Assembly: GCA_016214055.1 (NCBI GenBank)
Contig: JACRPE010000011.1
Coordinates: 793 to 64,792, forward strand
Source of the DNA: Candidatus Roizmanbacteria bacterium
Lineage (GTDB): Bacteria > Patescibacteriota > Microgenomatia > UBA1406 > GWC2-37-13
Reading direction: 5' to 3'
Length of the DNA stretch: 64,000 nucleotides
Positions 1-64,000 of the stretch are shown here, piece by piece. Under the pieces are notes generated by a model. That model had not been told where the DNA came from. It did no database searches and worked only from the letters and a program-made list of their open reading frames with translations. Positions within the stretch are counted from its first letter, which is position 1; each line of letters starts with the position of its first letter. A program made the position numbers and the translations under genes.

Positions 1-1285
1 ACTTATTGGGGACACGTTCAAGGGTGGATATCTTCTCCTCAATAGTTTTCTTCTGCCCCATAAGCTGGTTCTTCTTGGTAAGGTAATCTTCACGGCTCAC
101 TACATTGTCAAGGTAGGAGTCTAGGAGGTTATTCAACTTATCCTTCCTATTGAGGAGATCTACTTTAAACCCTTGAACGTGTTCCCCCGTATCTGACCTT
201 TGAATGTGCTCATCCTTTGCCATTCTTTTGATGAGCCATTCATGGTCGGATGCGGACAAAGAAACTTTTTGGATATGGTGGTTTAACTGTGCAGTTAAAA
301 TCTCTTGACGGATGAACGGTTGGGAACAGGAGGCAAACCTCCTTTTCTTGGTACAGCGGTAGTAGATAAAGTCTTGACTATGGCCGACTGTTTCATAGCG
401 CCTAAAGTGGTGCTCAGCCGTTATCATCATCCCGCATTCCCCACAGCGTAAAAGGCCGGTAAAGGGAAAGTCAAGAGATTTTAAGGGGAAAACATGAGTC
501 CTTCTTTTGATAACCGCCTGTACCTCATCATATAGTTTCTTTGTGATAAGTGGCTCGTGGATTCCTTGATATATCTCCTTGTTAAAGCGAAAATACCCGA
601 AGTAGAAGGGGTTTGAGAGAATAAAGGTAACTCGACTGTTATGAATATATTTACCACCGCGGGAAACAATACCTTTACTTTTCAACATATTACTCAGACT
701 CTCAAAGGTCGAGTTACCTTTTGCATAAGTTTCAAATAATTCCTTCACAATAGGGGCGACTTTGGGATCCAGAAGAATCTTTTTGTTTAATCTATCATTT
801 ACATATCCCAAAGGAGCCTGACCAGGACACTCCCCCTTCCTTACCTTTTGTCTCAAACCCCTTTTGGTATTTTCGCTCAAGGAATCCACATAGTATTTGC
901 TTTGCCCAAAGGCAATTGACAACATGAAAAGTCCCTGAGGGGTGTTTTCAAACCAGAAAGTCGGAAACTTGAGGTCAACCAGGATATTGCGGTCAAGAAG
1001 ATACACAATACGACCGGCATCAACTGCGTTACGGGCAAGCCTATCCGGGTGCCAGGCCAAAATACCTTGAGCTTCGCCCTTCTCAACTTTACCCATCATC
1101 TGGTTAAAGATATCACGACCTGGAACCTTGGCAGTTTTGGACTCGATAAAGATGTCAGCTATATTTAACCCTTCCTTTTGGGCAAAGGTGCGAAGCTCAT
1201 CTATTTGGGCCGGGATGGAGAGAAGCTGGCGCTCCTCATCATCGGTCGACTTTCTGGCATAGAGAAAATAGGAGGGACTTTTCAT
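1..1285 (-). CDS. Large serine recombinase (resolvase N-domain + recombinase domain + Cys-rich ribbon); C-terminus runs off the left edge of the window
   Basis: Absent from the ORF track because it is open to the edge. My reverse-strand translation from the ATG (complement of 1283-1285) reads MKSPSYFLYARKSTDDEERQLLSIPAQIDELRTFAQKEGL..ILAWHPDRLARN..GLRQKVRKGECPGQAPLGY..LRCGECGMMITAEHH..YYRCTKKRRFASC with no stop to position 1. The YxRxS catalytic-serine motif, the DRLxR motif and the Cys ribbon are typical of large serine recombinases. Confidence 0.85.
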   Translation of the reverse strand, partial: MKSPSYFLYARKSTDDEERQLLSIPAQIDELRTFAQKEGLNIADIFIESKTAKVPGRDIFNQMMGKVEKGEAQGILAWHPDRLARNAVDAGRIVYLLDRNILVDLKFPTFWFENTPQGLFMLSIAFGQSKYYVDSLSENTKRGLRQKVRKGECPGQAPLGYVNDRLNKKILLDPKVAPIVKELFETYAKGNSTFESLSNMLKSKGIVSRGGKYIHNSRVTFILSNPFYFGYFRFNKEIYQGIHEPLITKKLYDEVQAVIKRRTHVFPLKSLDFPFTGLLRCGECGMMITAEHHFRRYETVGHSQDFIYYRCTKKRRFASCSQPFIRQEILTAQLNHHIQKVSLSASDHEWLIKRMAKDEHIQRSDTGEHVQGFKVDLLNRKDKLNNLLDSYLDNVVSREDYLTKKNQLMGQKKTIEEKISTLERVPNK

Positions 1286-1814
1286 GTGAGCATATTAAAA
1301 AAATGTCTATTTATACAAAATAATACTACTCCTCCAACTACGATTTTCAATACCAAAACTGAATTGGTTATTGGAGTAGTACGTACTAAGTACAGATGGG
1401 ATAACGGAGGAGTCATAATCTGACATTTTTTTAATGGAAATACGGAGTATTTCATTGCCTTTGGGCAAAGACTCCCCCTTTGGGGGGAGAAAAGGATAAA
1501 ATCGCGTTATTTTACTTAAAATAGAGGTAATTATGAAGCTCTAAAAGGGGGGACAATGAAAATCTTTTGAAAAAAAACCCTAAAGATGAGGTTTGAGAAT
1601 AGTTGATTGTGACCTTCCGGAGCAATGGGCGGCACTTCGTGCCGCCCCGACAACTCGCAATCGGGAGCGATTATACCAAATCGTTCGAACCTATTTTGTC
1701 AAAAACATTTAATATCACAATTATACCTATGTTTTTGACCGATTGCGACAATTCGCTTTGATTTTTGCGACATGGCGAACTTCAGATGACGGGAACTGAA
1801 GACATTTCCTGTTT

Positions 1815-1860
1815 GGGGGGCGGGGGCATTTGGGGGCGGGGGCATTGGGGGCGGCATTTT
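1815..1860 (+). repeat. G-rich tandem repeat, about 3 units of GGGGGCGGGGGCATT(T)
   Basis: Read directly: ggggggcgggggcattt gggggcgggggcatt gggggcggcatttt. The last 13 nt (gggggcggcattt, 1847-1859) recur as an exact reverse complement inside 11769-11791. Confidence 0.8.
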
Positions 1861-1886
1861 CTCTTGATAATTAACTACTACTCGTT

Positions 1887-2936
1887 TTATCTTTTATGAT
1901 TTATACCATTCTGTCTCAAAAAAGTAGGAATATTAAGATCAGTTAATTGGTTTGAATAGGTTTTATCTTTTAATGAATCTATACTATCCATATCGGTCGC
2001 AATTACCGTGACTTTTATTTTTCCTTTCATTTCTTCATCAATCGTAAGACCAAACTTAATATTGGCATTCTTATTGGCAGATTGTGTAATAATGCTGGCA
2101 ATCTCATTTGTTTCTGCCATTCCTAAGTTTTTGTCACTGGTGACATTAAATATGATGTTTCTTGCTCCAGTGATTGAATTGTTAGTTAGAGGGAAGGAAA
2201 ATGCCTGTTCTATAGCTTGTTTTGATCTCTCTTCTATAGTCCCGCTCCCAACTCCTTCCCCAATGAAACCGAAAGATTTATTATCCATCATTGATTTAAG
2301 ATCCGCTAAATCTATGTTTATATGCTCGGCTACTTGGATGATCTCGGCAATAATATTAATACTTTGGTGAAGAGCTATTTTAATTTGTCCAAAAGCTTTA
2401 GTTACAAGCGTTCCTTTTTTGATATTCTCGAATATTCTTTGTTTATTTACTACAATCGTTGTTCCAGCGCTTTGTTTAATAAGCTTTAATCCTTTTTCAG
2501 CTGCAAGCATTCTTTTCTTACCTTCAAGTTTAAAAGGCATTGTTACAACGGCAATAACTAAAGCACCACATTCACGTGCAATATCAGCTACGACAGGAGT
2601 AATACCCATACTAAATCCTTTCCCCACATTACAAGTAATGAAGAGAATATCAGTATCAATCAAGTTTTTTTTAATTACCTCTTTATTATCTAGAGCGATT
2701 TCTCTCCATTTTTGAGAGCTATCTTCTGTTGTTGTGCTATTATCAATTTTATCTGCCAAATCAATACTAGTTATATTGACATTATGCTCTAAACTGTTCT
2801 TTTTGGGAGCAATAGTTGGGAAGTTAATATCACTAAACTTGTTTGACAACGCCATTTCCTGCACGGTTTGTTGACCAAAACCTCCAATGCCAATCACTGT
2901 AATTGTTGGTATTTTATTACCTAGTTTAACTAACAT
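1887..2936 (-). CDS. FtsZ/tubulin-family paralogue with a degenerate GTP-binding signature
   Basis: Collinear with the FtsZ core as I recall the E. coli sequence. TDILFITCNVGKGFSMGITPVVADIARECGALVIAVVTMPFKLEGKKRM aligns with [49 protein letters not shown]. The T7-like NIDLAD and the C-terminal LNIPTFLRQ (compare DIPAFLRKQ) are kept, but GGGTGTG has become GKGFSMG and GGGGGN has become GGFGQQ. Confidence 0.8.
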   Translation of the reverse strand: MLVKLGNKIPTITVIGIGGFGQQTVQEMALSNKFSDINFPTIAPKKNSLEHNVNITSIDLADKIDNSTTTEDSSQKWREIALDNKEVIKKNLIDTDILFITCNVGKGFSMGITPVVADIARECGALVIAVVTMPFKLEGKKRMLAAEKGLKLIKQSAGTTIVVNKQRIFENIKKGTLVTKAFGQIKIALHQSINIIAEIIQVAEHINIDLADLKSMMDNKSFGFIGEGVGSGTIEERSKQAIEQAFSFPLTNNSITGARNIIFNVTSDKNLGMAETNEIASIITQSANKNANIKFGLTIDEEMKGKIKVTVIATDMDSIDSLKDKTYSNQLTDLNIPTFLRQNGINHKR

Positions 2937-2964
2937 ATTTTTTCTTGCTGTACGAATAGGTTAT

Positions 2965-3357
2965 TTATATCATTTCCTCAACAACTTTTACTACTTTTTT
3001 AGCAAATTCATCATAATTACGGATATCTTTTTGTACAATTTTGGTAACTCCTCTTTTTTGAGCAGCTTCATTATGTTGGGGAACCGCAGAAATACTAATG
3101 ACCTTATCAGAGCCAAACCTTTCAAAATTAAGGTTGTGAAATGAATCGTTTAACTTACAATCCCTATCAAGAATGATAATGTCAAAGTTGGCTTTAGGAT
3201 TATTGTTTATATAATCTTCAACTTGGGTATAATCGGTCAAAATAACTAAGGATAGCGCATATGGTTGTTCTTGTTCAAGAAGCTCAAAATTAGCTAATAA
3301 TTTGGATAAAACAAGGAGGTTATCTTCGAGAATGAGGATTCTTTTTAGGAGGATCAT
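2965..3357 (-). CDS. Stand-alone CheY-like receiver domain protein
   Basis: 130 aa. ILILEDN (acidic pair), DIIILDRD (phospho-acceptor Asp position), VISISAV (Ser/Thr position) and IVQKD (Lys position) occur in receiver order. It lies 28 nt upstream of the FtsZ-like gene on the same strand. Confidence 0.65.
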   Translation of the reverse strand: MILLKRILILEDNLLVLSKLLANFELLEQEQPYALSLVILTDYTQVEDYINNNPKANFDIIILDRDCKLNDSFHNLNFERFGSDKVISISAVPQHNEAAQKRGVTKIVQKDIRNYDEFAKKVVKVVEEMI

Positions 3358-3502
3358 GTAAATATGATAGCAATTTGTAGGGATGAAAAAGTGATAAAAT
3401 GTATTTATGCCACTTTTTAGATTACAGAATAAGTCAATTCAAACAATAAAAGAGTCTTCATTTGATTTGAAAGAAGAGTTTCAAAATTTATATAAATAAA
3501 GT

Positions 3503-5272
3503 ATGGCGCTAACAAAAAAATATAACAACTACTCAAGAGAGGAATTAATAAACGAGTTAGAAAGTTTAAAAAGGAAGAAATATGGACTTGTGTGGGATAA
3601 AAAAAACTCACAAGAAAATCTTGATGTCTTTGTGAATTGGGAAAATATGCCTGAAAAATTTGTCCCAAAGCAATTTCCTGTTTTGAAAGAAATAACAGAT
3701 AAGGAAATTAAAACAGAATCAGACAAACCAACCAATATCTTGATAGAGGGGGATAATTATCATTCTCTCGCTGTTTTGAATTTTACCCACCAAAAGAAAA
3801 TTGATGTTATCTATATTGATCCACCTTATAATACCGGAAACCAAGATTTTATTTATAACGATAAATTTATTGATAAGGAAGATCCGTTTAGACACTCAAA
3901 ATGGCTTTCTTTTATGGAAAAACGGTTGAGATTGTCTTTTAAACTTTTAAAAAATACCGGAGTTATTTTTATTTCAATCGATGATAATGAACAAGCGCAA
4001 CTAAAACTTTTATGTGATGAAATTTTTGGAGAGGATAATTTCATTGCAAATATTTCCAGACGAACAAAATCAGCTGGTAAAACTACTGAAACAATCGCAT
4101 CAAATCATGACTATGTTGTAATTTATTCTAAAGATAGGCAAAAAGTTAAATTTAGCTCTATTTTTATTGATGACAGCGCTTACAAGCATAAAGATGAATA
4201 TTATTCTGAGAGAGGGCCATACGCATTATCACAAACCTTAGATTATGACAGTTTGTCTTACAGCGATTCACTAGATTATGAACTAAAGCTCAATAATCAG
4301 CTTCATTACCCTGGCGGAGACAAAAAAGTTTTTTTAGAAAGAAAAGGCGGAAAACATAGAGCATCAGATTGGACGTGGCGATGGGGAAAAGAACTTGTTG
4401 AATTTGGCAACAAACAGGGTTTTGTTGTTGTAAAAAAAGGAAAGAACGGCAAACCAAGAATATATACAAAGACATATTTCAAGGTTGTTATTGAAAAGGT
4501 TAATGGAAAATACACGATTGTCCCAATAGTCAGAACTAAAAACTTATCTACATTAGATTTAATGGAGTCTTCATATTCAAATGATGTTTCAAAAAAAGAT
4601 ATTCGATCAATTTTTGGTAATTATGCTGAATTTGCTTATCCAAAACCATTGTCATTGTTGAAGTACTTAATAAATACTATACCTAATCAAAATAATTCAA
4701 TTATTTTAGACTTTTTTACTGGCTCTGGTACAACAGGACAAGCAGTTTTGGAGCTTAACAAAGAAGATAAAGGAAATCGTAAATTTATCCTCTGCACGAA
4801 TAACGAAAATAACATTTGCACCGATGTTTGTTATCCTCGCATTGAAAAAGTAATAAATGGCTACAAAAATTCAAAAGGTGAAAAAGTTGCCGGCCTGGGT
4901 GGGAGTTTAAAATATTTCAAAACAGATTTTGTTGGTTCTGATTCAACCGATAAAAACAAACGGGGTTTGGTGAATAAGTCGGCTGAAATGATTTGTATTA
5001 AAGAAGATATTTTTGATTTAGTGGTTGACAATGGGCAAGATTTCAAAATCTTTCAAAAGGGTAAAAAGTTTTTGGGCGTAATTTACAACCTTGACGCTAT
5101 AACAGATTTCAAAAAAGAAGCAGAAAAATTCAAAGGTAATTTTGTGATTTATTGTTTCTCCTACACAGAAACAACTCCTGAAAAAGAATTTAAGGGCCTC
5201 AAAAATAAATATATATTGAAGCCGATTCCTGCGGTTATTTTACGCATTTATTTGGAAATTTTCAAAAAATAG
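3503..5272 (+). CDS. mod: Type III R-M DNA methyltransferase (Mod, beta-class N6/N4 MTase)
   Basis: IDVIYIDPPYNTGNQDF (motif IV) comes before FFTGSGTTGQAV (motif I), which is the beta-class order. The next gene, Res, starts 3 nt downstream. Confidence 0.85.
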   Translation: MALTKKYNNYSREELINELESLKRKKYGLVWDKKNSQENLDVFVNWENMPEKFVPKQFPVLKEITDKEIKTESDKPTNILIEGDNYHSLAVLNFTHQKKIDVIYIDPPYNTGNQDFIYNDKFIDKEDPFRHSKWLSFMEKRLRLSFKLLKNTGVIFISIDDNEQAQLKLLCDEIFGEDNFIANISRRTKSAGKTTETIASNHDYVVIYSKDRQKVKFSSIFIDDSAYKHKDEYYSERGPYALSQTLDYDSLSYSDSLDYELKLNNQLHYPGGDKKVFLERKGGKHRASDWTWRWGKELVEFGNKQGFVVVKKGKNGKPRIYTKTYFKVVIEKVNGKYTIVPIVRTKNLSTLDLMESSYSNDVSKKDIRSIFGNYAEFAYPKPLSLLKYLINTIPNQNNSIILDFFTGSGTTGQAVLELNKEDKGNRKFILCTNNENNICTDVCYPRIEKVINGYKNSKGEKVAGLGGSLKYFKTDFVGSDSTDKNKRGLVNKSAEMICIKEDIFDLVVDNGQDFKIFQKGKKFLGVIYNLDAITDFKKEAEKFKGNFVIYCFSYTETTPEKEFKGLKNKYILKPIPAVILRIYLEIFKK

Positions 5273-5274
5273 CT

Positions 5275-7527
5275 ATGTTGATGAATTTGCAATTAAAACA
5301 GTACCAAGACGAAAAAGTCGAGGAGTTAAAAAATAAAATTAATGAGCTTCTAGAATTGGACGGAAGTAAACTTTGTATTTTTGAAGCACCGACCGGCTCT
5401 GGAAAAACAATTATGGTTGGTGAGTTTTTAAAACGACTTGTCAATCCTCTCGACCGTGAGGACGAAAAACAATTTTCTGTTATTTGGATTTCTGTTCGAG
5501 ATTTACATAACCAAAGTAAAAAATCTTTAGAAAAGAATTTTGAAAATGTTTTTTGTTATTCACATTTTGAGGATTTACAGAATAATATTATTGGTAAAAA
5601 TGAAATTTTATTTTTAAACTGGGAAAAGATTTATAATCAGGATCGAATTTATATCCGTGATAACGAAAAAGGTAAAAATCTTTCTCATATTATTGAAAAC
5701 ACCAAGCAAACAGGACGAGAAATTATATTAATCGTTGATGAAAGTCATCATACAAATTTAGGCCCAAATGCCACAAAAGTGCGGGCAGATATTTCTGCTA
5801 AGATTACTCTAGAGGTTTCTGCAACACCCATATTCCATGACCCTGACGGCCATATAAAAGTACATTTTGAGAAAGTTGTTGCAGAAGGAATGATAAAAAA
5901 AGAAGTTGCTATCAATCCTGAATTTGAAAAATTAAAAGTAGACGGAAAAAGTAGTCGCGAAATGGTAATTGAAGCGACAATTGAAAAGCAAAAAAAACTC
6001 CTAAAGTACTACAAGGACGAAGGAAGTGATGTAAACCCACTTGTACTAATCCAATTACCCAATTTACAGAAAGGTATTAATGATTTAGACAAAGATGTTT
6101 TAACTGATGTTCAAAAAATACTCAAAAGAAAATATGATATTACCGAAGATAATGAACGCCTCGCAATCTGGCTTGCGGACAATAAAACACCCAACTTGGT
6201 AAATATTGAAAAATCTACAAATGATGTTGAAGTCCTCATTTTTAAACAAGCAATTGCACTTGGTTGGGATTGCCCCCGTGCCCAAATTTTGGTAATTTTT
6301 AGAGAAACCGAAAGTAAAGTTTTTTTACTACAAACAGTTGGACGAATTATGAGAATGCCCGAATATCATCATTATCAAGGCCACCCTGAATTGAATAAGG
6401 CTTATGTTTTTACAAATATTGGAGTAAATGAAATAAAACTCGGTGATGAAATTGCAAAAGAATACTTTACTATTCAAGAGGCAAAAAGAAATGACAAAGT
6501 TTATAAAGATTTAAGTTTGCCGTCAATTCATTTTATACGTCAACGCGAAAAAACAAGACTGTCAGGTGAATTTTCAAAAATCTTTATGGATATTGCAGAG
6601 AAGTTAAATTTAAAAAATAAATTGAATATAAAGAAAAATGAAATCTCTAAGGAAATAATTGTTAACGGTAAGATAATCAACATTGATAAAGCACGAACAA
6701 TTGAGCATTCAATAATGAATTATCACTCGCCTGATGTAGAAATACAGATGTATTATGATTTATTTTGCAAAGCCAGCACGGGCGAGTTTGCACCATTTGA
6801 TTCAATGGATCGTATAAAAAGTGCTCTTAACAAATTCTTTACGAGGGTAATGGGATTTGAAAATGACGACCCCGCTTTTTATAAAGTTATTCTAAACCCA
6901 GATAATATTGGGAAAGTTAACGAAGCTTTGACAACGGCAAGGGAAGAATATAAAAGAACTGTTGTAGCACAAGATGAAGAAAGAGAAATGGAAAGTTTAG
7001 TTTGGAATCTACCTAAAATTATTAGCTACAACAGTAATTATAAAGCGAGAAGTTGTAAAAAATCAATAATGGTTCCCTATTATTCAAGATATACGAACAA
7101 TAATCAGACTACTTTATTTGGTGGTTATGGGGAGGACAGTAAAGTTGAAACTGATTTTATAAATTATCTTGATAATGCTAATAAGGTTGAATGGTGGTTT
7201 AAGAATGGGAGAGGTGAGGCTAATTATTTTGCCGTTCCATATGTTGATAAATATGGAAAGAGCTCGGCTTTTTATGTTGATTTTGTTGTGTATTTAAAGA
7301 ATGGCGAAGTTTGGCTTTTGGATACTAAGAAAGGCCAAACCGCTGAAAGTGCTAAAGAACGAGCAGAAGGATTGGCAAAATATATCAAAGATCAGAAAAA
7401 GAAAGGCAAAAAACTTTTTGGGGGAATCGTGATACCTGTTGACGGCCGGTGGAGATATAATGATGATGAAAAGTATGAATATAATTCAAATGAGTTGAAG
7501 GATTGGAAATTTTTGGATTTGAATTGA
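5275..7527 (+). CDS. res: Type III restriction endonuclease subunit (Res; helicase + C-terminal PD-(D/E)xK)
   Basis: FEAPTGSGKT (helicase motif I), IVDESHH (motif II) and a C-terminal FYVDFVVYLKNGEVWLLDTKKG nuclease-like motif. Coupled to mod. Confidence 0.8.
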   Translation: MLMNLQLKQYQDEKVEELKNKINELLELDGSKLCIFEAPTGSGKTIMVGEFLKRLVNPLDREDEKQFSVIWISVRDLHNQSKKSLEKNFENVFCYSHFEDLQNNIIGKNEILFLNWEKIYNQDRIYIRDNEKGKNLSHIIENTKQTGREIILIVDESHHTNLGPNATKVRADISAKITLEVSATPIFHDPDGHIKVHFEKVVAEGMIKKEVAINPEFEKLKVDGKSSREMVIEATIEKQKKLLKYYKDEGSDVNPLVLIQLPNLQKGINDLDKDVLTDVQKILKRKYDITEDNERLAIWLADNKTPNLVNIEKSTNDVEVLIFKQAIALGWDCPRAQILVIFRETESKVFLLQTVGRIMRMPEYHHYQGHPELNKAYVFTNIGVNEIKLGDEIAKEYFTIQEAKRNDKVYKDLSLPSIHFIRQREKTRLSGEFSKIFMDIAEKLNLKNKLNIKKNEISKEIIVNGKIINIDKARTIEHSIMNYHSPDVEIQMYYDLFCKASTGEFAPFDSMDRIKSALNKFFTRVMGFENDDPAFYKVILNPDNIGKVNEALTTAREEYKRTVVAQDEEREMESLVWNLPKIISYNSNYKARSCKKSIMVPYYSRYTNNNQTTLFGGYGEDSKVETDFINYLDNANKVEWWFKNGRGEANYFAVPYVDKYGKSSAFYVDFVVYLKNGEVWLLDTKKGQTAESAKERAEGLAKYIKDQKKKGKKLFGGIVIPVDGRWRYNDDEKYEYNSNELKDWKFLDLN

Positions 7528-7550
7528 TATTTTAATTTCGCCAAAAGCGT

Positions 7551-8144
7551 TCAAGAATTAGATTTTACGATTTCTTCTTTTTGTAATCTTCGGAGCATTA
7601 GGCCAGTAGATACATGAAATACTTCTGATAGATCCTCTAAAAGTAGAAGAATGGATTCTAAAGATGCTTGATTGGGAATATTTCCGACCAGACGTTTTAT
7701 TTCTGAAAAAAGTAATTTTTTTGGTACTAAAACTTGATTGGCAAAACTGTAGGCTTGATATTCTAGCCAACCATATTCATCTTCATCTACGTTGTTTAGA
7801 AAATCACCTAATTTAACAGTTGAACTTATTTGTAATTTACTTAATATTTTACCATGCAAAATTAGATGACCTATTTCGTGGGCAATAGAACACCTTGCCC
7901 TATTTTCAAACTTGTTGTAAATATCAAAATCAATAAAAATAGTTGACAAATCAGAAGTTAAGAAACTTTCTACGTCAAAATCCTTTTTTAAGTTAAATTC
8001 TTCATAAATTTTTAAATTGAGTTTTGATTCTGCAATTTGTTCTATAGGAATAGGTAATTTTAATTGAGGATAATTTAAGGTTAGGAATTGATCGGCTATA
8101 TTACCGATCTGTTGATATGTAAGACGTGGCAGATTAAGTTTCAT
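7551..8144 (-). CDS. ImmA/IrrE-family Zn metallopeptidase
   Basis: HEIGHLILH (HExxH) sits in a 197-aa protein. Its start overlaps the stop of the upstream XRE gene by 1 nt (TGATG). Confidence 0.8.
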   Translation of the reverse strand: MKLNLPRLTYQQIGNIADQFLTLNYPQLKLPIPIEQIAESKLNLKIYEEFNLKKDFDVESFLTSDLSTIFIDFDIYNKFENRARCSIAHEIGHLILHGKILSKLQISSTVKLGDFLNNVDEDEYGWLEYQAYSFANQVLVPKKLLFSEIKRLVGNIPNQASLESILLLLEDLSEVFHVSTGLMLRRLQKEEIVKSNS

Positions 8145-8533
8145 CAGCTATTTATCAGTTTAATTAAATCTTGAAGTTTCTTTTTCGTTAGCTTTTTACC
8201 ACGGGCAGTACGAAATACTAAAGGTAAATATTTCATCGCTTCTTCGTGATTTAAAATGTCCGATGGAATTCTCCCTTTTGCTGTATTAGCCAGATCGAAA
8301 AAAGTTACCCAGTCAGATGAGCCTCTTGTTATTTTTAGTGCTGTCGCATAACCGGATAATTTTTCTTCATCTAAGGTTGGAGGTAAAATATTTCGCTCTA
8401 ACCGACTAACATTACCAGGGTCGAGCTGGTATTGTTTACAAAACGATCTTAAAGTAAACCCCAAGGCAATTCTTTTTTGTCGAAAAAACTCTCCAAATGC
8501 AATTAATTGTGATTCCCCTTGATTTTTTTTCAT
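8144..8533 (-). CDS. XRE-family helix-turn-helix regulator (ImmR-like partner of ImmA)
   Basis: FGEFFRQKRIALGFTLRSFCKQYQLDPGNVSRLERN is HTH_3-like. Translationally coupled to the ImmA-like gene. Confidence 0.7.
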   Translation of the reverse strand: MKKNQGESQLIAFGEFFRQKRIALGFTLRSFCKQYQLDPGNVSRLERNILPPTLDEEKLSGYATALKITRGSSDWVTFFDLANTAKGRIPSDILNHEEAMKYLPLVFRTARGKKLTKKKLQDLIKLINS

Positions 8534-8622
8534 AGTGTTGTATATTTATTACAACACTTGGCAATTAATTTGTCAAGAGGTATTTACAAATTCAGAAATT
8601 ACAGGAAGAAGGTGAGTGATAT

Positions 8623-8853
8623 ATGGCTAATTATAGCGTTGTTAAAAATCCAGATGGGGGTTGGGATTCAAAACGGGACAAAGCTTCTCGAATAAGTTCA
8701 CATAGCGATACCCAAAAAGAGGCCGAGGCATATGCAAAAAAATTTTCAGCAAATTCTGGGGGCGGAGAAGTACGGATTCACGGGCTTGACGGTAAAATTC
8801 GAGACAGTGATACAGTTCCACCCGGAAATGATCCTTTTCCACCGAGAGGATAA
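8623..8853 (+). CDS. DUF2188-like small protein
   Basis: 76 aa: VVKNPDGGWDSKRDKASRISSHSDTQKEAEAYAKKFSANSGGGEVRIHGLDGKIRDS matches my memory of the DUF2188 pattern. A GAAGGTGAG SD-like sequence lies upstream. Confidence 0.55.
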   Translation: MANYSVVKNPDGGWDSKRDKASRISSHSDTQKEAEAYAKKFSANSGGGEVRIHGLDGKIRDSDTVPPGNDPFPPRG

Positions 8854-8897
8854 AAAAATGAATTGTAATAAAAGTTTCAAATTCTAATATTAAGGAT

Positions 8898-9155
8898 ATG
8901 GAAATTTTAAAAAATTGGGCGAATCAAAATCAGGGCTTTTTGGCTATTATTTTGTTTTTGCTTTCTTTATTTATTGCCTGGATTTCTGGATTTTTCAAAT
9001 GGCTCTTTGGAAAATTTGATAAGAAAACTCCCTATATAAGTGCGGGTCGAGATATTAAAGCGGGAGGCAATATCTCTGTTGGCAATAAAACATTTATTCA
9101 AAAGAGTGGCAAAAATAGCACAAATGTTCAAGGTGAAAATATTATGTTTAAATAA
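8898..9155 (+). CDS. Small membrane-anchored protein (one N-terminal TM helix)
   Basis: FLAIILFLLSLFIAWISGFF hydrophobic helix. The C-terminal AGGNISVGNKTFIQKSGKNSTNVQGENI motif is repeated at the N-terminus of the next ORF. Confidence 0.4.
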   Translation: MEILKNWANQNQGFLAIILFLLSLFIAWISGFFKWLFGKFDKKTPYISAGRDIKAGGNISVGNKTFIQKSGKNSTNVQGENIMFK

Positions 9156-9157
9156 AT

Positions 9158-16494: not shown

Positions 16495-16803
16495 TCAAAC
16501 AAAGTGACTCACGACATACATATACTTCAAATCTTCATCGGCTTCATTTTTTACATTATGTCGTTTTTGAGGGGGAATATAGATCATGGAACCGGCTTCG
16601 ACGTATTCCTTCTCACCTTCCATCTCAATAAGTGCCTCGCCTTCGATGATATAAAGTACTTCTTCGCGCTTTTCGGTCACCTGTTCTCCCGCTTCTTCAC
16701 CTTTGTGTAATAGAACAAATCCTGAACCTGTTTGTACGGATGCTGGTTGTTTTAATAACGATTCATTCTTGGTTTTTTTGTGAATATGTTTATGAATATG
16801 CAT
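16495..16803 (-). CDS. Cupin-domain protein
   Basis: GEALIEMEGEKEYVEAGSMIYIPPQKRHNVKN is cupin_2-like. The start is moved to the Met at 16803 because the track's longer N-terminus would run through the NUDIX promoter. Confidence 0.6.
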   Translation of the reverse strand: MHIHKHIHKKTKNESLLKQPASVQTGSGFVLLHKGEEAGEQVTEKREEVLYIIEGEALIEMEGEKEYVEAGSMIYIPPQKRHNVKNEADEDLKYMYVVSHFV

Positions 16804-16856
16804 AAGATTTATTATCGGGAATCTATATAAATGATAATGTTTTATAATTGTACTGT

Positions 16857-17312
16857 ATGGATACAAAAAAAGAGACGTCGGCGGGAGGGATTGTCTTTAA
16901 AAAAATTAATAATGAAGTTTTGTGGCTGATTACTCAACACTCATTAAACAAAAGCTGGGGATTTCCTAAGGGCCTAATTGGAGATAAGGAAAAAGATGAG
17001 CCCATGGAGTCGGCCGCGTTGCGGGAGGTGAATGAAGAGGGTGGAGTGATGGCAAAAATAGTTCATGCAAAGCCCATAGCGGTAAAGTTTGACTATCAGT
17101 GGAGCGGCTCGCCTCATGGGAAAACAAGTAAGGAAAAAATACTCGTCCATAAAACGGTGTATTACTATCTCATGGAATATATTTCGGGCGACCCAAAAGA
17201 TCATGACTGGGAGATGATGGATGCCAAATTTGTATCTGAAGAGGAAGTTAAAAAAACACTCACCTATCCGTCAGATAAACAGGCATTTGATGAGACGCTT
17301 AAATTGATATAA
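16857..17312 (+). CDS. NUDIX hydrolase
   Basis: The Nudix box GFPKGLIGDKEKDEPMESAALREVNEEGGV fits GX5EX7REUXEEXGU. The ATG at 16857 lies 8 nt after TATAAT (16843-16848). Confidence 0.8.
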   Translation: MDTKKETSAGGIVFKKINNEVLWLITQHSLNKSWGFPKGLIGDKEKDEPMESAALREVNEEGGVMAKIVHAKPIAVKFDYQWSGSPHGKTSKEKILVHKTVYYYLMEYISGDPKDHDWEMMDAKFVSEEEVKKTLTYPSDKQAFDETLKLI

Positions 17313-17328
17313 TAGCCCTGTGGGACAA

Positions 17329-17405
17329 GCCCTTGTAGCTCAATTGGATAGAGTAGTGGCTTCCGAAGCCATTGGTTGGGGGTTCAAGTCCCTCCGGGGG
17401 CACCA
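17329..17405 (+). tRNA. tRNA-Arg (anticodon CCG), CCA encoded
   Basis: Hand-folded cloverleaf: gcccttg/cgggggc acceptor, gctc/gagt D stem, gtggc-ttccgaa-gccat, ggggg-ttcaagt-ccctc, then A-CCA. Confidence 0.85.
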
Positions 17406-17426
17406 TAAACACCAGGGTTTACCCTG

Positions 17427-17462
17427 AAAATGTTTGCTAAAAAGCAAGTTAGCAAACATTTT
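17427..17462. repeat. Palindromic hairpin AAAATGTTTGCTAA-N8-TTAGCAAACATTTT (terminator-like)
   Basis: Perfect 14-bp arms. The same arms recur at 18355-18414. Confidence 0.75.
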
Positions 17463-17464
17463 TA

Positions 17465-17535
17465 GGGCCTATAGTTAAGTGGTATACCGCGTCATTCGCA
17501 TTGACGAGTCGCCGGTTCAATTCCGGCTAGGTCCA
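17465..17535 (+). tRNA. tRNA-Ala (anticodon CGC)
   Basis: gggccta/taggtcc acceptor with G3:U70, cgtca-ttcgcat-tgacg anticodon arm, gccgg-ttcaatt-ccggc T arm. The D stem is weak and the variable loop is 4 nt. Confidence 0.75.
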
Positions 17536-17622
17536 CCGTAAAAGTTGCCTCCTTTTACGGTGTAAACACCACACTGGAAATATAAATCGGCTAGATTTTG
17601 TATAATGATGAGCGTTAAAGTC

Positions 17623-17694
17623 GCGTCTGTAGCTCAGTGGTAGAGCGCTACTCTTATAAAGTAGATGTCCTTGGTCCGACCCCAAGCAGACGCA
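17623..17694 (+). tRNA. tRNA-Ile (anticodon UAU)
   Basis: gcgtctg/cagacgc acceptor, gctc-agtggta-gagc, ctact-cttataa-agtag, cttgg-tccgacc-ccaag. The T loop reads TCC rather than TTC. Confidence 0.7.
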
Positions 17695-17715
17695 CATACG
17701 GTATAATAGTCAAAT

Positions 17716-17774
17716 GCTGAGGTAGGGCTCCGAGTCGGAGCCTGGTCCCGCCGTCCGAATCGGACGGCACGGCG
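17716..17774 (+). repeat. Copy A of a tRNA-derived repeat (5' portion only)
   Basis: gctgaggta-gggctccgagtcggagcc-tggtc-ccgccgtccgaatcggacggcacggcg is nearly identical to the first ~58 nt of the element at 18247-18351, then diverges into the GIY-YIG gene leader. Confidence 0.75.
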
Positions 17775-17803
17775 AAAGGTTGTTAAGATTGTTAAAATAG
17801 AGT

Positions 17804-18058
17804 ATGTTTTTTACATATATTTTACAATCAGAAAAAGATAAGAAGCTGTATATTGGCTTTACTGATAATGTTGAAAAGAGATTGGAAGAGCATAATGAAG
17901 GTATAAATATTTCAACAAAATCACGAGCACCTTTTAAATTATTGTATTACGAAGCACTGCCAACCAAAGAAGAGGCTTTGCGAAGAGAAAACTTTTATAA
18001 GTCAGGAAGAGGACACGAAGTCATTTATAAAATTTTATTTAAATCACTACTGAGGTAG
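17804..18058 (+). CDS. Small GIY-YIG (URI-domain) nuclease family protein
   Basis: FFTYILQSEKDKKLYIGFTDNVEKRLEEHNEG..ALRRENFYKS has the GIY/YIG, R and E core motifs. Its stop codon TAG lies inside repeat copy B. Confidence 0.8.
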   Translation: MFFTYILQSEKDKKLYIGFTDNVEKRLEEHNEGINISTKSRAPFKLLYYEALPTKEEALRRENFYKSGRGHEVIYKILFKSLLR

Positions 18059-18082
18059 GGCTCCGAGTCGGAGCCTGGTCAC
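18050..18082 (+). repeat. Copy B of the tRNA-derived repeat (33 nt)
   Basis: ctgaggtagggctccgagtcggagcctggtcac is identical except 1 nt to 17717-17749 and to 18248-18280. Confidence 0.8.
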
Positions 18083-18106
18083 GGTAGTGATCACTGTAAT
18101 GTTATT

Positions 18107-18179
18107 GCTGAGGTAGCCAAGGTGGTCACGGCGGAGGTCTGAAAAACCCCAGATGTCAGTTCGACTCTGACCCTCAGCA
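18107..18179 (+). tRNA. tRNA-Phe-like (anticodon GAA), 73 nt
   Basis: gctgagg/cctcagc acceptor, gcc-aaggtggtcac-ggc D arm (3 bp), gaggt-ctgaaaa-acccc (one A-C mismatch), gtcag-ttcgact-ctgac T arm, discriminator A. Confidence 0.6.
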
Positions 18180-18246
18180 CAGCTTATATAAAACGTTCAA
18201 GAGTTATATAGGATAGAGTATAACCAAGGATTTTCGCATTATTTAG

Positions 18247-18351
18247 TCTGAGGTAGGGCTCCGAGTCGGAGCCTGGTCACGCCGTCCGAGTCGGACGGCA
18301 GGGCGGGGGTCTGAAACCCTCCGAATCGGAGGGCGACTCTGACCCTCAGCA
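18247..18351 (+). ncRNA. tRNA-like element / tRNA pseudogene whose arms are three GC-rich GANTC-centred hairpins
   Basis: It shares (t)ctgaggta...tggtcac and ...cgactctgaccctcagcac with the tRNA at 18107-18179. It carries ggctccg-agt-cggagcc, gccgtccg-agt-cggacggc and ccctccg-aat-cggaggg in place of normal D, anticodon and T-5' segments. Confidence 0.45.
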
Positions 18352-18354
18352 CTA

Positions 18355-18414
18355 AAAATGTTTGCTAATTTGTCTAAAGACAAATTAAAAGGCTTTGCTT
18401 TTAGCAAACATTTT
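18355..18414. repeat. Second copy of the AAAATGTTTGCTAA / TTAGCAAACATTTT palindrome (longer loop)
   Basis: The arms are identical to 17427-17462. The loop contains its own hairpin tttgtc-taaa-gacaaa. Confidence 0.75.
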
Positions 18415-18441
18415 CAGTGTAAACACTTAATTCAATTTTAT

Positions 18442-19299
18442 ATGGAAATCCGAGTTGCCGATCAACGCATACTTCTCTTTTCCGATCAGATTACTCCCGA
18501 GGATGCAAAAAAAAAGTCGTGGGATAAAAAGATGGACGCCTTTGACGCGGTCAGTAAAGTAACTGGCTTTTTTTCCCGCCCGAAAGATGAAGATTTTGAG
18601 CTTCTTTACCACGAACACCGCTATCAGCCTTTTTGGCATGTAGTTGCCAAGTCAAAATATGTGTATGACCGCACCGCAAAATATCAAGTTCCCGTCGCCG
18701 GACCCGAGGTAAAGTCAGTTACCTTGCAGGCGGACGATTATGAAGTATTAAATGGTCACGTGCATGTACCCGTGATGGAACACTGCAGTCAGGAGGAATC
18801 GGATGAAGTATTGGTCGACGGAGTAACCGGTAAAAATGCACCCCAACTTGCAACTTATTTATCCTTATCCCCTCAAGTCGTCGAAGGAAAACTTGAAAAA
18901 AGCGTACCACCTCAGTCTATTTTGATTCCTCCCCAAGCCCGGGTTTCCGCTATTATGAGAGAAACTCTTGCCCGGATGATAAAAGGTATTCAGGCGGATA
19001 AAATCATTGAGGAACATGTAGAGGTAACCTGTATCGATCTCTACTATCATCCTGTCTATGCTTATCAATACCGATGGATCTCAAAAAATAAAGAGGCAAT
19101 CGTGGAGATAGACGGATTGACCGGTGAGATTAGATCAGGGGCACGAGTATTTAGCGAGTATCTGGGGAAGGTCCTCGATCAAAACTTCCTTTTTGATTTA
19201 GGCGCTGATGCGGCAGGTATGCTTATACCCGGCGGCAGTATCGCGGTCAAAGTTGCAAAGCGCTATATTGAATCAAAAAGAAAAGATTCAAAAAAGTAA
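18442..19299 (+). CDS. Hypothetical protein
   Basis: Long ORF. I start it at the in-frame ATG at 18442 because the track's first 28 codons are the palindromic repeat. Confidence 0.5.
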   Translation: MEIRVADQRILLFSDQITPEDAKKKSWDKKMDAFDAVSKVTGFFSRPKDEDFELLYHEHRYQPFWHVVAKSKYVYDRTAKYQVPVAGPEVKSVTLQADDYEVLNGHVHVPVMEHCSQEESDEVLVDGVTGKNAPQLATYLSLSPQVVEGKLEKSVPPQSILIPPQARVSAIMRETLARMIKGIQADKIIEEHVEVTCIDLYYHPVYAYQYRWISKNKEAIVEIDGLTGEIRSGARVFSEYLGKVLDQNFLFDLGADAAGMLIPGGSIAVKVAKRYIESKRKDSKK

Positions 19300-19315
19300 T
19301 GTTCTATCTTCTCAT

Positions 19316-19921
19316 TTAATTTTGTAATGCATTTTTTCCATCACTTATCTTCACAATAATTGAAGAAAGTATAATCGCACCAATTAATACCGAAGCCGCA
19401 TATCCAATCACTCCTTGATAACCGATCACGGTTGGATTTAAGAATTCATAGGGATACCAAGAAGTTATGGCTCCTCGTATCAAAGAGTAGATCAAATAAA
19501 TTACCAAAAATAATATCCATATCAATGATTGTTTGAAATGAATTTTTACTGATGGAGTGAGTATCCAATCTGCAGACATCACAATCGGGGCAAAATAATG
19601 TAGTGTTATATTTACCCAAAAAATAAACTCGTCATTCTTTCCGCCGAGTAGAATTATGAACCCCAATCCTGTTATCAAGATGTATAAAGTTGCCGCTCCC
19701 CTGATTATATCGGCACGTCTTTGACCGGTTATTTTGAAAGTCGAATTGATGAGTGCGAAAGCCACAAAAAGATTACTCAAAATCGTAAAATAACTGAAGT
19801 AATCTACTGCTTTTTGCTTGAAAGTCAAGAACTGAACTACAATTGCGGCTAAAATAAGCATTCCCACACTCAATCGATAAATCTTAATGAAGATGTCCTT
19901 GCTCATAAATTGATTATACAT
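19316..19921 (-). CDS. Polytopic membrane protein (possibly Pr6Pr/FAR-17a-like)
   Basis: Six hydrophobic segments. FSYFTILSNLFVAFALI resembles that family from memory only. Confidence 0.4.
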   Translation of the reverse strand: MYNQFMSKDIFIKIYRLSVGMLILAAIVVQFLTFKQKAVDYFSYFTILSNLFVAFALINSTFKITGQRRADIIRGAATLYILITGLGFIILLGGKNDEFIFWVNITLHYFAPIVMSADWILTPSVKIHFKQSLIWILFLVIYLIYSLIRGAITSWYPYEFLNPTVIGYQGVIGYAASVLIGAIILSSIIVKISDGKNALQN

Positions 19922-19983
19922 CCACTTCCTCCTTGCATTGCGACTAATTCATCTATAATGAATATTATCAATTCATAAATATT

Positions 19984-20166
19984 ATGAACGCAAAAAATAT
20001 ATCAGTGGTACTATTAGTACTTGTAGGAGTTTATTTTTTACTATTTCACACCGCCCCTTTTCCCTTCAGTCATGAAGCCATCGGCCTCCCCCCTTTTCAC
20101 GTGGTACATTCCATCTTTGGAATAGTGCTCTTGATAGTTGCAGGGTATGTGTGGAAGAAAAAATAA
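19984..20166 (+). CDS. Small two-TM membrane protein
   Basis: 60-aa ORF made of two hydrophobic helices. Confidence 0.35.
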   Translation: MNAKNISVVLLVLVGVYFLLFHTAPFPFSHEAIGLPPFHVVHSIFGIVLLIVAGYVWKKK

Positions 20167-20276
20167 TACCCAGACATTCTAGTTTTGAGGGGTGAGTTCC
20201 CTTATGATAAACCGCTTTCATCTTTGATGTGCGATTATTAATCAATCCTTTAGCGTAAGTACATAAATACGAAATA

Positions 20277-20849
20277 CTAAGAAGTTTTTATTGGTTGATT
20301 GTTTGGTGCTTTGATATAGGAAAGACTTTTAACCAATTTACCAGGTTTACTTTCGCTATTTCCAATACCGCTCACATCAAAACTACGGTGATAACCTACA
20401 GCCGGTTTCCAAACATCACCTTTTCCATCTTTTATCACTCTGCTTTTAGTTGGCACAGCTTGACGAACACCCTGAATGCTTCCAGGGACATCTCTATAAA
20501 TTGCCTCTAATGACGAATCATACCCTTCTCTTGCACCATGTTGTTTTTCCAGCACATTAATAACACAAGCATCAATCTTGCCCGGAAATAATAAACCATT
20601 ATCATAAAATATGCCAATATTCTCCCTACTCTTTCCTGCCCTAATATCTGTCTCTGCTTGATTTACCTTCTGCACTAACCTAGATAGTCTAGTCCTTACT
20701 TTTTCTTCCGTTTCACCGCTCTCTTTTGCAATTGCGACTGGATCAAGCATTGAAATTTGGTCGGCAAGTAGTGGAGGGGTCAATTCGACCTCCTCAGTTT
20801 GTTTTATTTCATTATCAGCAGGTGCTACCATACTTGCATGATATAACAC
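20277..20849 (-). CDS. Hypothetical protein
   Basis: 190-aa ORF with no recognised motif. Confidence 0.4.
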   Translation of the reverse strand: MLYHASMVAPADNEIKQTEEVELTPPLLADQISMLDPVAIAKESGETEEKVRTRLSRLVQKVNQAETDIRAGKSRENIGIFYDNGLLFPGKIDACVINVLEKQHGAREGYDSSLEAIYRDVPGSIQGVRQAVPTKSRVIKDGKGDVWKPAVGYHRSFDVSGIGNSESKPGKLVKSLSYIKAPNNQPIKTS

Positions 20850-21031
20850 ACAAAGCTAACAGTCAATACTATTAGTTAATTGAAGAGCGTCGGTTGTTTA
20901 CTGCCAATAAAGTATTCCCATTTCTTTAACGCGATCACAAGTTTGTTCATCGGTTGAGGCGCAAATGCTCCTGTGATATACTTGGATGACGCGTGCGTTT
21001 ACGCAGAAAATTTTCTTGAGAAAATTATTCT

Positions 21032-21103
21032 GCGGTGGTAGTTCAACGGTAGAACGTCTCCTTGCCAAGGAGAAGGTTGAGGGTTCAAATCCCTTCCGCC
21101 GCT
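21032..21103 (+). tRNA. tRNA-Gly (anticodon GCC)
   Basis: gcggtgg/ccgccgc acceptor, gttc-aacggta-gaac, tctcc-ttgccaa-ggaga, gaggg-ttcaaat-ccctt. Confidence 0.85.
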
Positions 21104-21221
21104 CAAAATGGAGATCAGAGCTTTCCTGGGCCCCTTTTTTTACGGGAAGGAAGGCCAAAATTAAAATATGAGAAACTCAAGAATAGCTCTGGTAGGATAG
21201 AAGGCTATGGATTGAAAATAT

Positions 21222-21283
21222 TCCCCTAAACGCAAAAAGTCCCTTGCGGGACTTTCTACCGACCGGGGACACCCCGATCCAAT
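21222..21283 (-). ncRNA. Candidate small RNA S3 (promoter + hairpins + T-run on the minus strand)
   Basis: The minus strand reads TTGACA-N13-TATAAT-GGAGTCATTGGATCGGGGTGTCCCCGGTCGGTAGAAAGTCCCGCAAGGGACTTTTTGCGTTT. The hairpin aaagtccc-gcaa-gggacttt is followed by T's. Confidence 0.3.
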
Positions 21284-21392
21284 GACTCCATTATACTATG
21301 TATATCATTGTCAAATGAAGAATTTTTTTAAACCTAAAAAATGATTCATAATTATTGCTTGTTATGAGGTGATAGAATAGAAAGAACAACTT

Positions 21393-22244
21393 ATGAATAT
21401 TACTCTCCCCCTTCTCCTCTCCGTCGGCGCGATGTTGTGTTGGGGTGTTTTGTATATTTTCACAACCAAACTTAGCCGGAAAGTTGACCCTTTCGTAACG
21501 CTATTTTTATTCCAATTTACCAGCATCCTCATGCTTTTACCACTGTCCCCTTTTATCCATCAGCCCATTGATGCGAAAGGAGTTAGTTCAATTGTATTTT
21601 TAGGTGGAGTTGGTGGCCTTATATGGATTTTGTTTTTATATGCTACAAAAATTGGAAGCGTTCCGGTTGTCATACCGGTTACAAATATATCAATCCCTCT
21701 TGCAGCCCTTCTTGGCATAATTTTTCTGCATGAGTCTTTTTCCATTTATAAAGGAATAAGTATTATTCTTGTCTTACTCGGAGTCATCCTTATCTCATTT
21801 GATTTCAAAGCACTACGTGTCTTGCAAAAAAAATTTGTATTCAGGGGGGTTACTCCCGCTTTTTTTGCTGGTTTGGGTATGGGGACTTATTCATTATTCA
21901 GTACTTTTCTGACGCGGCAGTATGGTTGGTATAACTCTTCGATACTTATACGTGTGGGAATAATTGCACTGGCCCTAGCGGTAATATTTGTAAGACGCAT
22001 CCCAATCAAGGAAATCCCTTGGAGGTATGTGATATTCGCCGCCCTGGTTGACACCGTTGGATTTGCTTTTTATAACATCGCCATAACCTTGGGTGAGCTG
22101 TCATACGTTTCCGTTATCACAAGTTCCTGTACCGTCGTAACCGTCTTCTTATCTTACGTCTTTCTCAAAGAAAAACTCAATCGCATACAGCTCTTCGGTT
22201 TCCTTTTTTCCCTCGCGGGGATTATTTTACTTCAGTTGAAATAA
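21393..22244 (+). CDS. EamA/DMT-family transporter
   Basis: 10-TM profile with a duplicated EamA-like architecture, 283 aa. Confidence 0.65.
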   Translation: MNITLPLLLSVGAMLCWGVLYIFTTKLSRKVDPFVTLFLFQFTSILMLLPLSPFIHQPIDAKGVSSIVFLGGVGGLIWILFLYATKIGSVPVVIPVTNISIPLAALLGIIFLHESFSIYKGISIILVLLGVILISFDFKALRVLQKKFVFRGVTPAFFAGLGMGTYSLFSTFLTRQYGWYNSSILIRVGIIALALAVIFVRRIPIKEIPWRYVIFAALVDTVGFAFYNIAITLGELSYVSVITSSCTVVTVFLSYVFLKEKLNRIQLFGFLFSLAGIILLQLK

Positions 22245-22256
22245 AGACTCGTATTT

Positions 22257-23033
22257 TTAAAAAACAAATAAAAGTATTATTGCCAATGCAATTCTATAAA
22301 TACCAAAAGCAAATAGGGAGTTTTGTTTCAAATATCCAATAAACCACTTCATAACCACGTAGGCAACGATAAATGATGTGATGAATCCTACCAGTAATAA
22401 TGGCAAATATTGGACTGATGATCCGATCAGACTTCTCATCTTGAAAAGGTCATATGCAGATGCCGCAAGGATGGTGGGGACCGCAAGAAGAAACGAATAA
22501 GTGGCCGCCTCGTCGCGTTTGTACCCCTGACCCATGAGATAAAACATCACAATTCCCGACCTTGAGACTCCAGGAATGACCGCAAGAGCCTGCATCAATC
22601 CGGTTAGAACAGCCTGTAACGGAGTCAATGATGATAGTGAATGTTTTAAAATAATTTTTTTCTTTGAAATGAAGTATTCAAGAATAATAAAAAGCAAACC
22701 TACGACAAAAATTGCGTCGATGATAAGCATGTTTGAAGAAAAGAAAATATTTTTTATCATTTTATAGAGAAAAAGGCCGATGACCGCGGTCGGAATGAAT
22801 GAAAAAATAATTTGTTTAATGAGAGCCTTGTGTTTCAATAGATACTGAGAATAAAGAAGAACGACCGCCAAAATAGCCCCCGATTGTATAAACACTTCAA
22901 AGAATTTCATGAAATCAGTTTGTGATAAATGAAGAAGTTTTGCGGTTATGATGAGGTGTGCCGTCGATGAGATGGGGAGAAACTCGGTCAACCCTTCAAT
23001 GAGGCCTAAAACAATTGAATGAAATATATTCAC
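22257..23033 (-). CDS. uppP: Undecaprenyl-diphosphate phosphatase
   Basis: IVLGLIEGLTEFLPISSTAHLII and PGVSRSG motifs of BacA/UppP. Confidence 0.85.
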   Translation of the reverse strand: MNIFHSIVLGLIEGLTEFLPISSTAHLIITAKLLHLSQTDFMKFFEVFIQSGAILAVVLLYSQYLLKHKALIKQIIFSFIPTAVIGLFLYKMIKNIFFSSNMLIIDAIFVVGLLFIILEYFISKKKIILKHSLSSLTPLQAVLTGLMQALAVIPGVSRSGIVMFYLMGQGYKRDEAATYSFLLAVPTILAASAYDLFKMRSLIGSSVQYLPLLLVGFITSFIVAYVVMKWFIGYLKQNSLFAFGIYRIALAIILLFVF

Positions 23034-23045
23034 GACGTATATCTT

Positions 23046-23127
23046 GTCATGCTGAATTTATTTCAGCATCTTTAACTTCTCTCAATATGCCTATTGACCA
23101 TAGATCCTGAAACAAGTTCAGGATGAC
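23046..23127. mobile_element. Double-hairpin MITE-like element M1
   Basis: GTCAT-gctgaa..ttcagc-ATC ... GAT-cctgaac..gttcagg-ATGAC. Near-identical to M6 at 48510-48566. Confidence 0.7.
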
Positions 23128-23152
23128 AGATTACAATAGTATAATATAACAT

Positions 23153-24313
23153 ATGAAAATAGCTATAGTTCATGACCAGCTCCGCGAATTCGGTGGGGCT
23201 GAACGGGTACTCGTTGTCTTGAAGGAAATATATCCTCAGGCTGATGTATTCACTTCGACATTTGATCTTAATTCACTCGGTGAACATAAAGAAATAGTTA
23301 AACACTGGAATGTCCATGTATCCTGGTTTGGGAAAATTCCTTTGTTAAATAGACTTTACTCACCTCTTCGTTTTTTGACCCCTCTCATCTGGGAATCGTT
23401 TGATTTTTCAAAATATGACCTGGTGATTTCTTCAACCGGGTCCTGGATGTGTAAGGGGATCGTAACAAAGAAACCAACTATTCACATAAGCTACATCCAC
23501 CATCCCCCACGCTATCTTTACGGATATGAGACGGCGGTCGAGTGGCAGAAACATTTGATTATAAAAATATACGGCGTTTTTATAAATCATTTTTTACGCC
23601 TCTGGGATTATGAAGCATCCCAAAAACCTGACCATCTTATCGCAAACTCAATTGAGACGCAAAAGAGAATTACGAAGTTTTATCGACGTGACTCAACTGT
23701 CATCTACCCTCCAGTAAATGTCCCTTCTCAATCTGTCATTTCGAACGTAGAGAGAAATCTAGCGAAGCGTGATTATTTTATTACTGTTTCAAGATTAGCA
23801 AGAGCAAAACACGTAGACCTTTTGATAAAAGCCGCCAATAAATATCATTTCAATCTGAAGGTTGTTGGAGTAGGTCGCGATATGAAATACTTGCAATCCA
23901 TCGCAGGACTAACAATAGAGTTTTTAGGTAACGTATCTGATAAAAAATTGAAAGACCTCTATCAAAATGCAAAAGCTTTTCTGTTTGCTTCCATTGACGA
24001 GGAGTTTGGTATAGCTCCGGTTGAGGCGATGGGCTTCGGACTGCCCGTCATTGCTTATGCCTCGGGAGGTTTGAAAGAAACTGTTCACGAAGACGTGAAT
24101 GGATATCTTTTTCAGGAACAATCTGAAAAATCACTAGAGGTGGCAATGAAAAAGCTGCAATCCTTGTCAGATGAAAAATATTTGGATATGAGAAAGTATG
24201 CTCGTAAAGAATCCGAAAAATACTCTGAAGAAGTTTTTAAAAAGAAGATTATTCAACTCGTTAACTCAAAACTTCTTATTGGTCATTCCCGTGAAGACGG
24301 GAATCCATGCTAA
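23153..24313 (+). CDS. GT4-family glycosyltransferase
   Basis: EEFGIAPVEAMGFGLPVIAYASGGLKETV (E-x7-E region). The last ~10 codons (GHSREDGNPC-stop) are encoded by MITE M2. Confidence 0.8.
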   Translation: MKIAIVHDQLREFGGAERVLVVLKEIYPQADVFTSTFDLNSLGEHKEIVKHWNVHVSWFGKIPLLNRLYSPLRFLTPLIWESFDFSKYDLVISSTGSWMCKGIVTKKPTIHISYIHHPPRYLYGYETAVEWQKHLIIKIYGVFINHFLRLWDYEASQKPDHLIANSIETQKRITKFYRRDSTVIYPPVNVPSQSVISNVERNLAKRDYFITVSRLARAKHVDLLIKAANKYHFNLKVVGVGRDMKYLQSIAGLTIEFLGNVSDKKLKDLYQNAKAFLFASIDEEFGIAPVEAMGFGLPVIAYASGGLKETVHEDVNGYLFQEQSEKSLEVAMKKLQSLSDEKYLDMRKYARKESEKYSEEVFKKKIIQLVNSKLLIGHSREDGNPC

Positions 24314-24363
24314 AATCACAAATTTGTATTTATAGACTGGGTCCCCGCCTACGCGGGGATGAC
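24282..24363. mobile_element. Double-hairpin MITE-like element M2
   Basis: GTCAT-tcccg-tgaaga-cggga-ATCC ... GG-tccccgc-ctac-gcgggga-TGAC. Confidence 0.65.
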
Positions 24364-24370
24364 GGTGAGG

Positions 24371-25576
24371 CTATTCATACCTGATCGCATCAATAGGCGA
24401 AAGATCTGCCGCTTTTTTTGCCGGAAATACACCGAATATAATTCCGATTACTGAGGAAACACCGAGCGCAAGTATCACCGAATTCACATCAATGTAGGCG
24501 GGGAAAAAATTATGAATGAAGTATACGATGATGTAAGCCAAGCCCAACCCCATCAATCCCCCAAGGAGTGAGAGCGCTACTGACTCAACAAGAAACTGCA
24601 TCAATATATCCTCTTTCCGTGCTCCAAGTGCACGACGAATGCCAATTTCTTTTATCCGCTCCGTAACCGTGACGTACATAATGTTCATGATTCCTATTCC
24701 TCCCACCACAAGCGAAACAGCGGCGATTGCCACAAGTACCGTATTCAACATCCCAAATATTGACTCGATTGCGCCCAGCAGTTCAGCTTGGTCAATAACC
24801 GAAAAATCATCCTCTTTATAACGCTTGAGGAGTGCATTTTTTAATTCCAATTTTGCATCAGCTATTGCGATGTCACTTTTAGATTGCACGATGATTGCAT
24901 AAAATTTTTTATCCGGGTTGAATACTTGGGCGGTAGTATGTGGCATGTAAATAAATGAGTCAAGATCGGGACCCCCAAATCCCCCGCCCCCTTTTGCGTC
25001 CAGTACTCCCATCACCCGAAATGATTGACCTTCTACTTTTATGTTTCGCCCTAGTGCCTGATCTTCAGTAGTAAAAAGCTTTGCCGCAATTTTGGGACCA
25101 ATGACTACAATCTTGCTCCTTTTTTCCACATCGTTTTTGGTAAAAAGTTCTCCATATTTTGCCTTCAGATTGAGCGCAATAAATACATCAGCAGTACTCG
25201 CATACAAATTTGCCCCCTCAGTTCCCTTACCGATTGAGACTGTGATTGATTTGGAAATAACCGGAATCACATTCTTGGCGCTTCTCACTCTTTGGAGACG
25301 GGCCACATCTTTTGCATCAAATCGGATGGTGCTGAGACTGCCCGTTGAGCTGAAGCTCCCCCCCTTGAGTATCTGGCCGGGCACCACCCGTATCAGATTA
25401 GAACCGAGGCTTTGGAATTGGTCGTTGATATATTTTTTTAAACCGAGTCCAAACGCAATGAGGATGACAACCGATAATACTCCGATGAGGATTCCCAGCG
25501 AAGTCAGGAATGTCCTCCCCTTATTCCGGGAAAAATCCTGAAAGGCCGAATTTATGACAAAAATAAAATGGTTCAT
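24371..25576 (-). CDS. ABC transporter permease, MacB/FtsX family
   Basis: N-terminal TM, large periplasmic domain, then a C-terminal FtsX-like 3-TM bundle with RIKEIGIRRALGARKEDI. Confidence 0.8.
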   Translation of the reverse strand: MNHFIFVINSAFQDFSRNKGRTFLTSLGILIGVLSVVILIAFGLGLKKYINDQFQSLGSNLIRVVPGQILKGGSFSSTGSLSTIRFDAKDVARLQRVRSAKNVIPVISKSITVSIGKGTEGANLYASTADVFIALNLKAKYGELFTKNDVEKRSKIVVIGPKIAAKLFTTEDQALGRNIKVEGQSFRVMGVLDAKGGGGFGGPDLDSFIYMPHTTAQVFNPDKKFYAIIVQSKSDIAIADAKLELKNALLKRYKEDDFSVIDQAELLGAIESIFGMLNTVLVAIAAVSLVVGGIGIMNIMYVTVTERIKEIGIRRALGARKEDILMQFLVESVALSLLGGLMGLGLAYIIVYFIHNFFPAYIDVNSVILALGVSSVIGIIFGVFPAKKAADLSPIDAIRYE

Positions 25577-26241
25577 TGTATTTCTCCATCCCTAATTTCT
25601 ATTTTTCTTTTCGTCTGCGCGGCTATATTGGGATCATGAGTGACGATGATGACAGTAATCTTTTCATGTTCATGCAATTCATGCAGAAGTTTCAAAATTT
25701 CGGTACCCGTCTTCGTATCCAGATTTCCCGTGGGTTCATCGGCCAAGATAAGTTTCGGGTTCATGATGAGAGCCCGCGCAATTGCCACTCTCTGTTGTTG
25801 ACCCCCTGATATTCTGTTCGGAAAAGAATTTTCTTTTCCCTCAAGTCCGAATCTTTTGATAAGATAACGGGCTTTTTCAAGAGGATCATGCGAGAGTTTA
25901 GAACGGGTGTATATGGTCGGAATCAAAATATTTTCCATCACTGACAATTTATTGATGAGATTAAACTGTTGAAAAACAAACCCGACGAATTCATTTCGAA
26001 GAGAAGATAATTGATCATCATTGAGTTTTGACACGTCTTTATTATTGATGCGTATCTGACCGCTCGTCGGTTGATCGAGAAGCCCAATGATATGCATGAG
26101 GGTTGATTTACCGGATCCGGACGGCCCTATGATGGAGGTGAACTCCCCCTGTTCTATAGTGACATTGATATCTTTAAGAGCACTAAAAATGACATCATCA
26201 TCAAGTACATATTTTTTATTTACGTGAGAAAGAGAGATCAT
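25573..26241 (-). CDS. ABC transporter ATP-binding protein (MacB/LolD type)
   Basis: GPSGSGKSTL (Walker A), LSGGQQQRVAIARAL-type signature ISGGQQQRVAIARAL, ILADEPTGNLD (Walker B). Confidence 0.9.
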   Translation of the reverse strand: MISLSHVNKKYVLDDDVIFSALKDINVTIEQGEFTSIIGPSGSGKSTLMHIIGLLDQPTSGQIRINNKDVSKLNDDQLSSLRNEFVGFVFQQFNLINKLSVMENILIPTIYTRSKLSHDPLEKARYLIKRFGLEGKENSFPNRISGGQQQRVAIARALIMNPKLILADEPTGNLDTKTGTEILKLLHELHEHEKITVIIVTHDPNIAAQTKRKIEIRDGEIQ

Positions 26242-26258
26242 ACATGTATTAAAGACTT

Positions 26259-27335
26259 TTATTTCACCGAATTGGTAAGAACATCGCCTTCGTCTATTCC
26301 TGACAATATCTCGCTATTGCCATCAACTTCAAGCCCCGTTTTAATATATTTTTTTTCTTCTTTTCCTTTATTTGCTCTCCATACATATTTTTTGCTTCCG
26401 TCTGTTTTTATATAAGTGCTTGGAATAGCTATTACATTATTCTTTTCCTGTAGGGTAAAGGTTGCATCCCCAGTCATGCCGAGCCGGAATGCGTTTTGTT
26501 CATTGACATTATCGTTTAATGCCATTTTTATCTCATATACCGTGCCTGTCTCGCCTGTTTTGGGAATAAAGGAAATAAAATAAATAGTCCCATCCATTTT
26601 TTTCTCAGGATATGAGTCAAGTTGGACCGTGGCTTTCATATCTTTTTGCAGTTTGACTACGTCGGTCTGGTCGGCAAGAGCTGAGAAGAAAATAGTCTTT
26701 GGATTTACAACTTCATACGTTGAAGTGATGCCGATGTTGACTCCCGGATACTTGGCATCTGCCCGTATCACAATTCCGTCAATGGGGGTAGTCAAATAGG
26801 AATATTGTTTTGCAAGATCCTGCAGTTCTACTGTAAGGACAGAGCTGGTCAAATCATACTGGGCATTCTCAAGAAGCCGTTTCATCTTATCTCCCTGTTC
26901 ATGCGTCGGCTGATCTCCGACCCGGCTGTTATCATCCTTGGATTGCTCATAGGTATTTCTTGATTTTGCGTAATCATTTAAATTCTTCTGGAGATTTTTA
27001 GTGACACTCCGTTGATCCAATGCCGCTATCCCCTGATATTTTTTTACATAATCACCCTCTTTAACTCCCACCCAGGAGAGAAGGCCTGCGGTCTGAAACT
27101 GCAATATCACATGTTCCTCGGCGTTTATGGTACCGGATAAAGACAGGTCTTCTTTCATCGTCATCCTGCCTACGGTATAAGTTGAGCTTTTTTTTGCCTG
27201 GGCTGTTGCCTGCATCTGCTTATTTACAAAAAATCCTCCCACAAGAAAGAGAACTATCAGGATATACCACCTTTTTTTTGCAAAACCCAAAACTTTTTTT
27301 GTAATTTTCATATTAAAGAAACGGAAGCCATTCAT
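26259..27335 (-). CDS. HlyD/MacA-type periplasmic adaptor
   Basis: N-terminal TM, coiled-coil middle, beta-barrel-like C-terminus. Operonic with the ABC pair. The start could be the internal Met at 27311. Confidence 0.6.
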   Translation of the reverse strand: MNGFRFFNMKITKKVLGFAKKRWYILIVLFLVGGFFVNKQMQATAQAKKSSTYTVGRMTMKEDLSLSGTINAEEHVILQFQTAGLLSWVGVKEGDYVKKYQGIAALDQRSVTKNLQKNLNDYAKSRNTYEQSKDDNSRVGDQPTHEQGDKMKRLLENAQYDLTSSVLTVELQDLAKQYSYLTTPIDGIVIRADAKYPGVNIGITSTYEVVNPKTIFFSALADQTDVVKLQKDMKATVQLDSYPEKKMDGTIYFISFIPKTGETGTVYEIKMALNDNVNEQNAFRLGMTGDATFTLQEKNNVIAIPSTYIKTDGSKKYVWRANKGKEEKKYIKTGLEVDGNSEILSGIDEGDVLTNSVK

Positions 27336-28416
27336 TGATGGGCATCACATTATACGCGAGAAAATTCCATGTGTACATATATATTCCGATAATCATGATG
27401 AGAAAAATAATGATAAACTTTTTTGAAGAGAAAAAACTTTCAAAGGCAATGCATGCAAGGGGCCAAAGAGGAAGGCTGTACCGGCTGATATCCCGGTGTT
27501 GCACAAAAAGGGTTGCGGTCCAAAAAAGAAGACTGAAATAAAAAAAACTACGATACTTACTGTCCTTCAATTGATATACAGTCAGTCCATATAGGAAGAA
27601 ATAAAATAATACATCCTCAAGCCACGCGGTACCAATCCATGATTTCCCGAAATCAAACACCGAAAAAGGGGCTACAAGATGGATATTATCACCCGAGTGA
27701 AAGTAGGCAAGAAAATCTCCCGTTTGATTCGCATAGAATAAACAAACAAGGAGAAAACCAGCGGGAATAAGGAATATCCATATCCATGACAGCTTTAATT
27801 TTTTTGTTTTTATAAACCGTTCAACAAATACAAATCCATAGGCCGCAAAAAGGATAAGTCCCGGAGTTTTGGTCATAACCGACAGCCCTCCCAGTAATCC
27901 CGCGAGTAAGTATTTTTCCTTTTCGAAGAAATAAAGTGAGGTTAGGATGAGAAACAGAAATAATGACTCGGGAGCTCCGACTGACCGGACCACCAAAAAC
28001 CGGGGAAGGAAGAGAAAAAGTGAGACGATGAGGAGTGGGTACTTGGTGAGATTGAATTTCTTGAGAAAAAAATAAAAAAGCATGGCAAGTAGGCCGGTAA
28101 AGAAAACATTCACCGCAAGCATAGATTTCAAATATCCAAATACAGGCGCCGTAAGCCGGATAAGAAACGGATAAAGAGGGAGATGTGCGGTAAAGTAGAG
28201 TGGGTTTTGTGAGAGACTGCTGTCACGGTTTATAGCTTCAATATCCTTCGGAACATACATCGATTTAGCCGCAATGATATAGTTTGGACCGTCAAAATTC
28301 TTGTAAACGGTGAGGAAGTTTGATGTTTTCAAAATAAACGGCATCCATACAAGTAACGTGCTTGTTAAAACAACGAGAAGTAAGGTAAAATAGGGTATGA
28401 AACGCTTAAAATCCAT
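27313..28416 (-). CDS. Polytopic GT-C-like membrane protein
   Basis: About 11 hydrophobic helices. The start is placed at MDFKRF (28416), although the track ORF extends to 28506. Confidence 0.45.
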   Translation of the reverse strand: MDFKRFIPYFTLLLVVLTSTLLVWMPFILKTSNFLTVYKNFDGPNYIIAAKSMYVPKDIEAINRDSSLSQNPLYFTAHLPLYPFLIRLTAPVFGYLKSMLAVNVFFTGLLAMLFYFFLKKFNLTKYPLLIVSLFLFLPRFLVVRSVGAPESLFLFLILTSLYFFEKEKYLLAGLLGGLSVMTKTPGLILFAAYGFVFVERFIKTKKLKLSWIWIFLIPAGFLLVCLFYANQTGDFLAYFHSGDNIHLVAPFSVFDFGKSWIGTAWLEDVLFYFFLYGLTVYQLKDSKYRSFFYFSLLFWTATLFVQHRDISRYSLPLWPLACIAFESFFSSKKFIIIFLIMIIGIYMYTWNFLAYNVMPINEWLPFL

Positions 28417-29869
28417 AGGCGCGTGGCTCAAAAAAAATAAGTTTGTTGCTCTTATTATACTATGCGCGGTCTTCATGCGCATGTGGCGTTTGGGCGATTT
28501 TGCCATGTTTTTGGCTGATCAAGGGCGGGATGCTATCATCATCAAACGCATTGTCATGCTTGAGCACTTTCCCCTCATTGGGCCCCCAAGCTCCATTGGA
28601 CAAGTTTATCTTGGACCATTTTTTTATTATTTGGTTGCGCCTTTTCTTTTCCTGTTTGCGTTAAACCCTGCTGGCTTAGCCTTTGGAGTATCATTTCTTT
28701 CAATTGTTGGTATAGTATTGGGATATTATATCGTCAGAAAAGTCTTAAAAGAAAAGGTTGCATTGGTCTTCTTGGTCCTTTGCACCTTTTCCTATCAGCT
28801 TATCTGGGCCGCCCGCTTTTCCTGGAATCCTAACCTGCTTCCTGTCTTTGCGTTTTTTACACTCTATTTTTTTTACAAGGCGCTTGAAACAAAAAAGATA
28901 GTGTATTCCTTTCTCTACGGTGCATTCTTCGCGCTCTCCTTCCAGCTTCACCATCTCGCCGCATTCTTAGGAGCACCTATTGTTCTCACATTTATATATC
29001 AATTCATAACCGAAAAGAAAAAAATCCCATTATTATTATCTCCTTTCATTGCGGTTGCTTCTTTTCTCCTGATTTCCTCTCCCCTTATCATCTTTGATTT
29101 AAAACACGATTTCTTAAACACCAAAAATCTCATCTCTCTTTTTACCCAGCAAAATGTGGTGGCGGGGGGATCTCCACTTGCAAGACTGCTTGAAACAAAT
29201 CATGCGTTTTGGTCCACCATACTTCAACGGTCGTACTCCCAAATGTTTTCAACTGCATTGGGAGTCATGTTTTTCGCGGCGCTCATTTTCTTGTGGATGA
29301 GGAAGAAGGATTTATTTGTATTAATACATACCATAAATTTCTTTTCTTTTATTTATCTCTTCAGTATCCTCAGCAGTGCAAGATATCCTCATTATTACGG
29401 CACGGCCTATTTGAGTTTTTTTGTTTTGTGTGCATATCTTCTCGCCTCTGTTCCTAAAAAAGCATACACAACGGCAGTGTTGGGATTTGTGATAAGTGCG
29501 TATATCGCGCTCAATGCCAAACAATACTCATTCATAACCGGTCAAACGAGTAATCAGATTGTATTTGCCCAACGTATAGCCGAGTCCCTTGCTCCCCGCA
29601 TCGATAATAAACCCTTTAATTTTGCCACCTACCCCATTGAGTTCACCAGCGAAGATACGTTTCTCTATTTTCTGGAAAAACAGGGGTTGAAGACAGCAAA
29701 TCGGGAAGCAAAAGAAGTGACCGACCAGATGTATGTCCTTTGCGACCGAGAACCCTGCCGGATACTTGATTCACATTCATGGAATATCGAAATATTTGGG
29801 AAAGCAAAAATTGATACAATGTGGGAAGTTTCCGGAGTCAAAATTTACCGATTGGTCCATGAAAAATAA
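28397..29869 (+). CDS. GT-C (ArnT/PMT-like) membrane glycosyltransferase candidate
   Basis: 490-aa polytopic protein, RMWRLGDFAMFLADQGRDAI after TM1. Confidence 0.55.
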   Translation: MKRLKSIGAWLKKNKFVALIILCAVFMRMWRLGDFAMFLADQGRDAIIIKRIVMLEHFPLIGPPSSIGQVYLGPFFYYLVAPFLFLFALNPAGLAFGVSFLSIVGIVLGYYIVRKVLKEKVALVFLVLCTFSYQLIWAARFSWNPNLLPVFAFFTLYFFYKALETKKIVYSFLYGAFFALSFQLHHLAAFLGAPIVLTFIYQFITEKKKIPLLLSPFIAVASFLLISSPLIIFDLKHDFLNTKNLISLFTQQNVVAGGSPLARLLETNHAFWSTILQRSYSQMFSTALGVMFFAALIFLWMRKKDLFVLIHTINFFSFIYLFSILSSARYPHYYGTAYLSFFVLCAYLLASVPKKAYTTAVLGFVISAYIALNAKQYSFITGQTSNQIVFAQRIAESLAPRIDNKPFNFATYPIEFTSEDTFLYFLEKQGLKTANREAKEVTDQMYVLCDREPCRILDSHSWNIEIFGKAKIDTMWEVSGVKIYRLVHEK

Positions 29870-30617
29870 TATGACGGTTTCCCTTATTATCCCCGCGTAC
29901 AACGAAGAGGTAAATATCCAAAAAGGGGTATTGGATAAAATCAGTAACTTTACCAAAGAACATCCTGAGTTTTCGGAAGTTATCATCGTGGATGACGGAT
30001 CAACAGATGATACGAAAAACCTAATTAAGAGGGAATACACGCAGAGGTTTTCTCATTTCCGGCTTATTGAAAATAATCATGCCGGAAAAGCACAAGCAAT
30101 CATAACCGGTATAAAAGAGGCAAAATCAGACATTGTGATGTTTACTGATATTGATTTGGCGACCCCGATTGAAGAAGGTGAGAAGTTACTCAATGCGCTG
30201 AAGGATACCTATGACATAGCAATCGGATCCCGCAATACCCATCGTGAAGGAGCGCCTCTGCTCCGAAAAATTATGGCGGTTGGTTTTATTTTTATCCGCA
30301 ACTCTCTCATCGGGTTAAATAATATCAAAGATACTCAATGTGGCTTTAAGGCTTTTGAAAGAAAAGCCGCCTTAAAGATCATTGATAAACTTCAGGTTTT
30401 TAATAAACAGTCCTCAATCACCGGCTCATCGGTGAAGGCGGGATTTGATTTGGAGTTTTTATTTGTGGCCATTAAGTTAGGCTATAAGATTAAAGAAATT
30501 CCCGTCACCTGGAAACACGTTGAAACGAAAAATGTAAACTTTTTCCGTGACTTTATCGATACGATGAAGGATATCCTTGCCATCAAGTACTATGACCTTA
30601 CCAAAAAGTACGATTAA
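29859..30617 (+). CDS. GT2 polyprenol-phosphate glycosyltransferase (DPM1/GtrB-like)
   Basis: VSLIIPAYNEE, VIIVDDGSTDDT, FTDIDLATP, QCGFKAF. The start is taken at MKNNM. Confidence 0.8.
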   Translation: MKNNMTVSLIIPAYNEEVNIQKGVLDKISNFTKEHPEFSEVIIVDDGSTDDTKNLIKREYTQRFSHFRLIENNHAGKAQAIITGIKEAKSDIVMFTDIDLATPIEEGEKLLNALKDTYDIAIGSRNTHREGAPLLRKIMAVGFIFIRNSLIGLNNIKDTQCGFKAFERKAALKIIDKLQVFNKQSSITGSSVKAGFDLEFLFVAIKLGYKIKEIPVTWKHVETKNVNFFRDFIDTMKDILAIKYYDLTKKYD

Positions 30618-31998
30618 AAAAATAGCCCCTCTTTTGTTCCTTTTATTGGCGGGATGCCTTGTTGTTTTCTACCAATACTTATCAATACCGAAAAATACCA
30701 CCTTCGATGAAATCGAGTTTGCAAAACTCGCCCTTCAACTGGGGAAGCAGCCTTATGCCCCCTATAGTCAGCTTGCAACCGGCCATGCGACTCTTTATTT
30801 TTATATCATTCTTTTATCTTTTAAATTATTTGGGGTGAGTCTCTTTGCTCTTCGCCTCCCTGCGGCAGTGTTCGGAATTCTGAATCCGCTTATTTTCTAT
30901 TTAATAATGAAAAAAATATTTAATCCTTCTTGTCATCCCGAACTTGTTTTGGGATCTTCAATTAATACTAAGATGCTGAAGCCAGTTCAGCATGACAACT
31001 TTTTTTTGAAATATCAACCTTTTATCCTTTCTCTTATTTTCATCACTCTTCGCTGGTACTTTAATTTTGCCCGCTTTGGATTCGAGGTAACTTTTCTACT
31101 TTTTCTTGAACTGATGTCTTTGTATTTTATGTTTAAATATACCGATGTCATCCTGAACTTGGTTCAGGATCTTAAAAAGATGCCGAAACAAGTTCGGCAT
31201 GACAAAATTTGGTTAGTTTTCTCAGGAATATTCGCCGGTCTTGCGTATAATTCCTACCAACCCGGGAGAATATTTGTTCTGATTCCATTATTTTTATTAT
31301 TAGTCAAGGGCTTCGTCATTCCCGCCCTCCGAATCGGAGGGGGAATCCAGGCTAAAATAACATCTTTAATGTATTTTTTAATTCCCTTTTTTATTCTTAT
31401 TCTTCCCCTCATCATCTATCTCAATATTCACAAGGACACCCGCTTTTACCAGCAGTTTTATCCTGATAACCACGAGATGACACTGGACGAAAAGGGTCAA
31501 TTTTTTATGCGGAATCTTTCATCTACGGCGGGTATTTTCCTTGTGAATGGAGATGTAAATGGCCGCCATAACTATCCTAATAAAGCGGCGCTTAACCCCA
31601 TGCTCGGCGTTTTATTTCTTGCAGGGTTGCTTATTGCAATAAAAAAAATTAAAGAACGGAATAATCAGTTGTTCCTCCTCTGGTTTTTTCTTTCCCTTGC
31701 CCCGACACTCGTGACTTATCCATGGGAGAATCCAAATATGCTGAGAACATTTACAGTAATTCCATCGGTTGTCTATTTTGTTGGTCTTGCGATTAAAAAA
31801 TTGAGTGATGTTTCCATACTGCAAAAACCTGCACTTAAAAATGTCTTTATAATAATGATCTTCATGCTTATCAGTGTTTCATCACTCTATGAATTACGTA
31901 CCTATTTTGTCCATCAAGCCCAAGTGTTTAAAGAAGCGTTTGAAACAGAGCGGGATCTTATCTATTATTTAAATCCTTCCGATGTACCAAAAAAATAA
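30577..31998 (+). CDS. GT-C-like membrane protein carrying three in-ORF palindromic-element insertions
   Basis: Polytopic, with TFDEIEFAKLA after TM1. The ORF stays open across M3, M4 and M5. Confidence 0.55.
   Translation: MPSSTMTLPKSTIKKIAPLLFLLLAGCLVVFYQYLSIPKNTTFDEIEFAKLALQLGKQPYAPYSQLATGHATLYFYIILLSFKLFGVSLFALRLPAAVFGILNPLIFYLIMKKIFNPSCHPELVLGSSINTKMLKPVQHDNFFLKYQPFILSLIFITLRWYFNFARFGFEVTFLLFLELMSLYFMFKYTDVILNLVQDLKKMPKQVRHDKIWLVFSGIFAGLAYNSYQPGRIFVLIPLFLLLVKGFVIPALRIGGGIQAKITSLMYFLIPFFILILPLIIYLNIHKDTRFYQQFYPDNHEMTLDEKGQFFMRNLSSTAGIFLVNGDVNGRHNYPNKAALNPMLGVLFLAGLLIAIKKIKERNNQLFLLWFFLSLAPTLVTYPWENPNMLRTFTVIPSVVYFVGLAIKKLSDVSILQKPALKNVFIIMIFMLISVSSLYELRTYFVHQAQVFKEAFETERDLIYYLNPSDVPKK
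30932..30996. mobile_element. MITE-like element M3 (inside CDS)
   Basis: GTCAT-cccgaac..ttttggg-ATC ... GAT-gctgaa..ttcagc-ATGAC, translated as CHPELVLGSSINTKMLKPVQHD. Confidence 0.65.
31147..31203. mobile_element. MITE-like element M4 (inside CDS)
   Basis: GTCAT-cctgaac-ttg-gttcagg-ATC ttaaaaa GAT-gccgaaac-aa-gttcggc-ATGAC, translated as VILNLVQDLKKMPKQVRHD. Confidence 0.7.
31315..31348. mobile_element. Half MITE-like element M5 (inside CDS) containing a GANTC hairpin
   Basis: GTCATTCCCG-ccctccgaatcggaggg-GGAATCC, translated as VIPALRIGGGIQ. Confidence 0.6.
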
Positions 31999-33145
31999 AC
32001 TATTTAATCTTATTGGAATTTTGCTTTTGTTAGTCTCTACCATTTACACATCCTTTGTTATCTATCAAAATAAGCAGCTATATTTAACTAAATTTGATTT
32101 AAGCAAATTCAAACGCGCTTTTGAGCAATCTCAGTGGAGAGTTCCAAATTCGACCCGTCCCATATCTGATGAAACACTGTATACCTATGCGGGTTATCTA
32201 TATATACAAGGTGAAAACCCCATATTGATAAATCCTGAGGCGCCTCCTTTAGGAAAATATCTCATTGGTCTTTCGATTCAACTATTTGATAATGCAAAGA
32301 TATTGAATGTTATTTTTGGTTATACGTGCCTCATGTTGATATTTTTCATGATATATTATCTTACGCGCTCTCTTCTTTCGTCCAGCTTGGCTGTTTTTCT
32401 CACTTCAATTAACACTCTTTTTATCGATCAATTGATTCACAACCCGCAATTGGAAATAATCCAGTTATTTTTTTTGCTGGTGTTCACTTGTTTCTTCATT
32501 CTTTATGAAAAAAAAGGGGACATTGTGTATGTTTTGTTATCAGGATTAACTTTAGGATTTTTCCTCTCAGTAAAAGCATTTACTTACCATGTCTTACTTG
32601 TCTTTTTCACCTTATCTCTTTATATTTTGAAGGATGCCCTCTTAATAAGAAAAAAAATTGAAATAAAGAGATATTTCTTTATATTTATCCTTTTTTTTGT
32701 GTCTTGCGTTACATACATGATTACTTACTTTGGATATTTTTTACATAGTGGCACACTGCGGGGGTTTTTTGGGGTCCAAAAATGGATATTTCTTTTCTAT
32801 AAATCATCGGGAATTGATATGTTCAGGACTATTGGTTCATATCTGTCGCTCATATTTATAAACCGATGGCGCTTCTGGACCAAAAACTACCCCCTCATCC
32901 CTTACCAAGATTGGAGTGTGCTTTGGCCTTTTGTATTTTTACTTGCTTGTTTTGCTTCATTAAAACTATTGAAGAATAATACGTACACCATTCTTATCAG
33001 TTTTTTTGTTATCTACAATATCTTTTTGCTATTTACTCCTCTTTATCCACGCTATTTATTATTACTTTTTACAATAGGAAATATTATTATTACTCTCTAT
33101 TTTGATGAAGTTATCAACGTCAAACATGAAAAAAAGAAGAAGTAA
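31982..33145 (+). CDS. GT-C-like membrane protein
   Basis: Polytopic. RPISDETLYTYAGYLYIQGENP..EAPPLGKYLIG is PMT_2-like. Confidence 0.5.
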   Translation: MYQKNKLFNLIGILLLLVSTIYTSFVIYQNKQLYLTKFDLSKFKRAFEQSQWRVPNSTRPISDETLYTYAGYLYIQGENPILINPEAPPLGKYLIGLSIQLFDNAKILNVIFGYTCLMLIFFMIYYLTRSLLSSSLAVFLTSINTLFIDQLIHNPQLEIIQLFFLLVFTCFFILYEKKGDIVYVLLSGLTLGFFLSVKAFTYHVLLVFFTLSLYILKDALLIRKKIEIKRYFFIFILFFVSCVTYMITYFGYFLHSGTLRGFFGVQKWIFLFYKSSGIDMFRTIGSYLSLIFINRWRFWTKNYPLIPYQDWSVLWPFVFLLACFASLKLLKNNTYTILISFFVIYNIFLLFTPLYPRYLLLLFTIGNIIITLYFDEVINVKHEKKKK

Positions 33146-34589
33146 CGTATTCCTTAACCATCTCCCATTTATAATCTTTTTAGCAGGATTCTTTTTCCTT
33201 GTAACCTATCTGATAGTTAAAAGAAACGTGCCTTTTTACGACTGGGATGAATCAATATATGCCCAAGTTGGACGTGAAATGATGCGAAGTAAATCATTCT
33301 TCGTCCCGATGTGGCAAGGACGGCCCTGGCTGGATAAACCACCTGTCCCTTCATTATTTTATGGGATAGTAGAACTCCTTCCGTTTGCACAGGAAATTAC
33401 GACCCGTATAGCCACCTTAATTCTCAGCTCTATAACTCTTATCTTTCTTTATATTCTTGGACTCAAGGTAACCAAATCAAAAACAATTTCGCTTCTTTCC
33501 GTCATCATCACCGCTTTTCTGCCCATATATTTTCAACGCTCCCAGGCTTTGAATGTCGATGTATTTCTCCTTATGGGGTGGTTGGGTTATGTGATATGGT
33601 ATAAAAATCTCTTTGCGTCCGTTTGTTTTTTACTCCTTGCAACACTCAGCAAATCGCTTTTAGGGTTTTTTCCACCCGTTATGTTTTTGGGTTATCACCT
33701 TTTTGAATATGCAACAAAAGAGATAGGTAAAAAGCAATTTATCTCCCATTTGAAACGATTGGGCATACAGGTTGGCATATCAAGTATCTGGTTTATCGGA
33801 ATGCTTTTAGTCTACCGGTATGATTTTATCCAGTACCACTTTATTGACAGCCATTTCAAACGGGTTACAGCATCGATAGAACAGCACTTCGGACAACGGA
33901 CATTCTATGTCACGGTGCTTATCGACCAGTTTAAACTACTCCTTGTCCCGGCATTTCTTTCCCTTGGATACCTCACTTATTCTTTTTTTAAGGAGAAATC
34001 AAAAAGATATCTGACTCTCCTTGCCGTATTTTTTGTCCCCTGGTTTGTATTTCTCAACCTTACTAAAACGAAAATAGAGTGGTATATTTACCCCGTTCTT
34101 CCCCAGTTTGCGCTCCTTGCATCCTATCCTCTTATATTTCTCAAAAAGAAAACAAACTTACTCATTGTTGCGGGAATACTAATAGGAATATTTTATTTTC
34201 GTACCATCACCCCAATCAATTCTCTTCTGACTCAATCTTTCTCAAGTTTGGAGGACCACCAACTTATCGCGGTTGATGCCAAGAAAAATAGGTGTTCCCG
34301 GTTATTTGTCTTAGTTGGGCAGGATACCAGAACATCTTATAAAACACTCAAATCAATGGATCTTGTCATCTCGACAACTACCTGGTGGGGAAATCATCCT
34401 TCGATAGCCTATTATGCTGACGTAAATACCACTTATCTGTATTCAACAAATGAGGCATTGTTCCGACTAAAAACGCTCAGTAAATATGAATGCATGATTT
34501 GGGAAAAAAATGATGAAAAATTCATCAATGAAAAGACCGCGTATCAAATATCGGAAAATAAAACCTACCTGCTTTTACAGGCACGATAA
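33126..34589 (+). CDS. ArnT/PMT-family (GT39/GT83-like) glycosyltransferase
   Basis: YDWDESIYAQVGREMMRS..WLDKPPV is the classic first-loop motif. The start is taken at MKKRRSN. Confidence 0.7.
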   Translation: MKKRRSNVFLNHLPFIIFLAGFFFLVTYLIVKRNVPFYDWDESIYAQVGREMMRSKSFFVPMWQGRPWLDKPPVPSLFYGIVELLPFAQEITTRIATLILSSITLIFLYILGLKVTKSKTISLLSVIITAFLPIYFQRSQALNVDVFLLMGWLGYVIWYKNLFASVCFLLLATLSKSLLGFFPPVMFLGYHLFEYATKEIGKKQFISHLKRLGIQVGISSIWFIGMLLVYRYDFIQYHFIDSHFKRVTASIEQHFGQRTFYVTVLIDQFKLLLVPAFLSLGYLTYSFFKEKSKRYLTLLAVFFVPWFVFLNLTKTKIEWYIYPVLPQFALLASYPLIFLKKKTNLLIVAGILIGIFYFRTITPINSLLTQSFSSLEDHQLIAVDAKKNRCSRLFVLVGQDTRTSYKTLKSMDLVISTTTWWGNHPSIAYYADVNTTYLYSTNEALFRLKTLSKYECMIWEKNDEKFINEKTAYQISENKTYLLLQAR

Positions 34590-34615
34590 TGGTATTAATG
34601 GTATAATAAGGACAT

Positions 34616-36130
34616 ATGTTTGACATCGGACATGTTTTTGCGTTTTTCAGGAAACATTTCACGAAAAAAGACCTTATTTTTATCTCGGGACTTATCATTC
34701 TCTACTTCCTGACACGTCTCATCAACCTTGAACAACTCCCCATATTCAATGATGAAGGAATTTATATCCACTGGGCAAAGATTGCATGGCATGATGCCTC
34801 ATGGAGATTTATATCCCTGACTGACGGCAAGCAACCTCTCCAGACCTGGGGCACGATACCTTTTCTTAAACTGTTCCCGAATAATGCGCTCGTTGGGGGA
34901 AGGTTATTTTCGGTTGCAACCGGGTTTTTGGGGTTAATTGGAATGATCACACTCCTCTTTTATTTTTTCGGAAAAAGAGCCGCTAAAATCGGAGGACTTT
35001 TGTATATTTTTATCCCCTATTTTCTCTTTTATGACCGCATGGCCATGGTGGATTCGGGCGTAAACGCTTTTTTTATATGGATACTATTTTTTTCCGTACT
35101 GCTTGTTAATACAATGCGGTTGGATGTTGCGGTTATATTCGGATTGGTTGCGGGTATGGGCCTCCTCGCCAAATCTTCGGTACGGGTCTTTTTAGGAATG
35201 TCTCTGTTTGCACCTCTCCTCATGAAAGATCTTTTCAGAAAAATGAAAGTTTCAAAAGTTATTTCCTTTCTTTTTCTCTTTGGTGTAACGGGAACTCTTG
35301 CAATTGCAATATACAACATCCAAAGACTGTCCCCCTTTCTTCATTTTGTGGAGGAAAAGAACAAAACATTTGTCATGACGTTTGGGGAATGGTTGAAGGA
35401 TCCGTTCGCCGTTTTATTTCATAATCTGGTCACGGTCCCTTATTATGTCTTCTCCGAACTCGGATGGGTTATCGTTCCCGTCGGATTTTTGGGACTGGTG
35501 GGGTTGTTTCAAAAAGACAAAAGAATGTTTCTTTACCTTTGCGCATGGATATTAATTCCTTATTTGGGAGTATCATTTCTGACGCGGGTACTCTTCCCCC
35601 GTTATATCATCTTTTTTGGAAGCCTCATCGTAATCTGTGCGGCATATTTTTTAAGTACTATCAGGAATAGAAAAATACTTCTTGCTTCGCTGCTGATTAT
35701 ATTGGGAAGCGCCTTTTATTTCGATTATTCCATGTGGTTTAACTATAAAGGGATTATATTCCCCGACACCGACCGGGGACAGTATATTGAAGGAATAACG
35801 GTAGGATATGGTGCAAAAGAAATAATTCAATACGCGCGGGAAAAAACAAAAGAAAAACCGGTGGTTATTTTAGCGGATGGAAACTTCGGGATGTCAGGAG
35901 ACATCCTTGATACATTTTTAAAACCCACCGATACGATTTCAATCGTGGGGTACTGGCCATTGGGTGATACGGAATTGCGGGCTCATCAATGGGAACTGAA
36001 AAATAAATATGTTTTTGTGGTCCTCGCACATCAACTCACCTATCCCTCGGAGTGGCCGGTCAAGTTAGTCCAATCCTACTATAAACCCAAACGCGACTCG
36101 GTCATCCATTTGCTTGAATTGACCAAATAG
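34616..36130 (+). CDS. ArnT/PMT-family glycosyltransferase
   Basis: IFNDEGIYIHWAKIA after TM1, 504-aa polytopic protein. TGGTATAAT lies 8 nt upstream of the ATG. Confidence 0.65.
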   Translation: MFDIGHVFAFFRKHFTKKDLIFISGLIILYFLTRLINLEQLPIFNDEGIYIHWAKIAWHDASWRFISLTDGKQPLQTWGTIPFLKLFPNNALVGGRLFSVATGFLGLIGMITLLFYFFGKRAAKIGGLLYIFIPYFLFYDRMAMVDSGVNAFFIWILFFSVLLVNTMRLDVAVIFGLVAGMGLLAKSSVRVFLGMSLFAPLLMKDLFRKMKVSKVISFLFLFGVTGTLAIAIYNIQRLSPFLHFVEEKNKTFVMTFGEWLKDPFAVLFHNLVTVPYYVFSELGWVIVPVGFLGLVGLFQKDKRMFLYLCAWILIPYLGVSFLTRVLFPRYIIFFGSLIVICAAYFLSTIRNRKILLASLLIILGSAFYFDYSMWFNYKGIIFPDTDRGQYIEGITVGYGAKEIIQYAREKTKEKPVVILADGNFGMSGDILDTFLKPTDTISIVGYWPLGDTELRAHQWELKNKYVFVVLAHQLTYPSEWPVKLVQSYYKPKRDSVIHLLELTK

Positions 36131-36131
36131 A

Positions 36132-37865
36132 ATGAATAAAAAAATCCGCATCATTGTCTTTTTCATTGCCTTTCTTTCAATCGCTTTCACCCTGGCAAAA
36201 ATACTCAATCCTTTAGATCCTCGGATGTTCAATTTTCATGATGACACTCAGGCGGCGCGCATCCAGCAGATGACGGTCAATCTCAAATCGGGACACATTC
36301 CGCCACGACTTGCCCCCACCCTCTCATACGGTCTGGGTTTTCCTGTTTTTAATTTTTATGCTCCGTTTTCATATCAAATTACCACAGGGTTTCATCTTTT
36401 GGGCATGTCAATTCCCATGGCTCTCAAGTTTTCTTTTTTCCTCAGTGTAGTTTTGTCTTTCGTGACGATGTTTTTATTACTTCAAACTTTTTTCGGGTTT
36501 TTGCCGAGTATATTGGGAGGGGTAGCCTATTCCTCATCCTTATGGTTTGCGGTTGAGATATTTGTGCGGGGCAACCTTGCGGAATGCTGGTTCTTGGTCC
36601 TGTTTCCTCTTGCGCTTTATGTGTTGATAATGAATTCCCGGAAACAATCAAAGTATCTGATGGCATTTTCTGTTTTTATAGTTGCGTTTACGCTGACCGT
36701 ACACAATGTGTTTTCACTGCTTGCACTCGTCATCCTCACTGCCTTTATACTTCTTTTTAAAAATAAAAAAAGAAACTTTTTAATCCTTGCGCTCGGACTT
36801 CTCCTATCATCCTATTTCCTCGTCCCTGCCATCTCAGAATTGAGTCTCACCTATGCCGCTCAGAATGCACAGCGGACTCATTACGAAGATCATTTTCTTT
36901 GTGCCAACCAGATTTGGAGTTCGCCTAAATGGGAGTTTTCGGGATCAACTGCTGGGTGTGAAAATGACGGAATGCCTTTTACTTTGGGTAAAATTCATAT
37001 TATCTTAGGAGCGCTTGGTATTGCCGTCTTTTTATTTGATGTGTTTAAAAATAAAACGAAAAAGTTTTCCTCAGAACAAACTTCCCTTTATGTTCTGGTA
37101 CTAACAATTGTCTCCTTATTTCTTACCACCTATCAATCCTCATTTATCTGGACCGTATTAAGCCCCGTCCTGTCTTTGTTCCAATTTCCCTGGCGCTTTC
37201 TGCTCTTTGGAGCGTTTGGCTTAGCTTATTTTATCGCCTATCTATTTAATAGAATCGAATTAAAAAACTATCGTGTTGCGGGAGTATTAACCATAATTAC
37301 AATATGTCTATTGATTTTCACATCAGTCAAATTTTTCTCAAAGCCTTGGCTTATGAGCTACGACGAATATGCGAGTGCTTATATGTCAGAAAATTATATT
37401 TCCCGAACGGTTGCTTATAACATGGCCGAGTATCTGCCTAAAACGGCAAACTATGATTATTGGAGAAGCTTTGACTCACAGATTCATCCGGGAAAAGACC
37501 TGTTGGTTGGGGTGACTCAAAATGCCCCCATTGAAACTCAAGACGTTTCATCATTGAAAATAATAAAAAATGATCCATTTTCAAAAACAGTTTCAATAAA
37601 TAAGTCTTCAACGATAAAAATAAACATTCACTACTTCCCGTTTTGGGAAATTAAAATAAACGGGGACAAAATGATACCGGACAAGTTTGATTCTTTAGGG
37701 AGACCGATAATAATATTATCTCAATCATCAACGATTACAGTTATATATAAAGAAACCCTCTTGGAAACAATAAGTAATATTATCTCTTTAATAGTATTGA
37801 TAATGACTGGAGCGCTCATATTTTATAAACCCTTATGGAACAAACTGAAACCTTTGCTCAAATAA
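36132..37865 (+). CDS. Large polytopic membrane protein (YfhO/GT-C-like)
   Basis: 577 aa. FHDDTQAARIQQM..GHIPPRLAPTLSYGLGFPVFNFYAP, with a C-terminal extracytoplasmic domain. Confidence 0.45.
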   Translation: MNKKIRIIVFFIAFLSIAFTLAKILNPLDPRMFNFHDDTQAARIQQMTVNLKSGHIPPRLAPTLSYGLGFPVFNFYAPFSYQITTGFHLLGMSIPMALKFSFFLSVVLSFVTMFLLLQTFFGFLPSILGGVAYSSSLWFAVEIFVRGNLAECWFLVLFPLALYVLIMNSRKQSKYLMAFSVFIVAFTLTVHNVFSLLALVILTAFILLFKNKKRNFLILALGLLLSSYFLVPAISELSLTYAAQNAQRTHYEDHFLCANQIWSSPKWEFSGSTAGCENDGMPFTLGKIHIILGALGIAVFLFDVFKNKTKKFSSEQTSLYVLVLTIVSLFLTTYQSSFIWTVLSPVLSLFQFPWRFLLFGAFGLAYFIAYLFNRIELKNYRVAGVLTIITICLLIFTSVKFFSKPWLMSYDEYASAYMSENYISRTVAYNMAEYLPKTANYDYWRSFDSQIHPGKDLLVGVTQNAPIETQDVSSLKIIKNDPFSKTVSINKSSTIKINIHYFPFWEIKINGDKMIPDKFDSLGRPIIILSQSSTITVIYKETLLETISNIISLIVLIMTGALIFYKPLWNKLKPLLK

Positions 37866-39280
37866 AACGGAAGACTCTGATAAGTACCCTGAGCCTCTTT
37901 TTTCAAAGCGGTTACTCTGCTTTTTTGGGTTTGGCGGCTAATCTGGTTGTCACCATACTTCTCACTCCCAAAATCTTTGGCATGTATATAACTACTCTTT
38001 CTCTCATCTCCGTTCTCAATTATTTTTCGGATATCGGACTTGCCGCCTCCTTAGTTCAAAAAAAGGAAGTATCTGATGATGACGTAAAGACTACATTCAC
38101 CGTCCAGCAATGTATGATAATCGTCGCAGTTTCCGTGGGTTTTCTTGTCACCAGTTTCGTAAAGGGATTTTATAAATTACCAACCGAAGGAGTTTATCTC
38201 TATTGGGCTCTCCTCATATCATTTTTTATTTCATCGCTCAAAACCATTCCCTCAATATTTTTGGAACGCAAAATAAAGTTTCAAAGAATAGTTCTGGTGC
38301 AGGTGATTGAAAATACGGTATTTTATCTCTCGGTTATTATCTTCGCCGTTTTAAAGTTTGAACTTTGGAGCTTTACCATCGCCGTTTTACTCCGGGCAGT
38401 CACCGGTCTTATCCTTATCTATATCTTATCACCATGGAGCCCAACCATAGGTATCTCAAAAAAAAGTCTGAAGCAACTTCTCTCCTTTGGGCTTCCGTTT
38501 CAGGCTTCGTCATTCCTTGCCCTTTTTAAGGACGACCTCATCATTCTCTTCTTGGGAAAAATACTCGGATTTGAAGCCCTTGGATACATCGGGTGGGCTA
38601 AAAAATGGGCCGAGGCACCCATACGGATCATTATGGACAATATCAGTCGTGTTCTTTTCCCTGTTATCTCCCGCATTCAACATGATAAAGTACAGATTGG
38701 TAAAGTCATCGACCGGATTCTCTACTATCAGACACTTATCCTTGCCCCAACCCTCATAACTATGGCTATATTTATGCAAAAGATGGTATTTATCATACCC
38801 AAATACGGCAAGTGGGCACCTGCTCTTCCATTATTTTATGTATTCTGTCTCGCCTCACTCTTCTCATCCTACTCTTCACCTTTTATGAATCTGTTTAATG
38901 CGCTCGGAAAAGTAAAGATCTCATTCACACTTATGTTTGTGTGGACCGTCACCACATGGATCCTTACCCCCCTGTTTACCCTATGGTTTGGTTTCTTCGG
39001 CTTTCCTTATGTACTACTTATCATCGCCTCATCTTCTTTGGGGGTGTCTTTTATCGCAAAGCGTTATATCTCATTTCATTTTTTCAAATCAATATATAAA
39101 TCATTGATGGCAACACTCTGCATGGGAGCCGTGTTACTCTTTATTATGCAGGCAGTACCCCATGTATATGCGGGCCTTGCCTTATCAGCCATCTTTGGAG
39201 CTCTGACTTATTATCTCGTGCTTTTATTATTATTTAGAATTAATTTAGTGAAGGAGTTACAATCATTGTTTGTAAAATAA
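37835..39280 (+). CDS. Oligosaccharide/polysaccharide flippase (Wzx, MOP superfamily)
   Basis: About 12-14 TM helices. The N-terminal LSLFFQSGYSAFLGLAANLVVTILLTP..GLAASLVQKKE pattern is typical of flippases. Confidence 0.7.
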   Translation: MEQTETFAQIKRKTLISTLSLFFQSGYSAFLGLAANLVVTILLTPKIFGMYITTLSLISVLNYFSDIGLAASLVQKKEVSDDDVKTTFTVQQCMIIVAVSVGFLVTSFVKGFYKLPTEGVYLYWALLISFFISSLKTIPSIFLERKIKFQRIVLVQVIENTVFYLSVIIFAVLKFELWSFTIAVLLRAVTGLILIYILSPWSPTIGISKKSLKQLLSFGLPFQASSFLALFKDDLIILFLGKILGFEALGYIGWAKKWAEAPIRIIMDNISRVLFPVISRIQHDKVQIGKVIDRILYYQTLILAPTLITMAIFMQKMVFIIPKYGKWAPALPLFYVFCLASLFSSYSSPFMNLFNALGKVKISFTLMFVWTVTTWILTPLFTLWFGFFGFPYVLLIIASSSLGVSFIAKRYISFHFFKSIYKSLMATLCMGAVLLFIMQAVPHVYAGLALSAIFGALTYYLVLLLLFRINLVKELQSLFVK

Positions 39281-39389
39281 AGTATACCCATCTTACTCCA
39301 GTTTGAACCCTAGAAAATTCCTATTTTCCAGGGAAAAAGTGGATTAGATGGGTGGATACTGAAAAAATTATAAATCTTTTTTTTAGTAT

Positions 39390-40286
39390 ATGAACCCCAT
39401 ATCCGCAATCATCGTGGCAAAAGAGAACCCACCTCATATTATTGAAACCATTGAATCAATAAGGGATTTTGTCAGTGAAATAATAATCGCTGACATTGGT
39501 ATAGATTCGGCTTTAAAGATGAAATTGTCATCATACTCATCAGTTCGATTCCTCAACATTCAAAAACAAATTCCCTACGTCGAACTTATCCGTGAAGACC
39601 TGAAACTGCAGGCAAAAGAGAAGTGGGTACTGTTTCTTGATCCTGATGAGGTACTGACTAAAGAACTCAAGCAAGAATTATCTGAAAACATACAAAGTTG
39701 TGATTACTTTTCCATACCCCGGAAAAATATCATCTTCGGCAGATGGATCCAACACTCCCGATGGTGGCCGGATGTGCAGGTGAGGCTTTTCAAAAAAGAT
39801 GCAGTGGTTTGGCCGACTGAAATTCACAAACAGCCAAAAGTATCGGGAAAAGAATACAAAATCGAACCGAAAGTAGAGTTTGCCATCACCCACTATAACT
39901 ATGAATCCATCGATGAGTATATTACAAAGGCCATGCGGTATGCCAAATCAGAGGCGTATGGATACGTGCAGAAAAAACAGACGATGACTTTATCAAAGAC
40001 AGTTACCGCGGCAGTATCAGAGTTTATAAGCCGATTCTTTGCGGGGGAAGGATACAAAGATGGGGTTCATGGCTTTATCCTAGCTATCTTTCAAATGTTT
40101 TATTCACTTCTTGTTTATTTCTACTTTCTTGAGCACTCCAAATTTAAAGGAGAAATGACTGAGAAAGAGCTTCTTCAAACTCCGGCAGAACTTTTTGGCA
40201 CATTGTATAAAGAATCGCTCTTTTGGAAAAAGAAGAAAGATTCTTTATCGTTGAAAGAAAAAATAATCGAAAAGTTTATCAGATGA
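39390..40286 (+). CDS. GT2-family glycosyltransferase
   Basis: ISAIIVAKENPPHIIETIESI, FLDPDE, PRKNIIFGRWIQHSRWWPD. Paralogue of 48581-49351. Confidence 0.75.
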   Translation: MNPISAIIVAKENPPHIIETIESIRDFVSEIIIADIGIDSALKMKLSSYSSVRFLNIQKQIPYVELIREDLKLQAKEKWVLFLDPDEVLTKELKQELSENIQSCDYFSIPRKNIIFGRWIQHSRWWPDVQVRLFKKDAVVWPTEIHKQPKVSGKEYKIEPKVEFAITHYNYESIDEYITKAMRYAKSEAYGYVQKKQTMTLSKTVTAAVSEFISRFFAGEGYKDGVHGFILAIFQMFYSLLVYFYFLEHSKFKGEMTEKELLQTPAELFGTLYKESLFWKKKKDSLSLKEKIIEKFIR

Positions 40287-41899
40287 TTATGAAACGTATT
40301 CTTCTTGTTCTCCTTTTTATTTCCCTCCTTACCAGATCCGCCTATTTAATCTGGGGAATGCCCTCACTTACCAACGACGAGGCCGATCTTTATACCACTT
40401 CATACGTCACGGCAAAGACAGGAAGTGATCAATATAATAATTCTGTTTTTCTTACCTCCGGTTTTTTAACCGCAAAACCAAGTATCCCGATCTATTTCGG
40501 GACTCTCCCCTGGTTTTTTACCTCGGAGAAAAGTATCTTTCTTGCACGCATTCCCTTTGCCCTGCTCAACAGTATCACTCCCCTTCTTTATTTTCTGATT
40601 GTCTATATATTGACCAAGAATCGTGTGCTTGCCCTTATTTCATTCAGCATCTTTAACTTCTCGCCGTGGTTCAGTTATTTGTCGGCAACCGGTTATGAGG
40701 CTTATATGGGTCTCTTTTTTCTCCTCCTTTCTCAACTCATTCTTTTGACAAAACTTTCTCAAATTAAAAAATATTTCCTGTACACCGTCACAACTTTTCT
40801 CGCCTTTAATTCTTATATGGGTTTAAAACCCATTTTTCCCCTCGTTTCATTTATTTTTTTATTAGTTGGGATGTTTCACTTTGATAAAAAGATACGATAT
40901 CTGGATGCGGGTAAAGCATTATTGATATCAATCATACTCTTTATTGTTTTTCTTACTTTCAATTATGTCATTCCCAACACTGAGCTTATTAAAAAAGAAT
41001 ATGCGAGTATGTCCTCCTATTTCAGTAAACAGGAAACAGAAGGAAGAGTATGGTTTGACAGGCTAACAACTAAAGGACCTTCACTGTTGAAGAGCGCTAT
41101 TTCAAACAAAGTTACTATCCGCTTGAAAGATCAGCTTGCCAAATATATGACCACGTTTAACCTTGCCATATTTTTTCAAAAGGGGGATCCGTCAGCCCTC
41201 TATGGTACCGCAGATCTTTCAGGCTTATTCTTTCTGAGTGATCTTCTTTTTTTCATCATCGGGGTAACTCAGCTCTACCGGATAAAAGAACGTTCCATCG
41301 GTCTTCTATTAACCCTTTTCTTTATCGGCGGTATTCCGGTTGCCCTCGCCGTCACCACTCCTACTTTTATATTAAGGTCAATTATTCTCATCATCCCCAT
41401 CACTTTGTTGATCTCCTACGGTTCTTATTTTTTGATAATGAGAATCAAGAAAAATAGGGGGATTCCTTTATTTATTTTATTATTGGTATGTAATTTTCTT
41501 ATTTTTTATACCTTGTATCAAACAAGGATTAAGGTGTTAAACTCGGAGCAGTGGCACTATAGTGACCGGATAGTTTCTGAAAAGTTAGCCAAATTAAACC
41601 CGGATGATAAGGTCTCAGTCTTTGTCTCCGAACCCAAACCCTTATTTCTTCAGTACGCATTTTATACGATGACTGACGCAAACCTCATAAAGAAGATAGC
41701 AATGCATGATGACTATAATTTTTCAGTAGGTAACTTGACAATCCAAAAAGAGTGTCCGTTGACTCTTCCCAAGGCGAATGAGGCGTATGTGTATAAATAT
41801 CTATATTGCACTCTACCAACATCTTCTAAAATTACCGTGGACGATAAGTTTGCGGTCGCCGGAGATAAAAGCGGATTGAATTATATGTTATTTAAGTAA
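40283..41899 (+). CDS. GT-C-like membrane glycosyltransferase
   Basis: LTNDEADLYTTSYVTAKTGSDQY after TM1. ATGA overlap with the upstream GT2. Confidence 0.6.
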   Translation: MIMKRILLVLLFISLLTRSAYLIWGMPSLTNDEADLYTTSYVTAKTGSDQYNNSVFLTSGFLTAKPSIPIYFGTLPWFFTSEKSIFLARIPFALLNSITPLLYFLIVYILTKNRVLALISFSIFNFSPWFSYLSATGYEAYMGLFFLLLSQLILLTKLSQIKKYFLYTVTTFLAFNSYMGLKPIFPLVSFIFLLVGMFHFDKKIRYLDAGKALLISIILFIVFLTFNYVIPNTELIKKEYASMSSYFSKQETEGRVWFDRLTTKGPSLLKSAISNKVTIRLKDQLAKYMTTFNLAIFFQKGDPSALYGTADLSGLFFLSDLLFFIIGVTQLYRIKERSIGLLLTLFFIGGIPVALAVTTPTFILRSIILIIPITLLISYGSYFLIMRIKKNRGIPLFILLLVCNFLIFYTLYQTRIKVLNSEQWHYSDRIVSEKLAKLNPDDKVSVFVSEPKPLFLQYAFYTMTDANLIKKIAMHDDYNFSVGNLTIQKECPLTLPKANEAYVYKYLYCTLPTSSKITVDDKFAVAGDKSGLNYMLFK

Positions 41900-43561
41900 G
41901 ATATAGCCTTTGTCTTTCAGTCTTTTTAAGATGTCTTCTTTCTGGCTGTTCAGGATATAGAGATCAGTCCTGAAATTGAATGATGAAGGACTCTTCACCA
42001 GTTCAATTCCTTTCATATTTTCAATTGAAGTATATTTCCCCTTCATCCAGTCAACGAAAAATGCTCCAAACTCCATAGCGGGAGTCATGAAGATGGAGGC
42101 TTCATGTTTGTAAATAATGATTTGAGGTGAGTGTTTTTTAAACTGTTCGAGAAATCCATATTTAAAATAATCATCTTCACGGAACTGAGGTAAGAGCGTG
42201 GGGAACTTCCCCGGAAGGGAAGCTTTCCTCACAAAAAACTCTTCATTTGGTTCATAAGGACCGATCCAGAAGTACTCTCCCTTTTCAAGAATATCGTCAA
42301 TAAATGAAGCTGAATAAGAGACGTCATAAATCCCCGGCATCTTCTGCGTATAACGGAGATAGAACTTGTCATAGGTATTCTTCAAGAGAAATAATACCGC
42401 AAATCCAAAGAAAAATACCAGAAAAACCACCAGTACTTTTTTAACCAGTGAGAAATACTCTTCCTTAAATTCGATGAATTTATATCTCCAGAATACCATG
42501 AGAGTCGAAATCATCCCCAAGGCAATAAACATACCCGACTGGTAATCGGTCTCCCCTATTTTCATAAGGTTACTGCGGGGGGCTGAAAAAGAAAGAATAA
42601 TAAAGAAAAGAAGGAATAAAAATTTATTTTCAAAGAAAAAGAATAAGAGAAGGACAAAGCTTCCGAGGGCAATGGTTAAGTCCACCGGGAAAAACAGATT
42701 AAACTCCTTTATACGGACCAGGAGGGGAATATAAGTTTCATAGAAGTTAAATATGATGGTGAGGGCAAATTTCAGCGGATTGAAATGCGGCCCTTTTGTG
42801 TAGTTGGGGATGCTTATGTATAACTTGGTGTTATAGACAAAATTAGCAATATAAAACTCCTTCCATGAGTTGCTTATGAGGAGGTACAGACCGTATAGAA
42901 CATAGGGCAGTATGGATAAACCCACCAGTTTAAACAACTTTTTCCATTCAAATTTATTTCTTAATAGAAGATAGAGCATCCACAGATAGAATGGTCCAGC
43001 TACATAGATGAAGGTGAGCGAAGAAAAAACAAACAGGAAGTTGATGAAAGACAGGATGTAAATAAATTTTTCAGTTGTCTCTTTTTGAAAAGTCTCAACG
43101 ACCAGTAGCCAAAATATTACGGAGAAAAAAAGAAATGCAAGGCTGTCTGCGATAAATAAGTGGGTCCAGTAATATACCGTGATGAGCGGATAGATGAAAA
43201 AATATGCCATGAAGTAGGGAAATGCATCGCTCTTTCTTTTTTTTATGTACATTCCGACTCCCAGCAGACAGGCAAACGTAAATATCCCCCACCAGATACG
43301 GAATAACACATAGGACCCGAACGAAAACCATTGGAGGACTGCTGATAAATACCACCCTCCCGGCAGATGATGATCAAAAAAATCCCGGTACGGCACCTTA
43401 CCCATATTGATGAACTTCCCGCCCAATATATTTACAAATTCATCGGGATACATCACATACATGGTGTTGGTAAGGAAGATTAAAAAAATTCCAACGAAGA
43501 GTAATACCGTCCAGTTAGGTTTACGAAGAAAAGACTTGATATAATTAAATATATGCTTCAT
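41888..43561 (-). CDS. GT-C-like polytopic membrane protein
   Basis: 557 aa, MYPDEFVNILGGKFINMGKVPYRDFFDHH after TM1. Confidence 0.5.
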   Translation of the reverse strand: MKHIFNYIKSFLRKPNWTVLLFVGIFLIFLTNTMYVMYPDEFVNILGGKFINMGKVPYRDFFDHHLPGGWYLSAVLQWFSFGSYVLFRIWWGIFTFACLLGVGMYIKKRKSDAFPYFMAYFFIYPLITVYYWTHLFIADSLAFLFFSVIFWLLVVETFQKETTEKFIYILSFINFLFVFSSLTFIYVAGPFYLWMLYLLLRNKFEWKKLFKLVGLSILPYVLYGLYLLISNSWKEFYIANFVYNTKLYISIPNYTKGPHFNPLKFALTIIFNFYETYIPLLVRIKEFNLFFPVDLTIALGSFVLLLFFFFENKFLFLLFFIILSFSAPRSNLMKIGETDYQSGMFIALGMISTLMVFWRYKFIEFKEEYFSLVKKVLVVFLVFFFGFAVLFLLKNTYDKFYLRYTQKMPGIYDVSYSASFIDDILEKGEYFWIGPYEPNEEFFVRKASLPGKFPTLLPQFREDDYFKYGFLEQFKKHSPQIIIYKHEASIFMTPAMEFGAFFVDWMKGKYTSIENMKGIELVKSPSSFNFRTDLYILNSQKEDILKRLKDKGYILLK

Positions 43562-44395
43562 AGATTAGCAATTATAACCGTTCTCTACAGGAATTATACC
43601 ATTCTTGACGACTTTTTTGCCTCTTTAGACAAACAGACGGATATTGACTTTCGGGTATACGTGGCTGATCTTACGGAAGAAAAAAAAGGATACGATTATC
43701 CCAATTATGTGACCTATATCCCCGAGAGAAACTGCGGATATGCCTACGGAGTGAATAAGGCAATCCAACAGGCAATTGAGGAGGGATATGACATGTTTTG
43801 CGTGATGAATTCCGACGTTTTCGTAAAAGGCGATTTTGCGGCGAAGGTTAAACGGAATCTGGAACACCATCCCGGATCCCTGCTGGGCGGGAAAATTTAT
43901 TATGCGCAGGGTTATGAGTTTCATAAAGAGCGCTATCCCGATGCGGCCCTTGGAAAAGTGCTGTGGTATGCGGGGGGAGAAAACGACTGGAAGAATTGCA
44001 CCACCAATCACCGTGGTGTGGATGAGGTAGATCACGGCCAGTATGACACATTTGCAAAGACTGATTTTATAACGGGCTGTCTTTTGTGTTATGACAAACA
44101 GGTATTTGACAGGGTTGGGAAATGGGATGAGTCATATTTTTTATATTACGAAGATGCAGACTTTTGTGAACGGGCAAAAAAGGAGAACATTCCCCTTTAT
44201 TATGATCCGGCTGTAGTGATATGGCATAAAAACGCCGCCTCAACCGGTGGTTCCGGCTCACCCATACATCAGGAATTTCAGAAAAGAAATCAACTCATAT
44301 TCGGTCTTAAGTATGCCCCCTTAAGAACAAAACTTCATCTGTTAAAGAACTACCTGTCTGATTTTTTAAATTCCATCTGCAAATGCAACGAGTAA
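43553..44395 (+). CDS. GT2-family glycosyltransferase (rhamnosyltransferase-like)
   Basis: AIITVLYRN, MNSDVFV, FITGCLLCYDKQVFDRVGKWDESYFLYYEDADFCERA. Confidence 0.75.
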   Translation: MLHRLAIITVLYRNYTILDDFFASLDKQTDIDFRVYVADLTEEKKGYDYPNYVTYIPERNCGYAYGVNKAIQQAIEEGYDMFCVMNSDVFVKGDFAAKVKRNLEHHPGSLLGGKIYYAQGYEFHKERYPDAALGKVLWYAGGENDWKNCTTNHRGVDEVDHGQYDTFAKTDFITGCLLCYDKQVFDRVGKWDESYFLYYEDADFCERAKKENIPLYYDPAVVIWHKNAASTGGSGSPIHQEFQKRNQLIFGLKYAPLRTKLHLLKNYLSDFLNSICKCNE

Positions 44396-45801
44396 AAAAA
44401 ATTGTTTTGGTGCTTTTTTTCTTAACTTTTTTCATTTTATTTTCGTGTATATCACTTTGGCGTTTTAACACGGGGCAGGTTTTCTATTATGATTTCGGCC
44501 ATTATGCCCGCATCATGTGGCTCATATCAAGGTTCCTGCCTCCCATCATCAATCATAAGGTCTTAGGGGAGATACATTTTTTCGGGGATCATTTTATCCC
44601 CGGCTTATATCTTATTGCCCCCTTGTTCTGGGCTACCGCAAAACTTCAGGTACTTCTCATCCAGCAGGTATTGGCAACGGTGTTTGCAGGCTTTCTCGTA
44701 TATAAGATTGTCGGAAAAGAAAAACTCCCCTTCATAACCTCACTCATTATTTCCTTTATATTCCTGCTGTTTGCCGGAGTTGAAAACCCCCTCGTCACCG
44801 ACTGGCACACGGAGTCAACTGCCGTTGCCTTCTTACTCTTATTTATCTATTTATTTTTTTACAGGAAAAAGGGCTTGCCCGCGCTTGTATGTGCGGTTAT
44901 CTTTATGAGCCTCAAAGACAGCAATCCTCTCTCATTTCTTTTTATGCTGATTCCTTATTTTTTTATTCAAAAAGAGAAGAGAAAAGAAATTATTTTTTAC
45001 GTGATATTCGCACTTTTATGGTTTGTGATAGGGGGTTATATCCTCACTCCCGCAATTTCCAAACAGCCCTACCTTTACTCCCCGGTGTTGCCGAGTAAAC
45101 CTTGGGAATTCGTTACAAACTTTGTTAACCTGCCCATTAAAAGAAAACTCATATTTGATTCGCTTGCATCATTCGGGTTTCTGCCCGTCTTTTCAGGAGT
45201 ATTTCTTTTACCCATCATCGCTGAGTTGAGTATCAGACTTGTTCCGACCTATATCCATTCGCAAAGCTTTACTCTGGGCATGCATTACAATGTATTTTTA
45301 GGAGCATTTCTCACTATTGCAACGATACAGGTTTTTTCAACGATTCATTTGAAGACGAAAAGATTTCAAATGGGACTCATTATATTATTATTACTTGTTT
45401 CGCTTTTCGTAGCAAAAAAGATTACCCGCCCACCTTTATTACTTGCAACAAATTCCGTCTTTTGGAAGGAGTGGAATGTCAAGGCTGAACTATTTAACGA
45501 AATAAAATTGGTGCCCGTATCGGGTTCAGTCATGAGTCAAAATAATATATTACCCCATCTGGTACAAAGAAAAGAAAAAGTATATCTTTTATCTCTTGAT
45601 TATAAAAAGTATCAACCGCAAACAATTATGTTTGACCTTGCCCCGGGACAGAATATCAACAATTACTATTCAGGCGAAATCCGCGATATTGAGCAGGTTC
45701 TGGAATTAAAAAGAAGATTGTTGAATGATAAAGATTATTTGCGCGTCACTACATTGTATAAAGATTTATATCTTTTTAAAAGGAATGTCAGTCCGAAGTA
45801 A
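44383..45801 (+). CDS. Polytopic membrane protein (DUF2079-like)
   Basis: 472 aa with YYDFGHYARIMW near TM1. The family name is from memory only. Confidence 0.4.
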   Translation: MQRVKKIVLVLFFLTFFILFSCISLWRFNTGQVFYYDFGHYARIMWLISRFLPPIINHKVLGEIHFFGDHFIPGLYLIAPLFWATAKLQVLLIQQVLATVFAGFLVYKIVGKEKLPFITSLIISFIFLLFAGVENPLVTDWHTESTAVAFLLLFIYLFFYRKKGLPALVCAVIFMSLKDSNPLSFLFMLIPYFFIQKEKRKEIIFYVIFALLWFVIGGYILTPAISKQPYLYSPVLPSKPWEFVTNFVNLPIKRKLIFDSLASFGFLPVFSGVFLLPIIAELSIRLVPTYIHSQSFTLGMHYNVFLGAFLTIATIQVFSTIHLKTKRFQMGLIILLLLVSLFVAKKITRPPLLLATNSVFWKEWNVKAELFNEIKLVPVSGSVMSQNNILPHLVQRKEKVYLLSLDYKKYQPQTIMFDLAPGQNINNYYSGEIRDIEQVLELKRRLLNDKDYLRVTTLYKDLYLFKRNVSPK

Positions 45802-46832
45802 AAAAGATTGATGAGGAAGAAAACAAGAATAATCTGGTGTTTGATGTTTACCTTCTCTGCCGTGTCCCACCCTCCCAGACGAATATAGGGATAGTATGAC
45901 ATCAAAAGTCCGAAGAAGAAAATATTCATACTTGATATCACCTCATCATAAAAAGGAAGAAAGGCAAAAAGAGCTAAGAAATACCAAGGTTGCACTTCCA
46001 TCTTGAAGGATAGGTAGGCAAGAATAAAAAGCTGGAACAGAAATGCGATGATGTATCCTCTTTTATGGAAAAGAAAAATAAGAGGGACTGTTATGTATTT
46101 GATGCCTGCTGAGAATAGAAAAAATAATATTCCACCAACCCGTTTCTTTTTAAAGACAAAATAAATGCCGATTATTCCGAGTGCTAATGCAACTATGTCA
46201 TTGTGTGACGATACTAACCCTTCGATGATGATAAGCGGGTGAGTGGCAAACATAATCGCCCACTTTTTATTCAACTTATTCAGAAGATACACAGAGGTGC
46301 CGTAACAGAGAATAAAAAATGCCTTAAACAGGAGAAATGACAGGGTGAACTTGCCAAAACCTAGGAATGAAGGAATGAGACTCAATAATAAAAATACCGG
46401 TCCGTAGGGATAGGTCCTATGGGTCCAGTGCATGAAACGGGTCCATTGGTCCGCCGGATAATCAAGCGCCCTCTGTAGATAGGGGTTTTGATGATAGTAC
46501 GTAAGTATCTTTGCGTCAAACATATAATTGAAAAAATCATGAGATAAAAAGGGGTAGGAAATAAGGAGGATAGCGCCAAGAATGAAAGCGATTTTTTTTA
46601 CCGAAATTTCCCTGTATTTTTTTACAAAGTAAAGGTGAAAGGCAAAAAGTAATACGACGAGTGACAGAAAAATATACCATGAGGTTTCCCGTTGATAGTA
46701 ACCGATTTGGACCGCTATGTCACGGAATGAAACCCAAAGTCTGTTTTGTACGAAAGTAATGTTCGGATCCACCAAAACAAAGGAGTACAGGCCTAAGACA
46801 ATGATGATGATGGAATAAATCAAATAAAGCAT
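45735..46832 (-). CDS. Polytopic membrane protein (DUF2029/MptB-like GT-C)
   Basis: LSHDFFNYMFDAKILTYYHQNPY..YPYGPVFLL. Its 3' end overlaps the convergent ORF by 67 nt. Confidence 0.45.
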   Translation of the reverse strand: MLYLIYSIIIIVLGLYSFVLVDPNITFVQNRLWVSFRDIAVQIGYYQRETSWYIFLSLVVLLFAFHLYFVKKYREISVKKIAFILGAILLISYPFLSHDFFNYMFDAKILTYYHQNPYLQRALDYPADQWTRFMHWTHRTYPYGPVFLLLSLIPSFLGFGKFTLSFLLFKAFFILCYGTSVYLLNKLNKKWAIMFATHPLIIIEGLVSSHNDIVALALGIIGIYFVFKKKRVGGILFFLFSAGIKYITVPLIFLFHKRGYIIAFLFQLFILAYLSFKMEVQPWYFLALFAFLPFYDEVISSMNIFFFGLLMSYYPYIRLGGWDTAEKVNIKHQIILVFFLINLFYFGLTFLLKRYKSLYNVVTRK

Positions 46833-46858
46833 GGCAATAGTCTATTGTATAATATACT

Positions 46859-48490
46859 ATGAGGAAAATCGTGTTTGTTCTCGTTTTTTTGTTCTTTCTT
46901 ATCCGACTTCCTTTTTTGGATAAAACATTCCTCCTTTATGATGAACGGGATACCGTCTTGACCCAATATTCACTCGCCAAAACGGGTAAAGATCTATATG
47001 GAAATAAGACTCCTTTGACATTCAGCCGCATATCTCCCCAAGCCCCTATTTTAGCTATGTATTATGGGGTTCCTTTTTGGTCTTGGGGACTTCCCAAAAC
47101 TGTCTCCATTTCCCGGTTGATTTACATGCTCCCCGCAACTCTTATTCCCTTCCTTGTATATGAACTTCTCTATGCAATTTTGAAAAGAAAAAAAATAAGT
47201 CTCCTTACCGCCGCCATTTTTTCATTCAGTCCGTGGGTCTTTCATATCAGCCGCCTTGCCCTTGAAATCAATCTGGCGTTTCCCTTATTTTTGGTAGCAC
47301 TGCTTTTCCAAGTCAAGAGAAAGCTACCCCTCTCTTATCTTTTTTACACCCTAACCTTTTTCTCCTACCAAGGCATCCGACCTCTTATCTTGGTGATGAT
47401 GATTGCGATTGAATTATTTGCGTATCTTCAAAAAAAAGAATTGAAACCTTCTGCGATACGGATCGCATCTCATATTGTGATATTTATTTTTCTTCTCCTC
47501 GCAAGCTTTGCAATCGAAGGAAATTTTCAAAAACGCGGCTCCTCTGAAATAGTTTTTTTCAGTCAGGAAAGATTGGCACAGGAAATAAATCATAACCGCG
47601 AAATATCATTATCTCCAAATTTTTTAAAAACACTGTTTGACAATAAAATAGTTGCCATGACCGATTATCTTTCAAAAAATATACTTTCAGGAATAAATAT
47701 TACATATCTCTTCAGGGATAGTGATTATGTCCCCGTATATAGTAACGGTGTCACCGGCCAGTTTTATCCTATCCTCGCATTATTCTTACTCTTCGGATTA
47801 TTTGCCCTCGGTAAAAATAAAAGGACTGACTCCTTTTTCGTCGGTTCATTCGCATTATTTGGGCTGGTTTCATCAGTTATAAATATATATTCACTCTCAT
47901 TCTCCATCCGTTCTTTATTCTCAGGTATCGGCTTTGCGTTTATCATCTCCCTTGGAATCATTGAAATATATTCGTGGCTTAAACAAAGTAAAAAGTTGAT
48001 GTATTACGGAGTGGGAGGATTTCTCATATTGCTGGTGGTATTCCAGGCTTTTTCATTTTATTACCGGTATACATTTCAGAGGCCGGTATGGCAAGCTGAG
48101 CTCTATAATGAATCCGAAAGAAAACTCGCCCTCTATCTTCTGGGCTCAAATACAAAATACTCAATCAGCACTGTAAATCCTTTCTCACATTATTTGAGCT
48201 ATTTGTTTTTGTCATCATTGACGGTGGAAGAAGTGAACGCCTCACAACACGAATTAAATAATAAAAACGCTTCCTATCGATTAAAAAATAATACTTTTTA
48301 CTCATGCAAAATCAACTCGATAGACTTGATTAAAGCTCCCGCATTGACGATACTCGATGAAGCATGCTTAACTGAGAAGGCAATAAATATACTGGAAAAT
48401 TCAACTTCTTTTTCATACGAGACAATTCTTTACTCCGATGTCAACCCGCTCCGGTCCGGAAAGGGAGTAAAATTTTATATATTTAATTAA
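46859..48490 (+). CDS. GT-C-like membrane glycosyltransferase
   Basis: LLYDERDTVLTQYSLAKTGKDLYGNKTPL. TATAAT lies 5 nt upstream of the ATG. Confidence 0.6.
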   Translation: MRKIVFVLVFLFFLIRLPFLDKTFLLYDERDTVLTQYSLAKTGKDLYGNKTPLTFSRISPQAPILAMYYGVPFWSWGLPKTVSISRLIYMLPATLIPFLVYELLYAILKRKKISLLTAAIFSFSPWVFHISRLALEINLAFPLFLVALLFQVKRKLPLSYLFYTLTFFSYQGIRPLILVMMIAIELFAYLQKKELKPSAIRIASHIVIFIFLLLASFAIEGNFQKRGSSEIVFFSQERLAQEINHNREISLSPNFLKTLFDNKIVAMTDYLSKNILSGINITYLFRDSDYVPVYSNGVTGQFYPILALFLLFGLFALGKNKRTDSFFVGSFALFGLVSSVINIYSLSFSIRSLFSGIGFAFIISLGIIEIYSWLKQSKKLMYYGVGGFLILLVVFQAFSFYYRYTFQRPVWQAELYNESERKLALYLLGSNTKYSISTVNPFSHYLSYLFLSSLTVEEVNASQHELNNKNASYRLKNNTFYSCKINSIDLIKAPALTILDEACLTEKAINILENSTSFSYETILYSDVNPLRSGKGVKFYIFN

Positions 48491-48509
48491 CTTAAGTTAT
48501 GTAATGCTT

Positions 48510-48566
48510 GTCATGCTGAATTCATTTCAGCATCTTGATAAGATCCTGAAACAAGTTCAGGATGAC
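48510..48566. mobile_element. Double-hairpin MITE-like element M6
   Basis: GTCAT-gctgaa-ttca-ttcagc-ATC ttgataa GAT-cctgaac..gttcagg-ATGAC. Confidence 0.7.
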
Positions 48567-48580
48567 AGTACATACATAAG

Positions 48581-49351
48581 ATGAATATAAATATGAATAT
48601 AAGCATCCTGATTGAAACATACAACGAAGAAAAAAATATTGCCGATTGTATCAGGTCGGCGCAATTATTGACTCAAACTGTGGTTGTGGTGGATATGCAA
48701 AGCACCGACCGCACCGTTGAGATTGCAAAAAGTATGGGAGCAACCGTCATCCCGTTTGATTCTCATCCGTTATACGTTGAACCCGCTCGGGAGTTTGGGA
48801 TAAAGCAGATTAAATCTGACTGGGTTATGATACTGGATGCGGATGAACGGATGACAAAAGAATTGGCTCACGAAATAACAGAGACAATTAAAGAAAATAA
48901 TACCTACTACAAGATCCCCCGCAAAAATATTTTTGCCGGAAAAAAGTGGCTCCAACACGGCGGGTGGTGGCCGGATGAACAGATGAGACTTATCAAGATG
49001 TCAGCGTTTAAGGCGTGGCCCAATGACATCCACTCCACCCCTAAAATCGAAGGAAAAATGGGATATTTAAAAGAACCTTTTTTACATTACTTTCATGGTG
49101 ATTTGCAAACCATGGTTGAAAAGACTCTCATATTTGAAGACATTGAGTCTGATCTTCTCTATAAGGCCGGAAGACCGGTATCAACCCCCACATTTTTCAG
49201 AAAATTCTTTGGCGAGCTATGGAGAAGACTGTTCAGGAACAGGGGCTTTATGGACGGCAAAATTGGTATAATTGAGAGTATTTATCAGGCTTTCTCAAAG
49301 ACGATAACATATCTATTTTTATATGAAAAAAAGAACGGCCGCACTCTATGA
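48581..49351 (+). CDS. GT2-family glycosyltransferase
   Basis: ISILIETYNEEKNIADCI, ILDADE, PRKNIFAGKKWLQHGGWWPD. Confidence 0.75.
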   Translation: MNINMNISILIETYNEEKNIADCIRSAQLLTQTVVVVDMQSTDRTVEIAKSMGATVIPFDSHPLYVEPAREFGIKQIKSDWVMILDADERMTKELAHEITETIKENNTYYKIPRKNIFAGKKWLQHGGWWPDEQMRLIKMSAFKAWPNDIHSTPKIEGKMGYLKEPFLHYFHGDLQTMVEKTLIFEDIESDLLYKAGRPVSTPTFFRKFFGELWRRLFRNRGFMDGKIGIIESIYQAFSKTITYLFLYEKKNGRTL

Positions 49352-50393
49352 TCCTTACCTTGACGTGATGGGCGGAGGAGAAAAACATATTCTTTCCATC
49401 CTGCAAGTGTTGGAAAAGGATGGATATGAAGTTTCCCTGTTTTGGGATCAGAACCTTTCATCTCAAATTAAAAATAAACTGAATCTTCAGTTTTCGAATC
49501 TTTCGTTTGTTCCTGATATCTTTAAAACACAGTCTCCGATTGAAAAAGTAAAAACGTTAAAAGATTACGATGTGTTTTTTTATGTGACTGATGGAAGTTA
49601 TTTCTTTTCAGGGGCAAAAAAAAATGTCATATTCTGTATGGTCCCCAATCCTGCCCTGTATAAGATGGGCCTTATGAATAAACTAAAGACATATGGTAAC
49701 CAATTCGTCGCCAACTCATCGTATACTCAAAAATTGTTGCAGAAATGGGGTATAAAATCTGACATTATCTATCCTTATGTGACGGAAGACCTTCTTCAAA
49801 CTAAACCGGAGATAGTGAAAGAAAAGATTATTCTGTCAGTCGGCAGATTTTTCGGCCACCTGCATACCAAAAAACATGAGGATATAATCAAAACATTTTT
49901 GACCTTTCAAAAAACCCATGGGGATTTTAAATTAATATTAATTGGCGGATTGAAAGATGAAGACAAGACATATTTTGAGTCCTTAGTAAAGCTCGTTGGG
50001 GATAATAAAAACATCGTATTAAAGCCCAATGCACCCTATCAGGAACTTCTTGAATATTACCGGAAATCCATGTTCTTCTGGCACTTTGCCGGATATGGAG
50101 TGGATGAAGAAAAGCATCCTGAGATGGTGGAACATCTTGGTATGACTCCTCTTGAGGCCATGGCCGCAGGAACCGTCTCCTTTTGTTATGAAGCCGGAGG
50201 GCCCAAGGAGATAATAACTGATGGGGAAAACGGATATTTGTTTAAAAATAGTGAAGAATTATTATCAAAAACTGAAAAAATATTGAAGGATAATAGTGAA
50301 TATAAGGAAGTTCAACAACGAGGACAGGAATACGTAAAAAAATATTTTTCATTCGCCGTGTTTCAAAAAAAAGTTAAAGAAGTACTCTTATGA
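49323..50393 (+). CDS. GT4-family glycosyltransferase
   Basis: EHLGMTPLEAMAAGTVSFCYEAGGPKEIITDGENGYLF. Confidence 0.75.
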   Translation: MKKRTAALYDPYLDVMGGGEKHILSILQVLEKDGYEVSLFWDQNLSSQIKNKLNLQFSNLSFVPDIFKTQSPIEKVKTLKDYDVFFYVTDGSYFFSGAKKNVIFCMVPNPALYKMGLMNKLKTYGNQFVANSSYTQKLLQKWGIKSDIIYPYVTEDLLQTKPEIVKEKIILSVGRFFGHLHTKKHEDIIKTFLTFQKTHGDFKLILIGGLKDEDKTYFESLVKLVGDNKNIVLKPNAPYQELLEYYRKSMFFWHFAGYGVDEEKHPEMVEHLGMTPLEAMAAGTVSFCYEAGGPKEIITDGENGYLFKNSEELLSKTEKILKDNSEYKEVQQRGQEYVKKYFSFAVFQKKVKEVLL

Positions 50394-51271
50394 TTTCAGT
50401 AATTATTCCAACATTCAGGAACGAAGAGGAGTTGATAAAAAACTTGAAACTCAACCTGCCTTTTTTAAGGGGGTGCGAGGTCATTGTGGTGAATGACAAT
50501 CCGGAAAGAAGCATAAAGAATGATCTTAAATCATTTCCTCAAATAATGTTAATAGAGAACGAAATAAACCTCGGCTTTGCGGGAGCAGTCCATAAGGGAA
50601 TCATCCATGCAAGAAAAGACTATATTTTACTTCTCAACAGCGACGTAGTATTAACGGACTCCTCATATATAAAGGCATTGGACACGATGAAGACAGATCC
50701 TCACGTCTTTGCGGTAAGTTTTGCCCAAAAGGAAAATGACGGATCAACGGTTGGGAAAAATAATATTTATTGGAGAGATGGATTTTTCCAACATAAAAAA
50801 GCTCATGATATAAAATCGGGAATAAACGGATGGGCTGAAGGGGGTTCATGTATGATGAATAAAAAAATATATAAGGAGATCGGAGGATTCGACTCCATCT
50901 TTGCCCCCTTTTATTGGGAAGATATCGACCTTTCCTACCGCGCGTGGAAGGCAGGATACGAAGTATTGTTTAATCCTGAAATAATCGTGCAACACCATCA
51001 TGAGTCAACAATAGGAAAGTATTTTTCAAAGGACACAATAAGATCGATCGCATACCGGAACCAGTTTATATTTATATGGAAGAATATTGAAGATAGTGCA
51101 TTATTATTTTTCCATATTGTTCGACTGTTATTTTTATTGCCTATTATGATTTTTAAAGATAAAACATATATAAAAGGATTTTGCGGAGCATTATTATTGC
51201 TACCAAAAATTATTGCAAAAAGAAAACATAGTAAAATAAGTGATAAAGAAATATTAAATATGTTTATATGA
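50390..51271 (+). CDS. GT2-family glycosyltransferase
   Basis: ISVIIPTFRNEE, VVNDNP, LLNSDV, GGSCMMNKKIYKEIGGFD..YWEDIDLSYRA. Confidence 0.8.
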   Translation: MISVIIPTFRNEEELIKNLKLNLPFLRGCEVIVVNDNPERSIKNDLKSFPQIMLIENEINLGFAGAVHKGIIHARKDYILLLNSDVVLTDSSYIKALDTMKTDPHVFAVSFAQKENDGSTVGKNNIYWRDGFFQHKKAHDIKSGINGWAEGGSCMMNKKIYKEIGGFDSIFAPFYWEDIDLSYRAWKAGYEVLFNPEIIVQHHHESTIGKYFSKDTIRSIAYRNQFIFIWKNIEDSALLFFHIVRLLFLLPIMIFKDKTYIKGFCGALLLLPKIIAKRKHSKISDKEILNMFI

Positions 51272-52878
51272 CAAAAAAAATATTCCTCATCCTGACCATA
51301 ATTGGCGCGATATCCGTTTTATTTTCAGTTGTGCAAAGGACCCCCAGTCCTCCCTGCTTCAATGCGGATGAGGCATCATTCGGTTATAACGCCTATTCAA
51401 TATTAAAAACCGGTAAGGATGAGTACGGAACCCTTCTTCCCCTTCGTCTCAAATCTTTCGGAGACTATAAACTCCCCCTTTACACCTACCTTTCGGTGCC
51501 TTTTATTGCGGTATTGGGGTTGAATGAATTCGGAACCCGTGCGCTCAACGTATTTCTTTCCTTTCTTCTTCCTTTTGCCGTTTATCTCTTGGCATTTCAG
51601 CTTTTCAAGAGTAAACGCGCGGGTATAATCGCCGCATTCTTAACGAGTGTTTCGCTTGGGTTCCATATTATCAGCCGTCACGCGCATGAGGCATACTTGG
51701 CAACTTTTTTAACCACGCTTACGTGTTATTTTCTCATTAAAACGCTTCATGGCAGGAGTCTGAGAAATATGTTGCTGCTTGCAACATCATCCGTCCTTCT
51801 TCTTTTCAGCTATCACCCGGGGCGCCTCTTCATCCTTTTCTTCCTTGGATTTGCATTTGTATACTCCTTCATTCAGAAACAAAAAAACATCGCCGTCCCT
51901 CTTCTCTTATTTGTTGCGCTCGTCCTATTCAGCTTAACGGATCTGGCCTATAATCCAACCCGTCTGAAAAATCTGGCCTTTTTCAATAATGCCGGCTTTC
52001 AGTTGAAAATACAGGAATTAAAGACGGAGGGTGGGATACGATATTTATACAACCCTCTCTTTGTAGGGTTGAAGGAAATAACCCTAGACCACCTGACCTA
52101 TTTCTCTCCCCAATTCCTCATTCAGAACGGAGATGAGAACAACCGGTTCGGCTTCCCGGGGATGTCTATTCTCACTCCCCTTGAGTATATTTTCTTTTTT
52201 GTCGGTCTGTACTTTATATTTAAAAATAATGAGAAATGGCGGTGGTTTTTTCTGCTTCTATTAATCGTGTCCCCGCTCTCAGCATCCCTTTCCTGGTCAA
52301 AGGAGTCCCTCACCCGGTCTCTCTTTCTCCTTATTCCCATTATCATTGCGGCTTCATATGGATTAAGCTCATCGTTGTATCAAGTCAAGAAACATTATCG
52401 CATATTGTATGTATTCTTCATAATTGCCATAGGCGGATTTTTCCTCATCATTTCATGGGACTATTATTTATTTCACTATCCGAAACAAAAAACAACCATC
52501 CACTCATGGCAATGCGGATATGGCGAAGTGGGAACTTATGTAGAAGAAAATTACCAAAAATACTCGCATTTTTATATATCAAAAGATATTGGTATGCCTT
52601 ATATCTTTATGCTTTTCTATCTGAAATATGACCCTGAGACGTATCAAAGACAGGCCATACTCACTGCGCCCGATGAATACGGTTTCGGACAGGTTGAGAA
52701 ATTTGATAAGTTCATATTTGAATTCAAATGGCCGAAAGATCTGCAAAAAAACTCAGTCCTCATCGGTTCGATTGACGATTTCAAGAATATTCCTGAACAG
52801 TATAAAGTTGATCCGGGCAAATTAAAGTCAATCAAGAATTACAGCGAGACGATGTTTCAGATATATGAGGGAAATTAA
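51268..52878 (+). CDS. ArnT/PMT-family glycosyltransferase
   Basis: CFNADEASFGYNAYSILKTGKDEYGTLLPL after TM1, 536-aa polytopic protein. Confidence 0.7.
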   Translation: MTKKIFLILTIIGAISVLFSVVQRTPSPPCFNADEASFGYNAYSILKTGKDEYGTLLPLRLKSFGDYKLPLYTYLSVPFIAVLGLNEFGTRALNVFLSFLLPFAVYLLAFQLFKSKRAGIIAAFLTSVSLGFHIISRHAHEAYLATFLTTLTCYFLIKTLHGRSLRNMLLLATSSVLLLFSYHPGRLFILFFLGFAFVYSFIQKQKNIAVPLLLFVALVLFSLTDLAYNPTRLKNLAFFNNAGFQLKIQELKTEGGIRYLYNPLFVGLKEITLDHLTYFSPQFLIQNGDENNRFGFPGMSILTPLEYIFFFVGLYFIFKNNEKWRWFFLLLLIVSPLSASLSWSKESLTRSLFLLIPIIIAASYGLSSSLYQVKKHYRILYVFFIIAIGGFFLIISWDYYLFHYPKQKTTIHSWQCGYGEVGTYVEENYQKYSHFYISKDIGMPYIFMLFYLKYDPETYQRQAILTAPDEYGFGQVEKFDKFIFEFKWPKDLQKNSVLIGSIDDFKNIPEQYKVDPGKLKSIKNYSETMFQIYEGN

Positions 52879-53540
52879 CTGAGGAAGAACGTGAGGCTGA
52901 ACGTATAAAACGCATGGATGATGATGGGAAGGAGGAGGCTTCTTCGTTGCAAATATAAAACAGATACAACTACGCTGAGCGCAATATCGGTCATCATAAC
53001 CTGGAGTATCACCGTCCCCGTCATGTGTTGACTGGTAAAGAGGATAGGAATATGGAGAAAGAAAAATAAAAGACTGGAAAGAGCTATCGATTTTAACGCA
53101 TTTTTTGATTCCTCAAAGAGCCGTTTCAGTACAAACCCCCTTGATAATATCTCCTCACTTACACTGGTGGCAAAGGCAACGATAAAAACAATAAGCGTCT
53201 GCGGTTGAAATAACTTGCTCAATTGTGCGAATGAGAATCCCTGTTTGAGCATGATACCGATATATCCGACGGCAAAAAAAGCAACACCCAACCCCACTCC
53301 CCATAACAAGTCTGATATGAGCGTTTTTTTATGCAGATCAACCTCATGAAAAAACGACTTCTTTTCAATCTTTTTTATATACCAGAAAACGGGCAGGATA
53401 AAGAAGATGGGCTTTATCAGGAACTCATCAAGCCATACGGGGAGGCTTGTCCCGAAATTTGCCCGGTAGATGCTCCAGAGAATCAGAATAATGGCCCACA
53501 CATTGAGAGATTTTTGAAGTGGAGAAACATTTTCTTTCAT
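52875..53540 (-). CDS. CPBP (CAAX) family intramembrane metalloprotease
   Basis: SEEILSRGF (EExxxR) and FFFLH / IIHAFYTF histidine motifs in a polytopic 221-aa protein. Confidence 0.75.
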   Translation of the reverse strand: MKENVSPLQKSLNVWAIILILWSIYRANFGTSLPVWLDEFLIKPIFFILPVFWYIKKIEKKSFFHEVDLHKKTLISDLLWGVGLGVAFFAVGYIGIMLKQGFSFAQLSKLFQPQTLIVFIVAFATSVSEEILSRGFVLKRLFEESKNALKSIALSSLLFFFLHIPILFTSQHMTGTVILQVMMTDIALSVVVSVLYLQRRSLLLPIIIHAFYTFSLTFFLS

Positions 53541-53579
53541 TACTCCTAATGTACTTTATTTGGTGGACAGATGCAAGGG

Positions 53580-53816
53580 TCAGACCCCATAGAGCAAAAA
53601 ACTCATGGTGATTTTAAGTGAGCGGGCAATTTTATGAAGCACGCGGACGGTTGGATTCACTTTTCCCTGTTCTATGCGGGCATAATAGGTCCGGTCGATG
53701 TGCGCCCGGTCCGACATATCTTCCTGGGACAGTTTCTGTCCCTTACGGATGGTAATAATTCTCAAACCGAGTCTTCGGTAAAAGAAGTCACCGTTCATAA
53801 TGAAAAAAACATACAA
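53580..53816 (-). CDS. XRE-family HTH regulator
   Basis: LGLRIITIRKGQKLSQEDMSDRAHIDRTYYARIEQGKVNPTV. Confidence 0.7.
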   Translation of the reverse strand: MYVFFIMNGDFFYRRLGLRIITIRKGQKLSQEDMSDRAHIDRTYYARIEQGKVNPTVRVLHKIARSLKITMSFLLYGV

Positions 53817-53963
53817 TATCGTGCAGATACTTGTCTAATGCTTATACACAACAAAAGTGGTATTTTAGCCTATTATAAAAAGATTTTTTTGACGATAGTA
53901 CTTTTACCTCAACGAGCCTGAAAAACTATTACTTTTGTTATTTCTTATTTTGCATGAATGAAA

Positions 53964-54036
53964 AGTACCTTCTCCTTTTTAATCCTTTCCTAACAACCTA
54001 AACCAACCATTTTGTTGTCTATATGCGACTGACAAA
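53964..54036 (+). repeat. Cassette 5' module U1
   Basis: agtaccttctcctttttaatcctttcctaacaacctaaaccaaccattttgttgtctatatgcgactgacaaa. A near-identical copy lies at 55324-55395. Confidence 0.8.
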
Positions 54037-54063
54037 TATTTTTCTTCATATTAGTATGTCTGC

Positions 54064-55035
54064 ATGAAAGAAAAAATAGTCATTTATAAAACAAATCATA
54101 ACGATATTGAACTGAAGGTTCAGTTTGAAGAAGAAACCGTTTGGCTCAGGCAAGATCAAATAGCTAAACTGTTTGGTAAGGAACGTTCAGTAATCACGAG
54201 GCATATCAGTGGTATTTTTAAAGACAAGGAGGTGGATAAAAGAAGCAATGTGCACTTTTTGCACATTGCTCATTCCGACAGACCTGTAGCTTTTTATAGT
54301 TTGGATGTAATTTTAGCTGTAGGCTATAGAACAAACTCATCTAGAGCTATCGATTTTAGAAAATGGGTAACACGCGTATTAAAAGACCATTTATTCAAGG
54401 GCTACACCATCAACGAAAAGCGCCTCCTGCAGGCAACAAATAACCTCAACGATTTACAAAGCGCCATCTCATTTTTGCAGGAAAAAGCAAAACACACCCT
54501 GCTAACCGGTCAGGAACAGCAAATTCTTTCCCTTCTTGCCGATTACTCAAAAACACTAACTCTGTTGGAACAATATGATAAAGATAAACTATCGTTGTCC
54601 CATAAAGGAAGGGGTACGTTTATATTGCAGTACAAAACTGCATATTCGGTGATTGGAGAGTTGAAAAAAGTATTATTTGTTAAAAAAGAAGCAAGCAGTA
54701 TCTTCGGGCAAGAGTATGAAGACAAATTCAAAGCAATTCTGGGAAACATCCGTCAAACCTTCGGCGGAAAGGAGCTCTATCCTTCGCTTGAGGAAAAAGC
54801 TGCGCACCTTCTGTATTTTGTCATAAAAGATCACTCCTTTGTAGACGGCAACAAACGTATAGGATCATTCCTGTTTATATATTTTCTCGACAGAAATAAT
54901 TATCTTTACAAACAAAATAGGGAAAAGAAAATAAATGACAATGCCTTAACCGCCCTCTCTCTTCTTATCGCCATAAGCAATCCGAAAGAAAAAGATACGA
55001 TGATAAAAATCATTACTAATTTGTTAAGAGAATGA
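54064..55035 (+). CDS. RhuM-family N-domain fused to a Fic/Doc domain
   Basis: The N-terminus VWLRQDQIAKLFGKERSVITRHI..YSLDVILAVGYRTNS is RhuM-like. The C-terminal HSFVDGNKRIG fits the Fic motif HxFx(D/E)GN(G/K)R. Confidence 0.8.
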   Translation: MKEKIVIYKTNHNDIELKVQFEEETVWLRQDQIAKLFGKERSVITRHISGIFKDKEVDKRSNVHFLHIAHSDRPVAFYSLDVILAVGYRTNSSRAIDFRKWVTRVLKDHLFKGYTINEKRLLQATNNLNDLQSAISFLQEKAKHTLLTGQEQQILSLLADYSKTLTLLEQYDKDKLSLSHKGRGTFILQYKTAYSVIGELKKVLFVKKEASSIFGQEYEDKFKAILGNIRQTFGGKELYPSLEEKAAHLLYFVIKDHSFVDGNKRIGSFLFIYFLDRNNYLYKQNREKKINDNALTALSLLIAISNPKEKDTMIKIITNLLRE

Positions 55036-55130
55036 CAAATGACAAAGATTCAAATCACACAAGTCAAGTTAAAGTAACAGATCCTAAAATTCTCAAAATC
55101 GAGCCCGTGACTGGAGTTTGGAATTTAATC

Positions 55131-55195
55131 CAAATAAAAATGGGAGGCGTCGCTCATAAGCGCGTAGCTTACGGGTCGTGTTCTCCCTGATGATT
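55131..55195 (-). ncRNA. Candidate small RNA S1, convergent with the Fic gene
   Basis: The minus strand reads TTGACA-N12-(TGG)TATAAT, then GGGGGTAATCATCAGGGAGAACACGACCCGTAAGCTACGCGCTTATGAGCGACGCCTCCC, then ATTTTTATTT (stem gggag../..ctccc plus T-run). Confidence 0.3.
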
Positions 55196-55260
55196 ACCCC
55201 CATTATACCACTTTCCCCCTGTCAAGGGATTTAATTATTTAATTATTTGTAATTGATTTG
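55167..55260 (+). repeat. Cassette 3' module D1
   Basis: cttacggg...ccattataccactttccccctgtcaagggattta...attatttgtaattgatttg. Second copy at 55865-55953. Confidence 0.75.
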
Positions 55261-55323
55261 CTTTGCCCCTCGTAGTCCTCCGATTCGGAGGACGAAGTGG
55301 GGTGGATTTATCATTAATGGAAG

Positions 55324-55395
55324 AGTACCTTCTCCTTTTTAATCCTTTCCTGACAGCCTAAAAACCCATTTTGTTGTCTATATGCGACTGACAAA
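55324..55395 (+). repeat. Cassette 5' module U2
   Basis: agtaccttctcctttttaatcctttcctgacagcctaaaaacccattttgttgtctatatgcgactgacaaa. Confidence 0.8.
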
Positions 55396-55404
55396 CTGAA
55401 TAGG

Positions 55405-55836
55405 TTGAAGTATTCTATATGGAATTCAAAAAATTATATGTTGCCATTCTATAAAGACTTTACAAAGTGGTTAACTCTTAAACCAAAGCTTGATCAGCTT
55501 GTATCTTATCCAAAATTCCAAGAAGGTGATATATGGTGGTGTCACATCGGCGCAAATGTTGGTCATGAAGAATGCGGAAAAGGAAATAGCTTTTTAAGAC
55601 CAATTATTATCCTCAAAAAATTCAACCACAGGATTTTCTTTGGATTACCAACCAGTTCTAAATTAAAAGAGTCAATATTTTATAGACCAATCATGATTAA
55701 GGGGAAGCAGGTATCTGTTCTCATGTCTCAAATGAGACTGTTTGACGTGAAACGACTATATTATAAACAGGGAAAAATTGGAGATGTAGAATTGCTCAAA
55801 CTCAAGAAAGATTTTGTGAAACTCCTCTTAAAATAG
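55405..55836 (+). CDS. PemK/MazF-family toxin-like protein
   Basis: FQEGDIWWCHIGANVGHEECGKGNSFLRPIIILKK..FGLPTSS. The track start is TTG, and the real start may be an ATG a few codons in. Confidence 0.65.
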   Translation: MKYSIWNSKNYMLPFYKDFTKWLTLKPKLDQLVSYPKFQEGDIWWCHIGANVGHEECGKGNSFLRPIIILKKFNHRIFFGLPTSSKLKESIFYRPIMIKGKQVSVLMSQMRLFDVKRLYYKQGKIGDVELLKLKKDFVKLLLK

Positions 55837-55879
55837 TAACCCCGCTGTCTCCAGCGGGTCGTCCCTTACGGGAATTTGT
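55832..55879 (-). ncRNA. Candidate small RNA S2, convergent with and abutting the PemK stop codon
   Basis: The minus strand reads TTGACA-N13-(TGG)TATAAT-GGAGGTACAAATTCCCGTAAGGGACGACCCGCTGGAGACAGCGGGGTTACTATTTT. It shares ACGACCCG and CCCGTAAG with S1. Confidence 0.3.
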
Positions 55880-55953
55880 ACCTCCATTATACCACCTTTC
55901 CTCCTGTCAAGGGATTTATTTTTTTATTTATTTGATTATTTGTAATTGATTTG
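55865..55953 (+). repeat. Cassette 3' module D2
   Basis: cttacggg...ccattataccacctttcctcctgtcaagggattta...attatttgtaattgatttg. Confidence 0.75.
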
Positions 55954-56147
55954 TCATTTGTGAATTTGTTTATTTGTCATTGCTTGTTTTAGAGGGTACC
56001 TTCTTCTTTTTTTCCTGTCCCTCCGCCCCAAACTCCCACAATTGTTGCATATATACTACAAAAGTACTAAACTGGACTATATTAAGGCCCTTTTTTTGAT
56101 GAATATAGTAATAATTCTCTTATTAATTCCTTTTTTATTAATACTTC

Positions 56148-57266
56148 ATGAATAAACAAAGAAAAATATATTTCGTAATGGCTGGTGGAGGCCATGAAAC
56201 CGACAAGCATTATTACGATACCATTAAAAATCGCCGGTCGGTTAATGAATTTGGTAAATACTTAAAATCTGATGAGGTTACCATATTGGAGAGTTATTCA
56301 CATGGGAGGCCATATGCAGTTTGGGGTGCGGTTCCAGGACCAAGCAATATCAGAAATTGGGAAACAATGAATGAGGGCGATTATGTATTGGTTTACCGTC
56401 AGGGAAAAATTATCCTTGCAGCTGAAATTGCAATGAAAGTGAGAAATCCTGAGTTGGCAAACTATTTTTGGCAGAAAGATACCGATGGAAAAACCTGGGA
56501 GTTTATTTATTTTATGATCAATGACACCCCATTTAATGTCGGTATAGAAAAACTTAACAGTTATCTTGGCTATGAAGTAAATTATCACCCCCAGGGCTTT
56601 ATGGCAATAAAACAGGATAAAGTCGATTATCTTTTATCAGCTTATGGCGATTTGATATCTCTCTTAAAAAAACTTAATGAAGGACAGGAAATAGAAAAAA
56701 TTGAATTTGAGAAAAAGAAAATAGTTAATGAAATACTTGATGATCGTATCGAAAATGCACCAACTGAGCACACGGAAATTCAATGGCGTCTTATTAGATT
56801 GGGTAACCGATCAAATTTTGATGTTTGGGTCCCTATAGCAGATCAATCTAAGGAGTTTAACGGTAATAAATTTAGAGATCATGTTATTCAAAGTTTCCAG
56901 GAATCAATCGACGTACCAACCTATATTAAAAATATTGATACAGTATGGAAGCTTGGATATAGTATAAAATCAGCTTTTGAAATAGAACATTCTACTAGTA
57001 TATATTCAGGAATACTCAGATTATCAGACCTTAGAGCCTTAACCCCAAATTCAACCTATCCCCTTTTTATAGTCGCGAACCGCGATAGAAAGAATAAGGT
57101 TTTTGAACAATTACGAAGACCCACCTTTTCAAATGACTATCTTGCGCTTGACCGGGCTGTAAAATACCTTTCATATGATAAAGTCCGAAGCCTGGACGAA
57201 AGTCTAAAAGAAAAACAGACAGGCTTTAATATTGATTGGCTCATTAAAGAAGCTGAATCAGTATAA
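56148..57266 (+). CDS. Two-domain protein: PUA-like (EVE/ASCH-type?) N-terminus + PD-(D/E)xK-like C-terminus; candidate modification-dependent nuclease
   Basis: The N-terminus has YAVWGAVPGPSNIRNWETMNEGDYVLVYRQGKIILAAEI. The C-terminus has EHTEIQWRLIRLGNRSNFDVWVP..IDTVWKLGYSIKSAFEIEHSTSIYSGILRLSDL (a D...D/E-x-E nuclease-like pattern). The assignment is tentative. Confidence 0.4.
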   Translation: MNKQRKIYFVMAGGGHETDKHYYDTIKNRRSVNEFGKYLKSDEVTILESYSHGRPYAVWGAVPGPSNIRNWETMNEGDYVLVYRQGKIILAAEIAMKVRNPELANYFWQKDTDGKTWEFIYFMINDTPFNVGIEKLNSYLGYEVNYHPQGFMAIKQDKVDYLLSAYGDLISLLKKLNEGQEIEKIEFEKKKIVNEILDDRIENAPTEHTEIQWRLIRLGNRSNFDVWVPIADQSKEFNGNKFRDHVIQSFQESIDVPTYIKNIDTVWKLGYSIKSAFEIEHSTSIYSGILRLSDLRALTPNSTYPLFIVANRDRKNKVFEQLRRPTFSNDYLALDRAVKYLSYDKVRSLDESLKEKQTGFNIDWLIKEAESV

Positions 57267-57280
57267 ATTTTCTGTATAAA

Positions 57281-57685
57281 ATGGATAGATTAACAAAAGC
57301 CGCCCGTTCTGCGAACATGGCGGCAATAAAAAGTAAGAATACAAAACCTGAAAAACTAATATTCAATTTGTTAAAAAAAAGCGGTTATAAGTTTGTAAAA
57401 CACAAAAAGAATTTAACAGGAAAACCTGATGTCGTGTTCGTAAAACAAAAACTGGCAGTATTTATTGACGGGGAGTTTTGGCACGGAAGATATTTTAAGT
57501 CATGGAAAAATGAACTCTCTGATTTCTGGTTTAAAAAAATCAATGCCAACATCAAGCGGGACAAAAAAAATACCCTCTTGTTGAAACATAATGGGTGGAA
57601 GGTAATAAGGATTTGGGATAAAAATCTGAAAGAAAAACCCGAAAAAGAACTGAATAAAATTACGAAAGAACTTAACCGGAGTTAA
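57281..57685 (+). CDS. vsr: Very-short-patch repair endonuclease
   Basis: RSANMAAIKSKNTKPEKLIFNLLKKSGYKF..LTGKPDVVF..AVFIDGEFWHG. Confidence 0.85.
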   Translation: MDRLTKAARSANMAAIKSKNTKPEKLIFNLLKKSGYKFVKHKKNLTGKPDVVFVKQKLAVFIDGEFWHGRYFKSWKNELSDFWFKKINANIKRDKKNTLLLKHNGWKVIRIWDKNLKEKPEKELNKITKELNRS

Positions 57686-58773
57686 TCAATAAATCTTATT
57701 TGAAAATTTAAATTAATTTTATATTCATTGCCTTCCTTATATATTTTACCGTATTTATTTCTGCCACTGTCCGGAGAGTCGAATTTTGTATTTGCAAACA
57801 AATAGTTCTGAAATTGATTTATGTTATAAGGAGTATATCCGACTATTTCGCCGTCTTTTTTGACCACTATTACACCACCTGTTGCAGATATTAATCCTGT
57901 CCAAAGTGATTTCGCCACCATTCCCAAGGCTGAGTAAAATAAAAATTTCTTAAAGTTATGTTTTACATAAAAAGTTATGTTTTCGGGTTGAAAATCACTG
58001 ATGTCAAGATTACTTATTCCGTTAACTACATCCATGAGTGTCCTGTTTTCAGTCTTGTAAAATATAATCAATGCTGCAGCAAGCAATTGATTAAAATATC
58101 CGTCTACCCTTATTAAGTTTTCTTTAAATATTTTATTTTGCGTACTTAAAAACTTTAATTTCCCCCCTGATTCATAAATTTTTGAAATCCTTTTTCTGCA
58201 TGAATTTTCCTGATTGGCCAGCTCAGCAGAATGTTCACTTAATCCTTCAACCAGATATATTAAATTTGTTGCCTGCGATGCATTAAATAATGTTGAAGCA
58301 CTTCCTAACTTCGATTTTATGCTGTAATTTGATTGGGTCACGCTTCTCACCCGTGGATCATATGATCTGATTATCAGATCATATTTATGTTTTGAAACCA
58401 TTGACAGTGATTTTGCTTTTAGAATTGTACCTATTTCATTTCCTGTCTGAAGAAAAAAAGCCCTTTTTCCTTTAACTCCTAAAACTATTTCATTTAAAAA
58501 TTCCGATATTTTATTCTTAATTACACTTCTGTGAATCTTTTCTTCCTTCCCTGATTGCGGATCAAAAATTATTACCTCGTCACTTTTATCGATCTTATAT
58601 GCTTGGTTTTCATTGGATTCCTGCGCTACATGAACTTCTTCAACCACATAAAATACCGACTCTTTTTTTAAAAGTTTCTCATCAGCAATGAATAATTTTC
58701 CTTCGGTTAATAATTTAGCAAGAACATATAACTCGCTCCATTCTCCTTTGTTTCCGATAAATGATTTTTTCAT
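57682..58773 (-). CDS. HpaII-family Type II restriction endonuclease (tentative)
   Basis: The N-terminal NKGEWSELYVLAKLLTEGKL matches my memory of the HpaII-family N-terminus. It starts 4 nt downstream of a C5-MTase. Confidence 0.6.
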   Translation of the reverse strand: MKKSFIGNKGEWSELYVLAKLLTEGKLFIADEKLLKKESVFYVVEEVHVAQESNENQAYKIDKSDEVIIFDPQSGKEEKIHRSVIKNKISEFLNEIVLGVKGKRAFFLQTGNEIGTILKAKSLSMVSKHKYDLIIRSYDPRVRSVTQSNYSIKSKLGSASTLFNASQATNLIYLVEGLSEHSAELANQENSCRKRISKIYESGGKLKFLSTQNKIFKENLIRVDGYFNQLLAAALIIFYKTENRTLMDVVNGISNLDISDFQPENITFYVKHNFKKFLFYSALGMVAKSLWTGLISATGGVIVVKKDGEIVGYTPYNINQFQNYLFANTKFDSPDSGRNKYGKIYKEGNEYKINLNFQIRFID

Positions 58774-58777
58774 TTGT

Positions 58778-59689
58778 TTATTTCACCTGGTTAATTACTT
58801 CAAGTAATTGTGCTGCATAAGCCTGTATAGCGCTGATGGCAACACTGTTACCCAACTGTCTCATTGCCTGCCTTTTCGAAATTTCTTTCGGAAACGTAAA
58901 ATCAGCAGGAAAACCCATCATCTCTGCCGCCTCCTGAACCGTAATCTTATGTACCGTGCCGTCTGACATGCGGTAAGCATCCCAATTTCTCCTGTCATCA
59001 ATTCCCGAACTCACTCCTCCAAGTCGTAAGGTATAACCTATTTCCCGATCAATCTTTTTAGCGAAAAGTTTTGACAGATTAAATTTTAAAGGGATTTTCG
59101 AAGGAGCTTCAAACTTTATATGATTGTCAGCATTATTTCGGAATCCTATCATGTAGGTTCGCGGTCTGTGTGTCGGTAAACCGTAATCGGACGCTCTTAC
59201 GGGATATGCATGAAATGAATAACCCAGCTTTCTTATTATTCTTTCCATCTCTTTTATGGTGCTTCCTCCACCGTGACTCATCAGACCTCTTACGTTTTCA
59301 ATAAAATATGCTTTCGGTCTCCTGGCATCAAGTATTTTTACGATATCGTAAAAAAGCGTGCCTCTTGCCTCGTCCAAAAAGCCCTTTTTTTTACCAGCCT
59401 GACTGAAAGGTTGACATGGAAAACCTCCTGTTAATATGTCAAATTTTGGGATATTAGCCTTAATTTTTTCCAACGATTCGGTTACTTTTGTAATATCTCC
59501 GCCGAAGTGAATCGGCTTTTTAAAAAGTTGCGGATGGCGAGGTTTGAAATAGTTTTCATAGGTTATTCTGCAATACTTTTCATACTCAGATACGTACACA
59601 CATACCGCTCCAAGGTTACTGAAAGCTATATGAAAGCCTCCTATACCAGCAAATAAATCAATGAATTTCCATCCACGCTTTTTTTTCAT
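58778..59689 (-). CDS. dcm: DNA (cytosine-5) methyltransferase
   Basis: FIDLFAGIGGF (motif I), GGFPCQPFSQAGKKKG (motif IV), ENVRGL (motif VI), QLGNSVA (motif X). Confidence 0.9.
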   Translation of the reverse strand: MKKKRGWKFIDLFAGIGGFHIAFSNLGAVCVYVSEYEKYCRITYENYFKPRHPQLFKKPIHFGGDITKVTESLEKIKANIPKFDILTGGFPCQPFSQAGKKKGFLDEARGTLFYDIVKILDARRPKAYFIENVRGLMSHGGGSTIKEMERIIRKLGYSFHAYPVRASDYGLPTHRPRTYMIGFRNNADNHIKFEAPSKIPLKFNLSKLFAKKIDREIGYTLRLGGVSSGIDDRRNWDAYRMSDGTVHKITVQEAAEMMGFPADFTFPKEISKRQAMRQLGNSVAISAIQAYAAQLLEVINQVK

Positions 59690-59698
59690 AAAGAATAA

Positions 59699-60448
59699 TT
59701 ACACTTTACCATCTTCCTCGACATAGTGTAACAAATCATTCTGAAATGTTTGAAGAAGTTCTTTTATTTGTTCCTTGTCCAAGGTAGTGAATAGTTTATA
59801 ACCACCTGTAAAATTCATTCTTCGCATTAATAAACGGACCTTTCCTTCTTTTTGGGTTGAAAATAAATCTGGTTTTTCCAGAATGTATTCCAAAACAGCA
59901 TGAGTAAAATTTCTGTTTCTACCCTGTACTCCCGAGATTAATGTTCTGTTGAAATCCAGCATTGAAAACAACATTTCTGTCAGCTCATAAGGATTCTGTC
60001 GTGTTTTATCTAGTGTCAAATAAACGCCCCACCATAAAGAAGAAACAGCGTTTCGAGAAAGATCAGGAGCGCTCGGATTTTTTACAAACCAGTGCTCCAA
60101 AATATACGAGCTTTTATTTACATTCGGCCATCTAGCTTTTGTATATTTCCAGAACGGTCCATGTGTGAGATATGTCCATAAACCAGGATCAGAAGCTTTA
60201 ATTAAGGGGAGATCTGCGTAGGCCTCATAAATAATCTTTGCATTTTCAAAATCGTATTTGTCTTTTTCGTTGGGAATTGATAAATTAATAGTCTCTGGCA
60301 CCGATATTCTTGCATCGATAAGACAATTTTCATCAAGAATTGTAAAAGAATCTTCAGAATAAAAATTAAGGATGGAACTATCATTATTTTCTAGTCTTTT
60401 TACCAAATGCTCAATGTATGCTTTTTTGAAAACTTTTTGATATATCAT
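59699..60448 (-). CDS. Uncharacterised protein D of the GHKL-associated module (helical, 249 aa)
   Basis: Long ORF with a 4-nt overlap with gene C and a 9-nt gap to dcm. It contains ASDPGLWTYLTHGPFWKYTKARWP..LSRNAVSSLWWGVYLT, which I cannot place in a family. Confidence 0.6.
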   Translation of the reverse strand: MIYQKVFKKAYIEHLVKRLENNDSSILNFYSEDSFTILDENCLIDARISVPETINLSIPNEKDKYDFENAKIIYEAYADLPLIKASDPGLWTYLTHGPFWKYTKARWPNVNKSSYILEHWFVKNPSAPDLSRNAVSSLWWGVYLTLDKTRQNPYELTEMLFSMLDFNRTLISGVQGRNRNFTHAVLEYILEKPDLFSTQKEGKVRLLMRRMNFTGGYKLFTTLDKEQIKELLQTFQNDLLHYVEEDGKV

Positions 60449-61320
60449 ATTGATGATGTTGTGTTTGTTTGCGTAGCGATTTTCTCCATCGATACAAACA
60501 GTCTGTTAAAGGGAAATCCGAGCATGATCTGTGCAATCTGTGGTATGTTGCTTGGATTCCATAACTCTTTTATTTCTGGTTTGTTAAGTTTTTGGGAATC
60601 AAGAACCCTATACCACTTGTAAGCGTTATAATCATCACCGCGATTTGACATCATTTCCGATAAGGCATAAATCAGACAGGATAGCACCAGAGAAGAATGA
60701 TAAATTGAAGGAAAATTCTCGTTTTCATCTTTGTAGTTTTCATGGTATTCATAATTTTTTTTAGATAGATCTATATATATTATGTCTCCTTCTAAATTAA
60801 ATACCGCTGATCCTTCCTCTTTTTCCGAGTCTTGTCTAATTTTAATTATGTTAAAGATTCTTCTCAGATCTTCCCATAGGATCTCCGCTTCAAATGTAAC
60901 CATTCCAGCGTAGGCAATTACATCTCCCGCGTCAAGAACAAAAGAAATGCCGTTATAATCCTCGTTAGCATTTTCGTTAATGTAATTTTGAATTTTTGTA
61001 TTTATGGTGATGTAAAACGATACCGACACGGTATTACGAAGTAAGTTTTTGTTTAATTCGATTTGACAGATAGGATCCGAAAATGAAAATGACTTTCTGA
61101 AAAACGTAGAACGACATTCTATCTCAATAACAAAAACCGCTTTATTGTTTTTCAGTAAATCTTCAATAGTTTTATTTTGTAAAACAAATTCAACTGATAA
61201 AACAGTATTTTCATTAAGCTGTTTCAGAACAAATCCGTCCTTCTTCACTGAGAATAAGCCGTTTATATCGTCTTTACGGCCTAATACTGGATGGGGAAAA
61301 AGTAAACTATTGACTTTCAT
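60445..61320 (-). CDS. Uncharacterised protein C of the GHKL-associated module (291 aa)
   Basis: Long ORF with a 14-nt overlap with gene B. N-terminus LLFPHPVLGRKDDINGLF..VFVIEIECRS. I cannot place it in a family. Confidence 0.6.
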   Translation of the reverse strand: MKVNSLLFPHPVLGRKDDINGLFSVKKDGFVLKQLNENTVLSVEFVLQNKTIEDLLKNNKAVFVIEIECRSTFFRKSFSFSDPICQIELNKNLLRNTVSVSFYITINTKIQNYINENANEDYNGISFVLDAGDVIAYAGMVTFEAEILWEDLRRIFNIIKIRQDSEKEEGSAVFNLEGDIIYIDLSKKNYEYHENYKDENENFPSIYHSSLVLSCLIYALSEMMSNRGDDYNAYKWYRVLDSQKLNKPEIKELWNPSNIPQIAQIMLGFPFNRLFVSMEKIATQTNTTSSI

Positions 61321-63163
61321 ATGCTCTTAAATTTAATGAATATTTACCGGGAATACCGAAAACCAACCTTAATTTTAATTTTTTATTTTCGGGTATGACA
61401 AGACCTGTAACCAGGTTATTTTTAAACTTATAATTTTCTCCATTATCACCGACAACCTTCTTCAAATCTATCTCATCGAAGGAGTCTTCCGTTCCGATCC
61501 GCACTTCCATATCAAATTTATCATTAGGATTTCCGGTGATAAAAACAACGTGTTCAAATTCGGCTCCGTTATCGGTAACGAAGGATCTTACAAATGTAAT
61601 GTTGTTGTTGATCTTTGTCCACTGCTTCCCTTCGGGATCAGGATGACCTTGTCCTTTTTTTCCTCCCCCTTCGCCTCCTCCTACACCACCGCCAAATCCT
61701 CCTCCGCCCGGTTCGGCTTTGACTTCCTGCGGTAAAGTTACCTGAATATTTATGACGGATGATTTTTTAATTGTGTCGGCTCCTCTGATTAAAGATCCTG
61801 TTTGTTCTTTTTTTATTTGACCTTCAATACTCTCAGGATTTCCCTGTTCATCTGGGTTATTATCTTCAGCTGGAGAATAGAAATATTTATCGAGATCCTT
61901 TATGTTAGATTCTGTTGAATCGACTGTTGTTATCAAGGATTTGATAGTTGATCTAATAAATTTATTCAACTCCTTTTCCGCCTTTGCATATTTCTGTATA
62001 TCCTCCAGTTTTATCCTTGAAGGAACATCTTTACTCCACTTACTATGAGTTGGATCTTCCATCTTTCTGAGGATTCCGTTTTCATCTGGCGTAAAAAATA
62101 CCCCAGCAAAACCTTTACCTATATTAAAACCTTTATTTTGAATTACCATCCCCGTATTCCTGAAAAATTCAATTCTTTTCGGATAGTTTTTTTGCATCAG
62201 AATGCGAAGCTTTACGTTGCCTATTACAGGTAAATTCTGTTCAAATAATTCTCCTTCTTTATAGGCTTTGAGATAAGAAATCGGGTTAAAAGCGTCTGAT
62301 AAATCTTCTGCGGAAAAAAAATCATAAACATAATCTTCGATATTGGTATAGTCTATAAAACTATCACCAATCCGGACTTCCAGTAAATTATCGTGTATGG
62401 CAAGCCAAAAATATCTAAGAACAGATTCAACCATTCTTTTTTGCCAATGTTGACAGTCTTCAAAGCCCAAGATATAAATACTTGTTCCTTGTTTTTCACG
62501 TCGGAATTCTTTAGGGATTAACTCGCTATCCCTAACGGCAGGAGAAGAATATACTCCGATTCCCTGCTTCATTACATCGTTTTGTTTGTGACTGACTAAT
62601 CTGAGTTTTCCCTGAAAAACATGTTGATTTTTTTCCCATATGCTTGAAACAAAAATTGTTCTGAAGAGAGATGGTCTGAAATATGCACCTTTACCCAAAC
62701 CGTGACTTCCTCCCATACCTTCAGTCTTGTTTGATGAACCAGCCATTTTCATCAGTTTGTAATAGGCTCCACCTCGATCGTTTTCATCTCCATAAAGACC
62801 GGTTGTATTGTAATCGCTTATTTTCATAACATTAAATGAGATGTTGTTGTGCATGTGATCGTATGCTTTTTTAAAGAAATCCTCTGCTTCTTCGTCTTTA
62901 TCGTCTTTTGATTGTCTCCAACAGGACGCATAAATTTCAGTTAATTTTTCAGCGTCAGGAAGGGATTTAGGAAACATCTTGAATATTTCAAATTCAGCTC
63001 TGGCAGGTCTCTTTTGGGTTAGGTCTTTTGCATCGACTATATTTTGGATTGCCTCCCTGGTGAGAGTATAATGAATATCTTCGGCAGAGAAATTATAAAT
63101 CAGAGGGTCATGGAAGCCAGTTTCTTCAGCAACTCCTATAGGATCAAATATATATGTATCCAT
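61307..63163 (-). CDS. GHKL-superfamily (Hsp90/MutL/MORC-like) ATPase with a Gly-rich linker and a C-terminal beta-rich domain
   Basis: LTREAIQNIVDA (N-box ExxxNxxDA), ISDYNTTGL (G1-like), GMGGSHGLGKGAYF (G2, GxxGxG), then EPGGGGFGGGVGGGEGGGKKG and a ~120-aa C-terminal domain. Confidence 0.55.
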   Translation of the reverse strand: MDTYIFDPIGVAEETGFHDPLIYNFSAEDIHYTLTREAIQNIVDAKDLTQKRPARAEFEIFKMFPKSLPDAEKLTEIYASCWRQSKDDKDEEAEDFFKKAYDHMHNNISFNVMKISDYNTTGLYGDENDRGGAYYKLMKMAGSSNKTEGMGGSHGLGKGAYFRPSLFRTIFVSSIWEKNQHVFQGKLRLVSHKQNDVMKQGIGVYSSPAVRDSELIPKEFRREKQGTSIYILGFEDCQHWQKRMVESVLRYFWLAIHDNLLEVRIGDSFIDYTNIEDYVYDFFSAEDLSDAFNPISYLKAYKEGELFEQNLPVIGNVKLRILMQKNYPKRIEFFRNTGMVIQNKGFNIGKGFAGVFFTPDENGILRKMEDPTHSKWSKDVPSRIKLEDIQKYAKAEKELNKFIRSTIKSLITTVDSTESNIKDLDKYFYSPAEDNNPDEQGNPESIEGQIKKEQTGSLIRGADTIKKSSVINIQVTLPQEVKAEPGGGGFGGGVGGGEGGGKKGQGHPDPEGKQWTKINNNITFVRSFVTDNGAEFEHVVFITGNPNDKFDMEVRIGTEDSFDEIDLKKVVGDNGENYKFKNNLVTGLVIPENKKLKLRLVFGIPGKYSLNLRAYESQ

Positions 63164-63193
63164 TTTTATTTACAACGTTCAGTTTGGGCAATT

Positions 63194-63406
63194 TTAAAAT
63201 TTAAAGGTCTGTTTCACAAACTTGAACTTCGTTTTTACTATTTTCAGCTGTTCCTCAAGTACCTTAAACATTTTATTCACATCTTCTTCATTATAATCGT
63301 AATAACTTTTATTGGAAAGATTGCTTAGAATTCTAATTTGATTGAGAAGATTATTAACTCTTTTGGTAGCAATTCGCTTAAAATGTGATCGTCTGTCCTC
63401 TTCCAT
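63194..63406 (-). CDS. Small helical protein A (70 aa), first gene of the cluster
   Basis: ORF directly behind a TTGACT-N17-TATCAT promoter. KRIATKRVNNLLNQIRILSNLSNKSYYDYNEEDVNKMF. Confidence 0.5.
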   Translation of the reverse strand: MEEDRRSHFKRIATKRVNNLLNQIRILSNLSNKSYYDYNEEDVNKMFKVLEEQLKIVKTKFKFVKQTFKF

Positions 63407-63412
63407 ATTTAA

Positions 63413-63441
63413 ATGATAGTATATATATACAATAAAGTCAA
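63413..63441 (-). promoter_or_regulatory. Sigma70-like promoter of the A-B-C-D-M-R cluster (leaderless)
   Basis: The minus strand reads TTGACT-N17-TATCAT-ttaaat-ATG, so the ATG is 6 nt after the -10 box. Confidence 0.45.
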
Positions 63442-63443
63442 TG

Positions 63444-63474
63444 GGTTATATAACCTATTTAATAGGTTATATAA
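63444..63474. promoter_or_regulatory. Operator-like palindrome GGTTATATAACC plus a half-site repeat
   Basis: A perfect 12-nt palindrome at 63444-63455 and GGTTATATAA again at 63465-63474, immediately upstream of the -35 box. Confidence 0.35.
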
Positions 63475-63698
63475 AATAGCCTTATTATATGGATAATATT
63501 TTACCTTCTCCGTTTATTTAACTATAAGTTGCACAGAATTTACGTTGTTTATTGAAATATTTTCCCCTTTCAATATTTCCCCGATTGACTGTTTTCCTTT
63601 GAGAAATATTGTACCCTGTTCAGGTAAAATATAAGCAACTCCCAGAATTTGTTGGGTTAATTTGACATTCCCCTCCCCATTTGTCACAATGGAGCTGT

Positions 63699-64000
63699 AT
63701 GAATAAATACAGATGGATTGCTGTGATATTATTTTTCACATTAGTTTTGACCCTTATCTATGTTTATAAAAAAGACAAAAGGAACTGCCTAAACCCTTTC
63801 GAAGTAAAGGATTTTACCTCAGGAAAAGAAAGAGTGATGATTTGCGATAAAACTTTATACAAAGGATCTGTAAAGGTAGTAGACAACAAAGAATATCCTG
63901 ACTTGTTTCAGTTTTTGCTGAATAAAGACAGTAAACCAAACGAAGTAAAACAATATGTAAGAATATTTGAAAAAGATAAAACAGAATTAGTTTCAGTGAA
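63699..64000 (+). CDS. Partial ORF (signal-anchor protein), open to the right edge
   Basis: My translation is MNKYRWIAVILFFTLVLTLIYVYKKDKRNCLNPFEVKDFTSGKERVMICDKTLYKGSVKVVDNKEYPDLF.. with no stop before the window ends. Confidence 0.4.
   Translation, partial: MNKYRWIAVILFFTLVLTLIYVYKKDKRNCLNPFEVKDFTSGKERVMICDKTLYKGSVKVVDNKEYPDLFQFLLNKDSKPNEVKQYVRIFEKDKTELVSV

Follow-up and report, generated by a model that had tools for sequence, protein, structure and literature searches.

The 64-kb window (the whole stretch of Candidatus Roizmanbacteria DNA that was analysed, 64,000 nucleotides) carries a gene for an FtsZ-like protein in which the FtsZ fold, the T7 synergy loop and the C-terminal peptide are retained and the GTP pocket has been remodelled under purifying selection. 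The gene is accessory cargo of a genomic island and not the housekeeping ftsZ. Its product most likely acts on, or stands in for, the FtsZ of the host rather than dividing the cell itself. The features considered here are collected in Table 1.

Table 1. Features in and around the FtsZ-like gene, with positions counted from the first nucleotide of the window.
Feature	Position	Strand	Basis
FtsZ-like gene (predicted pseudo-GTPase), 349 aa	1887-2936	-	ORF, Pfam, PDB alignment, AF2 model
T1 loop, residues 16-24, GIGGFGQQT (canonical GxGGGGxNA)	2865-2891	-	alignments
T4 "tubulin signature", residues 102-114, CNVGKGFSMGITP (canonical (A/S)GxGGGTGTGxxP)	2595-2633	-	alignments
T6, residues 164-166, NKQ (canonical PND/PNQ)	2439-2447	-	alignments; K165 invariant in family
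H7 K186 in place of guanine-specifying Asp (S. aureus D187)	2379-2381	-	alignments
T7 synergy loop, residues 206-214, INIDLADLK	2295-2321	-	alignments
C-terminal peptide DLNIPTFLRQ, residues 333-342	1911-1940	-	match to FtsA/ZipA-binding tail of canonical FtsZ
Stand-alone CheY-like receiver-fold protein (predicted), 130 aa, HZC27_02620	2965-3357	-	AF2, Foldseek, family alignment
Large serine recombinase/integrase, cut by window start	2-1294	-	phrog_95 integrase, E=8e-81
Type III R-M: Mod 3503-5272, Res 5275-7527	3503-7527	+	Pfam/PADLOC matches
CapP-like M78 peptidase 7551-8144 and HTH regulator 8144-8533	7551-8533	-	
PDC-S16 candidate defence gene, 76 aa	8623-8853	+	PADLOC, E=5.5e-24
SNase-family nuclease, far end of low-GC island	10990-11490	-	
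G-rich tandem motif GGGGGCGGGGGCAT, two copies, left arm of short inverted repeats	1805-1859	.	
Right arm, C-rich, complementary to 1838-1859 over 22 nt (91%)	11769-11790	.	

The FtsZ-like gene (NCBI locus tag HZC27_02615, annotated as hypothetical) encodes a protein that matches both FtsZ domains above the Pfam cut-offs (Tubulin 59.7 bits, FtsZ_C 77.5 bits), and Pfam found no extra domain in its 349 residues. Solved FtsZ structures in the PDB aligned with it from end to end at E ~1e-50. The first-pass annotation, which had described an FtsZ paralogue along the whole FtsZ core, was thus borne out by the domain matches and the PDB alignment alike. An AF2 model (pLDDT 83.8) gave S. aureus FtsZ as the best Foldseek matches, and it was nearest to the open, filament-type conformers (TM 0.93 versus 0.82-0.86 for the closed forms). 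With housekeeping FtsZ (TIGR00065; Tubulin plus FtsZ_C) the protein shares the two-domain fold and the length at about 32-38% identity, and it also has the loops T5 and T7, the core of H7, a short linker and, at the C-terminus, an IPTFLR peptide in common with it. Its N-terminal MLVK is like that of CPR FtsZs. It departs from housekeeping FtsZ in the substituted GTP contacts of T2, T3, T4, T6, H7 and part of T1, in being extremely rare, island-borne and without a dcw or ftsA context, and in its score of 215.7 bits with TIGR00065, the curated equivalog model of housekeeping ftsZ, which is below the cut-off of 295.2 bits.

The pocket residues were compared one by one with S. aureus FtsZ and 150 canonical FtsZs. 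In T1, GGGGNN has become the GGFGQQ noted earlier, with G22 replaced by F and N25 by Q (S. aureus numbering); G22 is variable among canonical FtsZs, and the FtsZ-like family has a bulky F, Y or V there. All contacts compared in T2 (N44, T45, D46, Q48) and in T3 (G68, G70, G72, P75, G78) are substituted, in agreement with the earlier description of this region as unrelated. The change of the T4 tubulin signature from GGGTGTG to GKGFSMG was likewise recovered, G104, G107 and T109 of S. aureus being among the residues substituted. When the six full-length members were aligned, N103, G105, G107, F108 and G111 of the FtsZ-like T4 were invariant, and position 106 was K or R. For T6 the change from ND to NK that had been proposed is real, but its register was off by one residue: PND is replaced by NKQ, and the guanine-contacting N166 of S. 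aureus corresponds to K. The replacement of the H7 aspartate by lysine was absent from the earlier description. Matching to the Pfam models and scoring of GTP contacts, both of which the first-pass annotation had suggested, thus gave the Tubulin and FtsZ_C domains together with substitutions in T2, T3, T4, T6, H7 and N25.

What is kept in the pocket comprises E139 and R143 of T5 and the stacking F183 of H7 (F or Y). Among the N-terminal domain positions conserved to at least 85% in the 150 canonical FtsZs, 28 of 59 are kept. With the Pfam model of the GTPase domain, canonical FtsZ scores 166-169 bits and the FtsZ-like family 49-77 bits; the drop is smaller for FtsZ_C (from 123-125 to 58-84 bits). 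Hydrophobic contacts of the top face are also kept, with L/I at the equivalent of S. aureus F138 and V/L/F at that of M179; hence the top face of the FtsZ-like protein may not be dead.

The pocket had been called eroded. We find it remodelled instead, since the two closest pairs have a dN/dS of 0.16-0.17, six new residues (N103, K/R106, F108, K165, K186 and W77) are invariant in the family of about nine sequences, and T1, T4 and T6 are conserved above the family average, T2 and T3 being the only relaxed loops. The family is therefore under purifying selection, and a pseudogene or simple erosion is ruled out by the low dN/dS and the invariant family-specific residues. Judged from these substitutions, canonical GTP binding would have been lost, and the conserved Lys/Arg/Phe constellation probably fills or repurposes the pocket.

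The FtsZ-like family comprises about nine sequences among 15 billion proteins. It is absent from 185,579 GTDB species-representative genomes, which returned distant canonical FtsZs only. A pattern scan of IMG/VR found no member, and tblastn against GenBank phages gave only matches of about 30-36%, which is the identity level of canonical FtsZ. JGI metagenome contigs added no new members, the sole match being the known contig of member P0003, and neither the FtsZ-like protein nor its 130-aa neighbour had a match in PHROGs or PADLOC. An exhaustive profile search revealed no larger intermediate family. Three high profile scorers (P0241, P0243 and P0244) proved to be tandem-duplicated canonical FtsZs with GGGTGTG, and were not counted as members.

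It is very improbable, in our judgement, that the protein is a divergent but functional GTP-binding FtsZ, either as a second chromosomal copy of the kind found in some CPR or as the sole ftsZ here. The glycines and Thr of GGGTGTG, the T2/T3 residues, N166 and D187 are all substituted, the score lies below the TIGR00065 cut-off, the family is missing from all the species representatives, and its neighbours are variable and include no dcw or ftsA genes. In CPR the dcw context of FtsZ is conserved (PMC9871819). On the other side stand the retained T5 E139 and R143 and H7 stacking F/Y, the finding of no canonical ftsZ within the 64-kb window, and the divergent second FtsZ copy reported in some CPR genomes (PMC9871819). 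For that second copy an origin from the FtsZ of CPR has been proposed, in a description that gives neither motifs nor context (Santana-Molina et al. 2023; PMC9871819).

The genomic surroundings were compared across six independent contexts of the FtsZ-like gene, all of which are different. A large serine recombinase is present in three of the six, and the recombinase of the window is homologous to those beside two other members (34% identity in L017 and 25% in L002). Recognised defence genes lie at most two genes away in four of six contexts (n=6, too few for statistics); the defence genes near family members include Type III or IIG R-M, a retron, PDC-S01 and a kinase. The location between a serine recombinase and a Type III R-M system, as first described, is supported by the phrog_95 and Mod/Res matches. 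The island stands out in the window by its composition (GC 0.30-0.34 versus about 0.39), and homologues of its SNase are also encoded close to the FtsZ-like gene of L004 and to that of L006. No dcw or ftsA gene was found next to the FtsZ-like gene in the six contexts, nor was a conserved regulator, antitoxin or partner, a conserved TubR-like adaptor gene or centromere-like repeats. Genes of 143 aa flank it in L015 and L017; they are without a Pfam match and are not homologous to the receiver described below. Because the gene is rare, its six contexts are variable, and recombinases and defence genes recur beside it, we conclude that it is accessory island cargo and not the housekeeping ftsZ; the earlier assignment to a mobile or defence island holds, given the lack of a dcw context in all six and the absence from the species representatives.

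The segment had also been described as bounded by inverted repeats. The repeats do exist, and a second pair (1805-1820 versus 12554-12569, 16 nt, 100%) was found in addition to that of Table 1. They are rejected as the boundary of a mobile element, because the motif is short, G/C-rich and dispersed, with a further copy at 24972-24991, and is absent beside the other members of the FtsZ-like family.

Co-oriented with the FtsZ-like gene and 28 nt upstream of it lies the gene of the 130-aa protein, which has no Pfam (Response_reg included) or NCBIfam match. Its AF2 model (pLDDT 91.7) adopts the (beta/alpha)5 flavodoxin-like fold, with five strands and four helices, alpha3 being a conserved loop instead. 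The top Foldseek matches were REC domains of response regulators (E 7e-5 to 1e-3, TM 0.6-0.7), and the profile matched only REC domains in the PDB, though at E=0.19-1. In 32 aligned family members E11-D12, D64, S90 and K110 are invariant, and they are placed at predicted strand ends, where they fit the acidic pair that follows beta1 in REC domains, the phospho-acceptor Asp behind beta3, the Ser/Thr behind beta4 and the Lys behind beta5. By predicted fold and pocket residues the neighbour is thus a CheY-like receiver, as first proposed.

A dedicated pairing of this receiver with the FtsZ paralogue, by contrast, did not hold. The receiver family has at least 146 clusters of its own, with SMODS-SLATT, T4SS genes and GIY-YIG among its neighbours, and of the six contexts of the FtsZ-like gene only two have a receiver next to it, once co-oriented and once convergent. 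The receiver was absent from IMG/VR, and the island holds no kinase gene. The receiver is probably co-transcribed with the FtsZ-like gene in the Roizmanbacteria window, yet it is an independent cargo module and not an obligate partner. For this reason a "signal-controlled" brake is unproven. As to the suggested survey for pairs of a receiver and a degenerate FtsZ next to defence genes, a receiver adjoins in two of six contexts, and defence genes are close in four.

The T7 loop is the most conserved segment of the FtsZ-like family (0.89 versus a mean of 0.73). Nine of the twelve positions 203-214 are invariant within the family, and N207, D209 and D212 are so even in comparison with canonical FtsZ (N208, D210 and D213 of S. 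aureus; NIDLAD). The C-terminal peptide, which is followed by seven further residues to the protein end, is comparable to the DIPTFLRQ tail of Curtissbacteria FtsZ; a peptide IP[TSA]F[LVM]R resembling the CPR FtsZ tail is present in seven of the eight members with a C-terminus, the tail of P0003 being degenerate. The T7 loop and the peptide were therefore rightly described as intact.

We tentatively favour the reading that the protein is a pseudo-GTPase which engages host FtsZ and FtsA and thereby damps or redirects the Z ring. Serine-recombinase-borne islands of CPR bacteria carry a folded, selected FtsZ paralogue that appears devoid of canonical GTP binding, but still has the T7 "synergy" face, by which one FtsZ reaches into the GTP site of the adjacent one, and the C-terminal peptide, which would dock on FtsA-type membrane anchors. 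Once expressed, it would hetero-associate with host FtsZ.GTP via the T7 face and so sit on the top face of host FtsZ, either of monomers or at the non-growing end of a filament, where it might also trigger GTP hydrolysis by host FtsZ. Its tail would compete for FtsA. Z-ring dynamics would then be damped or redirected to the element's advantage.

A protein whose T7 face is intact and whose top face is defective would cap the non-growing filament end. A simple potent brake is less obvious than had been proposed earlier: top-interface FtsZ mutants of E. coli, unlike bottom-interface ones, are reported as non-toxic (PMC8936486, summarising Du 2018 and Redick 2005), so the predicted geometry would make a weak inhibitor unless the FtsZ-like protein is abundant. 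The absence of a conserved regulator, antitoxin or partner from the six contexts also fits a toxic brake poorly. As a precedent in its favour, prophages commonly encode inhibitors of division, such as lambda Kil (PMC3961180) and CbtA (PMC5624674).

A serious rival to the capping brake, possible in our view but rather unlikely, is that the protein is a decoy or bait for FtsZ-targeting proteins, i.e. a harmless FtsZ stand-in, inert in polymerisation, that exposes the T7-loop surface and the tail of FtsZ and soaks up or reports phage or MGE division inhibitors, so that the host Z ring is protected or a defence response is fed. The most conserved surface of the protein is T7, and it is the synergy-loop surface that phage T7 Gp0.4, SulA and MciZ all bind (PMC13423816); the FtsZ-like protein itself presents this face. 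Monomeric top-face FtsZ mutants Q47K and L178E still worked as Gp0.4 partners (PMC13423816), and non-toxic top-interface mutants, as reported in PMC8936486, are the design expected for a sponge. Conserved pocket-filling residues would be needed for a nucleotide-free protein to stay folded, and four of six contexts have recognised defence genes no more than two genes away. Weighing against a decoy, neither the catalytic Asp residues nor the FtsA-binding tail is needed by a sponge, and both are strictly kept; a blocked division inhibitor alone does not stop phage replication; the gene has no PADLOC match; and no conserved effector gene is linked to it, in six contexts only.

A comparable role has been proposed before. 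MinD/ParA and FtsK domains, and rarely FtsZ/tubulin domains, that are predicted to be catalytically inactive occur among defence genes, where decoys or assemblies have been proposed (Kaur, Burroughs, Iyer, Aravind 2020; PMC7159879), and inactive cell-division domains in conflict systems were suggested to stand in for the active copies as targets of viral proteins (PMC7159879). The FtsZ-like protein is similar in being a predicted inactive division protein among defence genes. The domains of PMC7159879, however, come from multicellular bacteria and are effectors of ternary systems (MoxR-vWA or GTPase-centred), whereas the FtsZ-like gene stands alone in CPR islands, without MoxR-vWA or GTPase core components. 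Gp0.4, Kil, CbtA, SulA and MciZ also interfere with the Z ring on behalf of mobile elements or under stress (PMC13423816, PMC3961180, PMC5624674), but they are small and unrelated to FtsZ, while the window protein has the FtsZ fold.

The protein could instead form an autonomous filament of the mobile element, nucleotide-independent or differently liganded, which we regard as unlikely. In each junction the basic K/R106, K165 and K186 of one subunit would face the acidic T7 loop of the following one as its partner, and the homopolymers would serve positioning or partition of the element, as TubZ and PhuZ do with GTP. MGE-borne tubulin homologues such as PhiKZ TubZ are established (PMC3678025), and the above-average conservation of both the remodelled pocket loops and T7 would suit a filament, as would the retained hydrophobic top-face contacts. 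The AF2 model is closest to open, filament-type S. aureus FtsZ, but little weight attaches to the conformer that AF2 prefers. Since the elements integrate by a serine recombinase, partition is unneeded; neither a TubR-like adaptor nor centromere-like repeats are conserved beside the gene; PHROGs, IMG/VR and phage genomes gave no matches; and the FtsA-binding tail points toward the host divisome. TubZ and PhuZ resemble the FtsZ-like protein as FtsZ/tubulin-superfamily members on mobile elements (PMC3678025), but they are active GTPases that form dynamic filaments with adaptors, lack an FtsA-binding tail and are far more diverged from FtsZ, while the FtsZ-like protein is without intact GTP motifs, relatives in PHROGs or phage genomes, or a conserved adaptor gene.

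Another possibility, which we hold to be improbable, is that the pocket is repurposed through the invariant K/R106, K165, K186, F108 and W77, either for another anionic ligand (e.g. a signalling nucleotide) or so that the acidic T7 loop of an adjoining subunit takes the place of GTP.Mg. In the latter case the junctions formed with host FtsZ or with itself would be non-hydrolysable and nucleotide-independent. With such junctions the protein would be an MGE-encoded agent that either poisons FtsZ filaments or nucleates them in the manner of gamma-tubulin, and a new mechanistic class of cytomotive-filament regulator in defence islands beside portable receiver modules.

Returning to the favoured pseudo-GTPase, FtsZ-derived regulators are, to our knowledge, known from plastids only, in the form of ARC3, which as far as we know does not bind GTP. 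Like the FtsZ-like protein, ARC3 is FtsZ-derived and without the tubulin signature, its FtsZ-like domain being no ring-forming GTPase and acting on FtsZ assembly. ARC3 of plants inhibits Z-ring assembly directly (10.1101/2024.01.08.574726), and an enhancement of FtsZ2 GTPase activity by it has been reported (PMC12232670, citing Shaik 2018). It differs in belonging to the chloroplast Min system and in being nuclear-encoded, not mobile and multidomain, with a middle domain and MORN that the FtsZ-like protein lacks.

We know of FtsZ-targeting by mobile elements so far solely via small unrelated inhibitors. A conserved, horizontally mobile FtsZ pseudo-GTPase in which only the anchor tail and the T7 loop that faces a partner survive would amount to a "half-FtsZ" made by nature, and would show how the polarity of filaments can be turned to braking, seeding or mimicking the Z ring. 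The recent idea that conflict between phage and host centres on FtsZ could also be tested with it. The receiver family, which does not depend on this partner, is for its part an uncharacterised cargo gene of mobile elements in CPR and is highly conserved. In CPR bacteria, which are not culturable alone, the FtsZ-like protein would offer a handle on cell division.

By fold and domain models, the 349-aa FtsZ-like protein is a member of the FtsZ family. Its Pfam Tubulin (59.7 bits) and FtsZ_C (77.5 bits) matches both exceed the gathering scores, and solved FtsZ structures aligned with residues 2-317 at E about 1e-50 and roughly 33% identity. The AlphaFold2 model (mean pLDDT 83.8, minimum over residues 41-70, the T2/T3 region) superposed best on S. 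aureus FtsZ, with a TM of 0.93 and an rmsd of 2.1-2.3 Å. An identical protein is present in NCBI, from a CPR/Patescibacteria MAG. In signatures, score and context the protein nevertheless fails as a housekeeping FtsZ; against the NCBI ftsZ equivalog model it reached 215.7 bits, while the cut-off is 295.2.

The family was aligned to S. aureus FtsZ together with 150 canonical FtsZs, and scoring covered the positions at which the canonical set reached at least 85% conservation (replaced residues carry S. aureus numbers; family residues are numbered as in the window protein). The T1 and T4 substitutions of the first-pass annotation were recovered: GGGGNN has become GGFGQQ, with G22 replaced by F, Y or V and N25 by Q, R or K across the family, and GGGTGTG has become G[KR]GF[SG]xG, with G104, G107, T109 and G110 exchanged. 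Likewise, T2 (N44, T45, D46, Q48) and T3 (G68, G70, G72, P75, G78), described there as replaced, have exchanged all these residues. In T6, N166 is indeed K, but the alignment pairs PND with NKQ, which shifts the ND to NK first read by one residue. The guanine-specifying D187 of H7 is also K, a change absent from that reading. As claimed, T7 residues N208, D210 and D213 and the C-terminal DLNIPTFLRQ are kept; so are the ribose-side T5 residues E139 and R143 and the stacking F183 (as F or Y). The N-domain keeps 28/59 scored positions, compared with 17/28 in the C-domain. On the Pfam GTPase domain, canonical FtsZs score 166-169 bits and the family 49-77 bits; on FtsZ_C the drop is smaller, from 123-125 to 58-84 bits. 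Canonical GTP binding has very probably been lost. A filament formed independently of nucleotide seems unlikely, less probable than either the hetero-association or the decoy role weighed below.

The GTP pocket had been called eroded, a description that the family does not bear out. Its members P0001-P0007 share 48-100% identity, followed by a gap to canonical FtsZs at 38% or less. When 1.84 billion cluster representatives were searched exhaustively with a profile, P0242 and the fragment P0245 were the sole additions to this tiny family. Three other high scorers were rejected as tandem canonical FtsZs. The six full-length members all carry P44, W77, N103, F108, K165, K186 and K294, and each has K or R at position 106. 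The mean fraction identical was highest in T7 (0.89), followed by T6 (0.83), T4 (0.81) and T1 (0.78), all above the core average of 0.73; it was 0.70 in the C-terminal peptide, 0.58 in T3, 0.54 in T2 and 0.46 in the linker. Pairwise dN/dS was 0.16 between the window gene and P0002 (dS 0.66) and 0.17 between P0005 and P0006. Because the replacement residues are themselves conserved and dN/dS is low, the gene is judged functional. Its phosphate and guanine pocket has been rebuilt into a new selected form with three added basic residues and one aromatic, and the gamma-phosphate-sensing loops T2 and T3 are relaxed.

The GC content is 0.30-0.34 over about 1.9 to 11 kb of the window, compared with about 0.39 elsewhere. 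The flanks were as first described: on the left a large serine recombinase (phrog_95 integrase match, E=8e-81), incomplete as it meets the window start, and on the right, past the 130-aa receiver ORF, Type III Mod and Res. These are followed by a CapP-like M78 peptidase with an HTH partner and, farther right, a PDC-S16 candidate defence gene, two unknown genes (one with a HARE-HTH domain), an SNase nuclease and an AbrB-like gene. The remainder of the window holds tRNAs and glycosyltransferase and polysaccharide genes, and no second FtsZ is encoded across the 64 kb.

Six independent contexts of the FtsZ-like gene were recovered. The window and the identical L001 form one. In L002, the gene follows a serine recombinase, a Type IIG-like R-M, HTH_17, a SpoVG-like gene and PDC-S01; in L003, it follows a mad6/PD-T4-6-type Ser/Thr kinase and a Zn-ribbon gene and precedes a convergent receiver homologue. 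In L004-L009, it is convergent with a type VI retron RT and HTH_VI, with SNase and HTH_17 nearby. A small terminase-like gene lies downstream in L015/L016, and L017 carries the Zn-ribbon gene, the FtsZ-like gene, a TM protein and a serine recombinase. The recombinase, SNase and HTH_17 genes are homologous between loci. No ftsA/dcw genes occur in any of the six contexts. Searches of 185,579 GTDB species representatives, IMG/VR and GenBank phages turned up no member, and JGI metagenome contigs contained only one, already known. This is how rare accessory cargo of integrative islands is distributed, not a lineage division gene, in line with the initial view that this is not the housekeeping ftsZ. 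That it is a divergent, still-functional FtsZ is very improbable, well behind the hetero-association and decoy roles.

Coordinates of the features in the window and in related loci (L-numbers)
Feature	Sequence	Positions (strand)	Remark
FtsZ-like gene	window	1887-2936 (-)	349 aa
Receiver gene	window	2965-3357 (-)	130 aa
Inverted-repeat arms	window	1838-1859 / 11769-11790	22 nt, 91%
Inverted-repeat arms	window	1805-1820 / 12554-12569	16 nt, 100%
Tandem G-run motif	window	1813-1845	downstream of FtsZ-like gene
C-rich motif copy	window	24972-24991	
Pro-rich ORF	window	1699-1857 (-)	52 aa, doubtful reality, over G-run motif
CapP-like M78 peptidase and HTH (CapH-like) regulator pair	window	7551-8853	then 76-aa PDC-S16 candidate defence gene
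ORF-free stretch	window	11650-12890	GC 0.45-0.51, right island edge
GC-rich hairpin	window	11731-11790	inside ORF-free stretch
tRNA-Ser(UGA)-like sequence	window	12683-12755	no D-arm; called tRNA by ARAGORN
tRNA cluster	window	17329-18180, 21032-21104	
tRNA-Ile, anticodon UAU	window	17623-17695	in tRNA cluster; unusual in bacteria
PMT_2-type glycosyltransferases	window	28397-36130	at least three paralogues, one co-oriented gene run
Polysaccharide-biosynthesis (flippase-like) gene	window	37835-39280	adjoins PMT_2 run
RT_VI, type VI retron-like	L004	3033-4330	E=7e-64; HTH_VI partner; also L006-L008; directly convergent on P0002 gene
Backbone with FtsZ-like gene	L002	4128-7545	
Backbone with receiver	L034	2636-5913	
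Trio with receiver	L012	7640-8969	
Trio with FtsZ-like gene	L003	3919-7688	
Trio without receiver	L017	2-1768	
Hsp70/MreB-like cluster	L010	3041-9962	in 1-Mb CPR contig

The segment had also been described as bounded by inverted repeats. Two arm pairs exist and roughly bracket the low-GC segment, but they are not a demonstrated element boundary: the motif is a short G-run (GGGGGCGGGGGCAT...) that is dispersed in the window, nothing comparable was found next to other family members, and the serine recombinase lies outside the bracketed segment. The ORF-free stretch at the right edge may be an integration-site remnant; Rfam scored its tRNA-like sequence as tRNA-Sec at 31.9 bits, under the gathering score.

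The neighbouring ORF, proposed as a stand-alone CheY-like receiver, matched no Pfam or NCBIfam model. In PDB, a 32-member profile hit receiver domains only; the matches were weak (E 0.19-1) and paired D64 with the phospho-acceptor Asp. Its AlphaFold2 model (pLDDT 91.7) has five strands, and helix alpha3 is replaced by a loop invariant in the family (LDRDCK...SFH...E). The best Foldseek PDB matches were the response-regulator receiver domains AtBRR, ComE, PmrA and HP1043 (E 7e-5 to 1e-3, TM 0.6-0.7), and, as CheY does, the protein places its pocket residues, the invariant E11-D12, D64, S90 and K110, where beta1, beta3, beta4 and beta5 end. Predicted fold and pocket geometry therefore support the proposal.

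The pairing of the two genes fared less well. In the window, the receiver is co-oriented and stops 28 nt ahead of the FtsZ-like start codon, but adjacency recurs only in L003, where the genes are convergent with overlapping 3' ends; the receiver is not a dedicated partner. Adjacency in two loci is suggestive and falls short of establishing signal control. The receiver family is a large one, comprising at least 146 clusters at 57-100% identity, nearly all unnamed, and also occurs without any FtsZ-like gene in serine-recombinase elements, upstream of SMODS cyclase and SLATT, and beside T4SS or GIY-YIG genes. It is cargo of CPR mobile elements (window; L010, L012, L014, L034-L039). In L010, an 836-aa Hsp70/MreB-like protein, a 547-aa unknown and an AAA ATPase lie beside the receiver, SMODS and SLATT, a cluster resembling the GTPase/Hsp70 conflict systems of Kaur et al.

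L002 and the receiver loci L034-36 share a backbone (57-85% identity) of HTH_17 (excisionase-like), a ~380-aa gene, a SpoVG-like gene and a ~470-aa gene. SpoVG is a septation-related regulator in Bacillus. The adjoining cargo slot holds either PDC-S01 and the FtsZ-like gene, or the receiver and a 306-aa gene. L012 holds a trio made up of a TM protein that ends in CLRDxGL, the receiver and a ~200-aa Zn-ribbon protein. L003 repeats this trio, and L017 repeats it minus the receiver; in both loci the FtsZ-like gene is inserted behind the Zn-ribbon gene. Thus, the FtsZ-like and receiver genes occupy a common cargo hot spot.

In an FtsZ filament, the T7 loop of the upper subunit enters the GTP site of the lower one; growth takes place at the T7-exposing end, where the incoming monomer docks via its GTP-bearing top face (PMC8936486, PMC9897490). 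The top face of the FtsZ-like protein appears to lack nucleotide and the T3 loop, and its T7 face is under selection. Hence, host FtsZ would be engaged only via its GTP-loaded top face, on which the FtsZ-like protein would sit. The target might be the top face of an FtsZ monomer, which would be sequestered, that face being needed for elongation, or the top face at the non-growing filament end. The C-terminal tail is expected to share the anchors of host FtsZ. Our preferred reading, a tentative one, is a hetero-associating pseudo-FtsZ that may damp or redirect Z-ring dynamics for the island. The analogue would be ARC3, an FtsZ-like domain protein which inhibits Z-ring assembly and reportedly raises the GTPase activity of FtsZ2 (10.1101/2024.01.08.574726; PMC12232670).

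Against this reading stands, above all, the reported behaviour of FtsZ mutants in E. coli: non-toxic when the top interface is affected, toxic when it is the bottom interface (PMC8936486). The same result favours a role as a decoy, standing in for FtsZ towards proteins that target it. The T7-loop surface is bound by Gp0.4, SulA and MciZ, and Gp0.4 still partners with monomeric top-face FtsZ mutants (PMC13423816); the gene's neighbours are defence genes, and a decoy role in conflict systems has been suggested for division domains that are inactive (PMC7159879). We consider such a decoy possible, though doubtful, and less probable than the hetero-associating pseudo-FtsZ.

Literature searches returned no account of mobile or defence islands carrying an FtsZ paralogue substituted in this way. 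The closest published descriptions are an unspecified "divergent copy" of FtsZ in CPR (PMC9871819) and rare FtsZ/tubulin effector domains in conflict systems (PMC7159879). The weight of the finding is limited by a very small family, uncultivated hosts and a function reached by inference only; the anatomy of this FtsZ-like protein is striking and testable.

Follow-up and report, generated by a model that had tools for sequence, protein, structure and literature searches.

A small GIY-YIG nuclease gene and a 17-bp palindrome at a tRNA-Phe gene of Candidatus Roizmanbacteria: a probable tRNA-gene-targeting selfish cassette

The question raised by this locus is why a small GIY-YIG open reading frame (ORF) lies between pieces of a tRNA gene that carry GC-rich hairpins. 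The DNA examined, called the window below, is a 64-kb stretch from Candidatus Roizmanbacteria, an uncultured member of the CPR, and is the only part of this genome that the analysis covered. Related loci, labelled L001 and so on, come from Microgenomates (Roizmanbacteria and Woesebacteria) and from metagenomes. GIY-YIG loci were sampled without tRNA bias, 16 by peptide patterns in species-representative genomes and 6 by exact-protein look-ups, and a survey of tRNA-Phe covered 79 non-redundant loci with adequate flanks. The following features make up the locus in the window:

17329-17405, + strand: tRNA-Arg(CCG) of the upstream array, called by ARAGORN and Rfam
17465-17537, + strand: tRNA-Ala(CGC) of the upstream array, called by ARAGORN and Rfam
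17623-17695, + strand: tRNA-Ile(TAT) of the upstream array, called by ARAGORN and Rfam
17702-17707, + strand: TATAAT box read from the sequence, 8 nt 5' of copy A
17716-17774, + strand: copy A, displaced 5' part of tRNA-Phe, 59 nt, from alignment to the tRNA
17804-18058, + strand: GIY-YIG ORF, 84 aa, PF01541
18049-18084, + strand: copy B, second 5' fragment of tRNA-Phe, overlapping the 3' end of the ORF, from alignment to the tRNA
18107-18179, + strand: intact tRNA-Phe(GAA), called by ARAGORN and Rfam (gathering score 29), CCA not encoded
18247-18351, + strand: hairpin-stuffed pseudo-tRNA-Phe of 105 nt, from alignment to the tRNA and from its fold
18350-18427, + strand: tRNA-trailer hairpin, an inverted repeat with arms at 18350-18368 and 18401-18419, then GTAAACAC

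The original prediction had given the order tRNA-Ile, copy A, GIY-YIG ORF, copy B, tRNA-Phe, spacer and 105-nt element, and both the order and the coordinates proved correct. Its tRNA-Phe-like gene is a genuine one (57.2 bits in Rfam), and the sequence that it described as common to copies A and B and the last element is a 31-nt repeat, CTGAGGTAGGGCTCCGAGTCGGAGCCTGGTC. When this motif was counted, as had been foreseen, exactly three copies were found on the + strand (17717, 18050 and 18248), all within 640 nt and none elsewhere in the 64 kb, where shuffles expect 0. Alignment also agrees with the predicted nature of the repeat, which is the 5' region of tRNA-Phe with a 17-nt hairpin in place of the D-loop bases CCAAGG. 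Copy A consists of tRNA positions 1-10, hairpin H1 (17726-17742), TGGTC, hairpin H2 (17750-17768) and ACGGCG through about position 27, and copy B of positions (1)2-10, H1 (18059-18075) and TGGTCACGG; the stop codon TAG of the ORF (18056-18058) lies within copy B and corresponds to tRNA-like positions 8-10. The 105-nt element, separated from tRNA-Phe by a spacer of 67 nt, contains three GC-rich hairpins. It is composed of positions (1)2-10, H1 (18257-18273), TGGTCACG, H2 (18281-18299), the 5' strand of the anticodon stem with the loop up to GAAA, H3 (18317-18333) and tRNA positions 56-73, the tRNA 3' end being kept as CGACTCTGACCCTCAGCA. Stem-loops that are GC-rich and perfect over 7 bp or more number only 18 in the window, and six of them fall within the 640 nt of the locus, a concentration not due to chance. 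Rfam at the gathering threshold detected five tRNAs and nothing else in the whole window, and at E<10 over the locus it gave no family for copies A or B or the 105-nt element and no ribozyme or tracrRNA beyond noise.

The upstream tRNAs (61-69 bits in Rfam) provide a conserved context, since the order Arg-Ala-Ile-(cassette)-Phe is found also in L001, L003, L008, L025, L027 and L028. Copy A starts 19 nt after tRNA-Ile and occupies the place of the intact tRNA-Phe start at empty sites; the 19 nt fall in the range of 2-91 nt measured for the spacer before tRNA-Phe where other lineages lack the cassette. The TATAAT at 17702 is possibly the -10 element of the original tRNA-Phe promoter, judging from its position, and the same hexamer was present in the spacer from tRNA-Ile to tRNA-Phe (or pseudo-copy) at 9 of the 30 junctions listed. 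A generic sigma-70 scan did not call it, and promoter and terminator scans gave sites no commoner than in shuffled sequence. The trailer hairpin at 18350 probably shows where the tRNA-Phe gene originally ended on its 3' side. Its arm sequence recurs 3' of tRNA-Arg (17422-17467), and a different hairpin followed by GTAAAC is found 3' of tRNA-Ala and also 3' of tRNA-Phe in L122, L138 and L100. An ancestral tRNA-Phe gene would be placed between the TATAAT and the trailer hairpin; copy A would be its displaced 5' end and the 3' part of the 105-nt element its displaced 3' end, with the ORF, copy B and the working tRNA-Phe nested between them. The whole architecture is common to the window and L001 by descent, including copy B, which is missing in L003, L015, L017, L018, L026 and L047, where the ORF continues directly into the intact tRNA. 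The D-arm and anticodon-arm pattern of this intact tRNA-Phe is common to more than 120 metagenome loci.

The ORF product matches PF01541 (GIY-YIG) over residues 1-67 of 84 with E=1.3e-18 and 67.5 bits against a cut-off of 22.6 bits. A profile search of solved structures gave 1zg2 (BH0048; E=6e-13) as the best match, with 1ywl (EF2693; 1e-10) and SLX1 (8e-5) also found, and the intron-endonuclease model TIGR01453 scored 20.8 bits against a cut-off of 56 bits. By these profiles the protein is assigned to the UPF0213/SLX1-like clade of the GIY-YIG superfamily, with the catalytic domain only. The catalytic set of GIY-YIG enzymes comprises the Tyr of ‘GIY’, the Tyr and Gly of ‘YIG’, a downstream Arg, a metal-binding Glu and an Asn; residues invariant across 28 homologues are Y5, Y16, G18, R26, H30, E62 and K66. 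No separate DNA-binding or targeting domain was found in the 84 aa, most of the listed relatives have 80-130 aa, and to our knowledge every characterised GIY-YIG homing endonuclease has a DNA-binding domain. A phage origin of the ORF was rejected, as the PHROG search gave no match and the IMG/VR viral contigs searched held no relative. With dN/dS of 0.09-0.14 (0.086/0.906 against L001 and 0.083/0.602 against L015), the ORF is under purifying selection. The single-domain UPF0213-type family comprises 6,910 clusters (50% identity, E<=1e-3), and we know of no established function for it, nor did the literature searches yield one. These proteins, which have the same size and single-domain architecture as the cassette protein, have been grouped with eukaryotic SLX1 in the ‘Slx1 cluster’ (Dunin-Horkawicz et al., 2006; PMC1564403). 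Literature searches on YhbQ/UPF0213 with GIY-YIG found no link of the family to tRNA genes. SLX1 acts with SLX4 on branched DNA, whereas a role for the cassette protein is suggested by genomic context and not by biochemistry.

This context recurs in relatives. The ORF adjoins an intact tRNA or a partial tRNA copy at all 16 peptide-pattern loci and in all 6 exact-protein look-ups. Small (about 84 aa) catalytic-domain-only GIY-YIG ORFs in Microgenomates lie flush with an intact tRNA, and the ORF and each tRNA that it abuts point in the same direction. Where the ORF comes first (Type I, 8 cassettes), its stop codon is U8-A9-G10 of the tRNA, and 9 nt separate the tRNA start from the end of this codon; where the tRNA comes first (at least 12 cassettes), the called tRNA end is about 1-4 nt before the ORF start, a distance affected by the fact that the HMM-defined start may lie one codon inside the ORF. 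On the opposite flank the same tRNA recurs as a partial copy that a 17-bp palindrome interrupts. A partial copy with a GC hairpin accompanies tRNA-Phe, Gly, Lys-CTT, Lys-TTT, Leu, His and Ser; the contig of the Val cassette stops inside the hairpin, and in the Arg and Cys cassettes the partial copies are weaker and their tRNA matches short. Relatives of the ORF are found beside about ten tRNA species. Depending on the lineage, the ORF precedes or follows tRNA-Phe, at least five copies at different tRNAs are found on the single contig of L074, and L150 and L155 have an identical protein in different upstream contexts. Turnover is also indicated by tandem cassettes (L024), a frameshifted ORF (L025), an ORF remnant (L079) and partial copies without the ORF (L078, L087 and L103).

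Empty sites are frequent: in a comparison between lineages, both the GIY-YIG ORF and a partial copy are lacking at 57 of the 79 tRNA-Phe loci, and an empty Ile-Phe-Gly arrangement is seen in L118, L098, L065, L071 and L123. The empty sites belong to other lineages, and no closely related filled and empty strain pair was found. The original prediction had considered that the repeats might be ordinary tRNA leaders present without the nuclease. Because of the 57 empty loci and the roughly ten tRNA species at which ORF relatives occur, the repeats are not ordinary leaders. Partial tRNA-Phe copies are weakly associated with the presence of an ORF (p=0.04), as several of the ORFs nearby go with the adjacent tRNA-Gly. 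Breakpoints of the partial copies are concentrated at D-arm positions 17-28, duplications affect the 5' half or the D-arm as often as the 3' end, and the inserted unit is usually about 300-350 bp. The 3' segments of partial copies agree with their own tRNA at 29-32 of 32 positions and with tRNAs of other lineages at 20-30 of 32; the partial copies track their own tRNA in concerted evolution. Accordingly, one part of the original prediction, that a nuclease cassette was inserted into the tRNA-Phe locus between tRNA-Phe-derived direct repeats, is retained, while the other part, a tRNA-derived SINE-like family, is abandoned: sequence derived from a tRNA stays strictly local and in every relative matches the tRNA next to it, as the confinement of the 31-nt motif illustrates for the window.

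We consider it probable, at roughly 0.6, that this is a selfish, SegB-like nuclease cassette aimed at tRNA genes, in which part of the target is duplicated and one working tRNA is thereby preserved. The tRNA-Phe gene would have been colonised by a miniature cassette composed of a gene for the 84-aa nuclease and a 17-bp GC-rich palindrome. The nuclease may cut tRNA-gene DNA at a conserved tRNA motif, as suggested by the breakpoints in the D-arm, and the break would be repaired from a cassette-bearing allele. The cassette would bring a duplicate of the displaced tRNA segment, and therefore one functional tRNA would always survive, as in tRNA-integrating islands. Expression of the ORF presumably rides on transcription of the tRNA operon and on processing by RNase P and RNase Z. 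Classical homing does not yield target duplication, and the intact tRNA in cassette-bearing alleles would stay a target unless recognition extends into the flanks.

A close parallel is SegB. SegB is a larger, multi-domain protein, whereas the cassette protein has 84 aa and the catalytic domain only. In phage T4, SegB is a GIY-YIG homing endonuclease encoded in a tRNA cluster and recognises a conserved motif of the tRNA T-arm (PMC2330249); the gene in T4 and T6 is free-standing among tRNA genes, as in the cassette. SegB drives segmental amplification of tRNA together with segB by way of microhomology that the 5' end of the tRNA shares with the 3' end of segB, giving tandem repeats (PMC13096335); in a similar way the 3' end of the cassette ORF coincides with tRNA positions 1-10, and L024 contains a tandem unit. 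The empty tRNA-Phe loci likewise resemble homing-type presence/absence polymorphism at a conserved site, between lineages only. SegB is however phage-borne and belongs to the phage Seg/I-TevI clade, whereas the cassette protein is on a CPR chromosome and in the UPF0213/SLX1 clade; furthermore, the cassette is precisely flush with tRNA ends and always comes with a partial copy of a tRNA and with a conserved palindrome, a combination not described for SegB. Searches of the literature (GIY-YIG with tRNA, CPR or Patescibacteria; UPF0213/YhbQ; palindromes of Microgenomates) found nothing relevant except the SegB papers, and this nuclease-palindrome design at tRNA genes looks like a kind of selfish element without prior description in the literature searched.

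The palindrome is the second part of the proposed cassette. Its core, CCGA-N-TCGG, varies little while the outer stem pairs covary: four pairs have compensatory changes in 13 cells and none of 500 shuffles reached the score, in a hand-assembled alignment that favours paired examples. On the sense strand, G-T pairs are present and A-C mismatches are essentially absent. In 144 kb searched, 31 of the 37 matches to the hairpin core are within 400 nt of a GIY-YIG ORF. The hairpin type goes with the nuclease clade and not with the genome or the tRNA, both types being found in L028 and the Phe-type core in Lys cassettes. Thus, the original prediction was right that a hairpin is inserted in a tRNA copy, but it is more than a mere insert, as the palindrome travels with the nuclease clade. 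Two other origins of the hairpin were rejected: a P-nucleotide-like repair scar templated by the flanks, because on inspection the hairpin is unrelated to flanking tRNA bases and is common to Phe and Lys cassettes; and a Shine-Dalgarno element, as its GGAGG is 13-96 nt from the ATG or 3' of the ORF. In the tRNA-targeting cassette, the palindromes might destroy the nuclease target in displaced copies, might split the repeats and so prevent deletion of the cassette, or might be the nuclease's own binding site; all three are speculative.

Eight core matches were found in the 64 kb, six at the locus and these two elsewhere:

31325-31341, + strand: dispersed palindrome CCCTCCGAATCGGAGGG, in frame inside a GT39-type glycosyltransferase gene
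55276-55292, no strand assigned: dispersed palindrome TCCTCCGATTCGGAGGA, intergenic

These copies invite an alternative in which the palindromes themselves are miniature mobile elements that enter hairpin loops of DNA and are mobilised in trans by the SLX1-like GIY-YIG protein in a RAYT-like manner, with the partial tRNA copies as by-products of nuclease breaks, which collect palindromes because they are dispensable. The glycosyltransferase copy, 13 kb from the locus, is consistent with this, lying in the loop of a larger palindrome whose homologous site in L160 has only the outer palindrome and no 17-mer. In addition, an insertion of 17 bp with an apparent 4-bp duplication is seen three times (CAAG in L017 and L018, CACG/CAGG at H2 of the window), the window and L001 have H2 whereas L015 and L003 lack it, a whole tRNA-Phe is at the centre of such a palindrome in L116, and the covariation of hairpin type with nuclease clade and the structure-specific SLX1 nucleases as closest solved relatives fit as well. 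With six copies at the nuclease gene and two dispersed in the 64 kb covered, this short GC-rich palindrome may resemble those of REP/RAYT systems (REPtrons), and its in-frame copy in a protein gene is like those of Rickettsia palindromic elements (RPE). The enzyme of REPtrons is however an HUH/Y1 (RAYT) transposase and not a GIY-YIG protein, and the cassette palindrome differs from both in having only 17 bp and in lying mostly inside tRNA pseudo-copies. Against palindrome mobility, the two dispersed copies are the only ones outside the locus in 64 kb, several hairpins (H1, H3 and the anticodon-arm type) replace tRNA segments of about equal length without duplication, and the flush ends of ORF and tRNA are left unexplained. 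DNA transposition by a bacterial GIY-YIG enzyme is not known to us, and we regard this alternative as unlikely. A combination with the tRNA-targeting cassette is possible, although we put it forward tentatively and with considerable doubt: a two-part mobile element of a minimal SLX1-like GIY-YIG protein and a 17-bp palindrome that it recognises or mobilises, which would enter tRNA genes by homing, through cleavage of DNA that forms hairpins or of the conserved D-arm, and would bring a replacement tRNA segment or whole copy, making the host dependent on the invaded allele, while palindromes would also spread alone into hairpin loops, including in frame into protein genes.

An explanation without mobility is that the ORF is a domesticated UPF0213 housekeeping gene expressed from tRNA operons, whose hairpin-bearing partial tRNA copies serve as functional UTRs with signals for RNA processing or stability. 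This is favoured by purifying selection on the ORF, which is strong, by conservation of the Arg-Ala-Ile-(ORF)-Phe order with BacA nearby in both Roizmanbacteria and Woesebacteria, and by the pairing of the stems on the sense strand. Relative to L001, partial copies and hairpins are kept beyond neutral expectation and the spacers are not, and the L001 counterpart of copy A is largely conserved although the synonymous divergence of the ORF is about 0.9; this could mean a function at the host or RNA level. An ATG 1-4 nt past a CCA-less tRNA would also give a leaderless mRNA after 3' processing. A housekeeping gene would hardly be missing at 57 of 79 tRNA-Phe loci, however, nor be present in five or more copies at different tRNAs of the L074 contig, on different sides of the same tRNA among lineages, or as tandem, frameshifted and remnant copies. 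In the Type I arrangement RNase P cleavage would remove the stop codon, and a UTR role needs no copies of the neighbouring tRNA. We hold this explanation to be quite improbable.

The 105-nt element might alone be kept for the host as a functional tRNA-like RNA, for example a decoy or regulator, with its arms replaced by stable hairpins. Its single strand folds into three strong hairpins (-58.9 kcal/mol, z=-3.9) whose stems covary, and the orthologue in L001 keeps H1 and H3 at the same junctions with H2 missing. Neither ARAGORN nor Rfam at E<10 called a tRNA at 18247-18351; the element has no intact cloverleaf, with its first acceptor pair mismatched and the 5' strand of the T-stem lost, H3 being in its place. 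Moreover, the acceptor mismatch differs (T1 opposite C72 in the window, A6 opposite C67 in L001), no Rfam family matches, shortened versions of the same design occur in L019, L022, L035 and L087, and most tRNA-Phe loci lack the element; such a function is very improbable.

Partial tRNA duplications around inserted DNA are a hallmark of tRNA-targeting integrative elements, which resemble the cassette in leaving one intact tRNA and a displaced partial copy as direct repeats in an essential, conserved gene, but that the copies are attachment-site scars of integrase-mediated islands or prophages in tRNA-Phe with the ORF as incidental cargo is scarcely credible, even with the 2 kb of extra ORFs between nuclease ORF and tRNA-Phe in L008, as such elements need a tyrosine or serine recombinase whereas Pfam scans found no integrase, transposase or recombinase among predicted genes between 12.9 and 24.3 kb of the window, where all families detected are housekeeping ones (phosphoribosyltransferase, amine oxidase, RmlD, cupin, NUDIX, EamA, BacA and GT1), and no recombinase family among genes called at the loci of exact-protein relatives, and as the cassette is only about 0.3 kb, duplicates the 5' half or D-arm also, has its displaced copy broken by a palindrome and has its ORF flush with the tRNA in both configurations.

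For the orphan UPF0213 family, the layout of these loci suggests a definite role, that of selfish cassettes directed at tRNA genes, and the two-part element, if true, would be the first biological role for this large family. The tRNA-targeting cassette would represent a way of invading an essential gene without splicing or an integrase, in which part of the target is duplicated and the spare piece is capped by a palindrome. For annotation, it accounts for pseudo-tRNAs, odd tRNA calls and tRNA-overlapping ORFs in CPR genomes. With its 84 aa and a defined palindromic partner of 17 bp, the nuclease could also be useful as a minimal site- or structure-specific enzyme.

The layout given for this locus in the original prediction was exact, and the positions obtained from ARAGORN, Rfam, and the ORF and repeat searches agree with it. 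The features are as follows.

17329-17695: tRNA-Arg, tRNA-Ala and tRNA-Ile (ARAGORN and Rfam)
17716-17774: copy A, partial 5' copy of tRNA-Phe
17804-18058: GIY-YIG ORF, 84 aa (PF01541, E=1.3e-18)
18049-18084: copy B, partial 5' copy of tRNA-Phe
18107-18179: tRNA-Phe(GAA), good (ARAGORN and Rfam, 57.2 bits)
18247-18351: the element, a 105-nt hairpin-bearing pseudo-tRNA-Phe

The repeat proposed to be shared by copy A, copy B and the last element is borne out by a 31-mer, CTGAGGTAGGGCTCCGAGTCGGAGCCTGGTC, which occurs exactly three times in the 64 kb searched (17717, 18050 and 18248), at this locus only and with none expected by chance. On alignment to the tRNA, all three open with tRNA-Phe positions 1(2)-10; next, in place of the D-loop bases CCAAGG, comes a 17-nt hairpin (H1, GGCTCCGAGTCGGAGCC), the D loop being where the original prediction had set an inserted hairpin, and the copies pick up again with TGGTCACGG. 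A second hairpin (H2, CCGTCCGARTCGGACGG) is present in copy A and the element, and a third (H3, CCCTCCGAATCGGAGGG) takes the place of tRNA positions 38-55 in the element, whose 3' terminus is tRNA-Phe's own 3' end. The window contains just 18 perfect stem-loops that are GC-rich and 7 bp or longer, six of them within the 640-nt locus. The ORF listed downstream at 18358-19299 starts, as listed, within the trailer hairpin and probably begins at the ATG near 18443 (MEIRVADQ...); its protein had no Pfam match.

Related loci (L numbers) were retrieved without presupposing a tRNA, by exact-protein look-ups and a peptide-pattern scan using one genome per species. The ORF had an intact tRNA, or a partial copy of one, as its neighbour at all 16 scan loci and in all six homologue look-ups, and the orientation of ORF and tRNA was always the same. 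In Type I (the window, L001, L003, L015, L017, L018, L026 and L047), the order is tRNA 1-15, hairpin, tRNA 12-26, spacer, ORF and intact tRNA, with the ORF 3' end inside the tRNA; because tRNA U8-A9-G10 serves as the stop codon, as it does in eight cassettes, the C-termini read ...LPR or ...LLR. L008 has a Type I-like upstream partial copy, yet other ORFs, spanning 2 kb, lie between its GIY-YIG ORF and tRNA-Phe. In Type II, the intact tRNA is followed by the ORF, with its ATG about 1-4 nt past the tRNA end as called, and then by a partial copy composed of 19-28, hairpin and 42-76 (L024, L025, L027, L028, L029 and L063) or of 26-37, hairpin and 56-76 (L022 and L035); the downstream array of L020, also Type II, is more complex. 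Clear partial copies of the adjoining tRNA with a GC-rich hairpin were also found for tRNA-Lys(CTT) (L021), Lys(TTT) (L023 and L158), Gly (L028, L064, L067, L086 and L135), Leu and His (L074), and Ser (L159). At tRNA-Val (L093) the contig end falls inside the hairpin, and at tRNA-Arg (L074) and Cys (L051/L076) the upstream tRNA matches are short and less clear. The L074 contig carries at least five GIY-YIG ORFs with different tRNAs. Both L074 (about 6.2-8.6 kb, each ORF oriented forward) and L105 contain a dense tRNA array, in which ORFs abut Leu, His, Arg, Lys and Gly genes; the 'tRNA-Pyl(CTA)' called there by ARAGORN is probably a pseudo-tRNA.

Hairpin and cassette go together. Of the 37 matches to the hairpin core in 144 kb of non-redundant loci, 31 are no more than 400 nt from a GIY-YIG ORF. 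The nuclease clade of P0001-like proteins nearly always has the core CCGA-N-TCGG, at tRNA-Phe and Lys alike, and the Gly- and Val-associated clades have CCCGCC-N(2-4)-GGCGGG; L028 has a cassette of either kind, and the hairpin types differ accordingly. Among 18 distinct 17-mers, a set put together by hand that favours paired examples, compensatory changes occur at the four outer stem pairs, in 13 cells, a level reached in 0 of 500 shuffles, and the inner core varies little. Interior stem mismatches on the sense strand are G-T, not A-C, which hints weakly that this strand may pair as RNA or single-stranded DNA. Comparison of the window with L001 (dS about 0.9) shows partial copies and hairpins to be largely conserved, with a compensatory C-G to G-C switch in H2, whereas the spacers cannot be aligned. 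In the 3' segments of partial copies, 29-32 of 32 positions agree with their own tRNA, as against 20-30 of 32 with the tRNA of other lineages, and thus the partial copies evolve in concert with the tRNA.

Palindromes were also found away from the cassette. The 17-mer CCCTCCGAATCGGAGGG lies in frame within a GT39/PMT_2-type glycosyltransferase gene (30589-31998, + strand, especially 31318-31350), inside the loop of a longer palindrome, GTCATTCCCG...GGAATCCAG; in the homologue L160 that longer palindrome lacks the 17-mer. The encoded protein has 468 aa versus 408-436 aa in its closest homologues, with three in-frame insertions including the 17-mer, an arrangement reminiscent of Rickettsia palindromic elements in coding sequence. 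A further copy is intergenic at 55276. These dispersed and in-frame copies, together with 4-bp duplications and the covariation of hairpin type with nuclease clade, support a REPtron-like system, in which it is the palindrome that moves, with help from the nuclease. L017, L018 and H2 of the window do resemble 17-bp insertions with a 4-bp duplication, and other hairpins stand in for tRNA segments of similar length. The flush tRNA junctions are left unexplained by such a system, and we consider it unlikely, if the best placed of the rivals.

Other hairpin-bearing or palindromic regions were observed. The strains L003/L006/L007 and L005 have identical cassettes and diverge about 230 nt upstream of the ORF, precisely where another palindromic element, GTCATTCTGGCAAGTCCTCCGATTTGGAGGCGCGTCCAGAATC, has its edge, which suggests that such elements may be recombination breakpoints. 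A tRNA-Ser(UGA)-like sequence at 12650-12756 (+ strand) has a D-arm hairpin, GCCCCGCCAGCAGGCGGGGC, at 12665-12684; the ARAGORN tRNA-Ser (12674-12756) begins inside this hairpin and omits the upstream 5' part. It is below the Rfam tRNA threshold, its sole Rfam match being tRNA-Sec (31.9 bits), has no GIY-YIG ORF nearby, and can be read in two ways, as another pseudo-tRNA stuffed with a hairpin or as a functional tRNA of a very unusual kind. Just upstream, 12400-12650 is GC-rich, with a 9-bp hairpin (12484-12506), short overlapping ORFs only and no Rfam match.

The 84-aa protein is a catalytic domain alone, with Y5, Y16, G18, R26, H30 and E62 invariant in 28 homologues. Its nearest homologues are named Candidatus Roizmanbacteria, Woesebacteria or 'Patescibacteria group', which places the genome in the CPR, among the Microgenomates. 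The best solved-structure matches are the UPF0213 proteins BH0048 (1zg2) and EF2693 (1ywl), followed by SLX1. Its score for group I intron endonucleases fell short of that model's cut-off, and it matched no phage protein family. The wider family comprises 6,910 clusters (50% identity, E<=1e-3), with members among the matches listed mostly of 80-130 aa. Some relatives of 205-214 aa (P0190 and P0196) match the query in two separate stretches and may be fused tandem cassettes. Since dN/dS is 0.086/0.906 against the L001 orthologue and 0.083/0.602 against that of L015, the ORF is under purifying selection.

Metagenome contigs were scanned for the Microgenomates tRNA-Phe core, a survey unbiased as to the nuclease that gave 120 loci, 79 of them non-redundant with at least 300 nt of flank on each side. 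The original prediction had called for a presence/absence comparison, and the cassette is indeed variable, with neither ORF nor partial tRNA-Phe copy at 57 of the 79 loci; a closely related filled/empty pair was not found among the loci compared. An ORF lay within 500 nt at 11 loci, and 11 had partial copies without an ORF. Three ORFs abut tRNA-Phe (L035, L047 and L063), all with partial tRNA-Phe copies, and the remaining nearby ORFs mostly adjoin a neighbouring tRNA-Gly. Turnover is indicated by the tandem cassettes of L024, by the frameshifted ORF of L025 and the ORF remnant of L079, by partial copies without an ORF (L078, L087 and L103), and by one identical protein that has different upstream contexts in L150 and L155. 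If the gene were domesticated and its UTRs functional, conservation would be expected, but not this patchy, multi-site, duplicated and decaying distribution; such a reading is less likely still than the REPtron-like one.

In empty loci, tRNA-Ile is followed by a 2-91 nt gap, often containing TATAAT, and then by intact tRNA-Phe; in the window, L001 and L015, copy A occupies that position. A hairpin-plus-GTAAAC trailer follows the window element, with an identical arm sequence also 3' of tRNA-Arg. Trailers of a comparable kind are found after tRNA-Ala and, in empty loci, after tRNA-Phe; the window's intact tRNA-Phe has none. From position and trailer, copy A would be the displaced 5' end of the original tRNA-Phe and the 3' part of the element its displaced 3' end, and the ORF, copy B and working tRNA-Phe can be read as nested between them. 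L116 (490-650; locus reversed, tRNA-Phe forward), read in the same way, is an extreme case: an intact tRNA-Phe allele (GCTGGGA...) lies between hairpin halves CCCGCCGAAAATTT ... CAAATTTAGGCGGG of an H3 belonging to a different, disrupted allele (GCAGAGG...CCTCTGC). This 1.1-kb contig has no GIY-YIG ORF.

Other structures were seen 3' of tRNA genes. A hairpin followed by GTAAAC(AC) occurs at window 17406-17464, 17538-17572 and 18352-18427 and in L122, L138, L100 and L066, with the arms AAAATGTTTGCTAA/TTAGCAAACATTTT used after tRNA-Arg and again after the pseudo-tRNA element; its role may be that of a tRNA trailer, processing signal or terminator particular to this lineage. In L087, at least two tandem units (25-nt spacer, tRNA 26-37, TCCGCCAAATCGGCGGA, tRNA 56-74) lie downstream of tRNA-Phe and run to the contig end without a GIY-YIG ORF. 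A non-coding insert of about 110 nt after tRNA-Phe, conserved in three lineages (L003 3345-3460, L066 and L119) and terminating in an 18-nt duplicate of the tRNA 3' end, GATTCACGCCCTCAGCAC, may be a different small element or small-RNA gene.

Taking anatomy, distribution, ORF selection and concerted evolution as observed, we infer that the nuclease targets tRNA-gene DNA; for Phe, Gly, Lys and Leu, most breakpoints of the partial copies fall together in the D arm, at positions 17-28. The cassette would spread by break-induced recombination with its tRNA-derived flanks as homology arms, and since the displaced segment is duplicated on the cassette, one intact tRNA would always be restored. Expression would depend on the tRNA operon: the Type II mRNA would be nearly leaderless once the CCA-less tRNA is 3'-processed, and in Type I, RNase P cleavage would remove the stop codon and keep the nuclease level low. 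More speculatively, the palindrome might make the displaced copy immune to cutting, break the repeats up into pieces too short to support deletion, render some deletion products lethal, or serve as the site that the nuclease binds or cuts. That the element is instead a functional tRNA-like RNA is very improbable, as its acceptor stem is disrupted in both the window and L001, at different positions, and half of its T stem is missing. Least probable, and all but excluded, are integrase scars, given the unit size of 0.3 kb and no recombinase among the neighbouring genes scanned.

A precedent for a GIY-YIG nuclease gene amid tRNA genes is T4 SegB, a homing endonuclease in a tRNA cluster whose 27-bp site includes an 11-bp conserved T-arm motif (PMC2330249). 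SegB drives tandem amplification of tRNA plus segB by way of microhomology that the 5' end of the tRNA shares with the 3' end of segB (PMC13096335). In a full-text literature search, no description of the present GIY-YIG/tRNA/palindrome arrangement was found. The cassette appears to act like a free-standing homing endonuclease and tRNA-targeting integration combined; unlike the former its protein has no DNA-binding domain, unlike the latter it has no recombinase, and the conserved palindrome is its addition to both.

Follow-up and report, generated by a model that had tools for sequence, protein, structure and literature searches.

Six hairpin repeats, M1 to M6, occur in the window (the whole stretch of 64,000 nucleotides that was analysed), and three of them, M3 to M5, lie inside one gene for a GT-C membrane glycosyltransferase. 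We consider it about 80% probable that M1 to M6 are CGTC/TGTC-tagged REPs, that the doublets among them are gene-less miniatures of a GIY-YIG cassette, and that copies were inserted into loops of the GT-C protein and tolerated there. An in-frame hairpin repeat in these loops is a real event of a kind already described, and the repeats themselves are not a new kind. The features are listed below; M3, M4 and M5 lie where the original prediction had located them.

17804-18058, + strand: the sole GIY-YIG gene of the window, 84 aa, single domain (PF01541, E 1.3e-18)
23046-23127, + strand: M1, dimer of a GCTGAA and a CCTGAA unit separated by a 32-nt spacer, in the intergenic region of the divergent genes BacA and GT4
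24282-24363, + strand: M2, dimer of NTS-like type with stems TCCCGT and CCCCGC, in the intergenic region of the convergent genes GT4 and MacB/FtsX
30592-31998, + strand: host gene, GT-C (PMT_2/ArnT-like) membrane glycosyltransferase, 468 aa, identified from the ORF, homologues and predicted fold
30932-30996, + strand: M3, tail-to-tail hairpin dimer, 65 nt, two 8-bp hairpins, 15-nt spacer
30932-30956: M3 left unit, GTCAT-CCCGAA/TTTGGG-ATC, one G-T pair
30972-30996: M3 right unit, GAT-GCTGAA/TTCAGC-ATGAC
31147-31203, + strand: M4, tail-to-tail hairpin dimer, 57 nt, two hairpins, 7-nt spacer
31147-31171: M4 left unit, stem CCTGAAC/GTTCAGG
31179-31203: M4 right unit, stem GCCGAA/TTCGGC
31315-31347, + strand: M5, solo unit of NTS/dRS3-like type, CGTCAT-TCCCGC...GGGA-ATC-CAG
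31325-31341, + strand: GC-rich palindrome CCCTCCGAATCGGAGGG nested in the M5 loop, from a second, unrelated hairpin family
48510-48566, + strand: M6, dimer of a GCTGAA and a CCTGAA unit separated by a 7-nt spacer, in the intergenic region of a PMT-like and a GT2 gene

With a strict definition of the unit (GTCAT, a stem of at least 5, a loop, the stem again and ATC), we counted 9 units in the window, whereas dinucleotide shuffles gave 0.39 and never more than 2. Under relaxed rules M5 and the right unit of M2 also qualify, which gives 11 units in 64 kb. Within the BacA gene, at 22551-22580, the relaxed scan also returned a stretch resembling a unit; it encodes the conserved motif PGxSRSG, and we rejected it as a chance match. 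Single-strand folding of the elements yields two hairpins, with z between -2.5 and -6.4. No Rfam family matches them at the gathering threshold or with E as high as 10. More than 120 loci across many phyla contain the exact 25-mer GTCATCCTGAACTTGTTTCAGGATC. Of 133 copies, 20 are within long open frames, as against 72.5% of random positions, and the genes that host intragenic copies elsewhere include GltB, RarA and an aminotransferase.

Every unit in the window folds as AT plus 6-7 bp with a loop of 3-5 nt. The tag is TGTC in M1, M3, M4 and M6, CGTC in M5 and the right unit of M2, and GGTC in the left unit of M2; position -1 was T in 60 of 127 copies and C in another 56 (116 for the two together). 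Tails read C-CA(T/G) in M5 and the left unit of M2 and C-TT in units of the CCTGAA type. We would describe the unit as an unpaired YGTC tag followed by an 8-bp stem that starts with AT and is closed by a loop of 3-5 nt, and then a tail led by C, and the window units as tail-to-tail heterodimers of it with short spacers.

It is this anatomy, as read from the sequence, that places the elements among the CGTC/TGTC-tagged REPs, a superfamily that includes Neisseria dRS3/NTS and Rickettsia RPE-4 and RPE-6 (Di Nocera, De Gregorio and Rocco 2013, PMC3733652). The published units have an unpaired terminal CGTC tag (often TGTC or CCTC), a stem of 8-9 bp that opens with an A-T and a T-A pair, a loop of 4-5 nt and a short, unpaired tail with the consensus CCA; copies are numerous and genome-wide, heterodimers are frequent, and some copies are intragenic, with in-frame intragenic dimers coding for 20-30 aa (PMC3733652). 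The window units share the tag, the AT-led stem, the dimers and the in-frame intragenic copies. However, published dimers are commonly head-to-head and come from hosts in five phyla (PMC3733652), whereas those in the window are tail-to-tail and their host is a candidate-phyla-radiation bacterium. The window also has three copies in one gene, one of them with a hairpin nested in its loop. That copy is M5, and it qualifies the original prediction that M3 to M5 belong to the same family as M1, M2 and M6: the REP class is shared, but M5 is a solo unit with an NTS-like TCCCGC stem, and the hairpin nested in it is unrelated. The nested palindrome adds a net 9 nt relative to the orthologue P0002, and its core motif CCGARTCGG is found seven times in the window, six of them around the GIY-YIG/tRNA-Phe locus and one in M5.

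The likeness to Rickettsia palindromic elements, which the original prediction had drawn, is more than an analogy because RPE-4 and RPE-6 sit in the same CGTC-tagged superfamily; for the window units this tie rests on the description in PMC3733652. As in Rickettsia, the palindromes lie in frame, at loop or surface positions of a gene that is functional, judging from the ORF, dN/dS, pLDDT and empty orthologues given below. Ogata et al. in 2000 reportedly described RPE-1 palindromes in frame in essential genes, where they add surface or loop peptides without destroying function; RPE-1 is said to be about 100-150 bp long and restricted to Rickettsia, and we know of no gene associated with it. The window elements are likewise in-frame palindromes that add loop peptides, but they are shorter, and we liken them to RPE-1 by description.

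The second close relative is the NTS, or Ssn-related motif (SRM), which the Ssn GIY-YIG nuclease binds and cuts as single-stranded DNA (Chenal et al. 2025, PMC11893778). M5 and M2 fit the NTS consensus CGTCATTCCCGCG-loop-GCGGGAATCYRG. Scanning the window with the published SRM search pattern, HGTCWY-N(0-2)-YYVSBRH-N(0-5)-WNVSBRG-N(0-2)-RNCYNB, returned only the right unit of M2 (1 match against 0.05 in shuffles). M5 misses the pattern because of its nested hairpin and the left unit of M2 because of the G at -1, while M1, M3, M4 and M6, of the CCTGAA/GCTGAA type, fall outside it. Chenal et al. do not discuss copies inside coding sequences or in candidate-phyla-radiation genomes (PMC11893778).

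Host gene. The ORF from 30577 to 31998 runs through all three elements without a break, as had been claimed. The TTG at 30577 is a mechanical ORF start; the ATG at 30592 is likely the start of the gene, in agreement with the orthologues and with the 468-aa P0001. The protein has 602 homologues, most of which carry PF13231, and its own Pfam match is shortened because the inserts interrupt it. The AlphaFold (AF2) model has a GT-C fold with a pTM of 0.84, and Foldseek matches it to ArnT (5f15), AglB, PglB and Pmt4. A dN/dS of about 0.06 indicates strong purifying selection, and all of the invariant residues of the family are retained. The gene is intact, under selection and not a pseudogene, which was one of the outcomes that the original prediction had named as fatal to it. 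The peptides it had quoted are correct: M3 encodes CHPELVLGSSINTKMLKPVQHD, M4 encodes VILNLVQDLKKMPKQVRHD and M5 encodes VIPALRIGGGI(Q). It had also placed them between hydrophobic helices, and in the model the inserts are indeed at helix junctions and have low pLDDT, with M3 in a disordered loop (pLDDT below 50 across ORF residues 120-135). The inserts are probably translated, and KMLKPVQHDNFF is an example of a peptide that crosses an insert junction.

Insertion history. Four orthologues at 77-82% identity (P0002, P0004, P0006 and P0007) lack M3 and M4, and DNA alignment with P0002 and P0006 gives a clean presence/absence for both, so we take these segments to be in-frame insertions, as had been proposed, and not ancestral protein sequence. 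M3 is present in P0003 and P0008, and M4, among the orthologues we examined, is found in the window and P0003 only. At the M5 site, P0002 has a plain version, GTCATTCTCGCGAAGGCGGGAATCCAG, and P0006 has nothing. Loops 1-3 hold different dimers of the repeat class in P0005, P0008, P0010 and P0033. Compared with empty orthologues, the gene has a net 84 nt more at the M3 site and 48 nt more at the M4 site, a difference that is not confined to the palindromes. Aligning empty orthologues had been suggested as a way to fix the boundaries; the empty alleles exist, but filled and empty alleles are too diverged to define an exact junction or a target-site duplication. Outside the gene, M2 has no counterpart at the syntenic site in L165 and L166, and in the window its left unit provides the GT4 ORF with its final codons and its stop. 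We searched metagenomes for an empty M4 allele and found none, and a degenerate probe for close relatives returned three contigs with nothing new on gain or loss. We considered recombination as the reason why the window shares M3 and M4 with the more distant P0003 and rejected it, as synonymous identity between the elements is at background, 0.47.

These results bear on the idea that we are looking at ordinary lineage-specific loop sequence, or a decaying pseudogene, in which the palindromy is incidental. Loop length does vary in many orthologues, and one (L249) has a simple tandem repeat instead. However, the excess of units over shuffles, the identical units between genes in the window and in more than 120 other genomes, and the low dN/dS and intact fold already refute this idea.

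Reading frame. The right-hand hairpins of M3 and M4 are read in the same frame, as had been noticed. The right-hand unit has a single open frame because TGA stops close two of its three frames (read by hand), and the shared frame is therefore forced by stop codons and is no sign of selection on the peptide. The left unit has two stop-free frames. With so few frames available, the allowed spacer length would be fixed modulo 3. Under the preferred reading, copies landed in three inter-helix loops of the glycosyltransferase and would have survived there because the loops tolerate additional hydrophilic residues, because the insert lengths are divisible by three and because the units can be read in these stop-free frames.

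Where might such doublets come from? We retrieved 80 relatives of one GIY-YIG gene (L072), and in 72 of them a unit lies no more than 250 bp away (on both sides in 41), with heads outward and the same stems as in the window. Unit density is 3.78 per kb near these genes and 0.10 per kb elsewhere. In four Microgenomates loci (L181, L178, L204 and L239) the order is hairpin, gene, inverted hairpin, and the right unit of M4 is identical in stem and loop to the upstream hairpin of L181. Because the same outward-headed hairpins bracket these genes, the window doublets look like miniatures of the cassette that lack its gene. The parent would be the same two hairpins, heads outward, around a gene of about 90 aa for an Ssn-type GIY-YIG single-strand nuclease, and the miniatures may be mobilised by such a nuclease acting on the single-stranded hairpins. 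There is, to our knowledge, no demonstration so far that an Ssn-type nuclease carries out transposition. Chenal et al. (2025) only raised it, and they described the NTS-ssnA-NTS layout, in which hairpins flank a small single-domain GIY-YIG (cd10448) gene (PMC11893778). In other genomes, hairpins of the window family likewise bracket small single-domain GIY-YIG genes, and like the NTS/SRM the family has many stem variants across phyla. Our PDB sequence search found no Ssn structure, only the UPF0213 proteins 1zg2 and 1ywl.

There is no L072-type GIY-YIG gene within the 64-kb window, and this counts against the preferred reading, as do the tail-to-tail dimers, the CCTGAA-type units that fall outside the SRM pattern and the lack of a definable junction. 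The GIY-YIG gene at 17804-18058 encodes a protein with 39% identity to the hairpin-flanked L072 protein and is possibly a relative of the hairpin-associated nuclease class. We dropped it as the direct partner of the repeats: none of its 40 relatives is flanked by GTCAT units, and they adjoin tRNA genes, which makes them a different, tRNA-linked subfamily.

REPINs are doublets of GTAG-tagged REPs that are almost entirely intergenic, and their enzyme, RAYT, is an HUH tyrosine transposase. The window doublets share the REPIN architecture of two inverted hairpin units with a short spacer and an unpaired tag, and like REPINs they would be the non-autonomous form of a unit that is otherwise seen flanking an enzyme gene present in single copy. 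They could then have been moved by a RAYT of the IS200/IS605 family instead of a GIY-YIG nuclease. Di Nocera et al. allowed that CGTC REPs might borrow RAYT-like enzymes, although no tyrosine transposase gene with CGTC units on its flanks turned up in their work (PMC3733652). We consider this very unlikely. The tag in the window is YGTC and not GTAG, nearly all of the L072-type genes are hairpin-flanked, and tblastn for IS200/RAYT found no match in the window, which is a weak test.

Hairpin conservation. In the head, stem and tail of the intragenic hairpins, third codon positions are identical at 27 of 28 sites between the window and P0003, 14 of 14 between the window and P0008 and 13 of 13 between P0008 and P0010, against a synonymous background identity of 0.47-0.57 and a saturated pS of 0.81. 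Such strong conservation is unexpected for a mere passenger and counts against our preferred reading. Near-invariant intragenic hairpins in the face of synonymous saturation, together with the frame forced by stops, are the two points that go beyond the literature we surveyed. We can only infer the reason for the conservation, which may be selection or turnover of the copies.

If selection keeps the hairpins, they would serve either as sites for a single-strand nuclease that influences recombination or transformation near genes for surface glycosylation, or as hairpins in the mRNA that set the pace of translation from one transmembrane helix to the next; the insertion origin would stand, and the copies would not be passengers. 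With synonymous sites saturated, head, stem and tail are 94% identical between the window and P0003, as against 72% for loops and spacers, and the non-Watson-Crick pairs in intragenic copies are mostly sense-strand G-T (5 against 1 in a manual tally; 10 G-T against 3 A-C in a wider census). These wobble counts are small, though. M3 has a G-T pair, which the original prediction had pointed to as a wobble in + strand RNA; the pair is there, but it is a single transition in a decaying copy (P0003 has C-G at that position) and is weak evidence for a role in RNA. All six window elements lie in or beside glycosyltransferase genes, which echoes the clustering of Neisseria NTS around particular genes (PMC11893778), but this is uninformative because the stretch from 21 to 52 kb is mostly glycosylation genes. 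In addition, close relatives fare well without M3 and M4, and other lineages carry quite different hairpin types in the same loops. On balance we regard selection as rather unlikely.

Turnover would act by gene conversion from other copies, or by excision and re-insertion at the same hot spots. The differences between the window and P0003 fall in hairpin loops, and several are discrete family variants (CTTGT against TTTAT and TTCAT) that are all found beside GIY-YIG genes. The tree also needs M3 and M4 to have been cleanly lost or replaced several times, and at the M3 site P0010 carries another dimer. However, the M3 flank, which is missing from empty alleles, is common to the window, P0003 and P0008 and so indicates one old insertion. 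The segment between M3 and M4 shows no recent exchange at the synonymous identity given above, and 25-nt units are short for homologous conversion. We therefore hold turnover to be a doubtful explanation.

A broader reading is possible, and we offer it tentatively: the YGTCAT-bracketed GIY-YIG cassettes may be a distinct class of single-stranded DNA mobile element whose miniatures remodel protein loops throughout bacteria, candidate-phyla-radiation lineages included, and whose intragenic hairpins are actively maintained. Maintenance, whether through homing-like renewal or because selection acts on the hairpins as sites for a nuclease or in RNA, would take the place of decay, and it would explain near-perfect stems despite saturated synonymous sites.

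What the preferred reading means is that coding sequences in small candidate-phyla-radiation genomes are among the places colonised by the hairpin repeats of Neisseria (dRS3/NTS) and Rickettsia (RPE-4/-6), and that the repeats have there repeatedly lengthened the same loops of a surface-glycosylation enzyme. For annotation, hairpin inserts explain the poor domain-model scores of such proteins and the recurrence of HPELVSGS, VILNLFQDL and MLKQVQHD in unrelated proteins. The doublets are tied to a concrete parent, the hairpin-flanked GIY-YIG nuclease cassette, which is relevant to a question that the 2013 work had not settled, namely what moves the CGTC-tagged repeats. Because the intragenic hairpins are so strongly conserved, they offer a way to test whether such repeats benefit the cell or themselves.

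The original prediction was that palindromic elements had inserted in frame into a gene, much as the Rickettsia palindromic elements (RPE) do, and our analysis supports this reading. ORF 30577-31998 is open throughout, contains the three elements M3, M4 and M5 without interruption, and encodes the insert peptides as they were first given. Direct reading also bore out the claim that these belong to the same family as the intergenic M1, M2 and M6, because all are built from one kind of unit (head GTCAT, stem, loop, stem, tail ATC), usually as two inverted units around a spacer.

Hairpin elements of the window
M1, 23046-23127: intergenic, dimer on the plan of M3 and M4
M2, 24282-24363: intergenic, dimer on the plan of M3 and M4
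M3, 30932-30996: GTCAT-CCCGAA-cttgt-TTTGGG-ATC, 15-nt spacer, GAT-GCTGAA-gccag-TTCAGC-ATGAC
M4, 31147-31203: plan of M3, stems CCTGAAC/GTTCAGG and GCCGAA/TTCGGC, 7-nt spacer
M5, 31315-31347: one unit only, CGTCAT-TCCCGC...GGGA-ATC-CAG
M6, 48510-48566: intergenic, dimer on the plan of M3 and M4

Under strict rules, which require GTCAT, a stem of 5 bp or more around a loop, and ATC, we counted 9 units in the window, against a mean of 0.39 and a maximum of 2 in dinucleotide shuffles. M5 and the right unit of M2 were picked up when the rules were relaxed. Single-strand folding gave two 8-bp hairpins per element (z -2.5 to -6.4). The left unit of M2 (24282-24313) supplies the last codons and stop of a GT4 glycosyltransferase ORF (23153-24313). 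M2 is missing from the syntenic sites in two Roizmanbacteria-like contigs, L165 and L166; at the equivalent position in L166 (~1245-1262) stands CGTCAGGGATGAC, in which a dimer's two outer heads nearly abut; this may be a collapsed or excised element.

Alignment with orthologues shows that M3 and M4 are insertions. Both are missing from the closest orthologues (P0002, P0004, P0006 and P0007; 77-82% identity, 408-432 aa), while P0003 (~70% identity) carries the pair and P0008 just an M3-like element. Presence and absence are clean in the DNA alignment, with net extra DNA of 84 nt at M3 and 48 nt at M4. The M5 site has a plain unit, GTCATTCTCGCGAAGGCGGGAATCCAG, in P0002 and nothing in P0006. We also compared the DNA of four further orthologues (P0005, P0008, P0010 and P0033), and their three loops hold differing members of the hairpin class: NTS-like dimers in loop 1 of P0005 and P0010, a CCCGA/TCCGGA dimer in loop 3 of P0008 and P0010, and, in P0033, loop 1 and loop 2 dimers whose stems are different again. 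Loops 1, 2 and 3 are lengthened by at least 8 residues in 11, 20 and 5 of 68 parsable orthologues, so landings either recur at these loops or survive nowhere else. In the orthologue on metagenome contig Ga0066639_10037943 (L249), loop 1 has instead grown by a short tandem repeat, ACTACCAACTACCAACTACCAACTAC (peptide TTNYQLPTTK), with no hairpin element, so hairpins are not the only inserts that this loop accepts. In a neighbour-joining tree computed without the insert columns, the window gene is basal in a clade whose remaining members have neither M3 nor M4, and P0003 and P0008 fall in the sister clade. The flanks common to these three genes argue for a single old insertion, and several clean losses or replacements would then have come after it.

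The host is a functional glycosyltransferase gene. Orthologues and the 468-aa database entry P0001 place its real start at the ATG at 30592. It has hundreds of homologues, mostly PF13231 (PMT_2), in Roizmanbacteria, Microgenomates and other Patescibacteria. The window protein itself matches only the first 50 positions of the Pfam model, below threshold, which fits a PMT_2 domain broken by the inserts. An AlphaFold2 model made with 24 homologues (pTM 0.84) gave ArnT, the oligosaccharyltransferases AglB and PglB, and Pmt4 as top structural matches, and the fold is therefore GT-C. We examined whether the gene could be a pseudogene, but dN/dS is ~0.06 against both P0002 and P0006. In the model, M3 (ORF residues 119-140) is predicted to be a disordered loop with a long helix on either side (pLDDT <50 at 120-135), and M4 (191-209) and M5 (247-258) to lie at helix junctions of reduced confidence. 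The positive-inside rule and the location of the DE motif predict that all three loops face outward. The gene sits in a long run of membrane glycosyltransferase genes (~28400-48500), syntenic with L165 and L166, with PMT_2 matches in four ORFs (28397, 30577, 31982, 33102), a sub-threshold PMT match at 46859, and GT2 and GT4 genes.

Hand reading of the sequence explains how the elements stay in frame. The left unit has two open frames, VILNLFQD and HPELVSG, and the third is shut by the TGA in TCC-TGA. The right unit has a single open frame, (I/M)LKxVQxD, as the others are shut by the TGA in GCTGAA/CCTGAA and the TGA in ATGAC. Reading through a dimer therefore needs a spacer of fitting length. 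The first left frame requires 1 modulo 3, as in M4 with its 7 nt, and the second a multiple of three, as in M3 with its 15 nt. The right hairpins of M3 and M4 are indeed read in the same frame, as originally noted, but this follows from the stop-codon and spacer rule and so loses its value as evidence about the peptide. For the exact 25-mer GTCATCCTGAACTTGTTTCAGGATC, which forms the right unit of M1 and M6, we counted how many copies in the fetched loci fall in a frame that stays open for 40 residues or more in each direction. This holds for 20 of 133 copies, compared with 72.5% of random positions. These genic copies use all three open frames, in hosts that include glutamate synthase, RarA, an aminotransferase, an iron-type dehydrogenase and another Patescibacteria GT-C/TPR protein. 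Selection thus acts against genic copies, which nevertheless recur widely.

Once inside a gene, the hairpins are strongly conserved. Between the window gene and P0003, pS is 0.81 and third-position identity in same-amino-acid codons is 0.46-0.49 along the whole gene, so synonymous sites are saturated; the value between M3 and M4 is 0.47, with no sign of a recent exchange of that stretch. In M3 and M4 together, the identical nucleotides are 19/20 in heads, 12/12 in tails, 46/50 in stems, 12/18 in loops and 17/22 in spacers. Third codon positions within heads, stems and tails are identical in 27/28 cases (Fisher's test against all third positions of the gene, p ~1e-9), in 14/14 between the window and P0008, and in 13/13 for the loop-3 dimer of P0008 and P0010, where the background is 0.57. 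What is preserved in the hairpins is thus the nucleotide sequence. This may reflect selection for a function of the DNA or RNA, or turnover by repeated conversion or re-insertion, and the data fit either. Several loop differences are discrete family variants, as expected from turnover, whereas stable descent is the better fit to the shared flanks. Non-canonical pairs number 10 G-T to 3 A-C on the unit's own strand in a census, and 5 to 1 on the sense strand in a manual tally of the orthologue set; this excess lends slight support to a single-stranded structure, whether DNA or RNA.

The family is widespread. GTCATCCTGAACTTGTTTCAGGATC occurs at more than 120 genome loci, in Patescibacteria, Bacteroidota, Alpha- and Gammaproteobacteria, Spirochaetes, Firmicutes, Campylobacterota, Melainabacteria, Elusimicrobia, Dependentiae and Rickettsiaceae, and Rfam has no family matching this type of element. 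In anatomy the window units agree with the CGTC-tagged REPs (Di Nocera et al. 2013, PMC3733652), which have a CGTC or TGTC tag, a stem of 8-9 bp beginning AT, a loop of 4-5 nt and a short tail; position -1 is T or C in 116 of 127 copies. That study equated these REPs with Neisseria dRS3 and Rickettsia RPE-4 and RPE-6, and found more than half of intragenic copies in dimers or groups coding for 20-30 residues; no dedicated transposase was known as of 2013. Their usual dimer is head-to-head, whereas the window dimers are tail-to-tail. M5 and M2 follow the consensus of the Neisseria NTS, CGTCATTCCCGCGMAVGCGGGAATCYRG, which the 94-aa GIY-YIG protein SsnA binds and cuts just upstream, in single-stranded DNA only (Chenal et al. 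2025, PMC11893778). NTS-related hairpins (SRM) adjoin ssn genes in many phyla (PMC11893778), but the published SRM search pattern fits the right unit of M2 only and does not match the CCTGAA/GCTGAA type.

The 25-mer led to a candidate parent cassette, L072, in which a 97-aa GIY-YIG gene lies between GTCAT-GCCGAA...ATC and GAT-CCTGAA...ATGAC. A genome search with this protein gave more than 566 relatives, and we kept 80. A unit lies within 250 bp of the gene in 72 of the 80 and on both sides in 41, usually 10-30 bp off each gene end with heads outward. Units occur at 3.78 per kb close to the gene and at 0.10 per kb in the remaining flanks. The cassette stems (CCTGAA, GCTGAA, TCCGAA, GCCGAA, CCCGAA, TCCCGC, TCCTGC) are the window repertoire. 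The layout is plain in Microgenomates-group loci L181, L178, L204 and L239, and the hairpins of L181 have stems and loops identical to those of M4-right and M1-left. From this shared layout and these stems, the window doublets are thus the cassette with 7-32 nt in the gene's place. Judged by sequence, they resemble miniature inverted-repeat derivatives, and an Ssn-type nuclease would be their mover.

There is no L072-type gene in the 64-kb window. Its sole GIY-YIG gene (17804-18058, 84 aa; PF01541, E 1.3e-18) shares 39% identity with the L072 protein, and we rejected it as the cognate nuclease gene of the window elements because its own relatives are not flanked by GTCAT hairpins. It is flanked by tRNA-Ile and tRNA-Phe (17714-18350). 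The 5' part of tRNA-Phe, CTGAGGTAG, occurs in three copies (17717, 18050, 18248), with GC-rich palindromes replacing tRNA loop sequence, and 18248-18350 looks like an entire copy of tRNA-Phe interrupted by three hairpins, each at a loop position. Among 40 loci with relatives of this gene (L124-L163), by manual count at least 25 have a co-directional tRNA or tmRNA gene, whose identity varies, no more than ~150 bp away. In several (L124, L125, L139, L143, L151, L153) a duplicated 5' tRNA fragment and hairpin lie upstream and an intact tRNA downstream. The gene type looks like a mobile cassette that inserts into tRNA genes and makes them whole again, and a literature search found no description of one. 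The palindromes form a second hairpin family, 15-17 nt and perfect around CCGA(A/G)TCGG, with outer bases variable yet complementary. The 38% G+C window has 7 copies, each inside the loop of another structure: 31325-31341 in M5, and 17730, 17755, 18063, 18261, 18286 and 18321 in tRNA-like loops. In L125 (~2955-2975) one lies in a tRNA D-loop with CAAG on both sides, possibly a 4-nt target duplication. Elsewhere in the window, ARAGORN called a tRNA-Ser (anticodon TGA) at 12674-12756, below the gathering threshold of the Rfam tRNA model and overlapping an opposite-strand ORF (12424-12768). A PemK/MazF-type toxin gene lies at 55405-55836 (PF02452, E 7.8e-07), and the small ORF upstream of it (53634-53921) has no Pfam match.

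The repeat class, its intragenic occurrence and its tie to a small GIY-YIG nuclease are already published. To these we add what we found in neither PMC3733652 nor PMC11893778: a single candidate-phyla-radiation gene hosting three copies, loops that were colonised repeatedly and independently, a stop-codon rule that fixes the frame, a clear miniature-to-cassette relation for the CCTGAA type, and strong conservation of intragenic hairpins.

Follow-up and report, generated by a model that had tools for sequence, protein, structure and literature searches.

Integron arrays, including CALINs, consist of mostly single-gene units in head-to-tail order with similar non-coding joints; toxins and small defence genes are common among their cargo, and their content varies among close relatives. 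Their attC sites are imperfect palindromes of 57–141 nt with the cores R″ (RYYYAAC) and R′ (GTTRRRY), and an IntI-type tyrosine recombinase and an attI site are found by the array (in CALINs these are not required). The cassettes are mostly promoterless and are read from a common Pc. Xer/pdif modules, in turn, are bounded by 28-bp XerC/XerD sites of alternating orientation. In type I toxin-antitoxin (TA) systems, cis-antisense RNAs cover the 3′ end of the toxin mRNA, as is the case for txpA/RatA and bsrG/SR4 in Bacillus subtilis. At the level of promoters, the genes of C proteins are typically leaderless, and their operator is at a fixed distance, 17–18 nt, from the start (PMC2632904). Finally, similar promoter sequences have been described before non-homologous genes as reused or 'mobile' promoters (Nijveen, Matus-Garcia & van Passel 2012, PMC3575422).

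The locus described here lies in a window of 64,000 nucleotides of Candidatus Roizmanbacteria DNA (contig C10 of a 1.2-Mb genome, G000). In the initial annotation, two toxin genes were seen to be framed by the same non-coding modules, U before and D after each gene, and were likened to integron-type cassettes or to members of a shared regulon. The reading that is preferred here, with a probability of roughly 0.55, is that a defence and toxin island lies by a conserved XRE-CAAX operon and that this region is its variable end, built of cassettes. The U modules would be promoter-operators controlled by the adjacent XRE protein, the D modules would act as insulators, and the cassettes, each of them a self-contained transcription unit, would be exchanged by homologous recombination (Table 1).

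Table 1. Features of the array and its borders, in window coordinates (promoters, RNAs and leaderless starts are predicted)
Feature	Position	Strand	Details
CAAX/CPBP (Rce1-like) intramembrane protease	52875–53540	−	Pfam PF02517, E=6.6e-15; lies second in the operon with XRE
XRE-type HTH regulator, 72 aa	53580–53798	−	Pfam HTH_3, E=1e-13; candidate regulator for U
U-like module of the XRE gene	53799–53890	−	box TTTTGTTGTGTATAAGCATTAGACAA at 53831–53856
U1	53960–54063	+	distal conserved half 53960–54009; box 54010–54035; dyad GTTGTCTATATGCGAC
U1 promoter (predicted)		+	−35 CTGACA 54029–54034; 17 nt; −10 TAGTAT 54052–54057; 6 nt; ATG 54064; leaderless
Cassette 1: RhuM N-terminal part and Fic/Doc domain	54064–55035	+	Pfam RhuM 1.4e-17, Fic 1.1e-10
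D1 (type A)	55128–55262	−	AT-rich tract; TTGACA 55225–55220; 12 nt; TGgTATAAT (−10 55207–55202)
D1 RNA part (predicted)		−	~65-nt hairpin GGGAG...CTCCC, then ATTTTTATTT
REP-like perfect hairpin	55263–55306		inserted in the D1–U2 spacer; inverted repeat I8; outside the module
U2	55320–55437	+	box 55369–55394; −35 CTGACA 55388–55393; 17 nt; −10 TATTCT 55411–55416
Cassette 2: PemK/MazF-like	55438–55836	+	Pfam PF02452, E=7.8e-7; probable start ATG 55438
D2 (type B)	55833–55953	−	AT-rich tract; TTGACA 55910–55905; 13 nt; TGgTATAAT 55891–55886
D2 RNA part (predicted)		−	CCC-GUAA-GGG hairpin and CCCGCUG/CAGCGGG hairpin; T-run overlapping the PemK stop codon
ATTTGT-repeat spacer, AT-rich	55954–55992		D2–U3; like spacers in L101 and G002:C155
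U3	55993–56147	+	decayed U ahead of the next ORF; start codon 85 nt past the box
Next gene, 372 aa, restriction-enzyme-like C-terminal part	56148–57266	+	PADLOC REase_II E=5.5e-9

The two complete U modules had been described as differing at only a handful of positions, and BLAST agrees (93% identity over 73 nt). U1 (53960–54036) and U2 (55320–55395) align over a 43-nt block (93%) and a 30-nt block (100%), with no differences over the final 30 nt, and a search of the whole genome with U1 gave U2 as the sole other match (E=1.6e-25). The reported TTGTC-N11-GACAA repeat and TGACAA box are present in both, and the suspected third, degenerate copy is real (89% identity over the first 19 nt of 55993–56060); in this copy the box reads AATTGTTGCATATATACTACAAAAGT and the −35 is gone. 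A U module is about 75 nt long, with a distal conserved stretch (CCTTTCC..AACAAyCTAAA) and a 16-bp dyad, GTWGNNTATAWGCGAC, which abuts a predicted CTGACA −35 that is followed, after 17 nt of spacer, by a weak −10. Variants of the dyad among U boxes are GCATATATGC, GGTTATAAGC and GGTTATAACC. The 5′ half of U is also somewhat like the D promoter (CTTTCC..CTGWCA), a likeness that is weak once the family-wide consensus of U is considered.

U boxes are widespread beyond this genome. In the species-genome collection, 46 stretches matched, almost all of them labelled Roizmanbacteria. A metagenome scan with the 5′ half of the genus-type U gave one contig only. In IMG/VR there were no matches, and for this reason a phage origin of U was dropped. 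The 49 distinct boxes precede at least 15 non-homologous protein families, among them ComM, DprA, NYN, 23S_rRNA_IVP, PemK (in G137, locus L073), RhuM-Fic, Gp49/HigB, TrpR-like and LTD proteins, and every box has the same orientation relative to its gene. An ORF lies within 160 nt in 41 of the 49, and in 25 of these 41 the start codon is found 27–33 nt past the box (mode 28, which is ~34 nt from the end of the dyad), with a TATAGT, TATAAT or TAGTAT-like hexamer 6–8 nt ahead of it. Across genera, the box is kept at constant geometry and the flanking sequence diverges. From these sequence comparisons, U is a predicted promoter module used Roizmanbacteria-wide, and transcription would start at it. 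Since the start codon is 6–7 nt past the predicted −10, U-driven mRNAs would be leaderless. The earlier idea of a shared regulon is also backed by the constant distance at which the box stands ahead of many unrelated genes across Roizmanbacteria.

As in mobile promoters, a near-identical region is present ahead of non-homologous genes, both within a genome and across genera. U differs from them in that it includes an operator and fixes a start that is predicted to be leaderless, and in that one clade pairs it with a second reused module at the 3′ side, which results in framed cassettes. A full-text search of the literature returned no promoter or operator motif and no cassette array described for these bacteria, and neither the U motif nor integron-like arrays of CPR bacteria were found described there.

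A dimeric HTH protein, most likely the adjacent XRE protein, would have the U dyad as its operator. As the operator is common to all cassettes, one regulator would switch every one of them. The XRE gene had been reported beside the array with a start at 53816; the gene is indeed there, but its start is most likely the ATG at 53798 instead (its orthologues begin with MNGDFF or MQGDFF). In PADLOC, the protein resembles HTH_VI (E=7e-13) and R-M control proteins (E=7e-12), and the XRE-CAAX gene order is kept in G002, G003, G004, G007, G093 and G094. Its own U-like box has a PWM score of 27.2 (0 matches in the shuffled genome) and is part of a promoter predicted by a promoter scan (−35 TAGACA, 18 nt, −10 TATGTT, 9 nt, ATG); the module contains inverted repeat I1 and has a long inverted pairing with the 5′ half of U1. 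This variant of U at the XRE gene implies that the protein may be autoregulated. Furthermore, a U-like box precedes all 11 close XRE homologues examined, from 9 genomes (one each in G000, G002, G003, G004, G007, G093 and G094, and two each in G107 and G137), at 28–32 nt from the ATG where this was counted (G000, G003, G004 and G094), which again favours a shared regulon. Because of these 11 boxes and of its likeness to R-M controllers, XRE is the best candidate for the regulator of U, and it would bind the U dyad.

It seems unlikely that U is the promoter of a regulon controlled by some other factor, be it a competence-type activator, an alternative sigma factor or the TrpR-like protein, with XRE as a mere member. 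Such a regulator would fit the U boxes ahead of comM, in four genomes, of dprA and, in five genomes, of the TrpR-like gene itself; moreover, ~45 nt 5′ of the dyad are likewise conserved in U, as at activator-dependent promoters. In G003 and G004, XRE is retained with its own box, yet there are no further boxes within 3 mismatches, so XRE may be merely autoregulated and another factor may act on U. Nevertheless, the boxes of the 11 XRE homologues have the same geometry, three genomes have XRE right next to the array, the TrpR-like member is not seen beside arrays, and comM and dprA of the window's own genome have no box above the PWM cut-off.

Under control by XRE, the array would resemble the C-box circuits (C.PvuII, C.AhdI, C.Esp1396I). 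In both, there is a small XRE-type HTH protein and a weak promoter whose −35 is adjoined or overlapped by a palindrome (here the candidate operator), the distance from operator to start is fixed, the mRNA is leaderless (here by prediction) and cell-toxic genes are controlled. The promoter of the C gene itself carries the palindromic operator, as does that of XRE, an HTH_3 protein with its own U-like box. However, the C-box circuit governs one C-R operon, whereas here one operator type stands over many single-gene cassettes and core-type genes; the C gene goes with an endonuclease, while here XRE is followed by the CAAX/CPBP protease, and the HpaII-type R-M pair, 4 kb away, has a different promoter; and C-boxes are 17–18 nt from the start (PMC2632904), as against ~34 nt from the end of the U dyad. 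Besides, U has a single clear dyad per promoter.

With regard to the D modules, a ~90-nt core is common to both copies, but the 5′ ends first assigned to them (55167–55194 and 55865–55878) are barely alike, as they have only CGGGTCGT in common. The alignment covers 55195–55249 and 55879–55934 (89%, with one gap), and a second block 55230–55260 and 55923–55953 (94%), with a genome-wide E-value of 8e-16. The strongest features of D, namely the promoter, the hairpin RNA and the T-run, are on the opposite strand and had been missed by the initial annotation. There, D would consist of a strong extended −10 promoter, a hairpin RNA of 45–65 nt and an intrinsic terminator ending at the stop codon of the cassette (for D2, a terminator scan matched 55858–55841 on the minus strand). 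Most likely, it would stop read-through between cassettes, and its RNA would be a short cis-antisense transcript against the 3′ part of the cassette mRNA. Type A is also found after NYN in G002 and in L101, G001 and G012, type B follows PemK in G000 and G001 and RhuM in G007, and type C follows the four-helix-bundle gene (4HB) in both G002 and G007. A pattern for the D promoter, with a gap one base too narrow for D1, matched only in G000, G002 and G007. D is specific to one clade, and its layout suggests that it is probably an insulator or a cis-antisense unit on the minus strand.

A simpler view, in which D is a mere 3′ end or terminator of the cassette mRNA, or the decayed promoter of a lost gene, and no functional minus-strand RNA is made, is regarded as quite improbable. 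It would account for the distance between TTGACA and the −10, which is only 12–13 nt (15 in one copy), a spacing that is abnormal for sigma-70 and thus makes TTGACA a misfit to a standard −35. In addition, copies are few (about ten in four genomes), the RNA portion varies over four unrelated hairpin types, so that no single RNA sequence is common to all copies, and in G002:C155 the D promoter faces a real gene, DUF3800. However, in all four types the T-run after the hairpin is on the minus strand only, and the GNRA loop (GUAA or GCAA) is kept solely on the minus-strand reading. Diverged copies retain TTGACA, TATAAT and the TG of the extended −10 despite divergence of the spacer sequence; TGnTATAAT is the usual strong promoter form of this genome. 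A unit of like build also stands alone, away from the cassettes, at 21222–21310. Searches in Rfam gave chance-level matches only (mir-14, and Chlorobi-1 with 17.5 bits where the gathering score is 50), and none for the stand-alone unit. Pairing of the D1, D2 and S3 RNAs with cassette 5′ ends and U modules showed no signal (z-scores from −1.7 to +1.5).

Read as an insulator with an RNA, D is similar to type I TA loci, where a convergent small RNA gene with a strong promoter has its terminator near the toxin stop codon. In those systems, though, the toxins are small membrane peptides, while here they are Fic/Doc and PemK enzymes; D is found on non-toxin genes as well, and the predicted overlap is minimal, with the RNA ending at the stop codon and covering little beyond it and the 3′ UTR.

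That the units are exchangeable, as had been proposed, is borne out by related genomes, where the same modules frame other genes (NYN, a 23S-IVP four-helix bundle, RhuM, HigBA and DUF3800) in three or four genomes of the same genus and in one metagenome contig, L101. Arrays next to the XRE-CAAX operon occupy the same site in G007 and G002, with different cassettes, and further arrays are found in G002:C155 and L101. The cassettes are Fic and PemK in G000; a Fic variant, 4HB and RhuM in G007; NYN and 4HB, and NYN, HigBA and DUF3800, in G002; and NYN in L101. At the same XRE-adjacent site, U and a type-A D surround Fic in G000 and NYN in G002, and the D1–spacer–U junction is followed by PemK in G000 and by NYN in L101. 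There are exceptions: RhuM in G007 is without U, and the D of HigBA is truncated in G002:C155. In G003 and G004, the order is dnaG-rpoD-XRE-CAAX and the array is absent; in G000, rpoD is on contig C8, and the island, on C10, would lie between rpoD and XRE. Because the cassettes have U and D in common, homologous exchange is possible and a dedicated site-specific recombinase is unneeded. Gain, loss and swapping of genes would most likely proceed by ordinary homologous recombination through U and D, for instance after DNA uptake.

An integron-like or other site-specific system, with the D–U junction as an attC-like or Xer/dif-like recombination site, is very improbable. The varying cassette content at one locus, the cargo of toxins and small defence genes and the head-to-tail, mostly single-gene units with similar joints are shared with integrons; in G002:C155, one copy of D stops short between the two hexamers, at the border of a cassette, and the genome does have two tyrosine recombinases (PF00589). 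However, these two are on contigs C2 and C24, and no integrase is present on C10, in agreement with the first reading of the region. Folding of the D–U junctions gave no single spanning hairpin on either strand, and no RYYYAAC...GTTRRRY core pairs were found in the three intergenic regions. Unlike integron cassettes, each unit has its own regulated promoter (predicted −35, 17 nt and −10, at a fixed distance from the start codon), and the joint is a divergent pair of predicted promoters. Owing to its uniform orientation, its fixed distance and its presence ahead of dispersed single core-type genes (comM, dprA and XRE), U is better taken as a promoter than as a crossover site. The uniform orientation of U and its promoter distance to the starts speak against Xer/pdif modules. 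A plain, functionless local duplication of one ancestral flank with hitch-hiking similarity, although full U and D copies in G000 are confined to this array, is hardly credible, because other genomes carry both modules around other genes and, from genus to genus, the U box stays conserved in a fixed geometry with diverged flanks.

The island as a whole adjoins conserved genes and combines R-M and TA genes with the defence candidates PDC-S23, PDC-S05 and PDC-M33. It is similar to defence-island hot spots, where variable R-M, defence and TA blocks lie by conserved genes, and the block is missing in G003 and G004; in contrast to these, single genes are framed here by common regulatory modules rather than being merely adjacent.

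Tentatively, it is possible that Roizmanbacteria have a lineage-wide 'plug-and-play' system for accessory genes, with a portable U, one C-protein-like XRE as repressor or activator and, in one clade, insulation by D as a portable, convergent small-RNA gene. If so, genes for toxins, defence and DNA uptake (comM, dprA) would carry U along with them, the CAAX/CPBP protease could inactivate its operon-mate XRE upon an envelope signal, and homologous shuffling of arrays after natural transformation would be a functional analogue of integrons without integrase. U would also be the first defined regulon for these bacteria, with a sharply defined candidate promoter-operator and a named candidate regulator. 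For such tiny genomes, it would provide a route by which toxin and defence genes are added or lost and no dedicated recombinases are needed, the regulatory flanks serving as portable homology. The occurrence of defence and toxin cassettes together with comM and dprA in one regulon hints at joint control of DNA uptake and self-protection. As genetic methods for Patescibacteria emerge, U/XRE might be of use as a native switch for expression.

As for the cassette genes of the window, the RhuM-Fic protein carries the motif HSFVDGNKR and matches the PADLOC defence candidate PDC-S23 over its full length (393 bits). No antitoxin gene is found alongside the PemK gene. A small ORF at 55032–55190 was considered as an antitoxin and rejected: it overlaps the stop codon of Fic, and it is treated as non-coding because it has no family match and is missing in G007. 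The REP-like hairpin of the D1–U2 spacer is missing from the otherwise identical junction in L101, and copies of it are present in other genomes. On the right, the 372-aa gene and vsr form a conserved flank, and in G005 (locus L032) a homologue of this gene together with vsr follows a U-box/4HB cassette.

At sequence level, the feature reads as a regulon resembling those of C proteins, built on a reused promoter and situated inside a defence-island hot spot. The initial annotation had described toxin genes individually framed by a 5′ module (U) and a 3′ module (D), as exchangeable units recalling integron cassettes or a shared regulon. The repetition of both modules is confirmed by block matches and by a search of the whole source genome (G000; 1.2 Mb, 97% complete, 26 contigs), whose relatives carry the label Candidatus Roizmanbacteria (CPR/Patescibacteria) in public records. 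U1 and U2 align over a 43-nt block at 93% identity and a 30-nt block at 100%, and U3 is a third, decayed copy. D1 and D2 have a stretch in common at about 89–94% and, further 5′, also share CGGGTCGT. No other full copy of either module is present in this genome (whole-genome E=1.6e-25 for U, 8e-16 for D). Further U-like boxes occur 5′ of the XRE gene, at C9:3509 upstream of an NYN gene that is decayed (a stop follows 15 codons), and at C18:631 upstream of a GIY-YIG gene behind REP-like hairpins; a shuffled genome gave 0 matches.

Features of the array and of related sites (window coordinates unless a contig or locus is named)
Feature	Coordinates	Strand	Remark
Stand-alone D-like unit	21222-21310	-	
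CAAX/CPBP protease	52875-53540	-	
XRE HTH	53580-53798	-	
U1	53960-54036		
RhuM-N + Fic/Doc domain	54064-55035	+	HSFVDGNKR; full-length match to PADLOC candidate PDC-S23
ACAAAT/ATTTGT-rich tract	55026-55055		
D1, part common with D2	55195-55260		
Spacer hairpin	55263-55306		perfect, 18-bp arms
U2	55320-55395		
PemK-like	55438-55836	+	
D2, part common with D1	55879-55953		
ACAAAT/ATTTGT-rich tract	55950-55981		
U3	55993-56060		
372-aa restriction-enzyme-like protein	56148-57266	+	
vsr, HpaII-type R-M pair, PDC-M33	after 57266		
Promoter of first PDC-M33/R-M cluster gene	63386-63470	-	
NYN gene and mini RNA unit	G000 C10 66329-67348		past window end
dnaG-rpoD	G000 C8 95586-99780		
RhuM-Fic of G007	L024 5461-6480		
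ACAAAT/ATTTGT-rich tract	L024 6483-7040		

The locus region was compared by BLAST with 60 relatives, and matching loci were then mapped for modules and ORFs. U and D copies were found in the same-genus genomes G001, G002, G005, G007 and G012. Contig C52 of G007 carries, in order, PMT, CAAX, XRE, U, a mosaic RhuM-Fic gene, a 23S_rRNA_IVP four-helix-bundle gene, D type C, RhuM (PDC-S05) and D type B. On contig C130 of G002, the order is PMT, CAAX, XRE, U, NYN, D type A, U, a four-helix-bundle gene and D type C, while contig C155 of the same genome has D type B, DUF3800 (opposite strand), D, U, HigB-HigA, a truncated D, U and NYN. On the metagenome contig L101, the D1 of the window recurs together with its upstream flank, the spacer and U, and the gene that follows is NYN in place of PemK. 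Thus, the genes framed by the same U and D differ at one site, and their order varies between genomes, which bears out the proposal of exchangeable cassettes. Module repetition exceeds a plain local duplication, which is contradicted by the U and D copies around other genes in relatives.

The likeness to integrons did not hold up. Folding of the D-U junctions gave no single long imperfect hairpin of the attC type on either strand, the three intergenic regions contain no RYYYAAC...GTTRRRY core pair, and the two tyrosine recombinases of the source genome lie on other contigs (C2 and C24). For U, no structure beyond chance was found (z about 0). The repeated joint comprises, in order, the predicted leftward D RNA gene, an AT-rich spacer, the distal half of U, the putative operator and the rightward U promoter, giving about 230 nt of shared homology on either side of every gene. 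As neither a recombinase nor features of a recombination site are present here, the observed swaps would be explained most simply by homologous recombination between arrays via this joint, which is plausible since the lineage carries comM and dprA. Mosaic structure is also seen in the RhuM-Fic genes when G000 and G007 are compared: identity is 82–85% across the promoter, the first ~30 nt and the C-terminal two thirds, and the N-terminal RhuM part (~100 codons) is unalignable at the DNA level, which points to recombination within the gene.

Aligned U copies consist of an invariant box, TTTTGTTGTCTATATGCGACTGACAA, ~10 variable bases, a TAGTAT/TATAGT-like hexamer and the start codon. The centre of the box is the dyad GTWGNNTATAWGCGAC, with a perfect 16-mer, GTAGCATATATGCTAC, in one copy, and ~45 nt 5′ of the box are conserved too (..TcCTTTcc..AACAAyCTAAA..). 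When 223 genomes of the order were searched by pattern, 11 of them, from 5 genera, had the box (reversed control, 0 matches). Across about 186,000 species genomes it turned up in 46 stretches, nearly all labelled Roizmanbacteria, and IMG/VR gave 0 matches. An ORF starts within 160 nt of 41 of the 49 distinct boxes, the start codon being 27–33 nt away in 25 of these 41 (mode 28). When CTGACA is taken as the -35, a 17-nt spacer and a -10-like hexamer follow and the A of ATG falls at about +1; consequently, U-driven mRNAs are predicted to be leaderless. The genes behind the boxes encode ComM (4), DprA, NYN (5), 23S_rRNA_IVP (4–5), PemK (2), RhuM-Fic (2), Gp49/HigB, a TrpR-like protein (5), LTD-domain secreted proteins, small membrane proteins and others. 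Elsewhere among the Roizmanbacteria genera, four genomes have the box immediately 5′ of comM and one has it immediately 5′ of dprA (loci L037, L059, L070, L100 and L074), a hint that DNA-uptake processing genes may be co-controlled with toxin/defence cassettes. Promoters of G000 are mostly of the extended -10 form (TGnTATAAT, often then GG) and lack a clear -35; as many start codons lie 5–9 nt past the -10, leaderless mRNAs seem common in this genome.

The XRE-Fic intergenic region consists of two U modules back to back. A U-like box also precedes XRE orthologues or paralogues in G002, G003, G004, G007, G093, G094, G107 (two) and G137 (two), its end lying 28–32 nt from the XRE ATG where counted (G000, G003, G004, G094). 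XRE and CAAX form a conserved operon, and XRE matches the PADLOC models HTH_VI, R-M control-protein and CapH. We infer from this pattern the signature of an autoregulated HTH protein, with the dyad as its putative operator and XRE as the candidate U-binding protein. The idea of a shared regulon is supported, as the box stands at a fixed distance before unrelated genes and before XRE homologues. Among described systems, the C-protein/C-box circuit comes closest in logic, as operator-start distances are likewise fixed there and mRNAs are leaderless (here, by prediction); the authors asked whether non-R-M C proteins govern other toxic genes (PMC2632904). Targeted full-text literature searches found no such regulon described in this lineage. 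C-protein circuits, reused promoters and defence-island hot spots are each known kinds in themselves. Ahead of the first PDC-M33/R-M cluster gene lies a promoter of U-like geometry (dyad GGTTATATAACC, 2 nt, TTGACT, 17 nt, TATCAT, 6 nt, ATG), and a related regulator/operator pair may control this cluster. XRE paralogues of G137 and G107 carry GGTTATAACC dyads.

D comprises, on the minus strand, an AT-rich tract, TTGACA, 12–13 nt, TGgTATAATGG, a 45–65-nt hairpin region and a T-run that abuts or overlaps the stop codon of the cassette gene. The same predicted promoter precedes four unrelated hairpin types (A–D), all with the T-run solely on the minus strand; diverged copies keep both hexamers with an altered spacer and retain the GNRA loop as GUAA or GCAA. 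About 10 copies are known, confined to G000, G001, G002, G007 and, in one case, G012. We interpret D as a convergent unit of promoter and terminator, which would insulate cassettes and give a short cis-antisense RNA; no trans target of the predicted RNA was found. Strong promoters of G000 usually have the form TGnTATAAT, for instance at tRNA genes. The TTGACA of D is set unusually close, as -35 spacing elsewhere in this genome is normally 17–18 nt. A stand-alone D-like unit, flanked by genes for a transporter and a tRNA, has TTGACA, 13 nt, TATAAT, two hairpins (including CCC-GCAA-GGG) and a T-run; an Rfam search of D and this unit gave no family match.

In the same-genus genomes G003 and G004 (L102/L103), dnaG-rpoD-XRE-CAAX is contiguous and the array is absent. 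In G000, a different contig has dnaG-rpoD at its end, with a further Fic-family gene after it. The array forms the variable margin of an island adjoining XRE, and from this arrangement the whole G000 island (array, R-M, PDC-M33) probably lies between rpoD and XRE, spanning an assembly gap. Past the window end, another NYN gene is followed by a convergent promoter (TTGACA, 18 nt, TATAAT) with two hairpins and a T-run behind it, a gene with a back-facing mini RNA unit that is designed as in the cassettes and unrelated in sequence.

The D1-U2 spacer contains a perfect hairpin (CCCCTCGTAGTCCTCCGA / TCGGAGGACGAAGTGGGG), an insertion that the same junction of L101 lacks. Hairpins like it are present in G006, G023, G040 and G052, and the element is probably REP-like. 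In addition, ACAAAT/ATTTGT-rich tracts occur as inverted copies around cassettes, in leaders of four-helix-bundle genes and in D-U spacers, with short matches in many relatives; curved DNA, protein sites or recombination microhomology are possible roles.
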